Assembly: GCF_030028105.1 (NCBI RefSeq)
Contig: NC_092376.1
Coordinates: 30,056,935-30,120,934, forward strand
Length of the DNA stretch: 64,000 nucleotides
Origin: Mobula birostris
Lineage: Eukaryota
Reading direction: 5' to 3'
In this document: one piece after another, positions 1 to 64,000 of the stretch
How the letters are laid out: every line of letters starts with the position of its first letter
How positions within the stretch are numbered: position 1 is the first letter of the stretch
Notes under the pieces: generated by a model
Seen by the model: only the letters and a program-made list of their open reading frames with translations
Database searches by the model: none
What the model was told of the DNA's origin: nothing
Made by a program: the position numbers and the translations under genes

Positions 1-194
1 TAGTGTCTAATGGCCACACAAGTTCACACGACTGATGCTAGTTAGAAACTGTCAGGCAAGCGCAACATACTCCTGTCCCAAATAAATGAAGAGAATCCCA
101 GCTATTTTCTCAATTAGTTTTTGTACATTAGGCATTGTCCCAAATAAATGGCTGCCCCAATTAACTGATGGACTAATTAATCAGAATCCACTCT
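1..194. mobile_element. End of a Tc1/pogo (Tigger-like) non-autonomous DNA transposon
   Basis: Repeated tgtcccaaataaatg subterminal motif and terminal ...attaatcagaatccact followed by TA; recognised by pattern only. Confidence 0.4.
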
Positions 195-1070
195 ATTCTA
201 CTTCTCTTTTTACATTAAAAAAATCTATTCACCATTCTTCTAAAAGAGTGGGAAAGAACTAAAATGTTACGACATATATGTGGGAAAATTTCAAACAGAA
301 CAGTAGCATAATCATCGCTAAGGAGAACTACTCAACTGTTCACTTAAAGTGCTCGACATTCTGCAAAACTCATCAGAAATATTGAGTGTTGAGTAAGCTA
401 AGATTAGGCAGTGAGACTGACCTGCTAGATCTTAGAGTGAGGGAAGTAAAACTAATTCAATATCCAATGACTTTTGAAGGAAGGTTTATACGTGTGGACA
501 TTAGGTGTGGACAGCATTAAACTCTTTGTTGAATATTTTCATTATGCTCTGAACTTGAGTTCAGACCTTGTGGGCCTGAGAGCAATTGTTATAATCATCC
601 CTCCACATGATCAGAAGAGCTGATGAAAAGTCATCAAGTAAAATCTCAACTCTGTTTCCCTCTTGATGGATGTTACTTTGTCTGCTGAGTGTTTCCAGCA
701 TTTTGTGCATCTATTTTAAGTAATAATTGATACCTTGTGTGCTTAGATGAACTGAGGGCTCTCTTCCCGTTAACCAATGCTTGCAGAATTCATGAAGTCA
801 TCACAGCACAGATTAAATAAACTGGCCATAGCCATGCTGCACTTAAAAAGACCAAATCCTGGATACAAAGAACTGTGCCTCCAGATATCCCAGTCGAAGC
901 TGTCCAGAGGAGGGGGTGTGTTGTTTTTAATGACTTAGAAGAGTGTTTGTTACTGGAAAAGTCAGTACTTATTCTTCATCATTGTTAGATCATAAATGTG
1001 TTGCTAGATAACTTCAACAGGCAGTTAAAAGGCGAACACAATGCTGTGCTACTGAAACCACAAAACCAAG

Positions 1071-1345
1071 AGCGCCACTGTAGTGTAACGGTTAGTGCGA
1101 TGCTATTACAGCTCAAGGTGTTCAGAGTTCAGAGTTCAATTCTGGCGCCGCCTGTGAGGGGTTTGTACGTTCTCCCTGTGACCCCCTGGGATTTCTCTGG
1201 GTACTCTGGTTTCTTCCCACAGTCCAACAGGAGTAATAACCGGTCATTGTAAGTTGTCCTGATTAGGCTAACGTTAGAGGTACGTTGTTGGGTGCTGCGA
1301 CTTTTTGGATGGAAGAGCCTGTTCCATGCTGCGTCTCTAAATAAA
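1071..1345 (+). mobile_element. tRNA-derived V-SINE (HE1-like)
   Basis: A/B-box head (tagtgtaacggttag...gagttcaattct), V core (tttgtacgttctccctgtgacc...ggtttcttcccaca), ctctaaataaa tail. Confidence 0.8.
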
Positions 1346-1844
1346 TTTTTAAAAATACAACTGAGAAGATCAAGCAGGAGAGTCATATTTCCCTCTGTGG
1401 AAATCAACTATGTGGCTTCCTGGTCACTCCTTTTGCTGTGTAAAACTACAGATTATCTCATTCACTGCGTTTAAATTCCCTTGAGTTATAATGGGTCTTG
1501 AAACTAGACATTTTATTTAGAGATATAGCATAGTAACAGGCCCTTCTGACCCAAGAGCCCAGAATTCTGGTTCACCAGTCCAGGCTTCTGGATTAGCCCA
1601 ATCATTTAACTACTATACTACCACTCATCATCTCAGATTCATCTACCTCCTCTAAAGTCCAGCCAAAGCTCTGTTCCATCCTCTCGTTAACAGACACAGT
1701 AACCTTGCCAAGAAGCTCAAAACACATCTGTAAGATATTAATGTACAAAGGATTTTGAATGGAATTATAATTGAATTAATCTGATATGTAAGTACATGTC
1801 GGAAAGTTTAAAAAGAATTCCATCTGCAGACATTTTCTCCATGT

Positions 1845-2722
1845 ACATGTTTAGGGGAGCTCTTTAATACGTCAACAATATGTACAAAGTCTAACAGGAA
1901 AATATCGGGTAATGTAACTTACAACAAACTCTATTTACAAATTCCATTTTTACAAAATGTCTTTACAAGAGGTTTGTTATCCCAAATATGACAAAGCTGC
2001 ACAAAACAGACCAAACAAAATGGTGTATACAGTAATAAATATTGATCTAAAAATGACTGCAATGTGGAAAGTGATTTCTACAGCCAATTTACCAATGGAC
2101 AAAACAGTACCAATATTTCCATACTACATTATCATTCCAATATTAAAAAGTAAATAATTTGTACATATAGACTTTGTTAATTATTCTGTAAACTGCATCA
2201 TGTTAATATATTCAGTGGAGGTAACATAGACATACAGATCATGCCTATATGCGACACTGACAGGTCTACCATGCAACCGTACTTTGCCAACATCTGATAA
2301 GGTTCATTTACATTATAATTTAATAACTTTATTACATGCAATAGATTAATAAACTGACACAATTCTCACTCCCAGTTGAAATATGCAGGTTTCAGACATA
2401 TTTTCCTGGCAGTCTGCCGAGTACAGGTATCCACAGGAAAAAAATGTAAATATTGCATTATATCAGGATCAGCACATTCAACAAAACAGGTTAATAAATA
2501 GCACAATTTCAAAGCCATCCTCCAAAGACACAATACAGGGATGATATCATTGAAGTATATAACTTTTTATGGCACTGGTTTGATAATCAAATTTTAAAAG
2601 ATGTGTTGGAGGGAGACATTCTTCTGTTCTTTTCTCTATTCAGACAGGGAGATGAGTCTTTTTTTTTAATTGTTTCACATCAATAGTCCTTAAACAACCT
2701 CCATAATGTAATTATAATTGTT
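1845..2722 (-). other. ANOS1: Putative ANOS1 3' UTR with poly(A) signal candidates
   Basis: Repeat-free AT-rich stretch after the stop; minus-strand AATAAA at 2328-2333 and ATTAAA at 1863-1868; the true end is not determinable. Confidence 0.6.
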
Positions 2723-2775
2723 TCAGTGTTTTACTGATACTGGCTTCTGTTGATGATGGTGTCTCAGCCTGGAGC
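2723..2775 (-). CDS. ANOS1: Anosmin-1 last coding exon (His/basic C-terminal tail, stop codon)
   Basis: ctttag| then SSRLRHHHQQKPVSVKH-TGA in the correct phase; resembles the His-rich anosmin C-terminus. Confidence 0.9.
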
Positions 2776-3078
2776 CTAAAGTAAAGCAGATAAGAGATGG
2801 GCATGCATAAACAACCATGGTACAGAAAGGGTTTCAAAGCCACTTTAAAACGTCACCAGTGACAGGGTTCAAGGTCAATAAGGAAGACATCAGAAACAAA
2901 GTGGTCGGACAGCAATAAGCACGAAGTAATTTAACAATAAATATTATTGTTATTAAGGTCAATCCTGCATCTTACAATTTAAGCATTAGTTTCCTTTTGT
3001 GTTCCAAGTTTAGACCAGATTGAAATACGCGGCGTGGAACTGTACTACAGCTAGGGTGTCGGAGATACTGAAGCTTAC

Positions 3079-3220
3079 TGTGCGGAAGTGACGAAGATAA
3101 GCTAGGTGTCTGAAATGCTTTGACAGCTGCTGGTCCCTCTCCAGCTGTAGTCAATAGTTGAACTTCCAGCCTATAACAGGTTGATGGCCTCAGATTGGGC
3201 ACAATCAGTGAATGGTGGTC
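3079..3220 (-). CDS. ANOS1: Anosmin-1 exon (exon 13 equivalent)
   Basis: [47 protein letters not shown]; cctcag| and |gtaagc; 142 bp, phase 0->1. Confidence 0.96.
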
Positions 3221-3356
3221 CTGAGGAAGAAAAACACAGTATTATCAAAATCAGGATCCGTATTTAATTTTTTTTTCATTTGAGAAATCTGAGCATTGCT
3301 GACCAGGCCAACAGTGATTTTCCATCCAAAGTGCTTTTGAACTGAATGTGTTGCTT

Positions 3357-3497
3357 CACAAACATGACAAAATCTGCAGGTGCTGGAAATCCAAAGCAAC
3401 ACACACAAAATGCTGGAGGAATTCAGCAGGCTAGGCAGCATCTATGTAAAAGAATAAATAGTCAATGTTTCAGGCTGAGACCCTTCATCAGTTTGTG
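3357..3497 (-). mobile_element. PLE 3'-end derivative with hammerhead motif
   Basis: Minus strand ctgatgaagggtctcagcctgaaacattgac plus tail; flanked by the direct repeat tgtgttgctt (3347-3356, 3498-3507). Confidence 0.8.
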
Positions 3498-4164
3498 TGT
3501 GTTGCTTTGAAAGCATTGCTTGGCCATTTCAAAGAATAGTTAAGTGTTATATACTCTGGAGTTGAGGTCATCATGTGGCCAGACTGAATAAACACAAACT
3601 ACAGATTTCCCAAAAGGGCATTTTTGATCCAGGTAGACCCTTTTTTCAGCCCAGTCACCATTAGTGAGAGCTTTTAATTCAGCATTAATTTCATTCACTG
3701 AATATGAATTGACCTGTGGGGATCTGAATTCATAGCTCTGGATCAGAAGCTCACTTCTCTTCTAGAACTATTATATAAAGTAAAAGTTCTCCTATTCCCA
3801 AGGTAGAAGCTGGTCTCCTTTAAAGGTAGTGACAGATCGACAGTGTGGATTAACTAAAAATTCTCATGATCACCAGTTTTACAATAAAAGATGGCAGATG
3901 TCCTGAGCAAAGCCCTCATGCTCAGACAGTTCTCTCTGTCGCACTCAAGGCCATATTGACTTTCAACACCCACAGGATCTTTCCAAGTTGCAACAAGTCT
4001 CTGGCTGCATTCCCCAATTGACTGCTGTCAGCTGCATCAGGCCTAGGCACAGTGTTCCCAAAGAACTGACTTTATTTACTTTAAATTTCAGTGGGGAACT
4101 GGTGGTACCATGGGTCCTGGGATTTTCAGGGATTACTGGTTTGCCATGACTGCATCCATGCATC

Positions 4165-4433
4165 CAGAAGTGCAGGATAATGCAGTGATTAGCATAATGC
4201 TTCGCATCGTCAGCAACCCTGCTTCAGTTCCTGCCGCTGTCTGTAAGGAGCTTGCATGTTTTCCTCATGACCGCATGGGTTTCCTTCAGACGCTCCAGTT
4301 ACCTCGCACATTCCAAAAAAATACGGGTTAGTAGGTTAAATGGTCACATGGGTGTAATTGGGAGGCATTGGCTTGTTGGGTGGGAGAGGCTTGCAACCAT
4401 GCAGTATCTCTAAATAAGTAAATAAGATAAATA
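4165..4433 (+). mobile_element. V-SINE
   Basis: V core ggagcttgcatgttttcctcatgaccgcatgggtttcc; (taaa)n tail. Confidence 0.7.
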
Positions 4434-4472
4434 AAGAGACCCCACTAATAATCCAGATCTATATATGACAGG

Positions 4473-4600
4473 AAACAACAGGAATTCTGCAGATGCTGGA
4501 AATTCAAGCAACACACATCAAAGTTGCTGGTGAACGCAGCAGGCCAGGCAGCATCTGTAGGAAGAGGTACAGTCGACGTTTCAGGCCGAGACCCTTCGTC
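4473..4600 (-). mobile_element. Young PLE 3'-end fragment with intact tail, truncated within the hammerhead core
   Basis: Near-identical to the ends of the long PLE; gives the unsplit tail order ...ttcaccagcaactttgatgtgtgttgcttgaatttccagcatctgcagaattcctgttg. Confidence 0.85.
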
Positions 4601-5119
4601 CTGAAAACAAATGTGGTGCCTCAATCATGAGGTGTTTTGACTGCATTAGGTAAGCAGGAAAGTCTTGCAGGGTACTCAAAGCACATCCACTGATGTTGTC
4701 GACTGCATGCCGCATGACCTCGCCAATCAAAGCAGCAACCAGTGCCACAGGAATGAGGAGAGAGAAACCCAGTGCGTAGGGGTCATATCGCAGAGCATGC
4801 AGAAGTTCCGGAACAAGAACAACAGCAGAGTAAGGTGGTCTCCTCAGCTTAGCAACCACAGCTTTGTCTCTCAGGTAAATGGAGGAGGCAGGTAATGGAT
4901 ATAGTAGAGGGAAAATGCTGCACTAGAACTGTGATACCCAATACAAACATAATGATCTTCTCTACACTACAATATTCAACAGCAGCAGAATACACTAATA
5001 ATCAGCTGGGGATCCCAGGAAATGTATAAAATCTCTTCACATCATGATTCGCAAGTCCATCTCTCTGCTATATTACACACACCTAAATGACTCCATTATC
5101 TTATAATGTAAGTGCTTGT

Positions 5120-5310
5120 TGGCCCACTGGTGGTGTAATGGCATCAGCACTGGACTTTGAAGCAAGTGGTCCTGAATTTGAATCCGGCCAGCCTGTTGAA
5201 CACTTTCCATCCATGCTGGGTTGATCGTCAAGCTAGCAACTTGGCCTCTTAAAAAACAGTGAAGTGCTATAGAAATGACAAAAATGCCACCCAATGAGCC
5301 ACAAGGATCA
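5120..5310 (+). mobile_element. tRNA-head SINE of a second family
   Basis: tggtgtaatggcatcagcactggactttgaagc...tttgaatcc A/B-box-like head with a non-V body. Confidence 0.55.
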
Positions 5311-5353
5311 ACTTCAAGTGAGTTGTTAACAAATCCCTCTTTTTTAAATGAGT

Positions 5354-5860
5354 GTCACCTTGCTCAAACAATGGAAACACAAGATTCTGGAGATTCTGGA
5401 AATCCAGAACAACACACACAAAATACTGGGGGGAACTCACCAGGTCACGTAGCATCAATGGTGAGGAATAAACAGCTGACATTTTAGGCCAAGCTTGGAC
5501 TTGAAAGGAAAGCGGGCAGAAGCCAGAATAAGAAAGTGAGGTAAGTACAAGCTGGCAGGTGATAGGTGAAACCAGGTGAGGGGCAAGGTAGGTGGGCAGG
5601 GGAGGAAGAGGAGATGAAGTGCCAAGCCGGGAGGTGGAAGAGTAAAGAGCTAAGGAAAAAGGAATCTGATAGGACAGGACAGTGGACCAAAGAAGGAAAG
5701 GAGGAGGGGCACCAGAGGAAGGTGATGGGAAAGTGAGGAAAAGAAAAGGGATAATAGGGGAGCTAGGATAGGGAATGGAAAAAGAGATGGGGAGAATGTT
5801 TGGAAGATATGTCAGAATGAGATTGGGAGGTAGAATTAAAATGGAAACATAGAAGCCTGC
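5354..5860 (-). mobile_element. Older PLE 3' fragment
   Basis: Decayed tail, purine-rich (plus strand) 3' UTR, and sequence similar to the endonuclease end at 27310-27350. Confidence 0.7.
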
Positions 5861-7039
5861 ATATTCTAAGCATGGAGATCTTGAGCCCTCGGGACTGCTG
5901 TTGGCTAGTATTGTAGCCAAAACAGCAAAGAATAAACATGTTGATCATTCACTGGAGAGGGAGATGCATTGAGGTACTATCATTTTAAGCCAATAAAACT
6001 CAAATCACTCAACAATAAGGAATCCTTGTGAGATTTCAGTTGGGGTTCATTTTCAGCCATGCTGCACATCTGATAATGCATCAGAGATTAAAACATCATA
6101 TTTCTCTCAGTTTGCATTGGGATCAGATCAATGTGGTGTCACACTTTCCTTATTGTTCTTGTGATCAGCTTATCGTTTTACTACCTCACTTCGGAGACCC
6201 TCTTCCAGAGGTGGAAATAATGAATTTCTTAGTGGCAAAACAAACAGGGGATGAAATTGTGAAATAGTTCTCAACATCGCATTATTGGTCAGAAGCAGTC
6301 ATTGTCAGAATAACGCGGCAACTTTGGCATAAATCCAATATTTCACAATCCCATGACAACCATTCACATTTTAGAGGGGAAATTTATGCTCAGTTGTGAT
6401 AAGATTTCAGTTTAAGCATATTTGTAACTTTTACAGAGAATCACTGATGCCAGCAGCTGCCACATCAGCTGTGTGACTTGTCTCTGCAGGTGTACAAGTT
6501 CTACCTAAAATGAGACTACATTGAATCTATGATAATATATTGAAAATATTTCATTATAAAAATGCATTTAATGTGTGATCTTCCATTAAGGTACAGTTTT
6601 AGAATCCAGTAGAAGAGTCTCTATGCTCTGGATGTATATTGACACTTGCTGGCTGCAATCTTGTGCAACATTTTACTTCTGGATCTGCACAGATGGCTTG
6701 ATGGCCACAACAGATATTTCCCCTAAATAGGCTAGTTTCCCTTAGATGGCCCGGCCAAATGAAGGAGCAGTCTGAGATGACATGCAGTATTACTTTGCTC
6801 CTGGAGAACTGCAAGCTATTTATGTTCCAAGGGGAGCAGTAGCCTGCTTTCGAATGGCATCTGCCTGCTCAATGAGGGCATTGGGTTGCTGCCTGGTGTA
6901 ATTGTCCTGAGGAAACTTTGGTTGCCACCACAGGACAGGGTTAAGAGCTTTAGCTGGATCAAAGTGAGACCTTGGAGAATCAAAAAAGACTTCTCATGAT
7001 ATTTGTGCGTCTTCACAGTAGCTGTCACCTGCACCAAAT

Positions 7040-7786
7040 TCAAGTTTAATTGTTATTCAACCATACGTGAAGATCCATGAGTACAGCCAAATGTTCCTCT
7101 GGGACCAAGGTGCAAAACACAATGCCAACAGTCACACCAGCACAAGGCAAATCCAGCACATAAGTTAACAGTAAACATACAGTCACAGACAAAAACGTAA
7201 TGTAGCCCAAATCCTTGAGTCCATGGATGTTGTGAAGAAGAACAAGGCTGCAGCAGTCTGTGTACAAACATAATCCAGCTTGTCCTCCACCAAACAAAAA
7301 CTGGAAGGCAGCACTGATGCCAGTATGAATGCCACACCACAACAGCTCTGGCATCACCTCTCCTGGATGGCTGCAACAGGCAACACTGCAGCATGAGGCC
7401 TAGTCTCATTAAATGTAGGCCTAGTACAACTAAGGCCATGCAGCTCTCCCGCCATCAATCCAGCCAATAAACCAGTGAAGTGGATGCAACATTCCACATT
7501 ACTAATGTCCAACAGGATCTTGTGATCGTAAGAAACACAACTAAGACAATCACTTGCTCTCAGACCGCACACTGACTTCGAAGCCTTACTGCAGAAGGCA
7601 GCAGCATGGTCCCGCTCTCTTGCTCCTCCACCAGCAAGCAACTCACTGGCAGGGTAGACCTGCCCTACTCGAAGTTCTTAACATCCAACAGTATCTCGCG
7701 ATCATAAAAAAGATGTTTAAGAAAAGACACTAACGACTTTGGTTGGCTCCTTAGTGGCAGCTGCGTCCGAGCATGTCACCATCTTA
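7040..7786 (-). mobile_element. Non-autonomous LINE-derived element (Rex1/Babar- or L2-type ends)
   Basis: Minus-strand start aagatggtgac..., 3' end aataacaattaaacttgaa similar to LINE tails in the window. Confidence 0.45.
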
Positions 7787-8266
7787 CCAGAAGTTCAGTG
7801 GGCTCCGTGCAAAGGCATTGCCACTGAATTGTTTCAAAGCCTTTACAACCTCCAGGTTATGGTCTCCAGGCTCTGCTCATCTTCCCGCTAGAGCACGAAG
7901 ACGGACTCCTTCATGGTCCTTATCATTTACTGCCGTTAGTCAGGAAAGCCGGATTATATACCCACAGTTTCTATGAAAGCATCCCAGCTGTGGTCCATAT
8001 CTGAATTCTCAAGAGCAGTATAGCTCTAAGGACCTCCCCTCTGCACCATGTTCTTTACATTTAATGCCAGACTATAGCATGCTTTTGCCTGGTATGTATG
8101 TGTCCCCGAACCCAACCTGCTCACCTCCCTCACAAGTACATCACACACCCACACACACAAAGTCATAGAAACATAGCACAAGCCCTAAATGCTAACCAGC
8201 GTTAAGGTGGCCCAGCTCTATGTTTAGAACATACATGAGTGAACATAATTGCAATCACTGACTTAC

Positions 8267-8487
8267 TGGTGGCAATATCTGAGACTGGGAAATAATGCTG
8301 TTCGGCAAGCTGTTTTGACGGCTTTCTGTAGTCACTTCTGCCCAGGTAACCTGAAATCCTGTTACAGGCTGATGAAGCTGTATTTTAGATATCCTCCAGT
8401 GGAAGTGACCTGTAATGTTCCCTGCATGAATTATGAACGATGCCGACAGATTCTCAGGTTTGACAAGTACTTTGGGAATGGTTGTCA
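8267..8487 (-). CDS. ANOS1: Anosmin-1 exon (exon 12 equivalent)
   Basis: [74 protein letters not shown]; ttgcag| and |gtaagt; 221 bp, phase 1->0. Confidence 0.97.
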
Positions 8488-8811
8488 CTGCAAAAGAGGA
8501 ACATAGTTCACAAAATGTCAAACTTGAGTGCTCATATCTCTAACAGTTCTTTTCCAAATTATGTCTATGTCACATGGTAATATATCTGATGGCTGACACT
8601 TTTCTGTAAACTCTGATAAATCCTAATTGGGATTCTTATATTACAATTCAGGCACAGTAAGACAGTACTGATATTTTGCTAGTGTAAAGAACAATCCATA
8701 ACTGTATTACATCTGGGATGTAAAACAAAGAAGAAAAGAAAGAGTGAAGGCACCTAAACAAATAATCTATGGTTTAGCAGAACTTATTTCTGAAAGATAA
8801 CCCAATATACA

Positions 8812-9459
8812 CAGACATCCCACCTCTCCCAGAAGTTCCGGGAGTCTCTCACATATTAATAGTGGCTCCGTGATGCCCGCAAATTATATACAATATCATG
8901 GAAATCAATTTTTTGAGAGCAAGCAAGAGAAAGCAAGAGCGACCACGAGAGAGAGCACACACGCGCGAGAGAGCCAGCACAAGCGAGCGAGTGAGAAAGC
9001 AAGCAAGAGCGCGAGTGAGAGCGAAAGCAAGAGCACGCGAGCAAAAGCAAATGAGAGCGAGAAAGCAAGCGAGAGTGCTTGAGAGCGCGCGAGCGACCAC
9101 GAGAGAGAGAGAGCGCGCGCCATGGCAGAGTGTTCCAAAAAATATATAAAAATTATGTCACCCCTGACTACACTAAAGTGTACCCCTGCCTAACAGGGGT
9201 CAAAATAATGACAGTGTTGCTCGCTGCACTGTTTGCAACAGTAACTTTTCTATTACCCATGGTGGGTTAAGATGTAAAAGACATGTTGAGGTGAGTTTAA
9301 CAGGTGTCATTCATTTATTAGCATAGCTAACGTTATTTAAACTAGCTGGCCAGCTGCTAAGAAGCTACTCTATTGCAGACATCCCACCTCTCCCGGATGT
9401 CTCCCGCAAGTTGATGGTGCTACCTCCCTGAAATGAGTTTTTGCAGGGTGGGGTGTCTG
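8812..9459. mobile_element. MITE-like DNA element with an internal GA/CpG-rich simple repeat
   Basis: Terminal inverted repeats cagacatcccacc / ggtggggtgtctg (1 mismatch); internal copy of the left end near 9376; simple repeat about 8915-9120. Confidence 0.7.
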
Positions 9460-11125
9460 TATATAGGAAACAGAGCATTGTGTGTGTGTTGTGTGCTACT
9501 TAATATTACGCACAATTAGGGTTGGCAGATATCCATATTGACCAAACAGTCCATTTTAGAACAAGTTCTCCAATTGTTATTGTATGTTTTTCCTGGATCA
9601 TTTTCATTGGAGAAATATGTAAATTGGACAATGTTGAATTGTTTCTGGAGCTACAAATTAACTAGGATTTGAAATGAAGAATATTGCCATCAATATTAAA
9701 AGATCCTCTGGCTAATAATATTGCATCGAAAACTGAAACCTAATCATAAAGTTGGCAAACAACCAGGAGCTAACAAAACCTACGACAATGAAAGAGTCTG
9801 TGTTTAGTATAAATTCATTCACTGTACTAAAAAGAGAATTCAACACCCAGCTTTAATAATAGACATGGAGCTTAATAATAGAGTAAATAAGTTAAGTATC
9901 AGCTCATATCCAGTTCTAGTTACCATGATGTAAGAAGGTTGTCAAGGCCTTGAATAAAATGCAGAGCAGAATCAGAATCAGGTTTAATATTACTGACGTA
10001 TGCCTTGAAATTTGTTTTGCGGCAGCAATATTCAAAACTATAAATTACAGTTAAGAAATATATAAAAACTGAATTAAATAAGTAGTGCAAAAATAGAGCA
10101 GAAGTATCAGGAATAGCTGAAAAACTCCATTGTATGGAGAGACCATGATTATTCTAATTATTCTCAGTGAATGTTGAGCAGAACTGATGAAGCTGTTCAG
10201 AATTCAATAGGACTTTGAAATAGAATCTGTTTCCATTAGAATGAGGGTCAATAAGCAGAGTTAAGATGATTGGCAGAAATTCCGCTAGTGGAAGATTTAG
10301 AAATAAATATTTGTGCAGCAATTTGCTGTGCTCTGGAATGTACCTTGTGAAATGGTGGTGAAAGCAGATTAAATATTAATATTCTCTCAGTAGGAGGAAG
10401 GAGAATAGTTTGAGTGATATAGTTTTCCAACTGCCAATATAGACAGGATGCATGTCAGTACAAGATTAATATTGACATCACGCAACACACCATCAACATT
10501 ATTTTTGAAACAATTTTTCCTTCAACCATGCCTGTGACTTAAGAATGACAAGTAGTGTCTATACTATCCTTAGTCATGCTCTGAGATAGGTTTACTATGA
10601 TAACAAACATCTTTTTATTTATTATCAGTTACTATGTATATATAGATTACAAGATGGAAAACTGCAGTATGCAGAGGAAAGGTCCCAACAAACCAATTGC
10701 ATCATCCATTATGAATAAGGTTCAGGAAGGATCTGCTGCAATAATCTGCACAGACCTGCATGAATCAAGGTTCTACCAGTTGTTAGTTTCTACTGTGTTT
10801 GCTGTTTCAAATACCAGTTTTTATTGAGACTGAAAATTTCCACCAGAAGTACATCTCCTGCTAGTTCCAGATGATATGCACAGAGAGGCATCAGAATGAG
10901 ACTTTAATGAAGCCTAAGTTGTACATGGGCCTTCAAAGTGAAACATTACCAAATCCCACATAACCTTGTGCTACGGTCTACAAATTAAGGAAAATTTGCT
11001 ACAGATAGTATTTGTAGTAGAGAAAAAAAATCCTTGGGGAAATTGTTATTTATCAGTCTTATTTCTTGTTGAGCAAAGTTTCATTTGTAAAGTTCAGAAC
11101 AGGTTTTCAATGTTTAATGGATCTT

Positions 11126-11267
11126 CATAAACAAAATGCTGGAGGAACTCAGCAGGCCAGGCAGTATCTATGGAAAAGAGTACAGTCGACGTTTAGGGCC
11201 GAAATCCTTCAGCAGGACACAGGCGTGTGTTGCTCAGATTCCCAGCATCTGCAGATTTTCTCTTGTT
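11126..11267 (-). mobile_element. Mini PLE derivative with inverted tail and 13-bp TSD
   Basis: TSD tttaatggatctt at 11113-11125 and 11268-11280; decayed hammerhead on minus, tail piece on plus. Confidence 0.85.
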
Positions 11268-12595
11268 TTTAATGGATCTTATTTATTTTAAGGAAATTTA
11301 TAAAATACTTCTAACCCATCCTCATTTCTTAATTGATTGATGACACAACTACCCTCTCCCATCCCTCCCCTCCATCTTCCAGTAAGCTGGCCCCCGTACC
11401 CCCAGGATATCTCAGTCTCTCAGCTAAAAATCAACCTGGAACATACTACCCGAGTGGATGGTGGAGGCAGCCTACCCTCACAACAGGTAACAAGTATCAA
11501 TTCAATATTTGCATCACCAAGTTAGAAAAAGCTATGGCCCAAGCATGGGCAATTAGGATTGGTACAGATGGGATTCTTGATAGTTAACATAGATATGATG
11601 GTTTGAAGGGCCTGATTCCATGTTGTATGACTCTAACTTATATTTGTTCTATGGCCACTGTTGAGACTATGTCTATCAATTTGTGAAAACTAATGATGCA
11701 AAATTGTTTTATTAAATTTTAATAGACCATAAGATATAGCAGCAGAATTAGGCCATTTAGCCCATCGAGCATCCTCCACCATTTCCTCATGGTTGATCGA
11801 TTTCTCTCCCATTTTATTGTGCTAATTGAATGATAAATTTTGTTCCGTATTATCAGAAACAATTCATCAAAGAGTGTTTTGGAATCTCATATGTCCAATA
11901 AGAGAAGAGATGAGATTCAGGTTAAATATTTTATCTGACAGTCACCATCACCAACACTGCAGTAATCCCACAGTATTATCTGACAAGAGTGGGGCTTAAA
12001 TCAATTGTCTGACTCAAGAGACAATGGTAATGTATTGAAACACTCCATACTTTTTATGAAACCTATATATCCATTTTTCACGTCATTTTTGCCATAAGCC
12101 TGCTTTCTCAGGTACTTTTATCTCTGTGACGCTACCACATAACTCAACTAGAAGTTGTCTGAGGTTCTATAAATTCTAAACTTAGCAAAGCAATGCTGTG
12201 TTGATGTCAATTAAAAAAGTAAATCAGACATTGCTGCCAATTTACTTTTCCCCATACTTTGCTAAGTCTTAGCCCAATTTCTCTGTCAACTGTCTTCAAC
12301 AAAACCATTTCATATAAACTAAGGTCAGGGAACAGGAAGCTCAAAAGTTCAGGAATTTCTTAAATTCAGGAATTTATGCTAACTAGAAATGGCTCTATTA
12401 TTACCGAAGAAGGCTAGCAATTATTCCCATAAGCATTCAAATTCATAACTTTCTGCTTGAAGTCTACGTTTTATACTGCACAGTCTTTGGGATGACTTAC
12501 GTCTACTTGTCACATACGTGCCACTGAAACATTCTTGCAAATAGAATAGCATGCTTAATTAAAGAGTATAATTCCCTCCATGTGGCTGTACTCAC

Positions 12596-12767
12596 CCCCA
12601 TCACTGGGACAACTGCTATGTTTTGGACCTTTTCCTCGAAGAGATGAGCATGATGGTGTTGTGAAGATCACTGCTTCCGCTTTCCCCTGGCCCCTGGCCA
12701 TTACTGGTTGGACCATAACTTTATATTTGCACGAGAAAATCAGTCCTGGGAGAATTATATAGTTTTC
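12596..12767 (-). CDS. ANOS1: Anosmin-1 exon (exon 11 equivalent)
   Basis: ENYIILPGLIFSCKYKVMVQPVMARGQGKAEAVIFTTPSCSSLRGKGPKHSSCPSDG; ccatag| and |gtgagt; 172 bp, phase 0->1. Confidence 0.96.
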
Positions 12768-13335
12768 CTATGGAAAAAGATAGCATGAAATTTAACAAAT
12801 TGAATTTGCCTTGTAATTACTTCTATGAGATGGACCGTAATTGAATCTTAAAGGATTTTAACAACGGTAAAGAATTTGAGTTTTTTTTTCATAAATCCAT
12901 AAAGTTTCTGTCTTAAGAAATTGTATTGCTTTCTTTTGACATTCTGTGAGTTAAGTACAGTAGTACCAAACTTTTTTAAAATCTCTTTTACTCCATTACA
13001 ATATTTATAACCTGAGAGCAATCCACCTGCTTTTAAGGAATAGTCAACGTTTTGTTATGATACCATATCTGAAACAGCTCAAGGGATTAAATCGGACCCC
13101 CCTGCCCCCTTCTCTGCTTTATACCAGGGTGACTGCATGATAACTGTGATGAGCTCATGAAGGATTCCAGGTACCTGTCAGCGAGTCAATGCTTTAAGCA
13201 GCAAAAGAGAAAAAAAATCAGTCAACAGAACAATCAACTAAATTCTGATTGATGGTATTACTGTCACAGAAGCTCTTTAATTAAGTTCACAGGATCAAAT
13301 TGCAAAAAATGGAAGTCAGAAACATTGGAACATAC

Positions 13336-13430
13336 ATGGGCTATGACTTTTCTGGAAATCTTTGTCTCGTTGTGCTTGCAAGACTCTGGCATCCATTGGA
13401 CGAGGTATCGCTCTGCAATGCCACCAGGAT
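13336..13430 (-). CDS. ANOS1: Anosmin-1 exon (exon 10 equivalent)
   Basis: DPGGIAERYLVQWMPESCKHNETKISRKVIAH; ccctag| and |gtatgt; 95 bp, phase 1->0. Confidence 0.93.
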
Positions 13431-15019
13431 CTAGGGACAATGTAATTCACATATTATCATCAGCCAATACTCTTGACAGAATTCACATTGCACTTAGTAA
13501 TGCCAAGCATATTTTAATTAGATGTGTCAGGAAAGTTCAAGGATATAATTGCTCTGGTGTTGCCAAATATTTGGACAATTCTCTTTGTTTGGAACAACTG
13601 CAAACAAATCTATTCCTCTATCTCAAGATCATTTTGTCATAATTGCACTGAAAGCATGAAGATAAATATTGCAGACTTGTTCAGAATATTTCACCTGTGG
13701 CCATTTGGACTCATTATTGGCATAAAGACGGCTGAAGATTACTAATAATAACCTTAATGTGCTCAAAGATCACATTTGATTCTGCCCAATGATTTGGATT
13801 AATGGTTATATGGAAGTTAACAATATGTTTTACTGGAGTCATTGCAGGGATATGGTGTCCTAAAACTGAATAGCACTGCACAGGAAACCTGGACCATCCT
13901 GGGAGGAATGCACCAACCATTCATCCTAATATTAAGATGTTTTGCATTTGATATTTTGAAGTGTGTTCATTGCAAAATGTGGAAAGCAACTTTGGTTAAC
14001 AATATCTATAACTATCGATTTACCAATGTGAATCTGGCAAGAGCAAAGGATGTTGGGAATGGCAATGTTGAACACCCCGGGAGCAGTGTGTGACAGGTAG
14101 CAGAGAATGAGTGCCAGGGACGGGAGGGATGTGGTGCAGATGCAGACACATCCAGTCCTGAGATACCAGGCAAGGTCATTTGGTTCCAAGCAATTTGTTT
14201 ATTGATCAATACAGAATCTCTCTGGTGCTTCTCACTCCCTCCCCTCTCTTCCCATTTTCCCAACCTTGATTCCTTTCTCCCTGCCTCCTTCCCGCTCTCA
14301 GTCCACAATAGAAACCCATATCAGAATCAGGTTTATCATCACTCACATATGTCATGATTTTTTTTTTGCAGCAACAGCAGTACAGTCAATATCACTGGAA
14401 GACATCTCAAAGGCTTCATAAAAGGATTATCACATAGAGTTTGACTCTGAGCCGTGTGTGGAGAATTCAGAGTAGATGGCTTGCTGACAGAGAGTGTTTA
14501 AAAGAAGAAAGAGATATGTATTCGAGACATCCAGAGTTGGGACTGAATGTGTTGGAAAAGGCATCCCAAATATCTTTCAGGGATTGGTTTATTTTATTTT
14601 CCATTAGGTTCCCTGTCACATGTACCCTGCTTGAAAGGCTATAGCCTCCCCAGATATGAATCTTAGGCAAGTATGAGGGAGGAAGGAATGAATGAGAATA
14701 AGAGATCCTGTGCTTAGGCCCAGTGGAAAAGAGGTGAGAAATTGCAGAGTGTTCTATATCCAGAAGATGTTGGAGTAGCGGTGGGGGAATGAGGAATGCT
14801 GATATGAAGTAGGGACCGAACCATGGGGTAAATGGTCAAATGGGAGTTCTCAGTCGCAGAGTTGGTCCTTTGCATGGTCAAGGTGACGGTTCAGATGGGG
14901 TTGGGCACCTATTGCATAGACGATGATTAAGTGGGGAGCTATCTTATGGTGGCAGTGGTCAGATGAAGATCAGCGGGTGTTATTGACGATGGCAGCAGAT
15001 TAGGAGCAAACTGATGATG

Positions 15020-15296
15020 GTACAAGTCATTAAGGTGCTTGGAAGTAGGTACAGAGGAGATGTCAGGGGCAAGTTTTTTTATGCAGAGAGTGGTGAGTGC
15101 ATGGAATGGGCTGCCGGCCATGATGGTGGAGGCAGATACGATGGGGTCTTTCAAGAGACTCCTAGACAGGTACATGGAGCTCAGAAAAATAGACTGGTAT
15201 GGGTAACCCTAGGTAATTTCTAAGGTAAGGACATGTTCCGCACAGCTTTGAGGGCTGAAGGGCCTGCATTGTGCTGTAGGTTTTCTATGTTTCTAT
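15020..15296 (+). mobile_element. CR1 LINE 3' end fragment within an older decayed LINE
   Basis: RYRGDVRGKFF-type C-terminus, gggctgaagggcctg 3' UTR, (tttctatg)n tail. Confidence 0.8.
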
Positions 15297-16482
15297 ATGG
15301 AATTGAGTGAGATACCTTGAGATGACACAACTGCACACTACTGAACATACAGACACTGCTGGACCTTAAGGGTAGCTGTCATATTGTCATAGAGGTCAAA
15401 GGGAGGTCAGAAGGCTACCTACTTATGGTGCTGTTCTATCTGATGGTCAACGGTGGAAGAGCGAATATATTTACTGGTTGGGTGTGTGGATATTATTCTT
15501 GATCAGTGGGAGATCATTCCTCCTTGCCTCTTTGTAACTGCCCAGTTTCCTGAGCCTTAAGAGGTCAGGTAGGAATATAGAATTGTTGAATTGAAGTCGA
15601 ACAGCCTCATTGCAATATTTAAATGACCATTGACTTGTTGCCCTTTCAGCATCAAGGGCCAATATCAGATAGAAATGGTCAGGGTTGAAGCAAATTCCGA
15701 TTCTAACCTAAATTAGAGTAGGTTAAAAGAATGACACAACATTACTGTGATGTAATGTTTTATGTTCTATGTTCTAATAAACAGACATGATATTTTGGGC
15801 TGAGACCCTTCATCAGAACAGTCATTAAAACTATAGCCATGGATTCTGTGAACAATACACAGTCTTCCATTATTTTGTAACACTCTTGTAAAAATTGACA
15901 CTTGAATACTATGGTGGTTCAAATTCATAAACAAAAATGTTTGAAGGGTATGCACCAGGTGCTTTCCAAATGCAGTACCAACATAAGGTAGAATAAGTTA
16001 AAGTTTTGGTATTCAGTGGCAAGTAAACACTTCATGCACTCCAACTTTTACAACGTAGGAGGCTGAGGAATACATTATCTTTTTCAGAATGTGTGCAGCT
16101 CCAACAATATTCAAGAACCTCAGCACTAGCCAGGATCAAGTCGTGCAAGGTCAAACTCAATTCCCTGAAGTATTTTTGGAGCTAATCAGCACCAGCTAGG
16201 ACAAACCATGAAAGCTAGGTGTTAACACTCTCTCCACCTGCCTAATTATTCACTCCAGTGCATCCTAGTTAGAACCTACAAGATATGCCACAGTAACTTG
16301 CCAAGTCTTCTGTGATCACCATGGGACCAAATCATCACCAATTACTGTCTTCTCTCCAAGTTACACACCATCCTCAAGCATTAGGGCCACTGTATTAGGG
16401 AGGTGCTATTGCAGAAGAATTAGAGACTTGCTGTTGTGCATTGAAGATGGTACACACTGCAGGGTGTGCTGGTAGTAGGGAA

Positions 16483-17840
16483 TTAGAATCAAGTTTATTA
16501 TCACTGGCATGTGACGTGAAATTTGTTGACTTAGCAGCAGCAGTTCAATGCAATACATAGTCTAGCAGAGAGAGAGAAAAAATAATAATAAATAAAATAA
16601 AACATAATAATAAATAAACAAGTAAATCAATTACATATATTGAATAGATTATTTAAAAATGTGAGAAAACAGAACTACTTTTTAAAAAAGTGAGGTAGCA
16701 TCCAAAGCTTCAAGGTCCATTTAGGAATCAATGACAGCAGGGAAGAAGCTGTTCCTGAATCACTGAGTATGTGCCTTCAGGCTTCTGTATCTCCTACCTG
16801 ATGGTAACAGTAAGAAAAGGGCATGCCCTGGGTGCTGGAGGTCTTTAATAATGGACGCTGCCTTTCTGAAACACCACTCCCCAAAGATGTCCTGGGTACT
16901 TTGTAGACTAGTGCCCAAGATGGAGCTGACTAGATTTACAACCTTCTGCAGCTTCTTTCGGTCCTGTGCAGTAGCCCCTCCATACCAGACAGTGATGCAG
17001 CCTGTCAGAATGCTCCCCACGGTAAAACTATAGAAGTTTTTGAGTGTATTTGTTGACATGCCAAATCTTTTCAAACTCCTAATAAAGTATAGGCTCTGTC
17101 TTGCCTTCTTTATGACTACATCGATATGTTGGGACCAGGTTAGATCCTCAGAGATCTTGAAATCCAGGAACTTGAAGCTGCTCACTCTCTCCACTTCTGA
17201 TCCCTCTATGAGGATTGGTACGTGTGCCTTCGTCTCACCCTTCCTGAAGTCCACAATCAGCTCTTTCGTCTTACTGATGTTAAGTGCCAGGTTGTTGCTG
17301 CAGCACCACTCCACTAGTTGCCATATCTTACTCTTGTACGCCCGCTCATCACCACCTGAGATTCTACCAACAATGGTTGTATCGTCACCAAATTTGTAGA
17401 TGGTATTTAAGCTGTGCCTAGCCACATAGTCATGTGTATACAGAGAGTAGAGCAGTGGGCTAAGCACACACCCCTGAGGTGTGCCAGTGTTGATTGTCAG
17501 CGAAGAGGATATGTTATCACCAATCCACACAGACTGTGGTCTTCCGGTTAGGAAGTTGAGGATCCCATTATAGAGCGAGGTACAGAGGCCCAGGTTCTGC
17601 AACTTCTCAATCAGAATTGTGGGAATGAGGGTATTAAATGCTGAGCTATAGTCGATGGACAGCATCCTGACATAGGTGTTTGTGTTGTCCAGGTGGTCTA
17701 AAGCCGTGTGAAGAGCCATGAAGACTGCATCTGCTGTTGACCTATTGCACTGATAGGCAAATTGCAATGGATCCAGGTCCTTGCTGAGGCAGGAGTTCAG
17801 TCTAGTCATAACCAACCTCTCAAAGCATTTCATCACTGTC
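16483..17840 (-). mobile_element. Rex1/Babar-type LINE, 5'-truncated RT plus 3' UTR
   Basis: ORF 16760-17965: DPLQFAY, DYSSAFNT, GTPQGCVLSPLLY, KFGDD (catalytic FADD variant), HPGH C-terminus. Confidence 0.88.
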
Positions 17841-18483
17841 GATGAACATTTAAATTTGTGGATCAAGTGTGAGTCAAGGAGGCTGTTTTTTCTTGGATGG
17901 AATTCTAGCCTCTTCAATGTTGTTGGAGCTGCACTCCTCCAGACAAAGGGGAAGTATGTCATCACACTCCTGATTTGTGTTTTGCAGATGTTGGAAGGGC
18001 TGTGGGAGTCAGGAGATTAATCTCTTGCTACAGAATATTGTTTGCGGCAATTCCTGCAAAAAAAAAACTTCCTTTCTTCTAATTGCTTTTATTCTAAAGC
18101 TATAAACAACCTTTTGATGTGCTAAGTCTTTTATTGATTGAAGTTTCCGTGTTATTGACTGAGCTTCAAAAGATAGGTAAATGATTTGTAATATTCCCAG
18201 ATGATCTTTTTCTAAGAGTGGGTTGATCTTGATGTCTGCAGGCTGAGGAATCTGTTGTCCTCTGCAACCAGTTATCAATCTGAACTGGGCAAAGATCACC
18301 AATGGGTACTCCAGCCCAGGGAAGTTGAGAGCTGATCCAAGCTCTACTTACACATACCGCAGACTGAGCCAAAATCACTAGCACAATACCAGTCTATACA
18401 AAACATCTACCCAACTCTTTGGAGATAGGAGGACAAGTGGAACAAGTCTTAGCTTGAACATTTTTTGGAAATGGTGATGTAGA

Positions 18484-19538
18484 CAATCTGTGCGGATTAG
18501 TGATAGCATATCCTCTTCGCTGATGATCAACTCTGGCGCACCTCAGGGATGTGTGCTTAGGCCACTGCTCTACTCTCTATATACACATGACAGTGTGGCT
18601 AGGCATAGCCTAAATACCATCTATAAATTTGCTGACGATACAACCATTGTTGGTAGAATCTCAGGCGGTGATGAGGGGGCGTACACGAGTGAGATTTGCC
18701 AACTAGTGGAGTGGTGCCGCAGCAACGGCCTGGCACTCAATGTCAGTAAGACAAAAGAGCTGATTGTGGACTTCAGGAAGGGTAAGACAAAGGAACACAT
18801 ACCAATCCTCATAGAGGGATCAGAAGTGGAGAGAGTGAGCAGCTTCAGGTTCCTGGGTGCCAAGATCTCTGAGGACCTAACCTGGTCCCAACATATCAAT
18901 GTAGTTATAAAGAAGGCAAGACAGTGGCTATACTTTATTAGGAGTTTGAAGGGATTTGTCATGTTAACAAATACAGTCAAAAACTTCTATAGATGTACCG
19001 TGGAAAGCATTCTGACAGGCTGCACCACTGTCTGGTATAGGGGGTGGGGTGGGGGACTACTGCACAGGACTGAAAGAAGCTGCAGAGGGTTGTAAATTTA
19101 GTCAGCTCCATCTTGGGTACTAGCCTACAAAGTACCCAGGACATCTTTAGGGAGCAGTATTTCCGAAAGGCAGCATCCATTATTAAGGACCTCCAACACC
19201 CAGGGCATGCCCTTTTCTCACTGTTACCATCAGGTAGGTGGATAGAAGCCTGAAGGCACACACTCAGCGATTCAGGAACAGCTTCTTCCCCTCTGCCATC
19301 CGATTCCTAAATGGACATTGAATCTTTGGAAACCACCTCTCTTTTTTAAAAAATATACAGTATTACTGTTTTTGGACACATTTTAACCTATTCAATAAAC
19401 ATAATTGATTTACTTGTTTATTTATTTATTTATTTTTAAATTTTCTCTCTGCTAGATTATGTATTGCATTGAACTACTGCTGCTAAGTTAACAAATTTCA
19501 GGTCACATGCTGGTGATAGTAAACTTGACTCTGATTCT
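18484..19538 (+). mobile_element. Rex1/Babar-type LINE, same family, opposite orientation
   Basis: ORF 18490-19095: GAPQGCVLRPLLY, KFADD; frameshift in a G-run near 19040; gactct/gattct tail. Confidence 0.88.
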
Positions 19539-20887
19539 GTATTAAGTATCCAGTACCTTCCAGCTTTATAACATTGTGATGAGATAACATTAAAGGCAAT
19601 AAGTTCTCCAAATAATATACACAACCACTCATCAAAGATAAACAACAGAATACAATGGCAGCATATTAAAAGAAGGCTGAGTTGAATATTATAATATGGG
19701 AAATATTGAGAGACCATATTATATAAACCAGCCAGTTACAACAGTGTTGAGATGTTGAGGTTAATTACATACCCATTTTTTTGTTATGACAGCTGGACAA
19801 TTATTTGTCCTAATCTCATATAACTGTTTATTAGATATTCCGGTGCAGGTGACTGTAATTGTGACTAAATGATGGAAAATTCCAATATGCTTTTGCCACA
19901 GAAGAGGATTGAAATACAGCTAACTACATGGTAGACCATCAATAAACTACTGTATATAAATACTGGGTGAACACGTCAACAGCAAGGATATCACGCATAG
20001 TTTCCCCTCCCTACGACCCATATCTAACTTGAAATGGATTATCATTTTATGTTGTTCTTTGGAATTACTCCCTTTCACTTCATGTTCTTAAGCTTTCTCC
20101 TGCCTCAAGAACTTACCACGTTAAAAACTCTCTATTATCTGAATACTCTGCACAGTTTTCTAAGTTACTGAGAAGTAATCAATGGTCTGACAATGATTGA
20201 AATTGAGGATAACAAACTAAAAAGTTATCAGAAACGATCAGATTTGTCTGAACAAGCTGGGCCACTAATACAGGTGTCACAACAGTGACGGCTCTGAGTA
20301 AGCACTTCATAGAATATTTTCCATTCCAGGTTTCCAATAATATTTATTCAAGATTATATAATCTATAAAATAACATATATCAGGTGTACTTAAACTTTTC
20401 AGTGAAATACTGTACAATGGAAAGTAAACTGCATACAGTATTGCTTTATGCCCTGCTTCATGGGGTTGTTTTCTCCTTTGAGGCCCATATCAGAATTATA
20501 GAGCCATCGTGTCATACAACATGAAACAGACTTTTCAGCCAACCCTATACATCATTAATCCCGCTTAATACATAGCCTTCTAGTTTCATTTAAATACTTG
20601 TTAAGTATTGTAAGTTCACCTGCTTCTACCATCCACTAAAGCTGTGAGCACCAGGTTTCAACCAGCCTCTATGTAAAAAAACTTCTTGCATAAATCCTCT
20701 CTAAATCCCCCACTCCTGGACTTAAACCTACACTAAAAGGAAATGTTTCACATTACCTACTGTGTCTGTGCACCTCATAATTCTGAACATTTCAATCGGT
20801 TCAGCCTTCCCTTCTTCAAAGAAAACAAATCCAGCCTCCCTTCATTAATGAAACACTCCAGCCCAGACAGCTTTTCCATGAGTTCCT

Positions 20888-21165
20888 GTGGCCACTCCAG
20901 TGCAGTCGTGCAATCAAGGTAGAGCGGTGTTAATACAGCTAGGGCATTGGAGTTCCACGCTGTCTGTAAGAAGTTTGTACGTCCTTCCCGTGAGCGCATG
21001 GATTTCCTCCGGACACTCCAGTTCCCTCCCACATTCCAGAGGCATACCGGTTAGTAGGTTCACTGGTCATTGTAAGTTGTCCTGTGATTAGGGATAAATA
21101 GGTGGGTTGCTGGGCAGAGCAGTTCGTTGGGCCAGCACGGCCTATTCTGCACTGTATCTCTAAAT
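20888..21165 (+). mobile_element. V-SINE
   Basis: V core tttgtacgtccttcccgtgagcgcatggatttcctccgg and tail ctgtatctctaaa. Confidence 0.75.
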
Positions 21166-21790
21166 TTCTATGGAGTGGCACCCAGAAATGTAATCAGTAC
21201 TCCAGCTGTGGTGTAACTAAGGTTGCATACAGTTGTACCCTGACCTGCCTTCTCTTATATTCTATGCTGTCATGTATCCTATTTGCCTTCTTAACCCTTA
21301 CCCTTTATCCAGCTGCCCATGTCCCTTGACAGCTGTGGGTCCTTAGACTTGTCAACCTCACCTTTCATCATTAAACTAACACATTGACTCTGAACTTCCA
21401 TTATTTCATCAAATCCTAGAGTGCAGCAACGTTCCAAAAGAGTTGAAGCTGCACAACACAATACTGAGCCCTTTGAACTACTACGTCCATGCCAACCTTT
21501 TTGTTCATCTACACTAATCCCATTTGCCTGCGTTAGAACCATATTCTTTAATGCCTTCCCCATTTGTCTGTCTAAATGCTTCTTAATCATTGTGATCATA
21601 TCTGATTCCACCACCTCCTCAACCAGCATGTTCCAGATATCAATCACTCCCTATGTAAAAAAAAGCTTAGATACTCCTTAAAGTGTTTTCTCTCACCTTA
21701 AACCTATGTGCTCTTGATCTTGATACCCCTACCATGGAAGAACACTTTGACTATCCACTTATGCCTCCCACAGTCTAAGATAATTTAATT
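21166..21790 (-). mobile_element. Decayed CR1 fragments
   Basis: WNMLVEEVVESD...KKHLDRQM CR1 C-terminal motif in ORF 21291-21647. Confidence 0.65.
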
Positions 21791-22824
21791 CTGAATCCTC
21801 CCAATAGTTGCCTATAAACTTCCTGAAGGAAGCTGCTCCCAGTCCACATTGACAGGTCATTAGCTCCCCCCACCCCCACCCCCACCCCCAAGTTCTGGAC
21901 CCTAATTTCCAATATATCTTTGTCCTTCTCCAACAGCAACCTTAACACGTACAGAGCCATGGTCTCCAAAATATTCTCCCACTGATTCTTCCTCCATTTA
22001 GCTATTTATGCTAATATCATTAGATTAGATTATGAGGACACGCAGTCCTCTTTTATTGTCATTCAGTAATGCATGCATTAAGAAATGATACAATGTTCCT
22101 CCAGAATCCCTTCTCTAGTCATTCCTAAAGCTCTCCCAAACTCCCTTCTATACCTTTCACAATGCATTCCCACTTAATATGTTGAAATATTCACTTCTAT
22201 AAATCATATTACTGAGTAATATGACTAATCGTAATTATAATTCTATTATTCATAAAACTCTGGGAATTGTCCATAATATATGTTCCTTTATCTCCTGCTA
22301 ACTATTACGAGATCTGTACTATACCCCAGCAAAGTAATTGCAATTTTTTTGTTCCCAAGTCCTACCCATGTAACCTTATATGAAGAGCCTTCTAAGATGT
22401 CCTGCCCCTTTACCGCAGTAATAGATTCCTTAACCAATATTGCAATTCCAGGTCTTCTTTTGTAAGTCTGCCCTCCCAGCTCCTATCCCACATGAAGATT
22501 CTATACTCTGGAATTTGCCAGTCTGGCTGCTCTTTCAACTACTGTATGACTTTTTAAATGCCACAAATAACGTATGTTAATTATGGTATTTGGTTCTTCA
22601 ACCTTACTTGGCAGACTCCTTGTGATAAAATATATCCCATCCAGCCTTCGATTTGAATTGGTCGGCGGACAAATGAATGTCCTAACCTGCATTGAGAACC
22701 ATTGTCCCTTGCATCAGAGCAGCACCCCTTACTATTCAGTGTCACCTTATTATTTCCCATTATGCCCCTGTGATCTCTCTATACTTTATGTGCTGTTAGC
22801 TTTGTTATAAATAGCTTTGTCCTG

Positions 22825-23298
22825 TCCAAGACCGGAAGAAGCTGCAGAAGATCGTGAACACAGCCCAGCACATCACACAAACCAATCTTCCGTCCTTGGA
22901 CTCACTTTACACCGCATGCTGTCAGAGCAGTGCTGCCAGGATAATCAAGGACACGACCCACCCAGCCAACACACTTTTCGTCCCTCTTCCCTCCGGGAGA
23001 AGGCTCAGGAGCTTGAAGACTCATATGGCCAGATTTGGGAACAGCTTCTTTCCAACTGTGATAAGACTGCTGAACGGATCCTGACCCCGATCTGGGCCAT
23101 ACCCTCCAAATATCCGGACCTGCCTCTCAGTTTTTTTGCACTACCTTATTTACCCTTTTCTATTTCCTATTTATGATTTATGATTTAAATTTTTAACATT
23201 TACTATCGATTTGTTCTCCAGGGAGCATGAAGCGCAGAATCAAATATCACTGTGATGATTGTATTTTCTAGTATCAATTGTTTGGCAACTATAAAGTA
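22825..23298 (+). mobile_element. Rex1/Babar LINE 3' fragment
   Basis: IIKDTTHPANTLFVPLPSGRRLRSLKT...NSFFPTVIRLLN. Confidence 0.8.
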
Positions 23299-23634
23299 TA
23301 ATTACTGGGACTTGAGGGTGCTCATAATGAACTACAGCCAGAAGGACAGCCCTACCCTATCAGAGCTACGGACATACATTTGGCTCCATGCCTGTTATAA
23401 TTCATGTGGGGACACCTAGCCTATAATTGGATAGGATTGGGTCATTTCTCACCTCCTTATCTATAAATGATATTTTAATTTATGCTCCTCCATTCCTTTA
23501 GGATTACCCCTTTAAAACCCACCTCAGGCTTTTCATTACATGTTCTGAAATTCAGTCTGGTGTCAGACTCCATCTACATAAATGACTTGGTACGTTTTGT
23601 AGACTGAGGATGTCAGATAAAGATAAAGGATCTT

Positions 23635-23940
23635 TTAAAGATAAGCTTTATTTGTCACATGTACATCAAAGCATGCAATGAAATGCATTGTTTGCATCAA
23701 ATCAGGGAGAACTGCCCTGGGCAGCCTGCAAGTCTCCCCACACTATGGGCACCAACATAGCATGCCCACAACTCACTGATATTAACTGCATGTCTTTGGA
23801 ATGTGGGAAGAAACTGGAGCACCCGGAGGAAACCAATATGGTCACGGGAAGAATAAACTAGCTTCTTACACACAGCGGCAGGAACTGAACCTCAGCTGGC
23901 GCTATAATGGTGTCACGCTAACCGTTACACAACCGTGCGG
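23635..23940 (-). mobile_element. V-SINE
   Basis: Reverse V core tgtgggaagaaactggagcacccggaggaaacc; tRNA head near 23900-23940. Confidence 0.75.
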
Positions 23941-25307
23941 CTCTAGGTAGAACCTGTTGCTGCTTCCATGCTTGAAGCCGCAATGAGATTATCCAAGCTC
24001 ATTCTAAGTCCAGCCGTTGTGCCAAGGAAAGCTTTCCTGCAGGATTCAAATCCATAGCTCGCGGGTGGAAAGCTAGGGTGCTTATCAGCAAGTCGTATCG
24101 ACATTACACTCGTAATTCTGTAAAGAGCAGGTGTTAAGGAGGTGTAAAGGATAACATGCCAATGTTTTATGGAAAAGTTTGACAGAGTTTGACAACAGTA
24201 TTAATTTCTAGGCGTACTGCTGGACATGGCTTGTACTGGCTGGTTACTTGATTTTATTTATTGTTTATTTATTTTATTTGTTGTTTTATAGCATTGAGTA
24301 CGAGAGTTGCAAACTCATTTTCACTGTTATGGTGCATGACAAATTGTACTATGCAATGACAATAAAGATATTTCATCATTTAACTCTCCCCTTCCAATTA
24401 TAGCTAATAGATCTGATGTTTAAATATTACACTGAGTAATCCTAAACAGGACTTTGGGGGAGGGGAAATACAATCAAGTACCATGAAAATCAGTGTCCCA
24501 AGTTAAAGCAGAGTTCTGCTCCTGAGAACTCTTTGTAACCAAACCTTCGAAGTTGAAAAATGAACAAAAACAGTGTTTGGGAGAGCATCAGAGAAACAGA
24601 CTCGATTCGGAGTGAGCAAGCGCGGTTCGAGCTGCCGGCTTCACTGCTCAGTGAGCGAGTCTGCTCACCACGTCCAGGTGCATTGGGTTCAACCCAGCTA
24701 CTGATTGTGGAGGGGAAGATTGGAGGGTGGGGGGGGGCGGTGATGGAGAGGGGAGGAGCGGAAGATGGTGTATGGAAATTCCCATTCTCATCCAGCAGAA
24801 GATGCCTGCAGCTCCACAGCAGCTGGCAAATCTATCCCCATCAACGTGCAGGTCTCCCAAACCCTCGCTCACATGTACAGCTTGTCAACAAGCCGGGTGT
24901 CATAATACGGGGAGGATCTTTCACATTTGATGCTCCTTATTTTTGGAAACTTCAATTTAAGAAAACGGCTTTTTTTGAGATTTTAAATGCATTCAGCTCT
25001 CCTTCATAAGTTTTATCAATAATGGGAAACAGAATATCAGGTTTTGAAACCCTGCCTGTTCCATTAATGCACAGATATATTGTTTGAACATTAGCAAAAT
25101 AGGAATAAAAATAAAAATACAGACATTAACAAGTACCATCAGTATCAAGTTCCATCAGTCAAATTTTATTAGATAAACACTAATGTCTAAGTTGCAAGCA
25201 TACCAAGTTTCTCTTACTCCCTTCCCAATATCTCCTGAAAGTAAACTTGTATCTGTTTTACAGTACTTCAACTTGAAGATATAGATCATAGAGTGAGTAA
25301 CACATAC

Positions 25308-25463
25308 CTTCCATTTTCTTCCAGTAGACTTTAACCTGAAGCTGATTGTCCTGATAGAAAGGGGCCCCGACATCAATGAGACGCATAGTTCTTTTCCCGT
25401 GAGATGATGGGAGGGCATTGACAACACCAGGTCTGGATTTTGTTGTTGAAGCTGAAAGGTCTC
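25308..25463 (-). CDS. ANOS1: Anosmin-1 exon (exon 9 equivalent); acceptor ambiguous (25463, 25460 or 25451)
   Basis: Frame absent from the ORF track: ...KSRPGVVNALPSSHGKRTMRLIDVGAPFYQDNQLQVKVYWKKME; donor G|gtatgt; phase 1->1. Confidence 0.92.
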
Positions 25464-25769
25464 CTTTGAAGAAATAATGTCAACTTTAAGGCGACTGCTT
25501 CAAAATAATGCGTCTTGTCTAGAGCAACTGATGGATTACCCCATCCAAGTGCAAGCCCCATTCATTTATTTAGACTTAGTTAGAATGTCCCAAATCCACC
25601 AGAGAATGAAGGTAATGATCTACTTATTGTTATTATTAAGCCATTAAACTCACTGCATTACACTGCTGTTGTCACCTGAGCAATAGCACTTTAAAATATT
25701 AGACTCCCATCAGCCTAATTTTATTAGACCAATACAGGATACTCCATCCCTCCAGTGCCTCTTGAATCA

Positions 25770-26350
25770 CCTCAAATAACTTTATACCCCAGTATATATA
25801 GGGACTGGGGTGCAAAGTGTTACACATTACAGTACCGTGTAACAGATTTTTGTTGGTTTACAGACTCCCCAACAACCTGTCATTTCTGTGGGTGTGGGGA
25901 GAGAGTGTATCATGTGTATATGGAACGTGAGAGGTTACAGTCTCTGTTTGAATATCTGAAGGGCCTGTTCCTCAAACTTTGGCTGCACTTTAGCCCAGGC
26001 TCCTGATCTTCAGCAACCCCAGTGCAGAGGGGGGAGGTGGGTGGGTCAGTTGAGTGATCTTCCTGGTCACATTGCTCCTGACCTGGCCAAGATGGCCACT
26101 CTGCCTGAGCTGATTACCTGCCTCTCTTGCAGGATTAAGCCCAGGCCCATGCTTCCCTGGAGAATGAGCAGGTGGTATCCATGGGTAGAATGGGGGTTTT
26201 CTGGGATCAGTGGATGCCACAGAGGCTCAAGTGTGCTTTGAATAGAGATTACTGTTCATATTTTGCAATTATTGACTGCAAGCAATGTGAATTGTGAAAA
26301 TACTATAGCACTGTCATGATGTGATGCTTCAATCACTCAATAAACCTCCT
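25770..26350 (+). mobile_element. Tx1/L1-clade LINE ORF2 C-terminal fragment
   Basis: CHFCGCGERVYHVYME..RLQSLFEYLKGLFLKLWLHFSP, a decayed CCHC zinc-knuckle region; aataaa near 26340. Confidence 0.65.
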
Positions 26351-26842
26351 TTTGGAAAAGGACTCACTTTCAAGGAATCTCAATCTCATGTTCTCGATAG
26401 ATATTGCTTATTTGTTTATTATTGTTATTTCTCCTTTTTGTATTTGCACAGTTTGTTATCTCCTGCACTCTGACTGAATGCCCTAGTTGGGCAGTCCTTC
26501 ATTGATTCTGCTATGTTTATTATTCTATAGAGTTATTGTATGCCCACAAAAAATGAATCTCCGGGTTGTATATAGTGACATATATGCACTTTGATAATAA
26601 ATTTACCTTGAACATTTACTTTAGAAAGAAAATGTATCTATAGGGCAATACTAACTGACTACCATTCTGGCAGTAGCTGCAATACACTTGTATTTTTGTT
26701 CTAATTTCAACCAGACTTAAAGTTAAAAAGGATCTAGTGTTTCCCTGGCGTATATGATGCATAAATTCTTCCTGGGATTCCAGCCAGGTACAGGTATCAA
26801 TTTTAACCGACGTTTCAATAACAAACTCCAGCATCTTCATCA

Positions 26843-29800
26843 AAGTTGCTGGTGAAGAGGTGCAGTCGACGTTTCAAGCCGAGACCCTTCGTCAGGACTA
26901 ACTGAAGGAAGAGTGAGTAAGGGATTTGAAAGTTGGAGGGGAAGGGGGAGATCCAAAATGATAGGAGAAGACAGGAGGGGGCGGGATGGAGCCAAGAGCT
27001 GGACATGTGATTGGCAAAAGGGATATGAGAGGATCATGGGACAGGAGGTCCGGGAAGAAAGACAATGGGGGGGGACCCAGAGGACGGGCAAGAGGTATAT
27101 TCAGAGGGACAGAGGGAGAAAAAGGAGAGTGAGAGAAAGAATGTGTGCATAAAAATGAGTAACAGATGGGGTACGAGGGGGAGGTGGGGCCTTAGCGGAA
27201 GTTAGAGAAGTCGATGTTCATGCCATCAGGTTGGAGGCTACCCAGACGGAATATAAGGTGTTGTTCCTCCAACCTGAGTGTGGCTTCATCTTTACAGTAG
27301 AGGAGGCCGTGGATAGACATATCAGAATGGGAATGGGCTACGGAATTAAAATGTGTGGCCACTGGGAGATCCTGCTTTCTCTGGCGGACAGAGCGTAGAT
27401 GTTCAGCAAAGCGGTCTCCCAGTCTGCGTCGGGTCTCACCGATATATAAAAGGCCACATCGGGAGCACCGGACGCAGTATATCACCCCAGTCGACTCACA
27501 GTTGAAGTGTTGCCTCACCTGGAAGGACTGTTTGGGGCCCTGAATGGTGGTAAGGGAGGAAGTGTAAGGGCATGTGTAGCACTTGTTCCGCTTACACGGA
27601 TAAGTGCCAGGAGGGAGATCAGTGGGGAGGGATGGGGGGGACGAATGGACAAGGGAGTTGTGTAGGGAGCGATCCCTGCGGAATGCAGAGGGGGGGGGAG
27701 GGAAAGATGTGCTTAGTGGTGGGATCCCGTTGGAGGTGGCGGAAGTTACGGAGAATAACATGTTGGACCCGGAGGCTGGTGGGGTGGTAGGTGAGGACCA
27801 GGGGAACCCTATTCCTAGTGGGATGGCGGGAGGATGGAGTGAGAGCAGATGTACGTGAAATGGGGGAGATGCGTTTAAGAGCAGAGTTGATAGTGGAGGA
27901 AGGGAAGCCCCTTTCTTTAAAAAAGGAAGACATCTCCCTCGTTCTAGAATGAAAAGCCTCATCCTGAGAGCAGATGCGGCGGAGACGGAGGAATTGCGAG
28001 AAGGGGATGGTGTTTTTGCAAGAGACAGGGTGAGAAGAGGAATAGTCCAGATAGCTGTGAGAGTCAGTAGGCTTATAGTAGACATCAGTGGATAAGCTGT
28101 CTCCAGAAATAGAGACAGAAAGATCTAGAAAGGGGAGGGAGGTGTCGGAAATGGACCAGGTAAACTTGAGGGCAGGGTGAAAGTTGGAGGCAAAGTTAAT
28201 AAAGTCAACGAGTTCTGCATGCGTGCAGGAAGCAGCGCCAATGCCGCCGTCGATGTAGCGAAGGAAAAGTGGGGGACAGATACCAGAGTAGGCACGGAAC
28301 ATAGATTGTTCCACAAACCCAACAAAAAGGCAGGCATAGCTAGGGCCCATACGGGTGCCCATAGCTACACCTTTAGTTTGGAGGAAGTGGGAGGAGCCAA
28401 AGGAGAAATTATTAAGAGTAAGGACTAATTCCGCTAGACGGAGCAGAGTGGTGGTAGAGGGAACTGATTAGGTCTGGAATCCAAAAAGAAGCGTAGAGCT
28501 TTGAGACCTTCCTGATGGGGGATGGAAGTATATAGGGATTGGACATCCATGGTGAAAATAAAGCGGTGGGGGCCAGGGAACTTAAAATCATCGAAAAGTT
28601 TAAGAGCGTGAGAAGTGTCACGAACATAGGTCGGAAGGGATTGAACAAGGGGTGATAGAACTGTGTCGAGGTATGCAGAAACGAGTTCGGTGGGGCAGGT
28701 GCAAGCTGAGACAATAGGTCGGCCAGGACAGGCAGGTTTGTGGATCTTGGGTAGGAGGTAGAAACGGGAAGTGCGGGGTGTGGGAACTATAAGGTTGGTA
28801 GCAGTGGATGGGAGATCCCCTGAGCGGATAAAGTCAGTGATGGTGTGGGAGACAATGGCCTGGTGCTCCTTAGTGGGGTCACGATCGAGGGGTAAATAAG
28901 AGGAGGTATCCGCGAGTTGTCGCTGTGCCTCGGCAAGGTAGAGGTCAGTACGCCAGACTACAACAGCACCCCCCTTATCGGCGGGTTTAATAATAAGGTT
29001 AGGATTAGTGCGGAGGGAGTGGAGAGCAGAGCATTCCGAAGGAGTGAGGTTGGAATGGGGACAAGGTGCGGTGAAGTCGAGACAGTTGATGTCCTGTCGG
29101 CAGTTAGCGATAAAGAGATCCAGAGCAGGCAGAAGACCAGAGCGGGGTGTCCATGAAGAAGAGGAGGGTTGAAGACGGGAGAAGGGGTCATCGGTGGGGG
29201 TGGAAGAGTCCTTGCCGAAGAAGTAGGCTTGGAGACGGAGACGGCGGAAGAAGAGTTCCGCATCATGGTGAACACGGAACTCGCTGAGGTGTGGGCGAAG
29301 GGGGACAAACGTGAGGCCCTTACTGAGAACAGAGCATTCTGCCTCCGACAGTTGAAGGTCGGAGGGGATGGTAAAGACCCGGCACGGATGAGAGCTGGGA
29401 TCAGAGGGGGGAGGGGGGAGGCTGGGGGTGTCAATGGAGAGGGGAGGGTTGGGGTGAGAGGAAGATGGAGCCTCTGAGGGCCCAGGAGTTGACGGTGGGA
29501 TCTGAGGAAGACGGGGCTGCGGAGTGGTGGTGGGAGAAGGGGAGACGGGAGTCACAACAGCAGCACTTGAAGACCCGGCCTGGAGTTCAAGGCTGGCGTC
29601 GCAGTTGGAAGTTGCGCAATCGCTGTGAAGGTGTTCATGGTCGTTGCTGGGGTCCGGGTTTTGAATGTGCCCTGAGGTGTTGGAGCCGGCGAGATCAATG
29701 GCAGGAGCCACAATCTGAAGTTCATGCCTGCTAGCGTCGGGGCCGGCAGGCTCTGGAGTCTGTAGATGTAGGATCTTGCGATCTTTGCCTAACATGACAA

Positions 29801-30003
29801 AGTCAAAAAAACGGCGATTGCAGGCGTGAATCCGACGGAGGACGAAATAACGGGTAGGACCATTACAGACGGCGAAGAAAGTGTCCCGAAGGTGTGGAAG
29901 GGTCTGGGATAGGGACACCAAGTACCTCCTCATGGCGGAGAGAGTCGCCTTTGATGTTTGATGTGTGTTGCTTGAACTTCCAGCATCTGCAGAATTCTTG
30001 TTG
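26843..30003 (-). mobile_element. Penelope-like retroelement (Neptune-like), 5'-truncated and frameshifted
   Basis: RT motifs KPADKGG, LPKIHK, GRPIVS, MDVQSLY, MGTRMGPSYA, YIDG; Cys linker CKRNKCYTC; GIY-YIG VIYCVRCSRCGLLYIGET...R..EH; stop at 27192; 16-bp TSD tccagcatcttcatca at 26827-26842 and 30004-30019. Confidence 0.95.
26864..26899 (-). ncRNA. Minimal type I hammerhead ribozyme in the PLE 3' pseudo-LTR
   Basis: AGUC-CUGACGA-AGG(gucucgg)CUU-GAAA-CG-UC^GACU: stem I AGUC/GACU, intact core, palindromic ACGU stem III. Confidence 0.85.
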
Positions 30004-30599
30004 TCCAGCATCTTCATCAGGGATAATGCCTAGGCACTTCTAGCCCAGTGGTACATATTGTATCGTCAACTCCCATCGTCCGTCCCTCCTGACTGGTCAG
30101 TCCTCAACCAATCAGGTTTCCGCTGTCCCACCTTGTTTAAAATAATATTCCAATTCTTAGTTAGACTGAGACCTTCATATATATTGAGTATATACCACCA
30201 GGCTAGACGTGTCTAAGCATAATTTCTAATGAAGATGGCAGAGTTTGTCATCGAAATGTCAGTTAAATTCAACACCTGTACCTGGCTGAATGCCCCAGAA
30301 GAGTTTATGAGGCTGAAAGTTATACAACAATAAGAACAGAATAAAAAAGGTGGTAGTAGAAAATGGGTAGGCTACTCAGTCCTTCCCCTGCTACTCAATA
30401 TGATCATGACTGATCTAACTTCAGCCTCATCACCTCTTCTGTGGCCACATAGCCCTGAATCCTTTGGATTTTCTTCCAAAAATGAAACTTGTTCCTCTTT
30501 AAATACCTCCAATAATCTAACCTCCATAAGCCTTCAGGATAAATACCATGCCACCAGTTCAGCTTTATCAAAAGTCCAACATAAACTTAGAGGTGTACA

Positions 30600-30930
30600 G
30601 ATGATAAGAGGCAAAGATTGAGTGGACAGTCAAAGACTTTTTCCCAGGGCAGAAATGGCTAGTACAAGGGGGCATAATTTTAACGAGATTGGAGGAAAGT
30701 ATGGGCGGATGGTGTCAGAGGTACGTTTTTTTTACACATAGAGTGGCGGGTGCAAAACCCTCTGCCCAGGTGGTGGCTGAGGCAGATACATTAGGGACAT
30801 TTAAGCAGCTCTCAGATAAGCACATGGATGATAGGAAAAAAGAGAGCTATGTAGGAGAGAAGGGTTAGATTGATCTTAGAATAGGTTATAAATTTGACAT
30901 GATGTCATGTACTGTAATGTTCCATGTTCT
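30600..30930 (+). mobile_element. CR1 3' fragment
   Basis: gaggtgtacagatgataagaggc...tttttacacatagagtgg; decayed tail. Confidence 0.7.
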
Positions 30931-31778
30931 AAGCAAAGCAGCCCACTCACAGAAGAACATTACACAGTACAGTACTTATGAATTATGAATTATTACAGAG
31001 TGCAGAGATTGGGCATGTAAATTGGCAGGCATTATCTGTATATCAATACTTGCCACCACTCAGGACATTGTCAACTTGAATTAGAATGACTTCAGTCAGG
31101 AGATTTGGACTGGTAAATCTAAACAAGCTATACTTGTACTAGGGCCACATGCAAGTGGTAATCTTGTCCAGCTCACCACTAACAGAGACCTAGTATTCTG
31201 CAAGTCCAATCGTCCATCCAAACTGGTTTAACCTTTTAGGCCAATACAAAAATGCAATGTTCCACAGTAGTAACTACACTTTGATTAACAAATTAAAACC
31301 TGTCCATTTGCTCCATGTATCCCAAATTTAAGCTCAATAGCAGTTCCGTACAAATGGATTTCACTATAAACTGGCAAGTAAATTTGTGGCAAATTTTTGT
31401 TAAATTACACAAATGCTGCCTGTATTCAAGGTTATACATATTGCTTTATGGACTAGAAAGCTGATTTAAGGCATATTATCATACCTTTAGCCAATCAGTC
31501 TTATTAGTACACAGCACTTGAATGCTTGCTGCCAATGAAGTCAATACTTCATTTAGTTATGTATACTTTTTCTGGCTCTATTCATTATTAACTCGTAACC
31601 CACACGAAATAAGGTCACCATGGATCAATAAGGACACCATGGGACAATGTGAAAGAGGTCACTCTATTGTGTTCACTGTTATACTAACTTCTGACAGTGA
31701 ATTGTAATGAATGCAGTGGTTCTCAGCCAGTGAATGTGCCGCACTGAAGTGTGATATCATTCAGGTTTGTAATACATC

Positions 31779-33160
31779 TTGTTCAAAAAAGGTAGTAGGG
31801 ATAGTCCGGGTAATTATAGACCAGTGAGCCTTACGTCTGTGGTGGGAAAGCTGTTGGAAAAGATTCTTAGAGATAGGATCTCTGGGCATTTAGAGAATCA
31901 TGGTCTGATCAGGGACAGTCAGCATGGCTTTGTGAAGGGCAGATCGTGTTTAACAAGCCTGATAGAGTTCTTTGAGGAGGTGACCAGGCATATAGATGAG
32001 GGTAGTGCGGTGGATATGATCTATATGGATTTTAGTAAGGCATTTGACAAGGTTCCACACGGTAGGCTTATTCAGAAAGTCAGAAGTTGTGGAATCCAGG
32101 GAAGTTTGGCCAGGTGGATTCAGAATTGGCTTGCCTGCAGAAGGCAGAGGGTCATGGTGGAGGGAGTACATTCAGATTGGAGGATTGTGACTAGTGGTGT
32201 CCCACAAGGATCTGTTCTGGGACCTCTACTTTTCGTGATTTTTATTAATGACCTGGATGTGGGGGTAGAAGGCTGGGATGACACAAAGGTTGGCGGTGTT
32301 GTAGATAGTGTAGAGGATTGTCAAAGATTGCAGAGAGACATTGATAGGATGCAGAAGTGGGCTGAGAAGTGGCAGATGGAGTTTAATCCGGAGAAGTCTG
32401 AGGTGATACACTTTGGAAGGACAAACTCCAAGGCAGAGTATAAAGTAAATGGCAGGATACTTGGTAGTGTGGAGGAGCCAAAGGATCTGGGGGTACATGT
32501 CCACAGATCCCTGAAAGTTGCCTCACAGGTGGATAGGGTAGCTAAGAAAGCTTACGGGGTGTTAGCTTTCATAAGTCGAGGGACAGAGTTTAAGAGTCGC
32601 GATGTAATGATGCAGCTCTATAAAACTCTGGTTAGGCCACACTTGGAGTACTGTGTCCAGTTCTGGTCGCCTCACTATAGGAAGGATGTGGAAGCATTGG
32701 AAAGGGTACAGGGGAGAATTACCAGGATGCTGCCTGGTTTATGATCAGAGATTAAGGGAGCTAGAGCTTTAATCTTTGGAGAGAAGGAGGATGAGAGGAG
32801 ACATGATAGAGGTGTACAAGATAATAAGAGGAATAGATAGAGTGGATAACCAGCGCCTCTTCTCCAGGGCACCACTGCTCAATACAAGGGGACGTGGCCT
32901 TAAGGTAAGGGGTGGGAAGTTCAAGGGGGATATTAGAGGAAGGTTTTTTACTCAGAGAGTGGTTGGTGCGTGGAATACACTGCCTGAGTCAGTGGTGGAG
33001 GCAGATAAACTAGTGAAGTTTAAGAGACTACTAGACAGGCATATGGAGGAATTTAAGGTGGGGGCTTATATGGGAGGCAGGGTTTGAGGGTCGGCACAAC
33101 ATTGTGGGCCGAAGGGCCTGTACTGTGCTGTACTATTCTATGTTCTATGTTCGATGTTCT
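31779..33160 (+). mobile_element. CR1 LINE, 5'-truncated RT plus 3' end
   Basis: PGNYRPVSLTSVVGK, QHGF, DFSKAFDKVPH, GVPQGSVLGP, deletion before DDTK, RPHLEYCVQFWSP; (ttctatg)n tail. Confidence 0.95.
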
Positions 33161-33919
33161 ATCTGTCCATCACTCATGGAGTGATGGACAGATAGAGTGA
33201 AATTGAAGCATCCTTCTCAATTTCAGAGTTTCCACAGAACCTCATCTCCAACTTGCATCTGCTATGCGACAACAAGTAGGCTGTGACTTTATATAAAGGT
33301 TAGCTTTATTTGTCACATTTACATCAAAACACATGGTGTGAACGTCATTTGTATCAATGACTATGCACTCCGACTATGTGCTGGAGGCAGCCCTCAAGGG
33401 TTACACCCTTCCAGCGCCAACATAGCAAGTCTACAACTTACTGATCTGTTTGTTTTTGGAATATGGGAGGAAACCTGAACAGCTGGAGGAAACTCATGGG
33501 TTCAAGTCTGCTGCCATCAGCAAAGAGGTACAGGAACCCTAGGTCCCACACCACCAGGTTCAGGAACAGTTATTACCCTTCAACCATCTGGCTCCTAAAC
33601 TATTGAGGATAACTTCACTAACCTCAACTCTGAATTAATTCCACAACTTATGGACTCACTCTCAAGGACTCTACAACTCGTTCTCATTATTTGTTTGTTT
33701 GTTTATCTATTTATTTATTCACACAGAATGCACATTGGTTGTTTGTTAGTTTTGTTTTTTGTGTAGATTTTCACTGATTCTATTGTATTTCTTTGTTTTA
33801 CAGTACATGTCTACAGGAAAATGAAACTTGGGGTAATATATGGTGACATACAGTATATGTATTTTGATAATAAATGTACTTTGTTTATTGATTTACTTTG
33901 ATCCTGACTTAAAGTGGTT

Positions 33920-34340
33920 TGGCAGGCTAAGACTTTATTCCTTCTAACATACGAGGCCAAAGGGTGATCGTATAAAAGTGTATAAAATCAGGAAAGGCAT
34001 AGACAGGGTGAATACACAAACTCTTTTTTCCTCCAGGAAAGGAGAACTAAAAACTAGAGTGCATATGTTTAAGGTGGGAGAAGAACGATTTAAAATGGAC
34101 CTGAGGAGCAACTCCATCACACAAAGAGTGGTGTGTGTAGGGAATGAGCTGTCAGAGAGAATAACTAAGGCAGATACGATTTAACAACAGTCAAAAGACA
34201 TTGTAGAAGTACATGTATAGCAGAGGTTTATAGGAAGGTGGTCCAAATGCAGACAAATAGGATTAGCTTGGTGGGCACCATGCTTGGCGTAAACAAGTTG
34301 GGCTGAAGGGCTTGCTTCCATGGTGTATTACTCTATGGCC
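33920..34340 (+). mobile_element. CR1 3' fragment
   Basis: YKIRKGIDRVN...TQRVV motif; gggctgaagggc. Confidence 0.7.
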
Positions 34341-35162
34341 GTACGGCACTGTAACTAACAGAAAGCAGGTAATGAAACCATTCCAGTGCAACCACAAAGG
34401 TAACCAAAAGAAATGAGGGATAGGGAGCTAGAGAAGGAAACTGAGGGATCAGGAGTCATATGAATCTCTTTATTTCTCAGTACATTCCAAATACCATCCT
34501 TCAAAATCCCTCCACAATCAAATGGTCATGTTTCCTTGGATCTAGCAAGCTGCATTTGGTTTTGATGAATTTAATAATCCAAGACTGATTTACTTTTACA
34601 GGCTCTCTCACAAGTGGTAAGTGTTGTCAGATAAGAACAAAGAGAACAACATAGAGGGAAGACTGAACAAACATGTGAAGAGGAAAGGGAGAGAACATTG
34701 ACTGGATTGGATAAGTAGGTATGGTTGGCTATGTAAAAAGCACAAAGCAGCTGGACTCTCTTTGCTGTAAATGTTATGAGAAGGAACCAGGGAAGTAGGA
34801 AGCATTCTGATTTTAATGAGAAGAATATATGGTTATGGGTCAGATGAAGTAAAAAAAAATTCTAGCTTGACTTCAGTAAGAATCAAATCCTCCAGATTTA
34901 AGATTGAGGTAAATATTCAAAGGTAAGTAAATAAGCAGCCAGATGCAGCCTGGGTAGAAGTAGCTTTTAAGGAGGCCACATGCCTCCATGATAATGCATT
35001 TTTAGATTTATATTTGACATCAACTGGGCTTCCTGAAACTTTGGAATCTTTGGAATGTGTAAGGAGAGGAACAGAACTGGATCCATAAGCTGGGTGTACT
35101 TACAGAGCCGTTTCTGAACTAGAAGGCACAGGAGTCTACCCAACAGATCCTGTCAAACGCTT

Positions 35163-35476
35163 TCTTTCTCCCTAGGCCTCCCATCCCATGATCCTCTCCC
35201 TTCTCCAGCCTCATATCCCTTTTGCCAATCAATTTTCCAGCTCTTAGCTCCGTTCCTCCCCCTCCTGTCTTCTCCTATCATTTCAGATCTCCCCCTCCCC
35301 CTCCCACTTTCAAATCTCTTACTAGCTCTTCTTTCAGTTAGTCCTGACGAAGGGTCTCGGCCTGAAACATCGACTGTACCTCTTCCTATAGATGCTGCCC
35401 GGCCTGCTGCGTTCACCAGCATTTTTTGTGTGTGTTGCTTGAAATTCCAGCATCTGCAGATTTCCTCATGTTTGCG
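35163..35476 (+). mobile_element. PLE 3'-end copy with hammerhead (35340-35375) and 13-bp TSD
   Basis: TSD ctgtcaaacgctt at 35150-35162 and 35477-35489; agtcctgacgaagggtctcggcctgaaacatcgact; unsplit tail. Confidence 0.9.
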
Positions 35477-36385
35477 CTGTCAAACGCTTCACCTGAAATC
35501 TGGTCCGATCCCACCTTACCCCACCTTGTCGCCCATGCCTCACTGCCTGAGTCTCTCCTCACCCACTCTTGTAAAATCTCCTCTCATGTTCTCAGCTAAA
35601 GCTTTCTCCTCCTCTATTGTGTCCATCTGTTTCAAATATTCCCAAACTACAAATGCCAAACAATCAACCAGGCTGTCTGTAAACAGGAAAAAAACATAAA
35701 AGGTTTTCAACTGTAGAGGATATTAATGAAATATGAGATGCACATCCATTATTCCTCCTCCTCTCCAAAATTATCCAGTCCTACGAAATTATGTATGCAA
35801 TAAATATGGGGAAGAGGTGCATAGTGTAGTGGTTTCTGAGAAATATACCGCCTTCAAAAAGATGCCACAGCGCTAAGAGAGAAACAGAAGTTATGCTGTA
35901 ATTTATTGCTTTCCCAAATAGTTAACATAATGAAATGACATTCCCACTTGCAGTGGGGCTCCAATGAGGAAATAAAGATGAAATAGTCCATTATTCCAGT
36001 ATGAGAATGCACAATAATATCTAATACATTTCACACTTATAGAAAATGAGAATTAGATTAGAAATTATGCAAAACATTTGACAAACGAGCATGAAATTGC
36101 TCTCTCTGCTATCTTAGCACAGACATCATCACATTTACGAACGGAGTGAAATAGCTGAGAGAGAGAGAGAGAGAGAAATTTCATACGACTGAATGGAGCC
36201 TTCACTCAATGAGTGAAATCTCACATTATTACAAAGTTAAAGAAAATGTTGAAAGAATGAGCATATTGGGTATTAAATCACAAACTCGTTTATTTTCACT
36301 GCAGCTATTAATATAGGGTATAGATCTTATTGTTAATATAGATCATTGTGGGCTAAAAGGCCTGTTTCTCTGCTTGATTGTTCTA

Positions 36386-39300
36386 TCAGAATCAGAATCA
36401 GGTTTAATATCACCAGTCTATGTCGTGAAATTTGTTGTCTTTGTGGCAGCAGTACAATGTAATACATAATAATAGAAAAAAATGTGAATTATTGTTATGT
36501 AGTATATATTTTTAAATAGTTAAATTAAATACATAGTGCAAAAGTTGAAATAAAGTATGATGTAGGTAGTGTTCATGGGTTCAATGTTCATTCAGAAATC
36601 GGATGGCAGAGGGGAAGAAATTGTTCCTGAATCGCTGAGAGTGTGCCTTCAGGCTTCTGTACCTCCTTCCTGATGGTAGCAGTGAGAACAAGGCATGACC
36701 TGGGTGATGGGGGTCCTTAATGAGGAATGCTGCCTTTTTGAGGCACCTGTCACATCCACGGATTCAGCAGCGCAGTAGAAACAGCAATTGCGCTTGTGAA
36801 TATGCACATGTCAGCTAATCATTATTTTATCATGCTAGTACTTAACTCCACACTTGGAGTTGTAGTGCTTGTCGAGACTTGGACACAGCACAACACTTTG
36901 CTGCCTGTTTGCATTCAGCCTTGCCTGAGAAACTGGACTGTCGAATCAACTAACTCTGAAGTCTAGCGGTATTCGTTTAATGTTTAGTTGTTCTTTTCAG
37001 CCACAGTGTAGGCTCCATCTTTCCATGAGAGTTTTAGTTAGCAGCCCTGTTTGGCCCAGAGTTTATTATCTTCTTTCCCCTTTAACACTGTAAATATTAA
37101 AGTCTGTAAACTATCGACCCACTTCAGTGTCTCTCACTCCGCACTTGGGCCATATCTGAACATGCTGACAGCAAGTCTCGATCGACACAAAGATGGACCC
37201 AGCAGAGAGAGAGCAGCTGACCTTGGCTGTCAGATTCACTGGTCAGGTAGGAGACAATCTACAGGCAATGGAATCTGTTCTCAGTGAAGTTACAGAGGCA
37301 ATGACACAGATAATCTCATACCAACAAGCCCAGTCTCACTTGGAGCAACAGGTATCGTCCCTAGCCGCGACTGTTCATCAGCTCACCGCAGACAATCGGA
37401 CTCAAGTGTCCGGACCACAGCTGAGTCCCTCATTCGGAACGGAGTATTCCACCTCCAGGCAGATATTCTGGTGATGCCAGTGGATGCATAATTTTATTAT
37501 CCAATGTGAGCTAACATTCCAAGCCCAGCCTGGTCGTTTTGGTGATGATGTGCGAAAGCTGGTGTACATGGTCAATCTTCTTGATGGACCTCCATCAGCC
37601 TGTTCAATGCTTTACGGGAGCAAGGATACCCCGCAGCCCAGTTGTTCTGACATTTCGTGATGGAGTTAAGGAGGGTTTTTGTTCTTCCAGTACGGGGTCA
37701 GGAGGCTGCCCACCAACTCTTGGAGCTGCACCAAGGCAGAGGAACGGTGAGAGCCTATGCAGTTAGATTCCGTACCACTGCAGTAGAGATGGGTTGGAAT
37801 GAGAAATCTCTCATCACTGCCTTCCAGCGTGGACTGAACACAGGGGTCCTGCATGAGATCGCTGTCCAGGACGAGGAGGATTGTCTGGATGACCTGATTA
37901 ATCTGGCTATCCAAGTTGACGACTAGGTGACTGAGTGGCGCAGGGAAAGAAAGTTTCAATCTTCCTACGCCACCTGATCTCCATCTTTCCTCACCTTCTC
38001 TCCCTCCCGCACCACCCAGCACCCAGACCATGGACACAGAGAAGCCTATGTAAGTGGGGCGCATGCGCCTGTCTCAGAAGGAAAAAGAGCAGCGTTGGAG
38101 GACAGGTTCCTGCCTCTACTGTGGTGATCCAGGCCACTTCGGGGCGGCACGTTCCAGGCGTCCAGTAAAAGAGAATACCCAACAGCAGGGAGGGGAATCC
38201 TGATGGGTCGGTTCTCTCTTCAGTCAGCTTCCCCTGATTCTGTAATGCTCATAGCTTCCTTGTCACGGAGGTCTCAGACCCATGAACTTAAGGTGTTTAT
38301 TGACTCTGGTGCAGTTGGGAATCTTATGGACATCTCTCTCACTCAAAGATGGGGAGTTCCAACTCAGGAATTAAGAGAAAAGATCAATATCAAGGTGCTG
38401 GACGGTCAACTTCTGGAAACCGGCCAGATTCACCTTTCCACCCAACCCCTCCAACTGGTGCTTGAAGGCGACCACCATGAAGAAATATCTTTCTGTCTGT
38501 TTAATCCACCTGAACTGCCTCTGGTACTTGGTCTACCCTGGTTATTCCGACATAACCCATGGATCAATTGGTCTCTGAAGGTACTCCAAGAGTGGGGACC
38601 GGCATGCTCGTCTACCTGTCTGGGTCCAGCTCAAGCTCCATCCCATGAATCCCCCTCCTGTGTCAGTTAAGGATGTGGACCTGTCTGGGATTCCAGCTGA
38701 ATATACGGATCTCCTTGACGTTTTCAGTAAAAGGAACTGTGGCCATGAAGGAAGACATCAAGGAGGCATTAAGCATGGGGTTTATCCGTCCGTCAACCTC
38801 ACTGGCAGGAGCAGGCTTCTTTTTTGTGAGCAAGAAAGATGGCAAGCTCCATCCTTGCATCGATTATCCGCCCCTGGACAACACACTGTGAAGAGCCGCT
38901 ACCCTCTTCTCTTGCTGGCGTCTCTGTTTGAACATCTCCAGGGAGCAACCATATTTTCCAAAATTGATCTGCTCAATGCTTACAATCTGATTCGCATAAG
39001 AAAAGGGGATGAGTGGCCATTATGACTGGTGATGCCTTTTGGTCTGGCCAAGGCCCTCGCTGTATTCCAGGCCTTGGTTAACGAGGTACTCAGGGACACA
39101 TTGAACCAGTTTGTGTTTGCGTATTTAGGTGACATCCTTATCTATTTTTGGGCTTACTTACTTATCCCATCCGGTGTTCAAATGGACCCTAGTAAAGTTC
39201 AGGCAGCTGTAGAGTAGCCCAAACCGTCTACAGTCAAACAGGTGTGGCGTTTCATGGGGATGGCGAACTTTTATCGCCGCTTCATCTGGAATTTCGGCTC

Positions 39301-41170
39301 TACCGCGGCTCCAGTTAGTGCACTCACCTCAGCAGGATTCCATTGGACGGACAATGCCAACCAAGCATTTTCAGAGCTAAAGCGACGTTTCACCACTGCC
39401 CTGCTGCTGCAACACCCAGAACCATCTCAGCCATTCATCGTCGAGGCGGATGCATCCGATGTAGGCGTTGGAGCTGTCCTCTCTCAGCGCTCATCGGCAG
39501 TTAGCCGGCTGCACCCTTGTGTCTTTCTTTATCGTCGCTTGACTCCGGCTGAGAGGAATTATGATGTTGGGAACCGGGAGCTTCTAGCTGTCACGGACTC
39601 TAGCACTCATGGTTCAACATGTGTTCAGGCTCCATGGTTTTCCTCAAGACACAGTGTCTGATTGTGGACCACAGTTCACTTCCCGCTTTTGGAAGGCTTT
39701 CTGCTGCTCTGTAGGAGCCACTGCCAGCATCTCATCCAGGTTCCACCCCCAATCTAATGGCCAGACTGACAGAGTGGACTAGGAATTGGAGACAACCATG
39801 TGCTGTCTTGCCTCTTCCAACCCCATATCCTGGAGCTCCCAACTGGTTTGGGCAGAGATCTTCCACAATAACCTCCAGCCGTCCTCCACTGGTATGTCTC
39901 CCTTTAAACGCCAGAAGGGATTCCAGACCCCACCCTTCCCTGATCAGGAAATTGACGTAGGAGTTTCTGCTGCTGAACAGCTGATCCAGCGCTACAAGTG
40001 TACCTGGAGACGAGCCAGGGCTTCTCTGCTGCGTGCCCAGAAACAGCATTCCCGGCAGGCTGATCAGCTCCATCGACAGGTAAGGCCATTCAAACCAGGA
40101 GAGGAGGCCTGGTTGGCGTCAAAGGATCTTCCCCTGAAAGTCAAAAGCTGGAAATTGGCACTGCGCTACGTGGGACTGTTTGTAGTGGAAAAGTTTGTCA
40201 ACAAGGTGTCCTATAGATTGCGTCTACCAGTATCACTGAAGATCCACCTAGTATTCCATGTTTCCCAGCTCAAGCCTGTTACTACCTCTGCATGGGCCTC
40301 ACTCATCCCACCTCCCCCTCCTCCCTGCCTGGTAGATGGTTCCCTTGTCTATACTGTGCGGTGCCTCCTGGCATCTCGCCGGGTACATGGTAAGGCTCAG
40401 TACCTTGTGAACTGGGAAGGGTATGGTCCAGAAGAACATACTTGGATCCCGGAGAAGAACATGTTGGACAGGTTGCTGATCCGGGACTTCCAGCAGACAC
40501 AGGTCTGTGGCGCCCCAGGGGCTGCGCCTAGAGGGTGGGGGGGGCCTGTCACATCCACGGATCGGCAGCGCAGTAGGAACGGCAATTACTCTTGTGAATA
40601 TGCATGTGTCAGCTAATTATTATTTCATTGTGATAGTATTTAACTCCATACTTGTCATCATAGTGCTTGTCGAGACTTGGAAACGGCACAGCAATGCTTT
40701 GCTGCCAGTTTGCATTCGGTCTTGCCTGAGAAATTGGATTGTCAAGGTAATTGACTCTGAAGACTAGCGGTATTCGTTTTATATTTTAGTTGTTCTTTTC
40801 AGCTGCAGTGTAAGCTTCATTTTTCCATTTGAGAGTTTTAGTTAGCGGCCCTGTTTGGCCTAGTGTTTATTGTTTTCTTTCCCCTTTAACACGGTTGGCA
40901 TTAAAGTCTGTGAACTATCGACCCACTTCAGTGTTTCTCACTCCGCACTTGGGCCATATCTGAACCGGGTGACAGCATCTCTTCGTGAAGATGCCCTGGA
41001 TACTACGGAGTCTAGTGCTCATGATGAAGCTGACTAAGTTACAACTCTCTGCAGCTTTTTTCAATCCTGTGCAGCAGCAACCCCTCCCCACCCCCATACC
41101 AGCCAGTTAGAAAGCTCCCCGCGGTACATCTGTAGATATTTGCAAGTGCCTTTGGTAACGTACCAAATTT
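36386..41170 (-). mobile_element. Rex1/Babar LINE 3' fragment split by the LTR element (36386-36747 and 40980-41170)
   Basis: Both flanks align collinearly with the LINE at 16483-17100. Confidence 0.8.
36748..40974 (+). mobile_element. Ty3/Gypsy chromovirus LTR retrotransposon (Tf1/sushi-like), degenerate and internally deleted
   Basis: LTRs 36748-37170 and 40547-40974 (TGTCA...TGACA); TSD gcacc/gcatc; PPT 40530-40544; gag from 37193 (MDPA), protease FIDSGA, RT SKIDL..AY / MPFGL / YLGD, RNase [17 protein letters not shown], partial integrase, chromodomain YLVNWEGYGPEEHTW. Confidence 0.95.
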
Positions 41171-41312
41171 TAACATACAACAGCCCAGCAACCATGATGC
41201 CAATTTAACCTGCTCATGGTCTGTATCCCTCCATCTGTTTGCTAATGCATCTGTCTAAATGCCTCTTTAACAATTAATGCTATAACTGTCAGAAAATAAA
41301 ATGATTCCTTAC

Positions 41313-41457
41313 TCATGCTGGGAATTCGAGGGGTGCCAAAATACAGAGAGACCTTGGCACTTTTTAGACGTACTTGGCTCCAATATGCTACAGCTTGCAG
41401 GTCCACCATATAACTGTTGTTAGGCTGGAGACCCTCCAGGACCACATGGTTCTGATT
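41313..41457 (-). CDS. ANOS1: Anosmin-1 exon (exon 8 equivalent)
   Basis: [48 protein letters not shown]; ttatag| and |gtaagg; 145 bp, phase 0->1. Confidence 0.96.
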
Positions 41458-41796
41458 CTATAAGGAACAGGAAACACCATTGACATGTGTACAATATCTG
41501 GTCCTATCACAAACTCCAAAATCTATTTCCAGCTCAGAATTCATGCAGCAAATTCAATTACGGCATTCAAAAAAAATGTCTGCTCTTGACTCAATAAATC
41601 CATTCTTCATCTGCAAACTAAAATAAAAATCAAACCTTCAATCTCCAAGCAAAACGTAACAGTGATGAGTGAAAGAGTTATAATTTATTGCATTCCCAAC
41701 TAGTTAGCACAGTGAAGTGACATGCCCATTTGCAACAGAGCTTATATGAATAAAGGACAAATAAGATAATCCAGTTTTAGATGGACTTACAACAAA

Positions 41797-42078
41797 TATT
41801 TTATTTTATTTAGAGTTATAGCTCAGAACAATCCCTTCCAGCCCAATGTGCTACACAGCCCAGCAACCCATTGATTTAACATCAGTCAAAGGACAATTTA
41901 CAATGACCGATTAATCTACTAACCGGAACACCTTTGGATTGTGGGAGGAAACCAGAGCACCTGGAGGAAACCCACCCAATCATGGGGAGAACGTACAAAC
42001 TTCTTACAGAAGGTGCCAGAATTAAACTTTGAACTCTTGTCATGCCGAGCAGTCGTAGCATTGCACTGACCACTACGA
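41797..42078 (-). mobile_element. V-SINE in the intron between exons 7 and 8
   Basis: tgtgggaggaaaccagagcacctggaggaaaccc...ggggagaacgtacaaac. Confidence 0.8.
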
Positions 42079-42161
42079 GGTTTGTTACATTAAGGATTTC
42101 ACTGCATAGGGACTGACTTGCCAGGCAAGGTATTTGTAACATAAAATATTCAACCACTCAC

Positions 42162-42367
42162 TCCATTTATGGTTTTCCTTCTTTTCTTTTTGGCTGGCAC
42201 CATTGACTTTGTGTTGACTGTCCAGCTCCAAAAAATCTTGTAATGGTGAACAGGAATGTCCGGTTCTTCCAGCAAGTCCCACAGGATCCTTGTGGTAATG
42301 GTGCCATCGCTGTTGGCAGTAAAGTTGCTGACTCTCACATTCGATGGTGCAGGTGGAGCTGAAGGAT
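42162..42367 (-). CDS. ANOS1: Anosmin-1 exon (exon 7 equivalent)
   Basis: [69 protein letters not shown]; tttcag| and |gtgagt; 206 bp, phase 1->0. Confidence 0.97.
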
Positions 42368-44329
42368 CTGAAACCAGGCAGACAGTGCATCAATGAGAGC
42401 TAATTATTCAGTGCTTAATTGTCAACCTCTAGACGTCAAAAATTGAACAGAAGCTTGACTTCAAAAAAAATTCATGCTGGCTTCATTTTAACATGTGCTG
42501 TACCTCGGTAATCTCCTATAAATGTCCATTAATTCCCAAAGTACATACAGAGATCAAAATGTAATTGCAGGCTTACTTATCTTACTGAGGGCAATTAATA
42601 CCTTTCCCTATTGCAGTTAACCATCCTATCAGCAAATATATGAGCTTAATGTGGTGATGTTTGTAATGAGCAAGGTACAACAGAGTTGGTAGACACTGTT
42701 TTACAGAGCTTACACCAGGATTTTCAATATTTCCTTCTAGCATCTGATCTCAAAATTAAAATCCCCTTTTTCTATCTTACTTATTGTCCAAAAAGCAGGA
42801 ACTACTAATTGTCAGATCTGTTTCTGTCCTATCTCAGGCTGAGGGAATGGAACATTTTCTCTTGATCAACTTTAACCACTCCAGAGAGCTCAGCTGAGGA
42901 GTAAATTGTCATACTACAGCAAACGCAACATCACACTGACCATCCAGTGGCTTCTCCAATCAATTACCAGAGATTTGATGTTCTGCACCCATTAGTCAGT
43001 TGAGTGAGACTTGTTGTGCTATAATGAGGGCAGAATCCGTGGGACATGATCCCTTCGTTGACCATCCCAGGATCTGTGAGGTTCACCTTCAGTATGTCAC
43101 ACTTCAAAGGCTTCTTTGGCAACATCTCCAATGTCCACTGCCTTAATGCTAAATAAATATTCATCTACCCCAAAATGACCTGACTTGATCCTACTTCTGC
43201 TTACCACTTACTACACACCTCTCCAAGCCCCCAACATCTCCTCCAAAACATGAGACCCATTCCCCACAATCTCAATAGCAAGAAGGTGGATCAGCAAAGT
43301 TACTAGCTGTATTGGTGGTCTTGATCCCAGATATTTTTGCCAAATATAGACCATTTGGCACATTAGCTGGTTTGGAGAGTGGAAATGTAGGGACTTCTTC
43401 TGGATCTTTGAAACTCTCTGTTATGGGAGTTTCTTCCTCTGTTGTGCTTCTCTTCACCAAATTCCACTCCCATCCCCAGACCTCTCCTGTCAGAACAAAG
43501 TAGTCACACTACTAGAAATCACACAGCCATGTCTCCCCCATTTTCCTTCTGGAATTACTATATGGTAGTTCTACTAGCTGAATTCCTGTAAACGTTCAAA
43601 GCTTATTGCAGACATGGGAGATCTTCCAAGCCATCCAGGTGCACAAATCTCAGGAGTCATGTAATTCATTCAGTTCAGAGAAAAATAAGATGATTAACTT
43701 AATCTTACCATGAATTTAAACTCAAACATTTGAATGCATGAATGTATTAAAGTAAGCCTCCTTATTTTATGGATTACCATTAAAGGGATCAACCCGTTAG
43801 TTTATGCTATCCTTAACTTTGAAAGTATTCCTGATTGCATCACTGATTCAAGCTTAGATTCACTTTCAGAATACTGAGGCAGTCAAGATTTCTGCTTTCT
43901 TAGGGTATGCCACCTTCCTGTGAGATAGTCACTCTCAACTACAATTCCGAAGTACTGTTGTTTCTGCATCTTGTTTGGAAACATATCTTCTGTTTTACAA
44001 AGGTTTAGTGCTGATCAAAAGCACTTTTGCAGGTAAAGTCTGATTTAATTAGGATCTACTTTATCTATATACATTGTTGAATATACAGTTCTAGAACTTC
44101 AGGGAACGAAAGTTTTGATGAACATCTGAGTTGGATATTTTAAAACAAAAAATAATCCATATTCATTTATGATCATCTTGAATTATGTATCATAATTGAT
44201 AGGCTTTCCCATTTTAAAGACTTCCAGATATAATGGTAAAGTAATTTTGACAACATAAAGCTTTTCAGCGGTGGAAAAAAGAAATATTTAATTTATCCTC
44301 TTTCACTCAAAATCCTTGTGCACTCAAAA

Positions 44330-45135
44330 TGGCCATGGTAGAATAGTGGATAGTGTGATGCTATTACAGCTCGGGGTGTTGGAGTTCAGAGTTCAATACC
44401 GGTATCCTCTGTGAGGAATCTCTGTACGTCCTTCCCGTGGAATGCATGCTTTTTCCACAGATGCTCTAGTTTCCCCCAACTGTCCAGACATACTGGGTAG
44501 GTGAATTGGTCATTGTAAATTGATTAGGTTAGGGTTAAAATCTACTTCATCTATATACATACTTTGAGGGTTCAAAGGAGGTTCATGAAAATGAGTCCTG
44601 GAATAAAAAGCTTATTATATGAGGTGACTCGGGGTGTGTGATTGCTGAGATTCAGAAGACGGAGGGGGGATCTCATTGAAACCTATCAGATGTTGAAAGG
44701 CCTAGAAAAAGTAGATGTGGAGAAGATGGTGGGAGAGTCTAAGACCAAAGACACAGCCTCAGAATAGAGGGATGTCCATTTAGAACGGACATGAGGAGGA
44801 ATTCTTTTAGCCAAGAAGTAGTGAATCTGTGAAATTTCTTCCCACAGGCAGAATGTGGAGGCCAAGTCATTAGGTATATTTAAGGAAGAGTTTGGTAGAC
44901 TCTTGATTAGTCAGAGCATGTACGGACACGGGAAGGAGGTAGGAGATTGGGGCTGAGAGGGAAATCGATCAGCCATGATGAAATGGCGGAGCCAACTCGA
45001 TGGGCCAAATGGCCTAATTCTGTTCCTATATCTTGCGGTCTTATGGGCTAAAGCGGGATTGTCAGGGTTGCTGGGTGGTTCTCATTGGGCCAGAAGGGCC
45101 TAATTTGTGTTGCTACTCTAAATAAATTAATTAAA
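44330..45135 (+). mobile_element. V-SINE interrupted by a CR1 3' fragment (~44560-45045)
   Basis: SINE head and V core 44330-44540, resuming near 45050; the insert has CR1 motifs and a (tcttatgg)-like tail. Confidence 0.75.
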
Positions 45136-45554
45136 TTAAAAAAACAAACCCTGAATCAACTAACATTGACAATAATAGACATATATTGATTGACTAATTG
45201 TAACACAGATGTTTAACGATATTTTCCCTTTGATATAAACTGAAACAATCATATGGAGTCATCTCACCCAGCGCCGCCAAAATATTTGCAGGACTTCAGA
45301 GTCAGACTGGGACAGTGGCTTCTTTTACAAACAACAGTAAGTTTTTTTATAGAAGACAAAACGAAAGGTTTTATAAAATGGAAGTGTCAATGAAAATAAG
45401 ACTTTAAATGTTTTAAGGCTAACATGAATGTGGCCTGCTGCCAGGAGCTACTTTTTTCTGGTAATAAGAGAGTAATAGGCTGAATCCAGGAGACCTCTAC
45501 CTTGACAACCCAATGAAATATGACTGCTCTATTTTACACGCTACCCTTCCCTGG

Positions 45555-45820
45555 CCATTTATTTAATTAGATACACAGCACAGAGGAGGTCCTTCCAGCC
45601 CCTCGAGCCGTGCCGCCCCAGCGACCCCCAATTCAACCCTAGCCTAATTACAGGGCAATTTACAATGACCAATTAGCCTACCAAACTATATGTCTTTGGA
45701 CTGTGGCAGGAAAGCGGGCTTCCGAAGAAAACCCACCCATTCCACGGGGAGGACGTACAGACTCGTTACAGATGGCGTCAGAAATGAACTCAGGACTCCG
45801 ACACTCTGAGCGGTAATAGC
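45555..45820 (-). mobile_element. V-SINE
   Basis: Reverse V core and tttatttaattagatacacagc tail. Confidence 0.75.
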
Positions 45821-46065
45821 GGTAGTTCATAGTTTCCTTTCTATGCACTTCTCAAAGATAGCTTCAATGGGCTACAATGACAGATGCTCTACTTTCTGTA
45901 ATTACAGGGCTGATTTTGAAAATAAGTCTTTTTTTATTGTTTATTTTCTTTGTCACATTAAGCACTGGCATAAACAGAAGACTAGCTAGCTGATAGGAAA
46001 TGCAATGAAGGCATAAATGGGTCTTTTCCTGAATGGTAATTTGTCAATTCGGTCATTTGCATAAA

Positions 46066-46200
46066 CCGGTGGTCCCCAACCTCTGGCCACGGACTGATAC
46101 CGGGCCGTGAAGCATGCTGGGATGCAGCGCACAAGCTAATTATTTAGGTGCCGCCCGGCATGTAGATGTCAGCCCAGATCAGAGGTGATTGCCAATTTCA
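46066..46200 (+). mobile_element. hAT/Charlie-like DNA transposon end
   Basis: ccggtggtccccaacc resembles the CAGTGGTCCCCAACC-type TIR; no partner end seen. Confidence 0.5.
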
Positions 46201-46209
46201 CTTGCTCTA

Positions 46210-46530
46210 TCGGGTCTCGCCAATATATAGAAGGCCACATCGGGAGCACCGGACGCAGTATATCCCCCGTCCCCCTCTTCTTTCTCCCTAGGCCTCCTGT
46301 CCCATGATCCTCTCATATCCCTTTTGCCAATCACCTGTCCAGCTCTTGGCTCCATCCCTCCCCCTCCTGTCTTCTCCTATCATTTTGGATCTCCCCCTCC
46401 CACTTTCAAATCTCTTACTAGCTCTTCCTTCAGTTAGTCCTGACGAAGGGTCTCGGCCTGAAACGTCAACTGTACCTCTTCCTAGAGATGCTGCCTGGCC
46501 TGCTGCATTCACCAGCAACTCTGATGTGTG
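46210..46530 (+). mobile_element. PLE fragment with internal inversion and hammerhead (46436-46471)
   Basis: 46210-46264 matches 27430-27483 (GIY-YIG coding, minus sense); 46265-46530 is the 3' end in plus sense. Confidence 0.85.
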
Positions 46531-48811
46531 ATGTTGGGAAATGTCAAATTGGCAGAAAAAAAAATGATTCAAATCATATTACCCTAAGGGTGAGATATTT
46601 CAGAGCTCTGAAATGGAAAGAGATCAGACTGCCCTTAGTGTTAAGGCAACAAAACTACTTGCACAACTGGAATATATAGATTGGTTTTATATCATGCATG
46701 TACTGTAGAAGCACATCATGTGTGCACTTTGGATATTCTGTGAAAAACCCTGTAATAAATTGCACATACTTCGTTTGAGCTCCTTATGTCTCATATGTAT
46801 TGGTCCAAACGCCTCACAAAAGCCATTGATAAAGTTAACTCTTCATAGAATTGTCCATAGGCTATACTGAAGACAAGGACAGGACAGTGCCCAGCAAAAG
46901 CAAAGCAGAGTCGTTCAAGACACTATGACGACATGGCTATACTGGTAGCATGAACCTGAAAAGTTCATGATTAATCACAACAAGTAGCAGGTACAGATTT
47001 GAAAATGACAAGAAGTAGCTCCTGCAAACGCTAAGATAAGCCTAGCACCTGTTGAAGTAGAAACAGTACAGATAACAGGATTTTTTTTAAGCACAAATAC
47101 TGGAAATAGGAAACAAAAAGAGGAAGTACTGTGCAGGTCAGGCAGCACATGTGGAAGGAGAAGCAGAGTTAATGAATTTGTCAACCTGAAACTCTGGCCA
47201 TGTTCTTTCTTCCCTCAGATGCTGCTTGACCTGCTGACTACCTTCAGCATTTTCTGTTTTAATACCATAATCGATAAACTATCCGAGATCGGATACATAA
47301 GAAATCTTGGAAGTTACATCCAAACACAAGAAGCAATCCAATGTACATCTATGGAAATATTTGCAGCGGAAGTAACATTGTCCAAACTGAGGGTATGGGA
47401 AAAAAGATTGGAATAAGGCCACGTGCATGAAGACAGTCTATTCATTGTACTTAAACAATCTTGGTAAGTATACCTGTGGCCCACTAAATTATCATTGTCT
47501 GATTTAAGGAAGTCATAGAAGACTAAAACCATTTCAACTCAGTGCTGGTAACAGCAGAGAGTTACAAGTTTGAGATACAGTATCAGAAGTCGAGAGGGAA
47601 AATTAGAGATCATACAATTGTTTTGAAGAATTTGCTGAGGTGGAGCAATAACACTGATTTTCAATCATGCTCAGTGAGTTACATTTGTGTGTGGACTAAC
47701 TGATGACCATGTTTTGTCTAAGTTACTAAATACAGTTCATTAACTTATAAATGGGTATACTAATTTCACCAATGGAAGTGATTTCTGAAAATTGGAAATG
47801 ATTTTAACAGGAACTGAAAATGAATGACAATTTGAAATACGGACCAATGGCAGAAGCAATAGTAGAAGTTTCATCGTTAAGTTCTTCTCAGAATGCAGGT
47901 TTGCAAAATATAAAGACAACATGAGTGAATGGTAAATTTTGCAGAGATAAAATGTGATTTCAAAGTGATAAACATTGATAGTCAAGACATTTATATAAAT
48001 ATTGATATTGTTGCTGACTGCACCATTATGGTATGGGTAAGTGTAACCAGATGTTTGGGAAGATGCTATTAGTGAGAAGCATATTAAAGTTGAGAACATG
48101 TCCTGGCAAGAATCTTAGAAAAATTAGGACAAATGGGAAATTATCTTCCATAATGCGAAAAAGGCAAGGCTGCTGATTATAGTGGTTGATTATCTGAATA
48201 GACCAAACTGGCTGGGAGGAGAAATGGGCTGAGAGCAATGTGGTTGAATTGGAAAAGTTTATTTAATATGAATATCATGAAGAAGCTTCTGGAACATTAT
48301 GATGGTATGTTGAAGGATTCATACGTGGGCACGAAAGGGCTCCCAGATCATATTGGCACGAAACCAAATGCCTAACTGAGCTCTCTACACCCTGAACACT
48401 CAGATCAAAGTAAAGTCAAACTGGAGCAACATAGCATTTTGGTAAAAGTGTACCAGAATGATAGGGATAGACCTTTCATAATGGTATGTAAGCTAGTGAC
48501 CCAAGTTCAATTCTAACCTTATGTGCAGTGTACAGGATTTGCACATTCACCCTTTGACAATCTGGGTTTGTTTCTCGTGGCTGCTCTGATTTCTTCCCAA
48601 GTGTAAGGAAGTGCTGATAGATTTACTGGCTATTATAAATGCCCCCTTGTGTAGATCAGTGGCAGGTAATCCAGGAGAAGGGAAGAGACAATAGGTTACA
48701 GGGAAATAAGTAAGTGCTTAGAGGCAGCATCAACGCAATGGATCAAATAGCCTTATATGCGGGAAGAAAATCTATGAACAAAATGTATAACTATACCAGT
48801 GGAGCAACAAC

Positions 48812-49018
48812 CAACAAGAGAAGGTCTGCAGATGCTGGAAATCTAAGCAACGCACACACAAAATGCTGGAGGAACTCAGGAGGCCAGGCACCATTGACAG
48901 AGAAGAGTATAGTCAATGTTTTGGGCCAAGAACCTTCATCAAGACTTTTTTTTCCTCCAGTCCTGATGAAGGGTCTCGGCCTGGAATATCAACTGTACTC
49001 TTTTCAATAGATGTTGCC
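48812..49018. mobile_element. Inverted pair of PLE 3' ends with two decayed hammerheads
   Basis: Minus-sense tail plus hammerhead to ~48946, then plus-sense agtcctgatgaagggtctcggcctggaatatcaact. Confidence 0.75.
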
Positions 49019-49144
49019 GGGGAGATGGGAACCAGAGCACCGGAATAGGTAGTGGAGTGGTTGCAGAGAACGATATTGTTAAGCCTACATACAAGGTCAG
49101 GAATTAAAAAGTTGAGCGTGGCTGGACAAATGTTCTGAGCTGCA

Positions 49145-50720
49145 TATATTTCAATGTAAGGAGTAAAAGGAAAGGCAGATGAGCTTAGGGCATGGATCAG
49201 CATGTGAAATTATGATATTATGAGGGGAAATAAATCATGTCTACACAAATGTGGCTGACGCTTACAAAGCCACTACCCTACCCCACCAGCAGGCACAGGA
49301 AGAGCTTCTTCCCTGAGGCTGTGACCCTGCTGAACCTCACATCACAGCGCTAAGCAGTATTGCACCCATATTGTACTGTCTCAGTACTTTTATATCTTTT
49401 ATTTGCAGTTATTTTGTAAATAACACTATTCTTTGCATTTCTGGTCAGATGCTAACTGCATTTCATTGGCTTTGAATCTGTACTTGGCACAGTGACAATA
49501 AAGTTGAATCTAAATCTAAAATCATTGTAGCCACTAGTGAGACCTGGTTGCAGGAAAGGCAGGACTGGCTGTTCAGTGTTCTGGGATTCCTTTGTTTTAG
49601 ATGTTTTAGAGCAGGAGGGATTAAAAGGGGAGAGTATTATTATTAATCAGGTAAAATAGCACGGGAAACTGGAGAGTTTGTCTAAAGAGGATTAAAGGGT
49701 AGAAATAAGGAATAATAAAGGTATGACTGCATTAATGCAATTATATTATAGACTACTCAACAGTCCGTGGGATTTAAAGGACAACATTTGTAGAGAGATC
49801 ACAGACTGTTGCAAGAGACATAAAACTGTGATAGTAGATGAGTTGAGCATTCCACATATTGACTGGGACTCCCATATTGTAAAAGGACTAGATGGGAAAG
49901 AGTTTGTCAGATGCATTCAGTAAAGTTTCCTTAATCAGCACATAGAAGTCCCAACAAGAGAGAGAGCAATATTAGATCTTCTACTAGGGAATGAGACATG
50001 GCAGATGGCAGATGGCAGAAATTTGGGTAGGGGAACACTTTGCATCCAGTGATCATAATGACATTAGTTTCAAGGTTACTATGGAAACGGATAGGTCTGA
50101 TCCTTGGGTCGAGACTCTAAATTGGAGGAAGTTCAATTTTCATGTTATCAGAAAGGATCTGGCAAGTGTGGATTGGGACAGGTTGTTTTCTGGTAAAGGA
50201 GTACTTGATAAATGGGGGGGGGGCTTCAAAAGTGAAATTGAGAGTACATTGTTTGCATGTTCCCATCAGAATAAAACGCAAGGATAACATATTTATGGAA
50301 CCTAGTTTCTGAGAGACAGTGAGGCCCTGGTTAGGTAAAAGAAGGAAGTGCATAGCAGGCAGGAACAAATGAGGTAGTTGAAGAGTTTAAGATATGCAAG
50401 AGAACACTTAAGAAGGAAATCAGGGGACTAAAAGAAGACGTGAGATTGCTCTAGCAGACAAGGTGAAGGAGAATACCAAGAGCTTCTACAGATATACTGT
50501 ATTAAGAGCAAAAGGATAGCAAGGGACAAAATTGGTCCTCTGGAAGACCAGAGTGGTAATCTATGCATGGAGCCAAAAGTGATGGGGTAATCTTAAATGG
50601 AGTTTTTGCATCTGTGTTTACTCAGGAGATGGACACAGAGGCGGTAGATGTGAGGAAATATAGCAGCGAGGTCACAGACCATATAAATATTACAGAGGAG
50701 GAGGTGTTTGCTGTTTGAGG
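49145..50720 (+). mobile_element. Decayed CR1 ORF2 endonuclease region, interrupted by a Rex-type 3' fragment (~49235-49520)
   Basis: YYRLLNS, PHIDWD, EHFASSDHN, LNWRKFNF motifs. Confidence 0.8.
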
Positions 50721-53700
50721 CATATTGGGGCCTGTTTCCGTGGTGTATCATGACCATGACTCTGACTCTAACACTACTTAGCAATTAACACTCACAAGGT
50801 GTAGCACTTCCATAATGAATAACAGGATGGTTAAAATCACCACTGAGAATATTCCAGACATCTATGAGTAAGATGTTGCAGGGGATCCATCACTCTCAAT
50901 GCAATTAGGATCACGCTAGTGTGCAGGTGACGCAGAGGAGGACCTTGTGGGTGTTAATCGTCAGGTCGCGTTCACTCCTTGGGATACGTGAGAAATCGCG
51001 CCAAAGGCTCCATTAACGCAATGTCAAGCTGAAAATAATTTGTGCAGAAGAAAGTAATTTATTTACGTCTGAGTGTCTGTAAACGGGCAATAGCCAATTC
51101 AACCAAAGGTCAAGAGGAGAAAATCTGAAAATATCACTGAGTTCTGGTATTGGGATGTACAATCTAAACCCGCACTGGATTTCGAACTTACATTGCCAAA
51201 GGGTTAATTGACTCTGTTTCATCAACTGTTAAAAAATGAACCACGGCATAACCTGTGCAAAAGATGCATAAACAGCGGGTCCTTTATCGTATACTACAAC
51301 TTTGGGCATGTGCTAAAACCCACCTGCCACGTTTCTAACCATAAAGGCAGCAAGGTCTACAGTATACAGTTTATGTAAAGTATGAAATAAACAGCTGGTG
51401 GAAATCAAGCAACATCTGTGGAGGGAAGTGGACAATCACCAATCACCAGGCTGAGTCGCTGCATCTGAATGTGTCATACATCCTGACCAAAAGTGAAAGA
51501 AACACGATGCTCAGAGAGGGAATGAGGCATTGGTGATAACAGAAGGAATTACAAGGCTTCACTATTTCATGCTGGGGCTACTACACTTGTTACAGACCAC
51601 AAATCATTGATGACCATTCCTGGGTCAGATTCTGCTATTCACATGATGACAGCATTAACATGCCAGCCAAGACTGCCTAAAGAGGAACACCGCACCTCAA
51701 TATTATGGATCTAATGCAGAAACCTTAGGTGTAGAGACGATAAAGGCACTGGTTCCAAGATACATCTATTGACCTGGTTTACACAAAAGTACAGAAGACT
51801 AGGAAAGTAAATGTACAAGACCCCTGGACTCCAGAACACAACTTCCACAAGACTGGACCAGCAAATGGGAATAAATTATTGTGCAGGTAAATTGTTAGTG
51901 TTAACCAACATCCATTGAAAGTGGTTAGAATAAAGCATGTACACCAGCATGGAACACACAATAAAGGAACAACGATTTACATCTGGAAGTAGTTGTTTAG
52001 ATAATGGCCCACAACATAGTTCCACTTGGAACAAGTAATGAGGAACAAGGGAACTAGACAGTTTCTTTCTCCTTAGAGTTTAATTTTAAATATTACTGAG
52101 TTCTGCTATTCTGAGGTATGATCTAATCCTGCATTGGATTTCTACCTGACAGTGTCAAGGTGTTGATGAATCCACTTCATTAAATATTTAAGAAAAATGA
52201 ATTACACTAGCTTAGTTGCAAACCCTGCGCAAGAAATGCTTCAGTAGAGCCTTCTATACCATACGTTCCGACATTATCCATGTACTAAAACCTGCCTAAC
52301 TGACAAGTCAGTGGGAAGCAATGAAGAAACAGGTTATGGAAAGTTATATCAAACATCACCAACTCACACCAACTCGCATCATTTCTTCTAAAATGTAGGA
52401 TAACACCAGACTACACAACAGAATGTTACTCCTGCACAGGAGACATGAAACATGACTGTGCCCAACTCGAAGGTAAACTGGAGGAAGGGCAGTAAAGGGG
52501 TGTAAGCACACTGCCCCTAGCCACGTGGAGAAAGTATACACACTGTAGATTGTGCTTGGGGCCTGCAGATCAGAGAACAGAAGATGAGTTATCAGGGGAA
52601 CAGAGATGTTCTAAAAATTATACTATAAGAATTCAGAGTTTTAGAAAAGTTCAGAGAGACCATGCGCTTCAACCACACAATAACTGGGAGAAGAACAAGT
52701 AGACTGTGACTATAAATGGTTCGGAAGTGAATCACAGACTGATTAAGAAGAGACCACTCATAAGACAAGACTCAAAATAAGAAAACATCACTGAATCCAA
52801 AGCTGAATGTTACTCAAACAACAGGAAGTGAATCAGTACCTCAGTGACGATCACGGAGAGTGCAAAAGTGACACAGTTAATATGTAAAATTTATGAATAT
52901 ATTAGATCAGAGAAACAGAGAAACAGAAGGTAGAATATTCTGCTTCTTAGCCTCCGATGAATTTCATTGCTGCAAGTACAATGCAGCACTCATGATACAT
53001 GTGGAGTTCAAACAACGTGTGTGCAGTTTATTCAACAATTCTGCACAAATTGTGCATGAACACAATAACACACTTATGGAAGAGTGTGTACTTAAATGAT
53101 ATACAACATATTTACATATACATCAAAAATAAGTAATTTGTTGGCACAAAAGCAATCATTAAATGTTTTCAGTTTTTTGGGAATTTTTAGTCTTCTTAGT
53201 TTCAAAAAAAACATTGTGAATAGCTTAAAATACACAACACTTCAGAAGTGCCATCAAGAGAATTTATTTTTAAGTGTTTCCATGCAGCTAGTAAGGACAC
53301 CCAGATGCAAAGTTTTATGCTAACATACCCTTTATATTTCAAAATTTTCTTAACTTTTCTGATGTGTCTGAGCACAAAAGTCTACTGATGATATCTGAGT
53401 TGAACAGAAGAAGCCTGGTATTACTAGTGGATAAGCAGTCAAAATATTGACGGAATTTGCTTCCGAGTGTGAGGGAAGTTTGGTCCTGCACTTTATATAA
53501 TTATATATGTCCCGCCTATACAAATTGACTGTTTTGTTAAGTATAGTGCAAATATTCCCCAAACTATTAATTGTTCTCTGAAATTTGAACAACAAAAAGT
53601 AATGTCAGCATTCTCTTGAAGATTTAATGTCATAAAGTCCTATTCAAAGTCTAGTTTTGGCTTTGTTGGTCCCTGATGATTGTCAGAATAATTATTGGTG

Positions 53701-53744
53701 TCAAGCACACTGCCTCTTTGCTTTGTTAATAAATAAATAAATAA

Positions 53745-53970
53745 CTTTTTTATTTAGAGATACAGCACGGAGTAGGCTCTTCCGGCCCAGTAAACTACCC
53801 AGTAAGTCAATGGACTGTATGAGGAAACCAGAGCACCTGGAGGAAACCTATGCATTCCATGGGGAGGAAGTATAGAGTCCTTAGAGAGGATGTTGTGACT
53901 GAACTCCGAACTCCATTGCTTTGAGCTGTAGCTGTACTAGCATCGCTGTAACACTATGTTACCATGGCGC
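53745..53970 (-). mobile_element. V-SINE
   Basis: Reverse V core gaggaaaccagagcacctggaggaaacc. Confidence 0.7.
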
Positions 53971-55644
53971 ATATATATATATAAAATTAGATGTACTTAC
54001 TGCATATATGATTTCAAACACTATCTTACACAGGTAGAGAGATAGAACGGCTGATTATTTATTAAAAAGTGAGTGATTGGGGAAATGAGGATGTTTAAAG
54101 AGATCTGAGTGTGAACAAAGCTCAGAAAATAACAGAGTCATAGAGTAATCTAGCAGGAAAACAGGCTCTTCGGCCCAACATATCCATGACAACCATGGTG
54201 CTCACCTAAATTAGTCCTGTTTGCCCACATTTGGCCCATAATCCTCTAAAGCTTTCTTTTTTCATTTGCTAATCCAAATATCTTTTAAATGTCATTATTG
54301 CACCCACCTCAACTACATTTAATTTTAATTAATGGCAAATGGTTCATTCGGTTTTCACTGCAATGTGGCTTGAGTGCAAGAGTAAAGTTTATTATCTAAC
54401 CATAATTAATTAGTGAGGACGTACCTGGGTTCTGGTGTATAAATTTATTCTCCTTACCTAAGAAAATTTATACTTTTAGTAGAGGGAATGCACAAAGATT
54501 CAACTGACTGGCCTCTGGAATGGCAGGCATGTCCTACAAGTTGGATAGTTTTCTATTTTCTAGAGTTTAGGAAAATGAGACCTCTTTAAAACATGCAAAA
54601 TTCGTAGAAAACTTGACAGAATTGACGTGGAGAGCATGATCTCCTGACTGGGGAGTCTTGGAAAAAAGGCTGATGCCTCAAAATAATAGGTTGGAAATAA
54701 CAAGAGATTTCTTCCCTCAAAGGGTGTAAAATTTGGAATTCTCTTTTTTTTATAAAATATTCACACTTATTAAAACTTCGATTATCTCTTTTTGCATGTT
54801 AAAAGAGTCAAGGAACTTAAGGATAGAATAGGAAAATGGTGATGAATAGCAGAGGTTGTCCAAGGGGTCAAATGGTCTACTCTCGTTCTTATTCCTATAT
54901 CTGCATGTTTTTATGCTAATATTGGATTCAATACACTCATTCATGTTTGCAACTTGACTGTAAAATTAGTCAATGTATTCATTATAAAACAGAACATTAC
55001 AGTTTTCCTATATAGATTGACTGCTTTGATGTGGAACAAATCAAAAAATGTTTGACAAAAATTGCAATTCTTAAGCTTTATTTCATTATAAGGCCTTGAA
55101 TTTAAAGCAATCTTTTATTCAAAGTAACAGTTGTTCGTAATGTCGGGATATTAATGTTAGACCAAGGATATTTTTCCACCTGCTTTATTTGCTCTCAATA
55201 GCAGACTATCAAACATTTAATTGTAGTCATTCTTAATAGTTTGTTTTAAATGCAAGGGTTTTAATTTCAACTGTTTTATTTTTTCAGCTTCTGTGTTTAT
55301 GAACTGAAATCTTTTTTAAAACAGTTGGATCAGGGAATTGTGAATTTTCCTGGATTCACTGGTACTTGAAAGGTTAATGTTTAATAGTGCAAATCGCAAA
55401 GACAATAATGGGACCACATGGTTTTCATTGTATAGTGTAGATTTACTGAGGATTATGAGCACAGTTAAAAAGAATGCCCCATTTTGGCTAGACTATAAAC
55501 TATATTCACCACAGAAACCACAGTTATTTCAGGTACTTGGCCAATTCCACCTGCTCTGAGACTTCGTCTCAGCAAATAGATGAAGGCAACTTTTATTTTT
55601 AGCCAAACTCCGAGCTGGTGAGGGAGGTAGAAAGTAATACAAAC

Positions 55645-55774
55645 CTTTTGAGGAACGGAAGTGTTTGCTGGGAGCAGTGAATCCCCGTGTTCCGTGAACA
55701 TTAATCGCAGCCACTCGAAACTGATACCATCTACTAGGGCGAATGTCAGCTAATTGCACTCGCTCCTCGGTAGT
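55645..55774 (-). CDS. ANOS1: Anosmin-1 exon (exon 6 equivalent)
   Basis: [43 protein letters not shown]; caccag| and |gtttgt; 130 bp, phase 0->1. Confidence 0.97.
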
Positions 55775-56239
55775 CTGGTGAAAAAAGAATGATTTTTGTG
55801 AGAAACAGTTTTAAGAACTCCAATCTGAACCAAATGTTTTCTAGCAAAAAAACACATCAATCTATCCATATGGCACCACTTCTAAATTTTGTTACAAATA
55901 TTGAGCATTTAGTAAATAACAGGCTTTCAGCAGTGTTCCTGATTGTGACACAGTGTGACATGTATTATTTCATCTACCATATCTATGTAAATAATTTTCA
56001 CTGGTGCAATTGTTAAGTAATTTCTGGAAACTGCTTACATCGTTTGTCAAAGTGGCTACTGAGGAGTAAGAGTTTAGTTTCTTGCATCTAAACCCAATTT
56101 CACACCCTCCCAGTTTGCTGACTCTATCTAATGTCACTCGAGGAAAAAAAATAATTGCCGCCTCTTTCTTCAGCTGGTTTAGGGAAGGTAACACTAATGA
56201 TAGTGCCCTCACTGAGAAAAGCAATCACAACAAAAGGAG

Positions 56240-56810
56240 ATTCAATAGGATGCTGCCTGGATTGGTGCATATCAGTTATAAGTAGCAACCTCATAGGCTG
56301 GATTTGTTCTCCTTGGAGCAGAGGGAAGCTGAGAGGTAATCTGATAGACACATAAAATTACGAGGACAAATAGATAGGATAAATAAGATAGTGGCCAAGT
56401 TTACAGAAAAAGGAAGGAGAATGGGCTTGAGAGGGGAAATTAATCAGCCATGATTGAATGGCAGAGCAGACTAAATAGGTCAAATGTCCTAACTCTGCTT
56501 CTATTTCTTATGTTCTAAATAGTAAAATGCTTTCACCAGTGGTGGGGTACTGTAAGACAAGAGGGCATAGTTTGAGTGAGAGGTGGGAAGTTTAGAGGGG
56601 AACTGAAAGGAACATTCTCACACGGAGGGTGGGGTCTGGAATATGTTAGCTGAAGGGGTTTTGAAGGCGGACACTCTCACAGCTTTCAGTGGCATCTGCA
56701 CAAATTCCAAAGCACAGAAGGCCACTGACCTAGTGTGGTAATGTAGCTTGTGTACATGGGTGAGAAAGGTGACATGGGCATAGCGAGACAAAGTCCCTGT
56801 TTCTTTGTTG
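56240..56810 (+). mobile_element. Decayed CR1 3' fragments
   Basis: RRFNRMLPGL; ctgagaggtaatctgataga. Confidence 0.65.
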
Positions 56811-58162
56811 CTGAAGACCTTGAATATATGGCTCTATGAACATCAAATATAATATATACAATTGTAGAGTAACTTTAGCATAATTCCATGAAAAACCACT
56901 GGAGAATGGTATAAATTTCAAGGAGGAAAGAAAAATAGCAAGTTAAAGGGGTAGAGAAGTCCAGAGATGGAATTCCAGGCTTTTAGAGACCAACAGCCAA
57001 AGGCACAATAGTGGAGGATGCTCAATATCCTAAGTGGGTAGTGCAAATATTGGGTGTGGGGTGTTTTTAGTGATAAACATAGGAGTGCAGAGTATTGAAA
57101 GCAAAAATGGTCTGAGCTTGGCGTGAGCTGGAACACCACCAGCAATGTTTGGAATGTCCTCCGGTAGAATGTGGGGGTCAGCCAGGAAGGTTTGGGATAA
57201 TTGAGGCTACAGCTGATGAAGGTGTGGGTTGATGTTTCCAGCAATAGAAAGCTACTTGTAGAGGTGATATTGGGTGGCTTTAACAATGACACAGGTACAA
57301 GACCTTATACATATCTCAGAGTTGGACATGATGCAGATGTTGCCTGAAATTGTCATCAAAAGGTGGAGAGTGAGGCAGTAGAAGAGAGTTGGTGGAACTT
57401 GTTCTCTATAAAGAGCAGGTGACTGAAGCTCACAGGCCATCAGGTGGTGTATTTAACCACAGAGTTAAAGGAAGAACTTCTGTGATTTCTATTCATTATT
57501 CCTTTATTCTGGCAAGACATGGAAGGCTACATGTTGCTTAGCGCCAATCACTGAATCAGTATTTTATTTCCTTGAACTCACAAGCTCCCCAGCTCTGCTT
57601 CACCAGCAGGAAACTCCGGGAAAGCTGATTGTAAAGTGTTGCCATTCAGTCTGGAATGGTACATTTCAAAATAAAAATTACTCCCAATCCTTATGAAAAT
57701 ATTTGTAATTAGTAACCTAATTACTGTCATTGAGCTGCACATTAACGTTATCATAAGAGCTTCTAATTAGCTGATGATTAATCAGCGCCATTTTCCACAA
57801 ACCTTTTGATTAACATAAATAATTTTTCTGATTCTCCCAAAACGTCTGAGAAAATATTCTACATCGCAGTCAACAGAATAGTTACTATACTTACTGATAT
57901 TACTTCTGTATTGAAGTTTTAACTAAAATAACACTGCAGTTACAAATTGGTAAAACATCAACATGAAGTACAGCCAGCATGAAACTAGACCACAATTGAA
58001 ACTCAAAGCAGTTGTGGAACTTTTGTTTGTTGCACACTGAACTTCTGTTTAGTTGCAATGGTATCTAAAGAACTAAGCATTATGCCTGTCATATACAGTC
58101 ATCTTTGTTTACCCCAAAATCTAACTCAATCTTTAATCGGGACAGAGGAATGATCAGACAAT

Positions 58163-58460
58163 TATTTATTTTTATTTAGGGCTACAACGTGGAACAGGCC
58201 CTTCTGTCCCTTCAAGCTGCACTGCCCTGCAACCCCGGATTTAACCCTAGCTTAATCACAGGACAATCTACAATGACCAATTGACCTCCTAACTGGAACG
58301 TCTTTGGGCTGTGGAAGGAAACTGGACCGCCCAGAGGAGACCCACACACTCATGGGGAGGAAGGTACAGACTGCTTACAGTTGACATCGGAATTGAACTC
58401 CAAACTCCGACACCCCGAGCTGCAATAGTGTCGCACCAACTGCTACGCTACCGTGGCGCC
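58163..58460 (-). mobile_element. V-SINE
   Basis: Full head (ctaccgtggcgcc, reverse), V core, tail. Confidence 0.8.
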
Positions 58461-58634
58461 CCTCAGCGCTCAGTAGTGTGCCTACTATTCAAATGCACAG
58501 GAAATCCATAACGTAAGAATCAGAGCAGGGTCCTTAAGGAGTGGGAAGAACAGAAATATTCAGCCGGTCAGGCAGGCACCAAATGTTAAAAGAGACAAAG
58601 AGCTGGTGTTCCATATCAGTGACTTATCATCAAG

Positions 58635-58860
58635 GGTAGCTTTGCAATTAGCATAAAGCTATTACAGCGCCAGTGACCTGGGTTCAATTCCCATCCCTGT
58701 CTGCATGCTCTCCTCAGAACTGCATGTGATTCCTCCAAGTGATTCGATTTCCTCCCATGTTCCATAGACGTACAGGTTAGCAGGTTGACGGGTCAGATGG
58801 ATAGAATTGTGCATTACGGGCTGGGCCGAAATGGCCTGTTACCTCTCTATCCCGAATTAA
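58635..58860 (+). mobile_element. V-SINE (decayed)
   Basis: gacctgggttcaattccc B box, V core, gggccgaaatggcctgtt. Confidence 0.7.
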
Positions 58861-59124
58861 AACAAAAATAAAAATCAACCTGAAGCACCAACATCTGATC
58901 CATTCTCCATGGGGGCTATCTGACCTGGCAGATATTTCCACTTTTTCGATTTCAGATTTCCGCCATGGGGAGCACTTTGCTTTAATAATACCATCATGGA
59001 GTGAGATTAGGAAGTACATTTTCTATACAAATCTGGGCCTTAATTACCCTAAGTGGCAGTGGCTGATGGGCCGTTTGAAAATTTTAAGCAATTACTTGGA
59101 AATAAACAACTTCTTACTGCTGAC

Positions 59125-59309
59125 CTGTGCAACTGTTTGCCAGTTAGATGCATCATCTTCGCTGGGATGGATGCCGTAGTTCCACCTCCGCTGCACCACA
59201 TAAATAACTGGTTCAACAGAGACGTTGAACTTCGATGACCACTTGATTTCCAGGTTCCCAGTCTGTAGCTCGGTAAAACTTAACTCTTTTCTAGGCTTCA
59301 GTGGAACTC
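59125..59309 (-). CDS. ANOS1: Anosmin-1 exon (human exon 5 equivalent), first FNIII domain N-half
   Basis: Translates [62 protein letters not shown], near-identical to anosmin-1 as I recall it; atgcag| acceptor, |gtcagc donor; 185 bp, phase 1->0. Confidence 0.97.
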
Positions 59310-59875
59310 CTGCATAAAAGGGTGCAATATCATTAGAATGGTTAAAAATTGCACACAAAGATGCAACTAAATCAGGTGTGTATAAAGTACTTGATAATAA
59401 TGATTGATAAATGGATTTTAAAATGATCAAAATGATATGAACTCCCGTTTGTTAATACGTGGCTGAGCATGTCATACAAACCTCCTCAGGAATAAAACCA
59501 GTTCAGTTATTTGAACAGATACCTGCAAAAATGCACATCTTAATTGAAGACACCTGCTGGAGTGCACAACCATACCTTGAAACAGAATTGTTCAGTTAGG
59601 GAGCACAATAAAAGCCATAATGAGTAGTCAATTGAAAAATAAGTTCAAAGTAAATTCTGCAAGTTGAAAGTAAATCCTATAAGTTCAATGTAAATTATCA
59701 AAGTACATACAGTATACAGTATGTCGCTATACACTACCTTGATACTCTTTTTCTAGTGGGCATTCAAAGTAGAACAAAGTAGTACAAAAGAACCAGTGAC
59801 AAACTGCACACTCTTCTCTCACTGCTGCCATCAGGAAGAAGGTACAGGAGCTACCAGGTTCAGGAACAGTTAGTA

Positions 59876-60132
59876 AACACAAAATAATCTGCAGATGCTG
59901 GGATCAAAGCAACACTTACAGTACGCTGGAGGAACTCAGCAGGTCCGGCAGCATCAGTGGAAACGATGAGTCGACATTTCGGGCCGGAACCCTTCGCCAG
60001 GACTGAAGAATGAAGGAGGGGGAAGGATTTGAAGAATGCTTGTCGGTTCGGTTGAAAGACCAGTAATTTGAAAAGACAAAGGGGTGGGGGAGGGGAACCA
60101 TCGACGTCATAGGACGTTAGTAGATGAAGGAA
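59876..60132 (-). mobile_element. PLE 3'-end copy (subfamily variant) nested in a Rex-type fragment, 15-bp TSD
   Basis: TSD caggaacagttagta at 59861-59875 and 60133-60147; hammerhead-like gtcctggcgaagggttccggcccgaaatgtcgac. Confidence 0.85.
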
Positions 60133-61221
60133 CAGGAACAGTTAGTACCCTTCAACCACCAGGCTTCTGAACCAGAGGGGATAATTTCACTTGCCCCCAT
60201 CATTGAAATGTTCCCACAACCTATAGACTCCCCTCACAGGACTCATCCTCGTTCTTTATGTATTTGCACAGTTTGCTGTTCTTTGCACTCTGACTGAATG
60301 CCCAGGTTGCCGCAGTCTTTCATTAATTCTGTTATGTTTACTATTCTATTACGGGTTTACCGGGTATGTTCGCAAGAAATTGGATCTCAGAGTTGTATTT
60401 GGTGACATGTATGTACTTTGATAATAAATTTACTTTGAACTTTGAACAAAGGCTGATGTGCAAAACAAGACAAACTGTACAAATACAAATAAATAAATGA
60501 TAGATAGATTGGTAGATAAGTAATACAGATCACATGACTTACAGAGTCCTTGAAATTGAGTCCATAGGTTGTGGAGTCAGTTTTGCATTGAGGTGAGTAA
60601 AGTTATTCACAGTGGTTCAGGGGTAGAGGGATGAGGGGTAGTAACTTCCCCTGAACCTGCTAATGTGGGATCTGCTTCCCGATGGCAGCAGTGAAAAGAG
60701 AGCACAGCCTGGGTGGTGGGAGTCCCTGGTGATTAATGATGCTTTCTTGTGGCAGATGTCCTCAATGAAGAATACTGCTAGATCACTAACCTGCACGACA
60801 GAAGGTATTTTCAGTGCACCTTTAACATGTGAAATGTGTATTCATCCAAGCATTAGAAAAGTTTGCACACAGCACATTCAGAGGTAAGTGCTGAGGAAGC
60901 CTTTTCAGGACTGGGACAAGGCAGAGGAGAGTAAAAAGGACGCCTTGATTGACCGAAGGCCCTGTTTTCATTTGTTGCATTCATTAATAGTGTATGGATA
61001 GCCACATAAAACCTGTTTTTATCAAGTGATGATTTCCATGAAGCAGCACAGAAAGGTAGATTAACAAGTTTCCAGTCAATAGGACAATTACTCTCTCCTG
61101 TCACTGCTGAATATTAGGGGGCGTTAATATATTTACAAACATTCTATTCATATGATAATATTGATACTGCTTTTCAGCAGCAGTTAGGATTGCAGGAGAT
61201 CATTCGTATTTTCTCTGCTGC

Positions 61222-61690
61222 ATCTAAGGTTGTCGTAGCTGGGGTGGTAGCTCCCACTACCTGTAAAGTGCTCCAAATGGCATGCAACTCTCACAGCCTC
61301 TGACAACCCAATCCAAATCTTGGCCTTCATGTGTGGCTTAGCTACTAGGCCCGGCGGAAATACTTCTACTGACAAGCGAGGGGGCAAAGGTGGACCACTG
61401 GCACCTCAAAATCAGACGCTTCAGGCAGTTGGGGCTCATCGGCCTTGGACAGCAGCCCGCCTAGGAGAAGGAAAACTCTGATTTTAAACCTCCACTGCCT
61501 TGCAGCCTTACCCACCCATGGGAAAGGCTTCAGGAGTAAACCCTGAGGAAGAAATCCGGAGCCGGGGTCCCTAAGGCAGTTTGATGTAGTTTACAACTTC
61601 ACTCTGGCAACCTCTGCGGCGACACAGGTACCAAGCTGTATCGGCACTTGCCCTTCCCTTGGACTACATCAGTGACGTGGAGAGACGTGT
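61222..61690 (+). mobile_element. RTE-clade 5'-UTR-like element
   Basis: ggagaaggaaaactctg...taaacctcc and gtaaaccctgagg motifs recalled from RTE 5' regions; no ORF follows. Confidence 0.45.
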
Positions 61691-61769
61691 AAATATGTTC
61701 AGGCAGCTGCACTACTGGAGGAGAATACCCAGCATGGTGACATTGCATATTCTCCCTGTGATTCTGTGG

Positions 61770-62617
61770 GCCTATCTCAGAGTCTCTTAAATGTCCCTGA
61801 TGTGTCAGCCCCTGCCTCTACCTTTGGTAGTGCATTCCAGGCACCAACCACTCTATATAAATCTACCTCAGACATCTCCACAAACTTTCCTCTACTGGTA
61901 ATGGCCATTGCCACCCTGAGAATATGGCTATCCACTCTATCTATTCCTTTCATAATCTTATATACTTCTATCCAATCTCCTTTCATCCTTTTTTTTTCCA
62001 AAGAGAAAGGACCTAGCTCATTTAATCTTTCCTCATAAGACGTGTTCTTTAATCCAGGCAGCATCCTAGAAAAATCTCTCCTGCACCCTCTCTAGAGCTT
62101 CCACATCCTTCCTATAATGACGTGATCAGATCTGAACTCAATACTCTAAATGTGTCCTAACCAGAGTTTTCTAGAGCTGAAACATTATCTTATCGCTCTT
62201 GATCTCAATCCCCCAAATAATGTAGACCAGAACAGCATACACCTTCAAAACCATTTTACCAACTTTGAGGTACCTATGTACTTGGACCCAAGATCCCTTG
62301 ATTCCTCCACACAGCTAAGAACCCTGCCATTTACCTTGTACTCCACCTTCAGTTTTATCTTCCAAAGCATATCACTTCATAATTTTCCGGATTGAACTCC
62401 ATCTGCCTTTTCTCCACCCAACTCTGCATCCTGTCTATATCCCATTGTAAACTGCGACAACATTCTACACTATCCACAACACTTCCTTCCTTTGTGTCCT
62501 CTGCAGACTTACTAATCTACCCCTCTATTTCCTCATCCATGCCATTTATAGAAGTCACAAAGAGTAAGGATCCTAGGAAAGAGCTATATAGGACACTACT
62601 AGTCACTGACCTCCAGT
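61770..62617 (-). mobile_element. CR1 RT/C-terminal fragment
   Basis: MLPGLKNTSYEERLNELG.FSLEKKRMKGD.IEVYKIMKGIDRVD...RVVGAWNALP. Confidence 0.85.
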
Positions 62618-63193
62618 TTTAATTCAGATTTCCAGTGATTTGGTTTTCTTTACCCATCGATATTATGCAAACTTAATGCTAAATTAAGAAACGTTAACAG
62701 GTTTGCCTTCAATTGGTGCTCCATCAATAATCGAAATAACACATTAACCTAAGAACTGAATTTAGTTCATCTGGTTCACCAGGAAACATCAGGAACAATG
62801 CATTCATATTTCACTAATCCAAATATGTTATATTATTACAAATGAATTCATACCAGTGCAATAATCTGAAATATCTGCATTAACAAAACATCATTTTTTT
62901 CAGTGGTTCCATTTAATATCAGAGAATGTATACAATATACAACCTGAAATTCTTACTCTCCACAGGCATCCATGAAACAGAAGAAATACCCCAAAGAATG
63001 ACTTACAGGAAACAAGAACCCAAGAGCCCCTTCCCACGCACAAGCTGCAGCAAAGCATCAATCCTCTCCCTTCCTCCTCCTGCACTTATTCCAGCAGAAA
63101 GCATGAGCATGCCCACCACCCACCATGAAAGCAACAGAAGTCCCAATCTACAATCCATCAAAAACTAGTGTTCTCCAGTTTGACATGGCAGAG

Positions 63194-63245
63194 TCTCTCT
63201 CTCTCTCTCTCTCTCTCTCACTCACACACACACACACACACACAC
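63194..63245. repeat. Compound (TC)n(AC)n microsatellite
   Basis: Directly visible. Confidence 0.9.
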
Positions 63246-63842
63246 GGGAAAGAGAGGAATCACTCCTTCCCCAGTGAGAGGGGCGATGAACAGCTCACTG
63301 TCTGCTGTGTACATACATCTATTGATGCTTCTGGACACATCTTCAGTGATGTTTCTGGAATCATCGGGTGTTTCGGGTCTTTCAACATCATACAACCTCC
63401 TCCAGGTGACCCAGCCGGGGCTGATCAGACCCCAGCTTGTGTCCAGATGGCTAGCCACTTATGACTCCATGGCTCCCCTCTTTTGAGCCACAGCCATCTT
63501 GAGGCCCTCTCTGCTGCATCGGTGGTACTGCGGATGGCTCTCCTCTTCCTCTCTCCCTCGATGCCCAAAATGCTGAAGGCTCTAACTAAAGAATGGGCTA
63601 CGAATCCCCTACAACCAAGCTCCACTGGGAGACACCTCGCTCTCCACCTAGCCTGCTGACAGTTGCTGACCAGTTCTGCATACTTGGAGAGCTTCCTTTC
63701 AAAGGCCTCTTGTTAACGATCAACGTTATCAAGTTTCTCATTCTATCAGTGCATACATGTATTTGTGCTTATGGCAATAAGCTTGACTTTTGAGTTTTTC
63801 CACTTTTGATGATTATTAATGCACAGAATTCCATTCCGTATT

Positions 63843-64000
63843 TTATTTTATTTAGGAATACAGCATGGTAACAGGCCCTTCTGACCCAATGCACCTTCCC
63901 TGCTCAGTTACACTCATGGGACCAATTAACCAGCTAACCTGCAGGTCTTTGGAATTTGGGAGAAAACCAGAGCACTCGAAGGAAACCCACACGGTCACGG
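63843..64000 (-). mobile_element. V-SINE running off the window edge
   Basis: Tail and reverse V core. Confidence 0.7.

Follow-up and report, generated by a model that had tools for sequence, protein, structure and literature searches.

Judged from its sequence features, the insertion at 26827-30019 (copy A) of the 64,000-nt stretch of DNA analysed here (the window) is a broken Neptune-type Penelope-like element (PLE). Its body is without the tail, and a 47-nt tail lies inverted at the opposite end. The tail-less body and the inverted tail were probably (roughly 60%) produced by twin priming, with a 10-nt match between target and tail being a coincidence that predates the cut and was not used for priming. 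Most likely, a single RNA served as template for copying from both of the cut DNA strands, as known for LINE-1. On current evidence this is an ordinary insertion, with one coincidence left unexplained. The insertion is laid out as follows:

26827-26842, plus strand: left TSD copy, 16 nt, an exact direct repeat
26843-29956, minus strand: 5'-truncated element body, whose 3' end stops at the tail start
29957-30003, plus strand: inverted tail, opposite to the body and starting where the 3' end of the body stops
30004-30019, plus strand: right TSD copy, 16 nt, an exact direct repeat identical to the left one

Tail, TSD and inverted structure are all seen in copy A, in keeping with PLEs as a group (a tail that may be present at one end, a tandem or inverted arrangement, a TSD); in the portion of the PLE literature available to us (PMC8557442), the tail is described as optional and as lying at either end, and inverted pLTRs are described as well. 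The internal junction between body and tail carries a 7-nt tandem repeat at 29950-29963. In addition, 29 nt of the pLTR are absent from the body near 26853/26854. This missing piece is flanked by 3-nt repeats, lies 11 nt off the 3' junction, and includes an 8-nt complement of the tail word that is matched in the TSD.

The coding part of copy A, which is 5'-truncated and frameshifted twice, and its pLTR contain the following:

28434-29956, minus strand: ORF piece with the N-terminal part up to the reverse transcriptase (RT), with the DKG motif (ORF translation)
27619-28467, minus strand: ORF piece with the RT core and thumb (ORF translation, protein relatives)
27192-28124, minus strand: ORF piece with a CX4CxxC linker and the GIY-YIG endonuclease (ORF translation, Pfam PF01541)
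26870-26895, minus strand: minimal hammerhead-like core of the pLTR (recognised by its motif, with 0 Rfam matches)

An RT followed by a C-terminal GIY-YIG endonuclease thus extends across three overlapping minus-strand ORF pieces, as in endonuclease-bearing (EN+) PLEs, and the frame of the first piece stays open to 30029, across the inverted tail. The closest named relatives of the RT core and thumb piece were found to be shark proteins (67-70% identity), which makes a cartilaginous fish the probable host. The GIY-YIG domain was matched by Pfam PF01541 at an E-value of 2.3e-4 and 21.8 bits, slightly below the cut-off of 22.6, and a Pfam search of the two upstream pieces gave no RT match; among relatives of the protein, PF00078 is present, and PF01541 is present in some. 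The clade was read from domain features. The linker between RT and endonuclease is CX4CxxC, which falls within the CX2-5CxxC finger that marks Neptune and Nematis PLEs and that Poseidon is without, according to the accessible text of PMC8557442. Assignment to the Penelope/Poseidon clade, defined by having no linker zinc finger, was rejected because of this linker. A scan against Rfam for hammerheads gave 0 matches; the core at 26870-26895 rests on motif reading and its cleavage is putative, minimal hammerheads being a described variant in PLEs in what could be consulted of PMC4209133.

The window contains eleven pLTR-related pieces. Two of these are central to the comparison with copy A:

3343-3521, minus strand: old short copy (copy B), with the full tail and pLTR at 3357-3491 and an inverted tail piece at 3492-3497 or 3492-3507 (sequence comparison)
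11113-11280, minus strand: copy C, a tail-less pLTR piece with an inverted tail (about 11225-11267) and a 13-nt TSD (sequence comparison)

The layout of copy C is that of copy A. Twin priming is suggested because, in both, the body ends at the tail start and the tail is inverted at the other end. Copy A further shows opposite-oriented pieces between TSDs and a 5-nt in-register microhomology at the internally primed end, as is typical of twin priming. Across the window, the tail ended 8-16 nt beyond one common anchor in all eight copies examined, and the three tail-less ends (copies A and C, and the one at 46529) all fall at the tail start. This clustering matches two fixed RT starts.

In the proposed course of events, the endonuclease would have nicked the hammerhead-bearing host repeat with a stagger of 16 nt. 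The minus-strand end would then have started reverse transcription at the end of the tail, with pairing of at most 1 nt as judged from the junction. The plus-strand end, whose junction is observed directly, would have annealed over 5 nt to the loop where the tail starts, and from there 3.1 kb of body would have been copied. The tail copy stops within 2 nt of this second start, and the two cDNAs would have been joined at the 7-nt repeat. Two RNA molecules serving as templates (dual priming) would yield the same layout; that the copied tail, in copies A and C, stops where the body starts favours one RNA, without proving it.

Other pieces of the family were also noted. The copy at 46210-46529 is tail-less and has an inverted piece of the endonuclease region at its 5' end, a classical L1-like twin-priming layout; a search for its TSD found none. 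The pLTR pieces at 48813-49021 and 47122-47257 belong to older copies and lie head-to-head inverted, without a clear TSD. ORF remnants of other retroelements, named by eye from their translations, occur at 16760-19095, 31773-32744 and 38128-40616, and comprise two LINE-type RT pieces, a CR1-like RT, and LTR-type protease and integrase-end pieces.

The sequence-only reading had drawn attention to a likeness between the target and the tail of copy A, and the likeness itself is there. The first 10 nt of the 16-nt TSD stand unchanged in the tail of the element itself (at 29979-29988), and the last 5 nt of the TSD (26838-26842) are those that follow the 3' junction in related copies. The window contains the 10-nt word 6 times, where 0.22 would be expected, with 2 occurrences in the TSD and 4 in tails, three of the latter belonging to related copies. 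Among 116,568 masked 16-mers on both strands, a 10-nt match to the 50-nt tail of copy A was found in 120 (0.001), and a 10-nt match to the complete pLTR in 334 (0.003).

The two matches differ in their position relative to priming. The 5-nt match stands in the priming register. The 10-nt match at 26827 is 25 nt off register, and copying began 15 nt 3' of it on the RNA, so that it is not the priming duplex, although the inverted tail was primed by the strand to which the match is complementary. A predicted fold of the closest complete pLTR places the 5-nt site in a loop, 0.99 unpaired, and the 10-nt word was predicted to be only 0.27-0.31 unpaired, in a stem. Such accessibility is weak evidence, because the pLTR was found to fold no better than shuffled sequences (z of -1.28 to 0.29). 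The sister arm of the host repeat already has 7 of the 10 bases of the tail word, indicating that the host site is tail-like by nature. From the sequences compared, the 10-nt likeness is best read as a rare coincidence on an already tail-like host site, one that probably predates the cut and probably played no part in priming.

The earlier proposal that the RNA tail pairs with target DNA therefore survives in part. Pairing would have taken place at priming junctions, over 5 nt in register at 26838-26842 and over up to 12 nt at 3498-3509 if the TSD of copy B is 10 nt long. Such pairing is the known pattern of twin priming and is not evidence of guided targeting. No published link between inverted PLE tails and twin priming was found by title or by the start of abstracts, and we do not claim that it is absent from print.

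Copy B had been reported to be flanked by a 10-nt tail word as well. The word is present at 3347-3356 and at 3498-3507, but the right-hand one may be an inverted tail piece. The flanks 3343-3356 and 3508-3521 are identical at 11 of 14 positions and offer an alternative, longer TSD; a single CpG that decayed in opposite directions would explain two of the three differences, and copy B has 0 CpG left compared with 5 and 6 in younger copies. An adjacent tandem of this quality was found at 27 of 58,118 background positions, or at 228 of 57,966 when any length of 10-20 nt is allowed. For these reasons the TSD of copy B is ambiguous, either 10 nt or a decayed 14 nt as read from the sequence. If it is 10 nt, the minus-strand end would have paired with 12 nt of the tail (3498-3509) in register and left a 6-nt inverted piece, which is textbook twin priming. 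If it is 14 nt, the right-hand word would belong to an inverted tail piece of 16 nt, leaving a secure match of only 7 nt (background 0.059). Neither reading clearly shows out-of-register guidance. A second copy of the repeat around 3357 was not found within the 64,000 nt.

Two TSDs, at 35150 and 59861, had been conceded to be without a tail match. This caveat holds and grows: 4 of the 6 TSDs (11113, 35150, 59861 and a tentative one at 5370) match the tail over 6 nt or less. The TSD at 59861-59875, which belongs to the copy at 59876-60132, contains a 7-nt word that recurs 10 nt inside the 5' end of that copy (60116-60147). In the flanks of the three TSD-less copies, all six sites had matches of 5-6 nt (background 0.24-0.71). 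The background values of the TSDs were 0.001 for copy A, 0.0009 or 0.059 for copy B, 0.95 for copy C, and 0.6, 0.65 and 0.072 for the remaining three. Combined over the six TSDs by Fisher's method, these give p = 0.0004 with copy B taken as 10 nt and p = 0.008 with copy B taken as 7 nt; the combined value is a lead and not a result, because the test was picked after the match had been seen and many windows were scanned. The copies at 47122-47257 and 15789-15819, whose ends are unclear, were excluded from these tests. One match of the kind in copy A (0.001-0.003 per site) is expected among 6-9 sites with a probability of 0.6-2.7%. This rarity and the combined p weigh against the coincidence reading.

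For RNA-guided insertion, an excess of targets complementary to a fixed RNA segment in a fixed register would be expected. Among the sites compared, 2 of the 6 TSDs match, at differing tail positions, and none of the 6 other flanks does. Sequencing data added one further candidate. In runs X1, X5 and X7, a contig joint connects the end of a very high-copy repeat (26586-26601) to a tail-less element end (26838) with 7 extra letters, and its target side carries an 8-nt tail-loop word in the same orientation as in copies A and B (background 1,253 of 58,284, or 2%). This joint could be an insertion hotspot or a single amplified composite (one row). The tally for site choice by tail match is one clear case (copy A), one ambiguous case (copy B) and the candidate joint, against four negative TSDs.

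A rather unlikely alternative is that pairing assists capture: after the nick, a 3' overhang complementary to the tail would pair with the RNA and favour completion or the inverted-tail outcome, with copying starting out of register. A long match is present in 2 of 3 inverted-tail copies (A and B) versus 0 of 3 plain copies with a TSD, on the same strand, and the combined p over the six TSDs and the word at the contig joint, as a third hint, fit this idea. In copies A and B alike, the inverted piece was primed by the strand complementary to the tail, a point that speaks against coincidence. A precedent is provided by endonuclease-less PLEs, which attach to telomere overhangs via complementary repeats (PMC8557442, as far as its text was available). 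However, copy C has an inverted tail without a match, copy B is ambiguous, and the 10-nt word is mostly paired in the predicted RNA. A 10-nt 3'-terminal duplex would moreover be expected to extend in register, which it did not, and the anole PLE was reported, in the part of PMC11167929 at hand, to start reverse transcription at non-homologous sites.

Protein recognition, in which the GIY-YIG endonuclease prefers tail-like DNA without any RNA-DNA pairing, is highly doubtful. The copy A target and a family tail variant are alike at 15 of 17 nt, 4 of them outside the TSD, and the Drosophila virilis Penelope endonuclease needed tail sequence for recognition (as reported in PMC11167929, consulted in part). 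On the other hand, the matched words of copies A and B sit at different tail positions with nick positions that share no register, most targets are not tail-like, and the anole protein cuts AT-rich ATT sites according to the same portion of PMC11167929. A fixed endonuclease motif as the main cause was rejected, because the registers differ between copies A and B.

The host repeat is laid out as follows:

26718-26842: left arm of the palindromic host repeat, which belongs to a family of high copy number in each of the four sequencing runs aligned
30020-30309: rest of the host palindrome, consisting of inner arms, spacer and sister arm (sequence comparison)

The repeat is palindromic and high-copy, has a hammerhead-like core in each arm, and may have arisen from another PLE family as a non-autonomous element; a second copy of the host family was looked for within the window and not found. 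Insertion A falls in the hammerhead-like stem II and core of the left arm. The sister arm (30229-30309) is 79% identical to the left arm, and the divergence of the arms noted earlier was borne out, with 17 differences in 81 nt (21%), including three adjacent ones at 26829-26831. Also as noted, the predicted stem-II hairpin is kept by the sister arm only and was not folded by the TSD-bearing arm.

From this divergence it had been suggested that the tail may even overwrite its target. Overwriting by the insertion of copy A is unlikely, as both TSD copies carry the tail-like bases. When a cut is staggered, the original plus strand survives in the left TSD and the original minus strand in the right one; since the bases are found on both, they must predate the cut. 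One-step rewriting was rejected on this logic, a single insertion being unable to change both original strands. Rewriting in two steps is very unlikely indeed. An earlier, abortive nick would have allowed in-register priming via the shared 5 nt, with a few bases copied and fixed like a prime edit, and the site would later have been recut for insertion of the element. Consistent with such a history, the three changed bases are the tail's exact letters, are flanked by 5 nt and 2 nt common to the tail, and break the stem II that the sister arm keeps. Ordinary decay would hardly yield three neighbouring substitutions that all lead toward the tail, which also speaks against coincidence. However, two events at one site are required, and the arms differ at 21% of sites in any case.

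Contigs from 4 of 19 sequencing runs were aligned to 26300-26868, where they did not bridge the TSD; stretches without coverage carry no weight. In run X1, the mean depth of host-family contigs was at least 5,900 over 26817-26831 and at most 2,050 over 26832-26842. This drop looks as if most family copies differ or branch at the site, and is compatible with rewriting. Against it, no G-to-C difference of at least 5% was present in the stretch in 3 of 4 runs among the differences listed, so the state of the sister arm is not established as that of the family; the letters at 26829-26831 are absent among the differences listed for the four runs. A likely orthologous contig of organism D, with 14 differences in 146, aligns to its last base, 26829, and weakly suggests the reference base there. 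An orthologous contig of organism B matched 26586-26802 without a difference and ends there. Separately, two likely orthologous organism D contigs in run X12 overlap by 19 nt at 26684-26702, and each continues into unlike sequence, as though another insertion with a duplication of 19 nt were present. Pattern searches with the tail gave 5 matches in metagenome contigs, none with BLAST similarity to the element or the host repeat; searches with the host repeat gave 7 matches in named prokaryotic genomes, which were judged by title to be chance hits, and 0 in viral contigs.

A broader proposal is that the tail of EN+ PLEs acts as a loose guide, with out-of-register pairing to the nicked strand biasing insertion or tail inversion to tail-like sites, and with abortive in-register copying able to leave prime-edit-like changes in host DNA. 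We regard this as decidedly unlikely. If out-of-register matches proved to be enriched genome-wide, they would indicate that a telomerase-related RT chooses its targets with the help of RNA, which would be of interest for gene-insertion tools.

How does copy A compare with known systems? How PLEs complete insertion, and why the tail sits at one end, is still an open problem. Comparisons below are limited to the portions of the cited papers that were available. Neptune and Nematis PLEs share with copy A the order of RT, CX2-5CxxC linker and GIY-YIG domain with cysteines between its two motifs, the DKG motif, the minimal-hammerhead pLTR, the optional tail at one end, an inverted 5' piece and a TSD (PMC8557442). 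Copy A differs in being 5'-truncated, with two frameshifts and a pLTR that is short of 29 nt, and in that its inverted piece is the tail alone.

In the anole Poseidon element PAc, two RT starts were observed in vitro to bracket the tail, the upstream one in a stem-loop, with both target strands nicked and extended; initiation needs no homology (PMC11167929). The two start regions match the ends of copy A. PAc belongs to another clade, without the linker finger, whereas copy A has a 5-nt in-register match at one start, and the inverted-tail layout is not derived from two starts in that part of PMC11167929. In LINE-1, an inverted 5' poly(A) tail with a tail-less body was explained by twin priming (PMC2837659). 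As in copy A, the tail comes from one nick and the body from the other via internal annealing, with the TSD kept and microhomology at the junction; unlike in LINE-1, the tail of copy A is a defined 47 nt with a fixed inner boundary and not poly(A), and the enzyme is another. The layout of copy A is accounted for when the two-start data on PAc and L1 twin priming are taken together.

The endonuclease-less Athena and Coprina PLEs, in which RNA is complementary to a 3' DNA overhang, are the precedent for the tail-pairing idea (PMC8557442). Their pairing involves telomeric repeats in register and no endonuclease, whereas the long match of copy A lies outside the priming register and most copies have none. 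Overall, the split-tail layout connects the pair of RT starts seen in vitro with twin priming, in a second PLE clade.

Follow-up and report, generated by a model that had tools for sequence, protein, structure and literature searches.

Canonical EN+ Penelope-like elements (PLEs) carry inverted pseudo-LTRs (pLTRs) and an optional 'tail' of 30-40 bp (PMC8557442, PMC3846280). The tail has already been described on either end of an insertion, and the formation of both the inverted repeats and the tail has been ascribed to unknown properties of the endonuclease (PMC8557442). Minimal hammerhead motifs have been reported in the pLTRs of Neptune elements (PMC4209133). For PAc, a Poseidon element of the anole Anolis carolinensis, the purified protein nicks and extends both target strands, and RT begins at two neighbouring sites within the RNA, one on each side of the tail; that study left unvalidated whatever follows first-strand synthesis, and the accessible part of the paper reports no product that uses both start sites at once (PMC11167929). 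In L1 twin priming, one target end primes at the end of the RNA and the second within that same molecule, and microhomologies accompany the process (PMC2912911). We found no description in the literature of a flipped arm consisting of the tail alone, or of twin priming by a PLE; Arkhipova 2006, Evgen'ev and Arkhipova 2005, the D. virilis endonuclease paper and Fig. S2 of PMC11167929 may bear on this point, and in PMC3649969 'twin priming' and 'Penelope' occur together only in the reference list.

Here we analyse a 64-kb stretch of DNA from Mobula birostris (the window), in which a 3.2-kb PLE copy, referred to as the long copy, lacks its tail at the 3' end and carries it inverted at the 5' end, inside its own target-site duplication (TSD). 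The long copy is a canonical EN+ PLE of the Neptune/Nematis type. Its open reading frame, on the minus strand at 26843-29949, is frameshifted into three pieces in three frames, with a stop at 27192. The RT part carries the motif YIDG, and a search at E <= 0.001 gave 416 relatives, among which a bamboo shark sequence is best (71%) and many come from marine invertebrates (40-58%); Pfam gave no RT match on the RT pieces of the window, and these pieces match RVT_1-bearing relatives at 55-71%. Two relatives were found for the N-terminal part, both from stingray, as would fit batoid DNA. A stingray relative is about 90 residues longer at its N-terminus, so the long copy is truncated inside the ORF. 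The C-terminal piece matched GIY-YIG at 23.6 bits (cut-off 22.6) and contains CCHH-type cysteines, and the translation includes a DKG motif and the arrangement VIY-CxxCxxC-LYIG with downstream His residues. A zinc finger of the RT-EN linker, CX4CxxC, lies at the start of the EN frame, is common to the relative P0005 and falls within the CX2-5CxxC pattern that defines Neptune/Nematis elements. A PDB sequence search with P0005 returned no matches.

A descriptor for the minimal type I hammerhead matched the long copy at 26864..26899 on the minus strand. The same descriptor found two copies in the window (26864-26899 and 35340-35375) and none in 30 resampled windows, and Rfam gave no match on the window at the gathering score; a minimal hammerhead is predicted, from this descriptor match, in the pLTR region of the family. 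The first-pass annotation had proposed a hammerhead-bearing Penelope-like family, and the RT, the GIY-YIG domain and the descriptor match bear this out. Poly(A) is absent and the nuclease is a GIY-YIG, so the element lacks the features that define LINE-1, namely a poly(A)-primed 3' end and an APE; it would work like L1 twin priming, but it is no L1. The window holds no full-length copy of the family.

Positions in the 3' region are given below on the A-scale, which takes the unsplit copy A (4473-4600, minus strand = sense) as reference and uses its coordinates in the window; a lower number is nearer to the 3' end. The 5'-truncated body of the long copy, with RT, linker zinc finger and GIY-YIG, occupies 26843..29949 on the minus strand, and its inverted 47-nt tail occupies 29957..30003 on the plus strand (A-scale 4522->4476), identical to copy A at 45 of 47 positions. 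Between the two lies an extra 7-nt copy of the tail's first letters (29950..29956, plus strand), forming a 7-nt tandem duplication at the inversion junction (29950-29963); a 3-nt microhomology at 29949-29951 is putative. The whole is enclosed by an exact 16-bp TSD at 26827-26842 and 30004-30019, as previously proposed. The last 5 nt of its left copy are microhomologous to the inner tail zone, and the first 10 nt of its right copy equal a tail-internal stretch (29979-29988). The body's own letters stop at A-scale 4521, or at 4516 if five TSD letters are counted; these five letters past the end of the body, which fit the element too, had earlier been counted as element and belong to the TSD, while the split itself stands. 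Body and tail overlap by 2-7 nt, in addition to the 7-nt duplication. The long copy also has a 29-nt deletion immediately 3' of the hammerhead (26853/26854).

The long copy is inserted into a second element, from a different hammerhead-bearing family, whose hammerhead core it interrupts; this target, the 29-nt deletion and the 7-nt duplication had escaped the first-pass annotation. The left arm of this host element, which carries the tail, lies at 26735..26842 on the minus strand, and its inverted right arm at 30229..30309 on the plus strand is 79% identical over 81 nt and stops about 25 nt before the point reached by the left arm; the host is a classical inverted pLTR with the tail on one side. 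Removal of the long copy gives an empty site with an intact hammerhead core of the host element, and because excision restores this core, the 16-bp repeat is a true TSD.

Nine well-preserved loci of the family were found in the window (A, B, C, D, E, F, G, H and the long copy), of which two are split, six have an intact tail and one is tail-less. The second split copy is copy C (11113..11280, minus strand; element 11126-11267, 142 nt), with a body at about 11131-11220 (minus), an inverted tail at 11225-11267 (plus) and an exact 13-bp TSD (11113-11125 / 11268-11280), so that its partition within a 13-bp TSD, already reported by the first-pass annotation, is confirmed. Five odd letters come after its body, which stops at about A-scale 4517, and 4516 is the first position of the inverted piece; body and tail overlap by 0-5 nt, and about four letters at the junction are unexplained. 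In both split copies, the last 43-47 nt are missing from the 3' end and stand in reverse orientation at the 5' end. By a chance estimate, an exact repeat of at least 10 bp arises at two random junctions in 2 of 3000 cases. The tails of the long copy and copy C are alike at 34 of 40 positions and their bodies at 35 of 43, which places them in different subfamilies, and their junction letters and TSDs differ. Because they belong to different subfamilies and have their own TSDs, they are independent insertions, and descent from a single rearranged master, which had been named as a possible refutation, is not what was found.

The remaining copies show other arrangements. Copies A (4473..4600, minus strand; no TSD found) and B (35150..35489, plus strand; element 35163-35476, with a 13-bp TSD and the minimal hammerhead at 35340-35375) are unsplit, as previously described, and so are copy F (59861..60147, minus strand; 15-bp TSD at 59861-59875 / 60133-60147) and copy G, of an older subfamily (5373..5493, minus strand). 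In copy E (48810..49021), an unsplit arm (48810-48946, minus) is paired head to head with an inverted arm that is shorter (48959-49021, plus) and ends at A-scale 4544. Copy D (3347..3507, minus strand; element 3357-3497) had been read as carrying an added inverted piece, but it keeps its whole tail; the inverted-looking 20-nt stretch 3492-3511 includes the 10-nt TSD, and no more than 6 nt of it belong to the insertion. The TSD of copy D (10 bp, 3347-3356 / 3498-3507) matches the inner zone of the tail, and the 6 nt (3492-3497) are an inverted extension. Copy H (46210..46530, plus strand) does stop near the break, at A-scale 4512, 4-9 nt from the break of the long copy, but it does not share the split architecture: it is a tail-less body with a 59-nt inverted piece (46210-46268) from the endonuclease region (93% to 27429-27487), and no TSD longer than 6 bp was found in its flanks. 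Of the four copies cited, two are split. The inner boundaries of three inverted pieces in the window lie at A-scale 4516-4523, and the earlier suggestion that non-distal 3' ends cluster near the tail boundary holds: when older pieces are included, five of eight such ends fall within 4512-4528, with a nominal p of 0.002 for an interval chosen post hoc and with two of the five ends coming from old, degenerate copies.

In order to see these ends beyond the window, contigs of four of 23 public runs were aligned to A-scale 4430-4640 (61,013, 89,384, 7,932 and 3,508 contigs); X2 and X5 are the two large DNA runs, and treating X9 as RNA is a guess. Among the loose ends listed, those whose flanks are long, A/T-rich and in poor agreement are most numerous distally, at 4473 (683, 855, 121 and 38) and at 4480 (163 and 202), together 846 in X2 and 1057 in X5, and form a second peak at 4506/4507 (149, 189 and 31), making up at least 15% of the three listed peak rows in both large runs. 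Letters shared beyond 4473 put the family end at about 4470, and the second end is therefore about 36 nt inside it. Subfamily variation could be behind part of the 4506/4507 signal, yet the consensus there has no tail motif. The distance of about 36 nt from the family end to the second peak agrees with an optional tail of 30-40 bp; the split pieces are longer, at 43-47 nt. Loose ends 'behind 4517' (171, 182, 38 and 34) were considered as flipped tails and rejected, being the continuation of the other subfamily with a median of 15-22 nt. Pattern scans for further copies gave no loci in viral contigs, metagenome contigs or prokaryote genomes.

Contig joints in which the alignment goes back (4597-4480, 4595-4508 and 4603-4512) are head-to-tail units, with unit ends at 4480, 4508 and 4512. 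The inner boundaries of the 12 head-to-head joints listed are at 4516, 4517 (two), 4527, 4533, 4534, 4554, 4565 (three) and 4570 (two), so that three of 12 are at 4516-4517 (p 0.05 vs uniform). Six of the 12 come from a table that does not give the kind of joint, head-to-head being read from the junction letters; of the 12 rows listed in that table the six starting at 4600 were used and the other six left out, and of four opposite-strand rows listed, 4494-4537 (X9 only) and an X9 contig at 4554-4591 were left out. Opposite-strand joints at 4517-4601 occur in two X2 contigs, with junction letters unlike those of copy C. Tail-only inverted arms recur at other loci, as a minority, and the contigs are silent on whether the bodies there lack the tail.

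Compared with the systems described above, the family resembles EN+ PLEs in its RT with a C-terminal GIY-YIG, its pLTR hammerhead, its variable TSD, its inverted 5'-truncated arm and its one-sided tail, and also in having a second 3' end, which lies about 36 nt inward of the first. As described for EN+ PLEs, however, the tail is carried by an inverted pLTR of about 180-220 bp, whereas the inverted arm found here consists of nothing but the tail and supplies the end that the body lacks. PAc is similar in its two start sites around the tail and in the cutting and extension of both target strands, but it belongs to the Poseidon clade and starts at sites non-homologous to the cut DNA, while here there are two inner-primed cases with homology between target and RNA. 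L1 is similar in that one end is at the usual start and the other internal, the TSD is kept and inverted and non-inverted segments occur together; microhomology where the second end would anneal is seen for the long copy and copy D, is weak for copy H and was not found for copy C. Here, unlike L1, there is no poly(A) priming, a GIY-YIG replaces the APE, and the breakpoint falls in a preferred zone only about 45 nt from the start, so that it is the shorter segment that seems inverted. Non-LTR retrozymes, which are non-autonomous PLE derivatives, likewise exist as short hammerhead-bearing pLTR copies, but in tandem arrays (bioRxiv 10.64898/2026.07.22.740005), whereas the short copies in the window (A, C, D and E, 128-142 nt) lie scattered, either singly or head to head; neither 'tail' nor 'shark' occurs as a word in the accessible text of that preprint. 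The parts that we did not find described are the complementary flip of the tail alone and the homology between target and tail.

On balance, the long copy and copy C were probably, if by no means certainly, made by a reaction like L1 twin priming, in which both nicked target ends prime on the same RNA. Staggered nicks would fall 10-16 bp apart, the distance shown by the TSDs. One target end would prime at the distal start site, and priming from the other would begin about 36-51 nt further in, within a zone rich in G and U; both zones are evident from the ends described above, and priming at them is proposed by analogy with the anole element. The near-exact partition suggests that the distal cDNA may halt at or near the inner primer, leaving the tail only, and that the inner cDNA would give the body. 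The two cDNA ends would then be joined head to head, the junctions themselves showing small duplications or extra letters, and homology between target and tail likely aids capture of the second end. The same two zones would also yield the commoner outcomes, which are an intact tail, a tail-less copy or a variable inverted arm with a one-sided tail. The data are compatible with twin priming or internal initiation, both of which the first-pass annotation had put forward.

This reading is supported by the near-exact partition between body and tail, which was found in both split copies: in each, a TSD surrounds inverted and non-inverted segments that partition the RNA. Further support comes from the separate TSDs and subfamilies of the two copies, the restored hammerhead core of the host, the clustering of non-distal ends in the window, and the two loose-end peaks and the opposite-strand joints in the contigs. 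The target of the long copy matches the RNA from the break onward over the 5 terminal nt, with an anchored score of 15 that 3 of 600 random flanks reached with a free anchor. Among 10 TSD-side primer ends, two have at least 10 nt complementary to the 3' region of the family (the long copy with 10 nt and copy D with 12 nt), a length reached by 103 of 122,432 random ends (0.08%), in a comparison made post hoc and with the two ends of copy F misplaced by 1 and 6 nt. For copy H the target extension score is 9, which 77 of 600 random flanks reached, and for copy C, with an extension score of 2, no microhomology was found at the inner junction, where matches are 3-4 nt only.

Several observations count against twin priming on one RNA. 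Only two split copies are available, copy C lacks the microhomology, the contig mode lies 6-15 nt from the breaks in the window, and the anole element used as a model belongs to another clade, Poseidon. In copy D the long cDNA extends across the region to which the second end annealed, something hard to obtain from one RNA, and the tail-priming end of the long copy had a perfect 10-nt match to the tail, yet its cDNA starts at least 13 nt further out. Nine of the 12 listed contig joints begin away from 4516-4517. A G/U-rich hairpin at the break, seen in folds of copies A and D, was no better than shuffles (z -1.45 to +0.53), and a special fold at the break was accordingly rejected. With less than even confidence, we extend the proposal to the whole group: PLE RNPs may routinely load both nicked ends on one RNA, one at the distal start and one in the G/U-rich zone 36-51 nt inside it, with homology between target and tail picking the second priming. 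A single double-primed reaction would then account for the optional tail, for ends that lack it, for inverted pLTRs and for the flipped tail, which would be its genomic fingerprint.

The alternative that best survives, although we consider it rather unlikely, is that two primers used two templates or passes, the product being an ordinary inverted pLTR whose tail-bearing arm stopped after about 45 nt. Perhaps the arm paused at the G/U-rich hairpin, in which case no block on the same RNA is needed. Inverted 5'-truncated copies with a one-sided tail are the published norm, inverted arms of many lengths are seen (the host element, copy E, the pair at 47094-47260 and the joints at 4527-4570), and the anole protein is a predicted dimer (PMC11167929). 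Two templates also account for copy D, which overlaps its own tail, as well as for copy E and the host element. However, the arm has to stop within about 7 nt of the end of the body in two of two cases, for which we estimate rough odds of 0.12-0.15 each if arm lengths are spread over about 100 nt.

We regard as improbable, and largely refuted, the view first put forward for this locus, that the tail is routinely split off at one fixed site, lying internally about 45 nt from the end of the RNA, and is then copied from the other strand. The three inverted pieces of the window at 4516-4523 and three listed contigs at 4516-4517 agree with it. Against this, ends are spread over 4506-4521 (4512-4521 in the window, with the contig mode at 4506/4507) and arm boundaries over 4516-4570, with nine of the 12 listed arms starting elsewhere; six of nine well-preserved loci keep the tail, and copy H is tail-less without a flipped tail. 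Relative to the median of the body, summed contig depth at 4506 is 0.68 in one of the two large DNA runs and 0.57 in the other; this lower depth of the tail is a weak hint only, as contig depth cannot rank parts or show RNA ends. Because the split copies break 6-15 nt further in than the contig mode and arm starts vary, the ends point to a preferred zone and not to one fixed site. The phrase 'from the RNA end' is probably wrong as well, given that RT begins internally at both boundaries of the anole element's tail. The depth ratio at the tail boundary is 1.27 in X2 and 1.29 in X5, vs 1.06 in X9 and 1.12 in X17, which show no step, and X9 has relatively more depth 3' of the hammerhead site; neither observation is counted as evidence.

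It is equally improbable that the split arose after insertion, through inversion of the body in place, or that all split copies derive from one rearranged master. Formally, an ordinary truncated copy results if the body of either split copy is inverted in place, and the long copy is otherwise damaged (the 29-nt deletion and the frameshifts), but a break exactly at the edge of the TSD would be required twice, and different subfamilies, junction letters and TSDs speak against a master. An assembly artefact or chance is hardly credible: the contig comparison was confined to copy A, but the TSDs are exact (null 2/3000), the hammerhead core of the host is restored and the same type of joint occurs in independent contigs.

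The feature is real but narrower than had been claimed: it is confined to two split copies and a preferred zone, and it stands close to the tail already known from PLEs, with its pair of internal start sites. Flipping of the tail is one of several results seen here, a less common form of the known Penelope tail, and a new class of element is not indicated. A tail-only arm that complements the body is what is expected if both target ends prime on one RNA. The very high copy number of the family, with 61,013 and 89,384 contigs in two DNA runs, makes a genome-wide test cheap, and the existing in vitro system of the anole element offers a direct one. For annotation, arms of 45 nt and TSDs that resemble the tail blur the boundaries of these elements. 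Older pieces of the family were found by profile search at 620-708, 47126-47257, 15789-15819 and 51389-51465, and an old pair is present at 47094-47260.

Several short copies of the family share a common 5' start at the hammerhead's 5' edge: the unsplit copy A (4600), the split copy C (11220), copy D (3491) and both arms of the head-to-head copy E (48946 and 48959). On the coordinates of copy A (minus strand sense, lower numbers nearer the 3' end), loose ends of public sequencing-run contigs behind 4597 coincide with this start. The shared start suggests either a non-autonomous master of ~135–140 nt or a reverse transcriptase that stops at this point. A TSD was looked for in copy A and not found, and its 5' end (4601–4606) resembles a 7-nt local inversion of the first hammerhead letters.

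The boundaries of the inverted arms form a second cluster at 4565–4574 on the same scale (5/12 among the contig joints listed), which coincides with stem I and with the site where the hammerhead is predicted to cleave. This cluster could reflect either cDNA extended up to the 5' terminus left by self-cleavage of the RNA, or template switching via stem I. At 47094–47260, two old arms from a related subfamily stand head to head, and only one of them carries the tail.

Two TSDs each include a perfect 10-nt match to the sense strand of the tail, those of the long, 5'-truncated copy (26827–26836, identical to 29979–29988) and of copy D (3347–3356), in both cases at the end expected for a bottom-strand primer. 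Such tail-like TSDs may reflect capture aided by homology, or a targeting of sites that resemble the element itself.

The long copy interrupts a second hammerhead element of unrelated appearance (26735–26842 and 30020–30309), having landed in that element's hammerhead core. Of the two inverted arms of this host, only one has the ~25-nt tail by which they differ, the classical inverted pLTR arrangement. A dispersed repeat (79%) lies immediately left of this host element (26434–26616) and immediately right of short copy F (60254–60443). The frame of the long copy (28434–30029, minus strand) has 26 further open codons upstream of the true ORF, read through the inverted tail and the TSD. This extension is probably fortuitous and could misguide gene callers.

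Several decayed non-LTR RT copies belong to one family (16480–19539, 36387–37173 and 40545–41168), which includes an inverted pair (16480–17537 and 18483–19537, 86%). Further RT fragments (31773–32852 and 61770–62623) are CR1-like, judging by their motifs. The stretch 38128–40616 appears, judging domains by eye, to be the decayed pol region of a Gypsy-like LTR retrotransposon, with protease, RT, RNase H, integrase and chromodomain.
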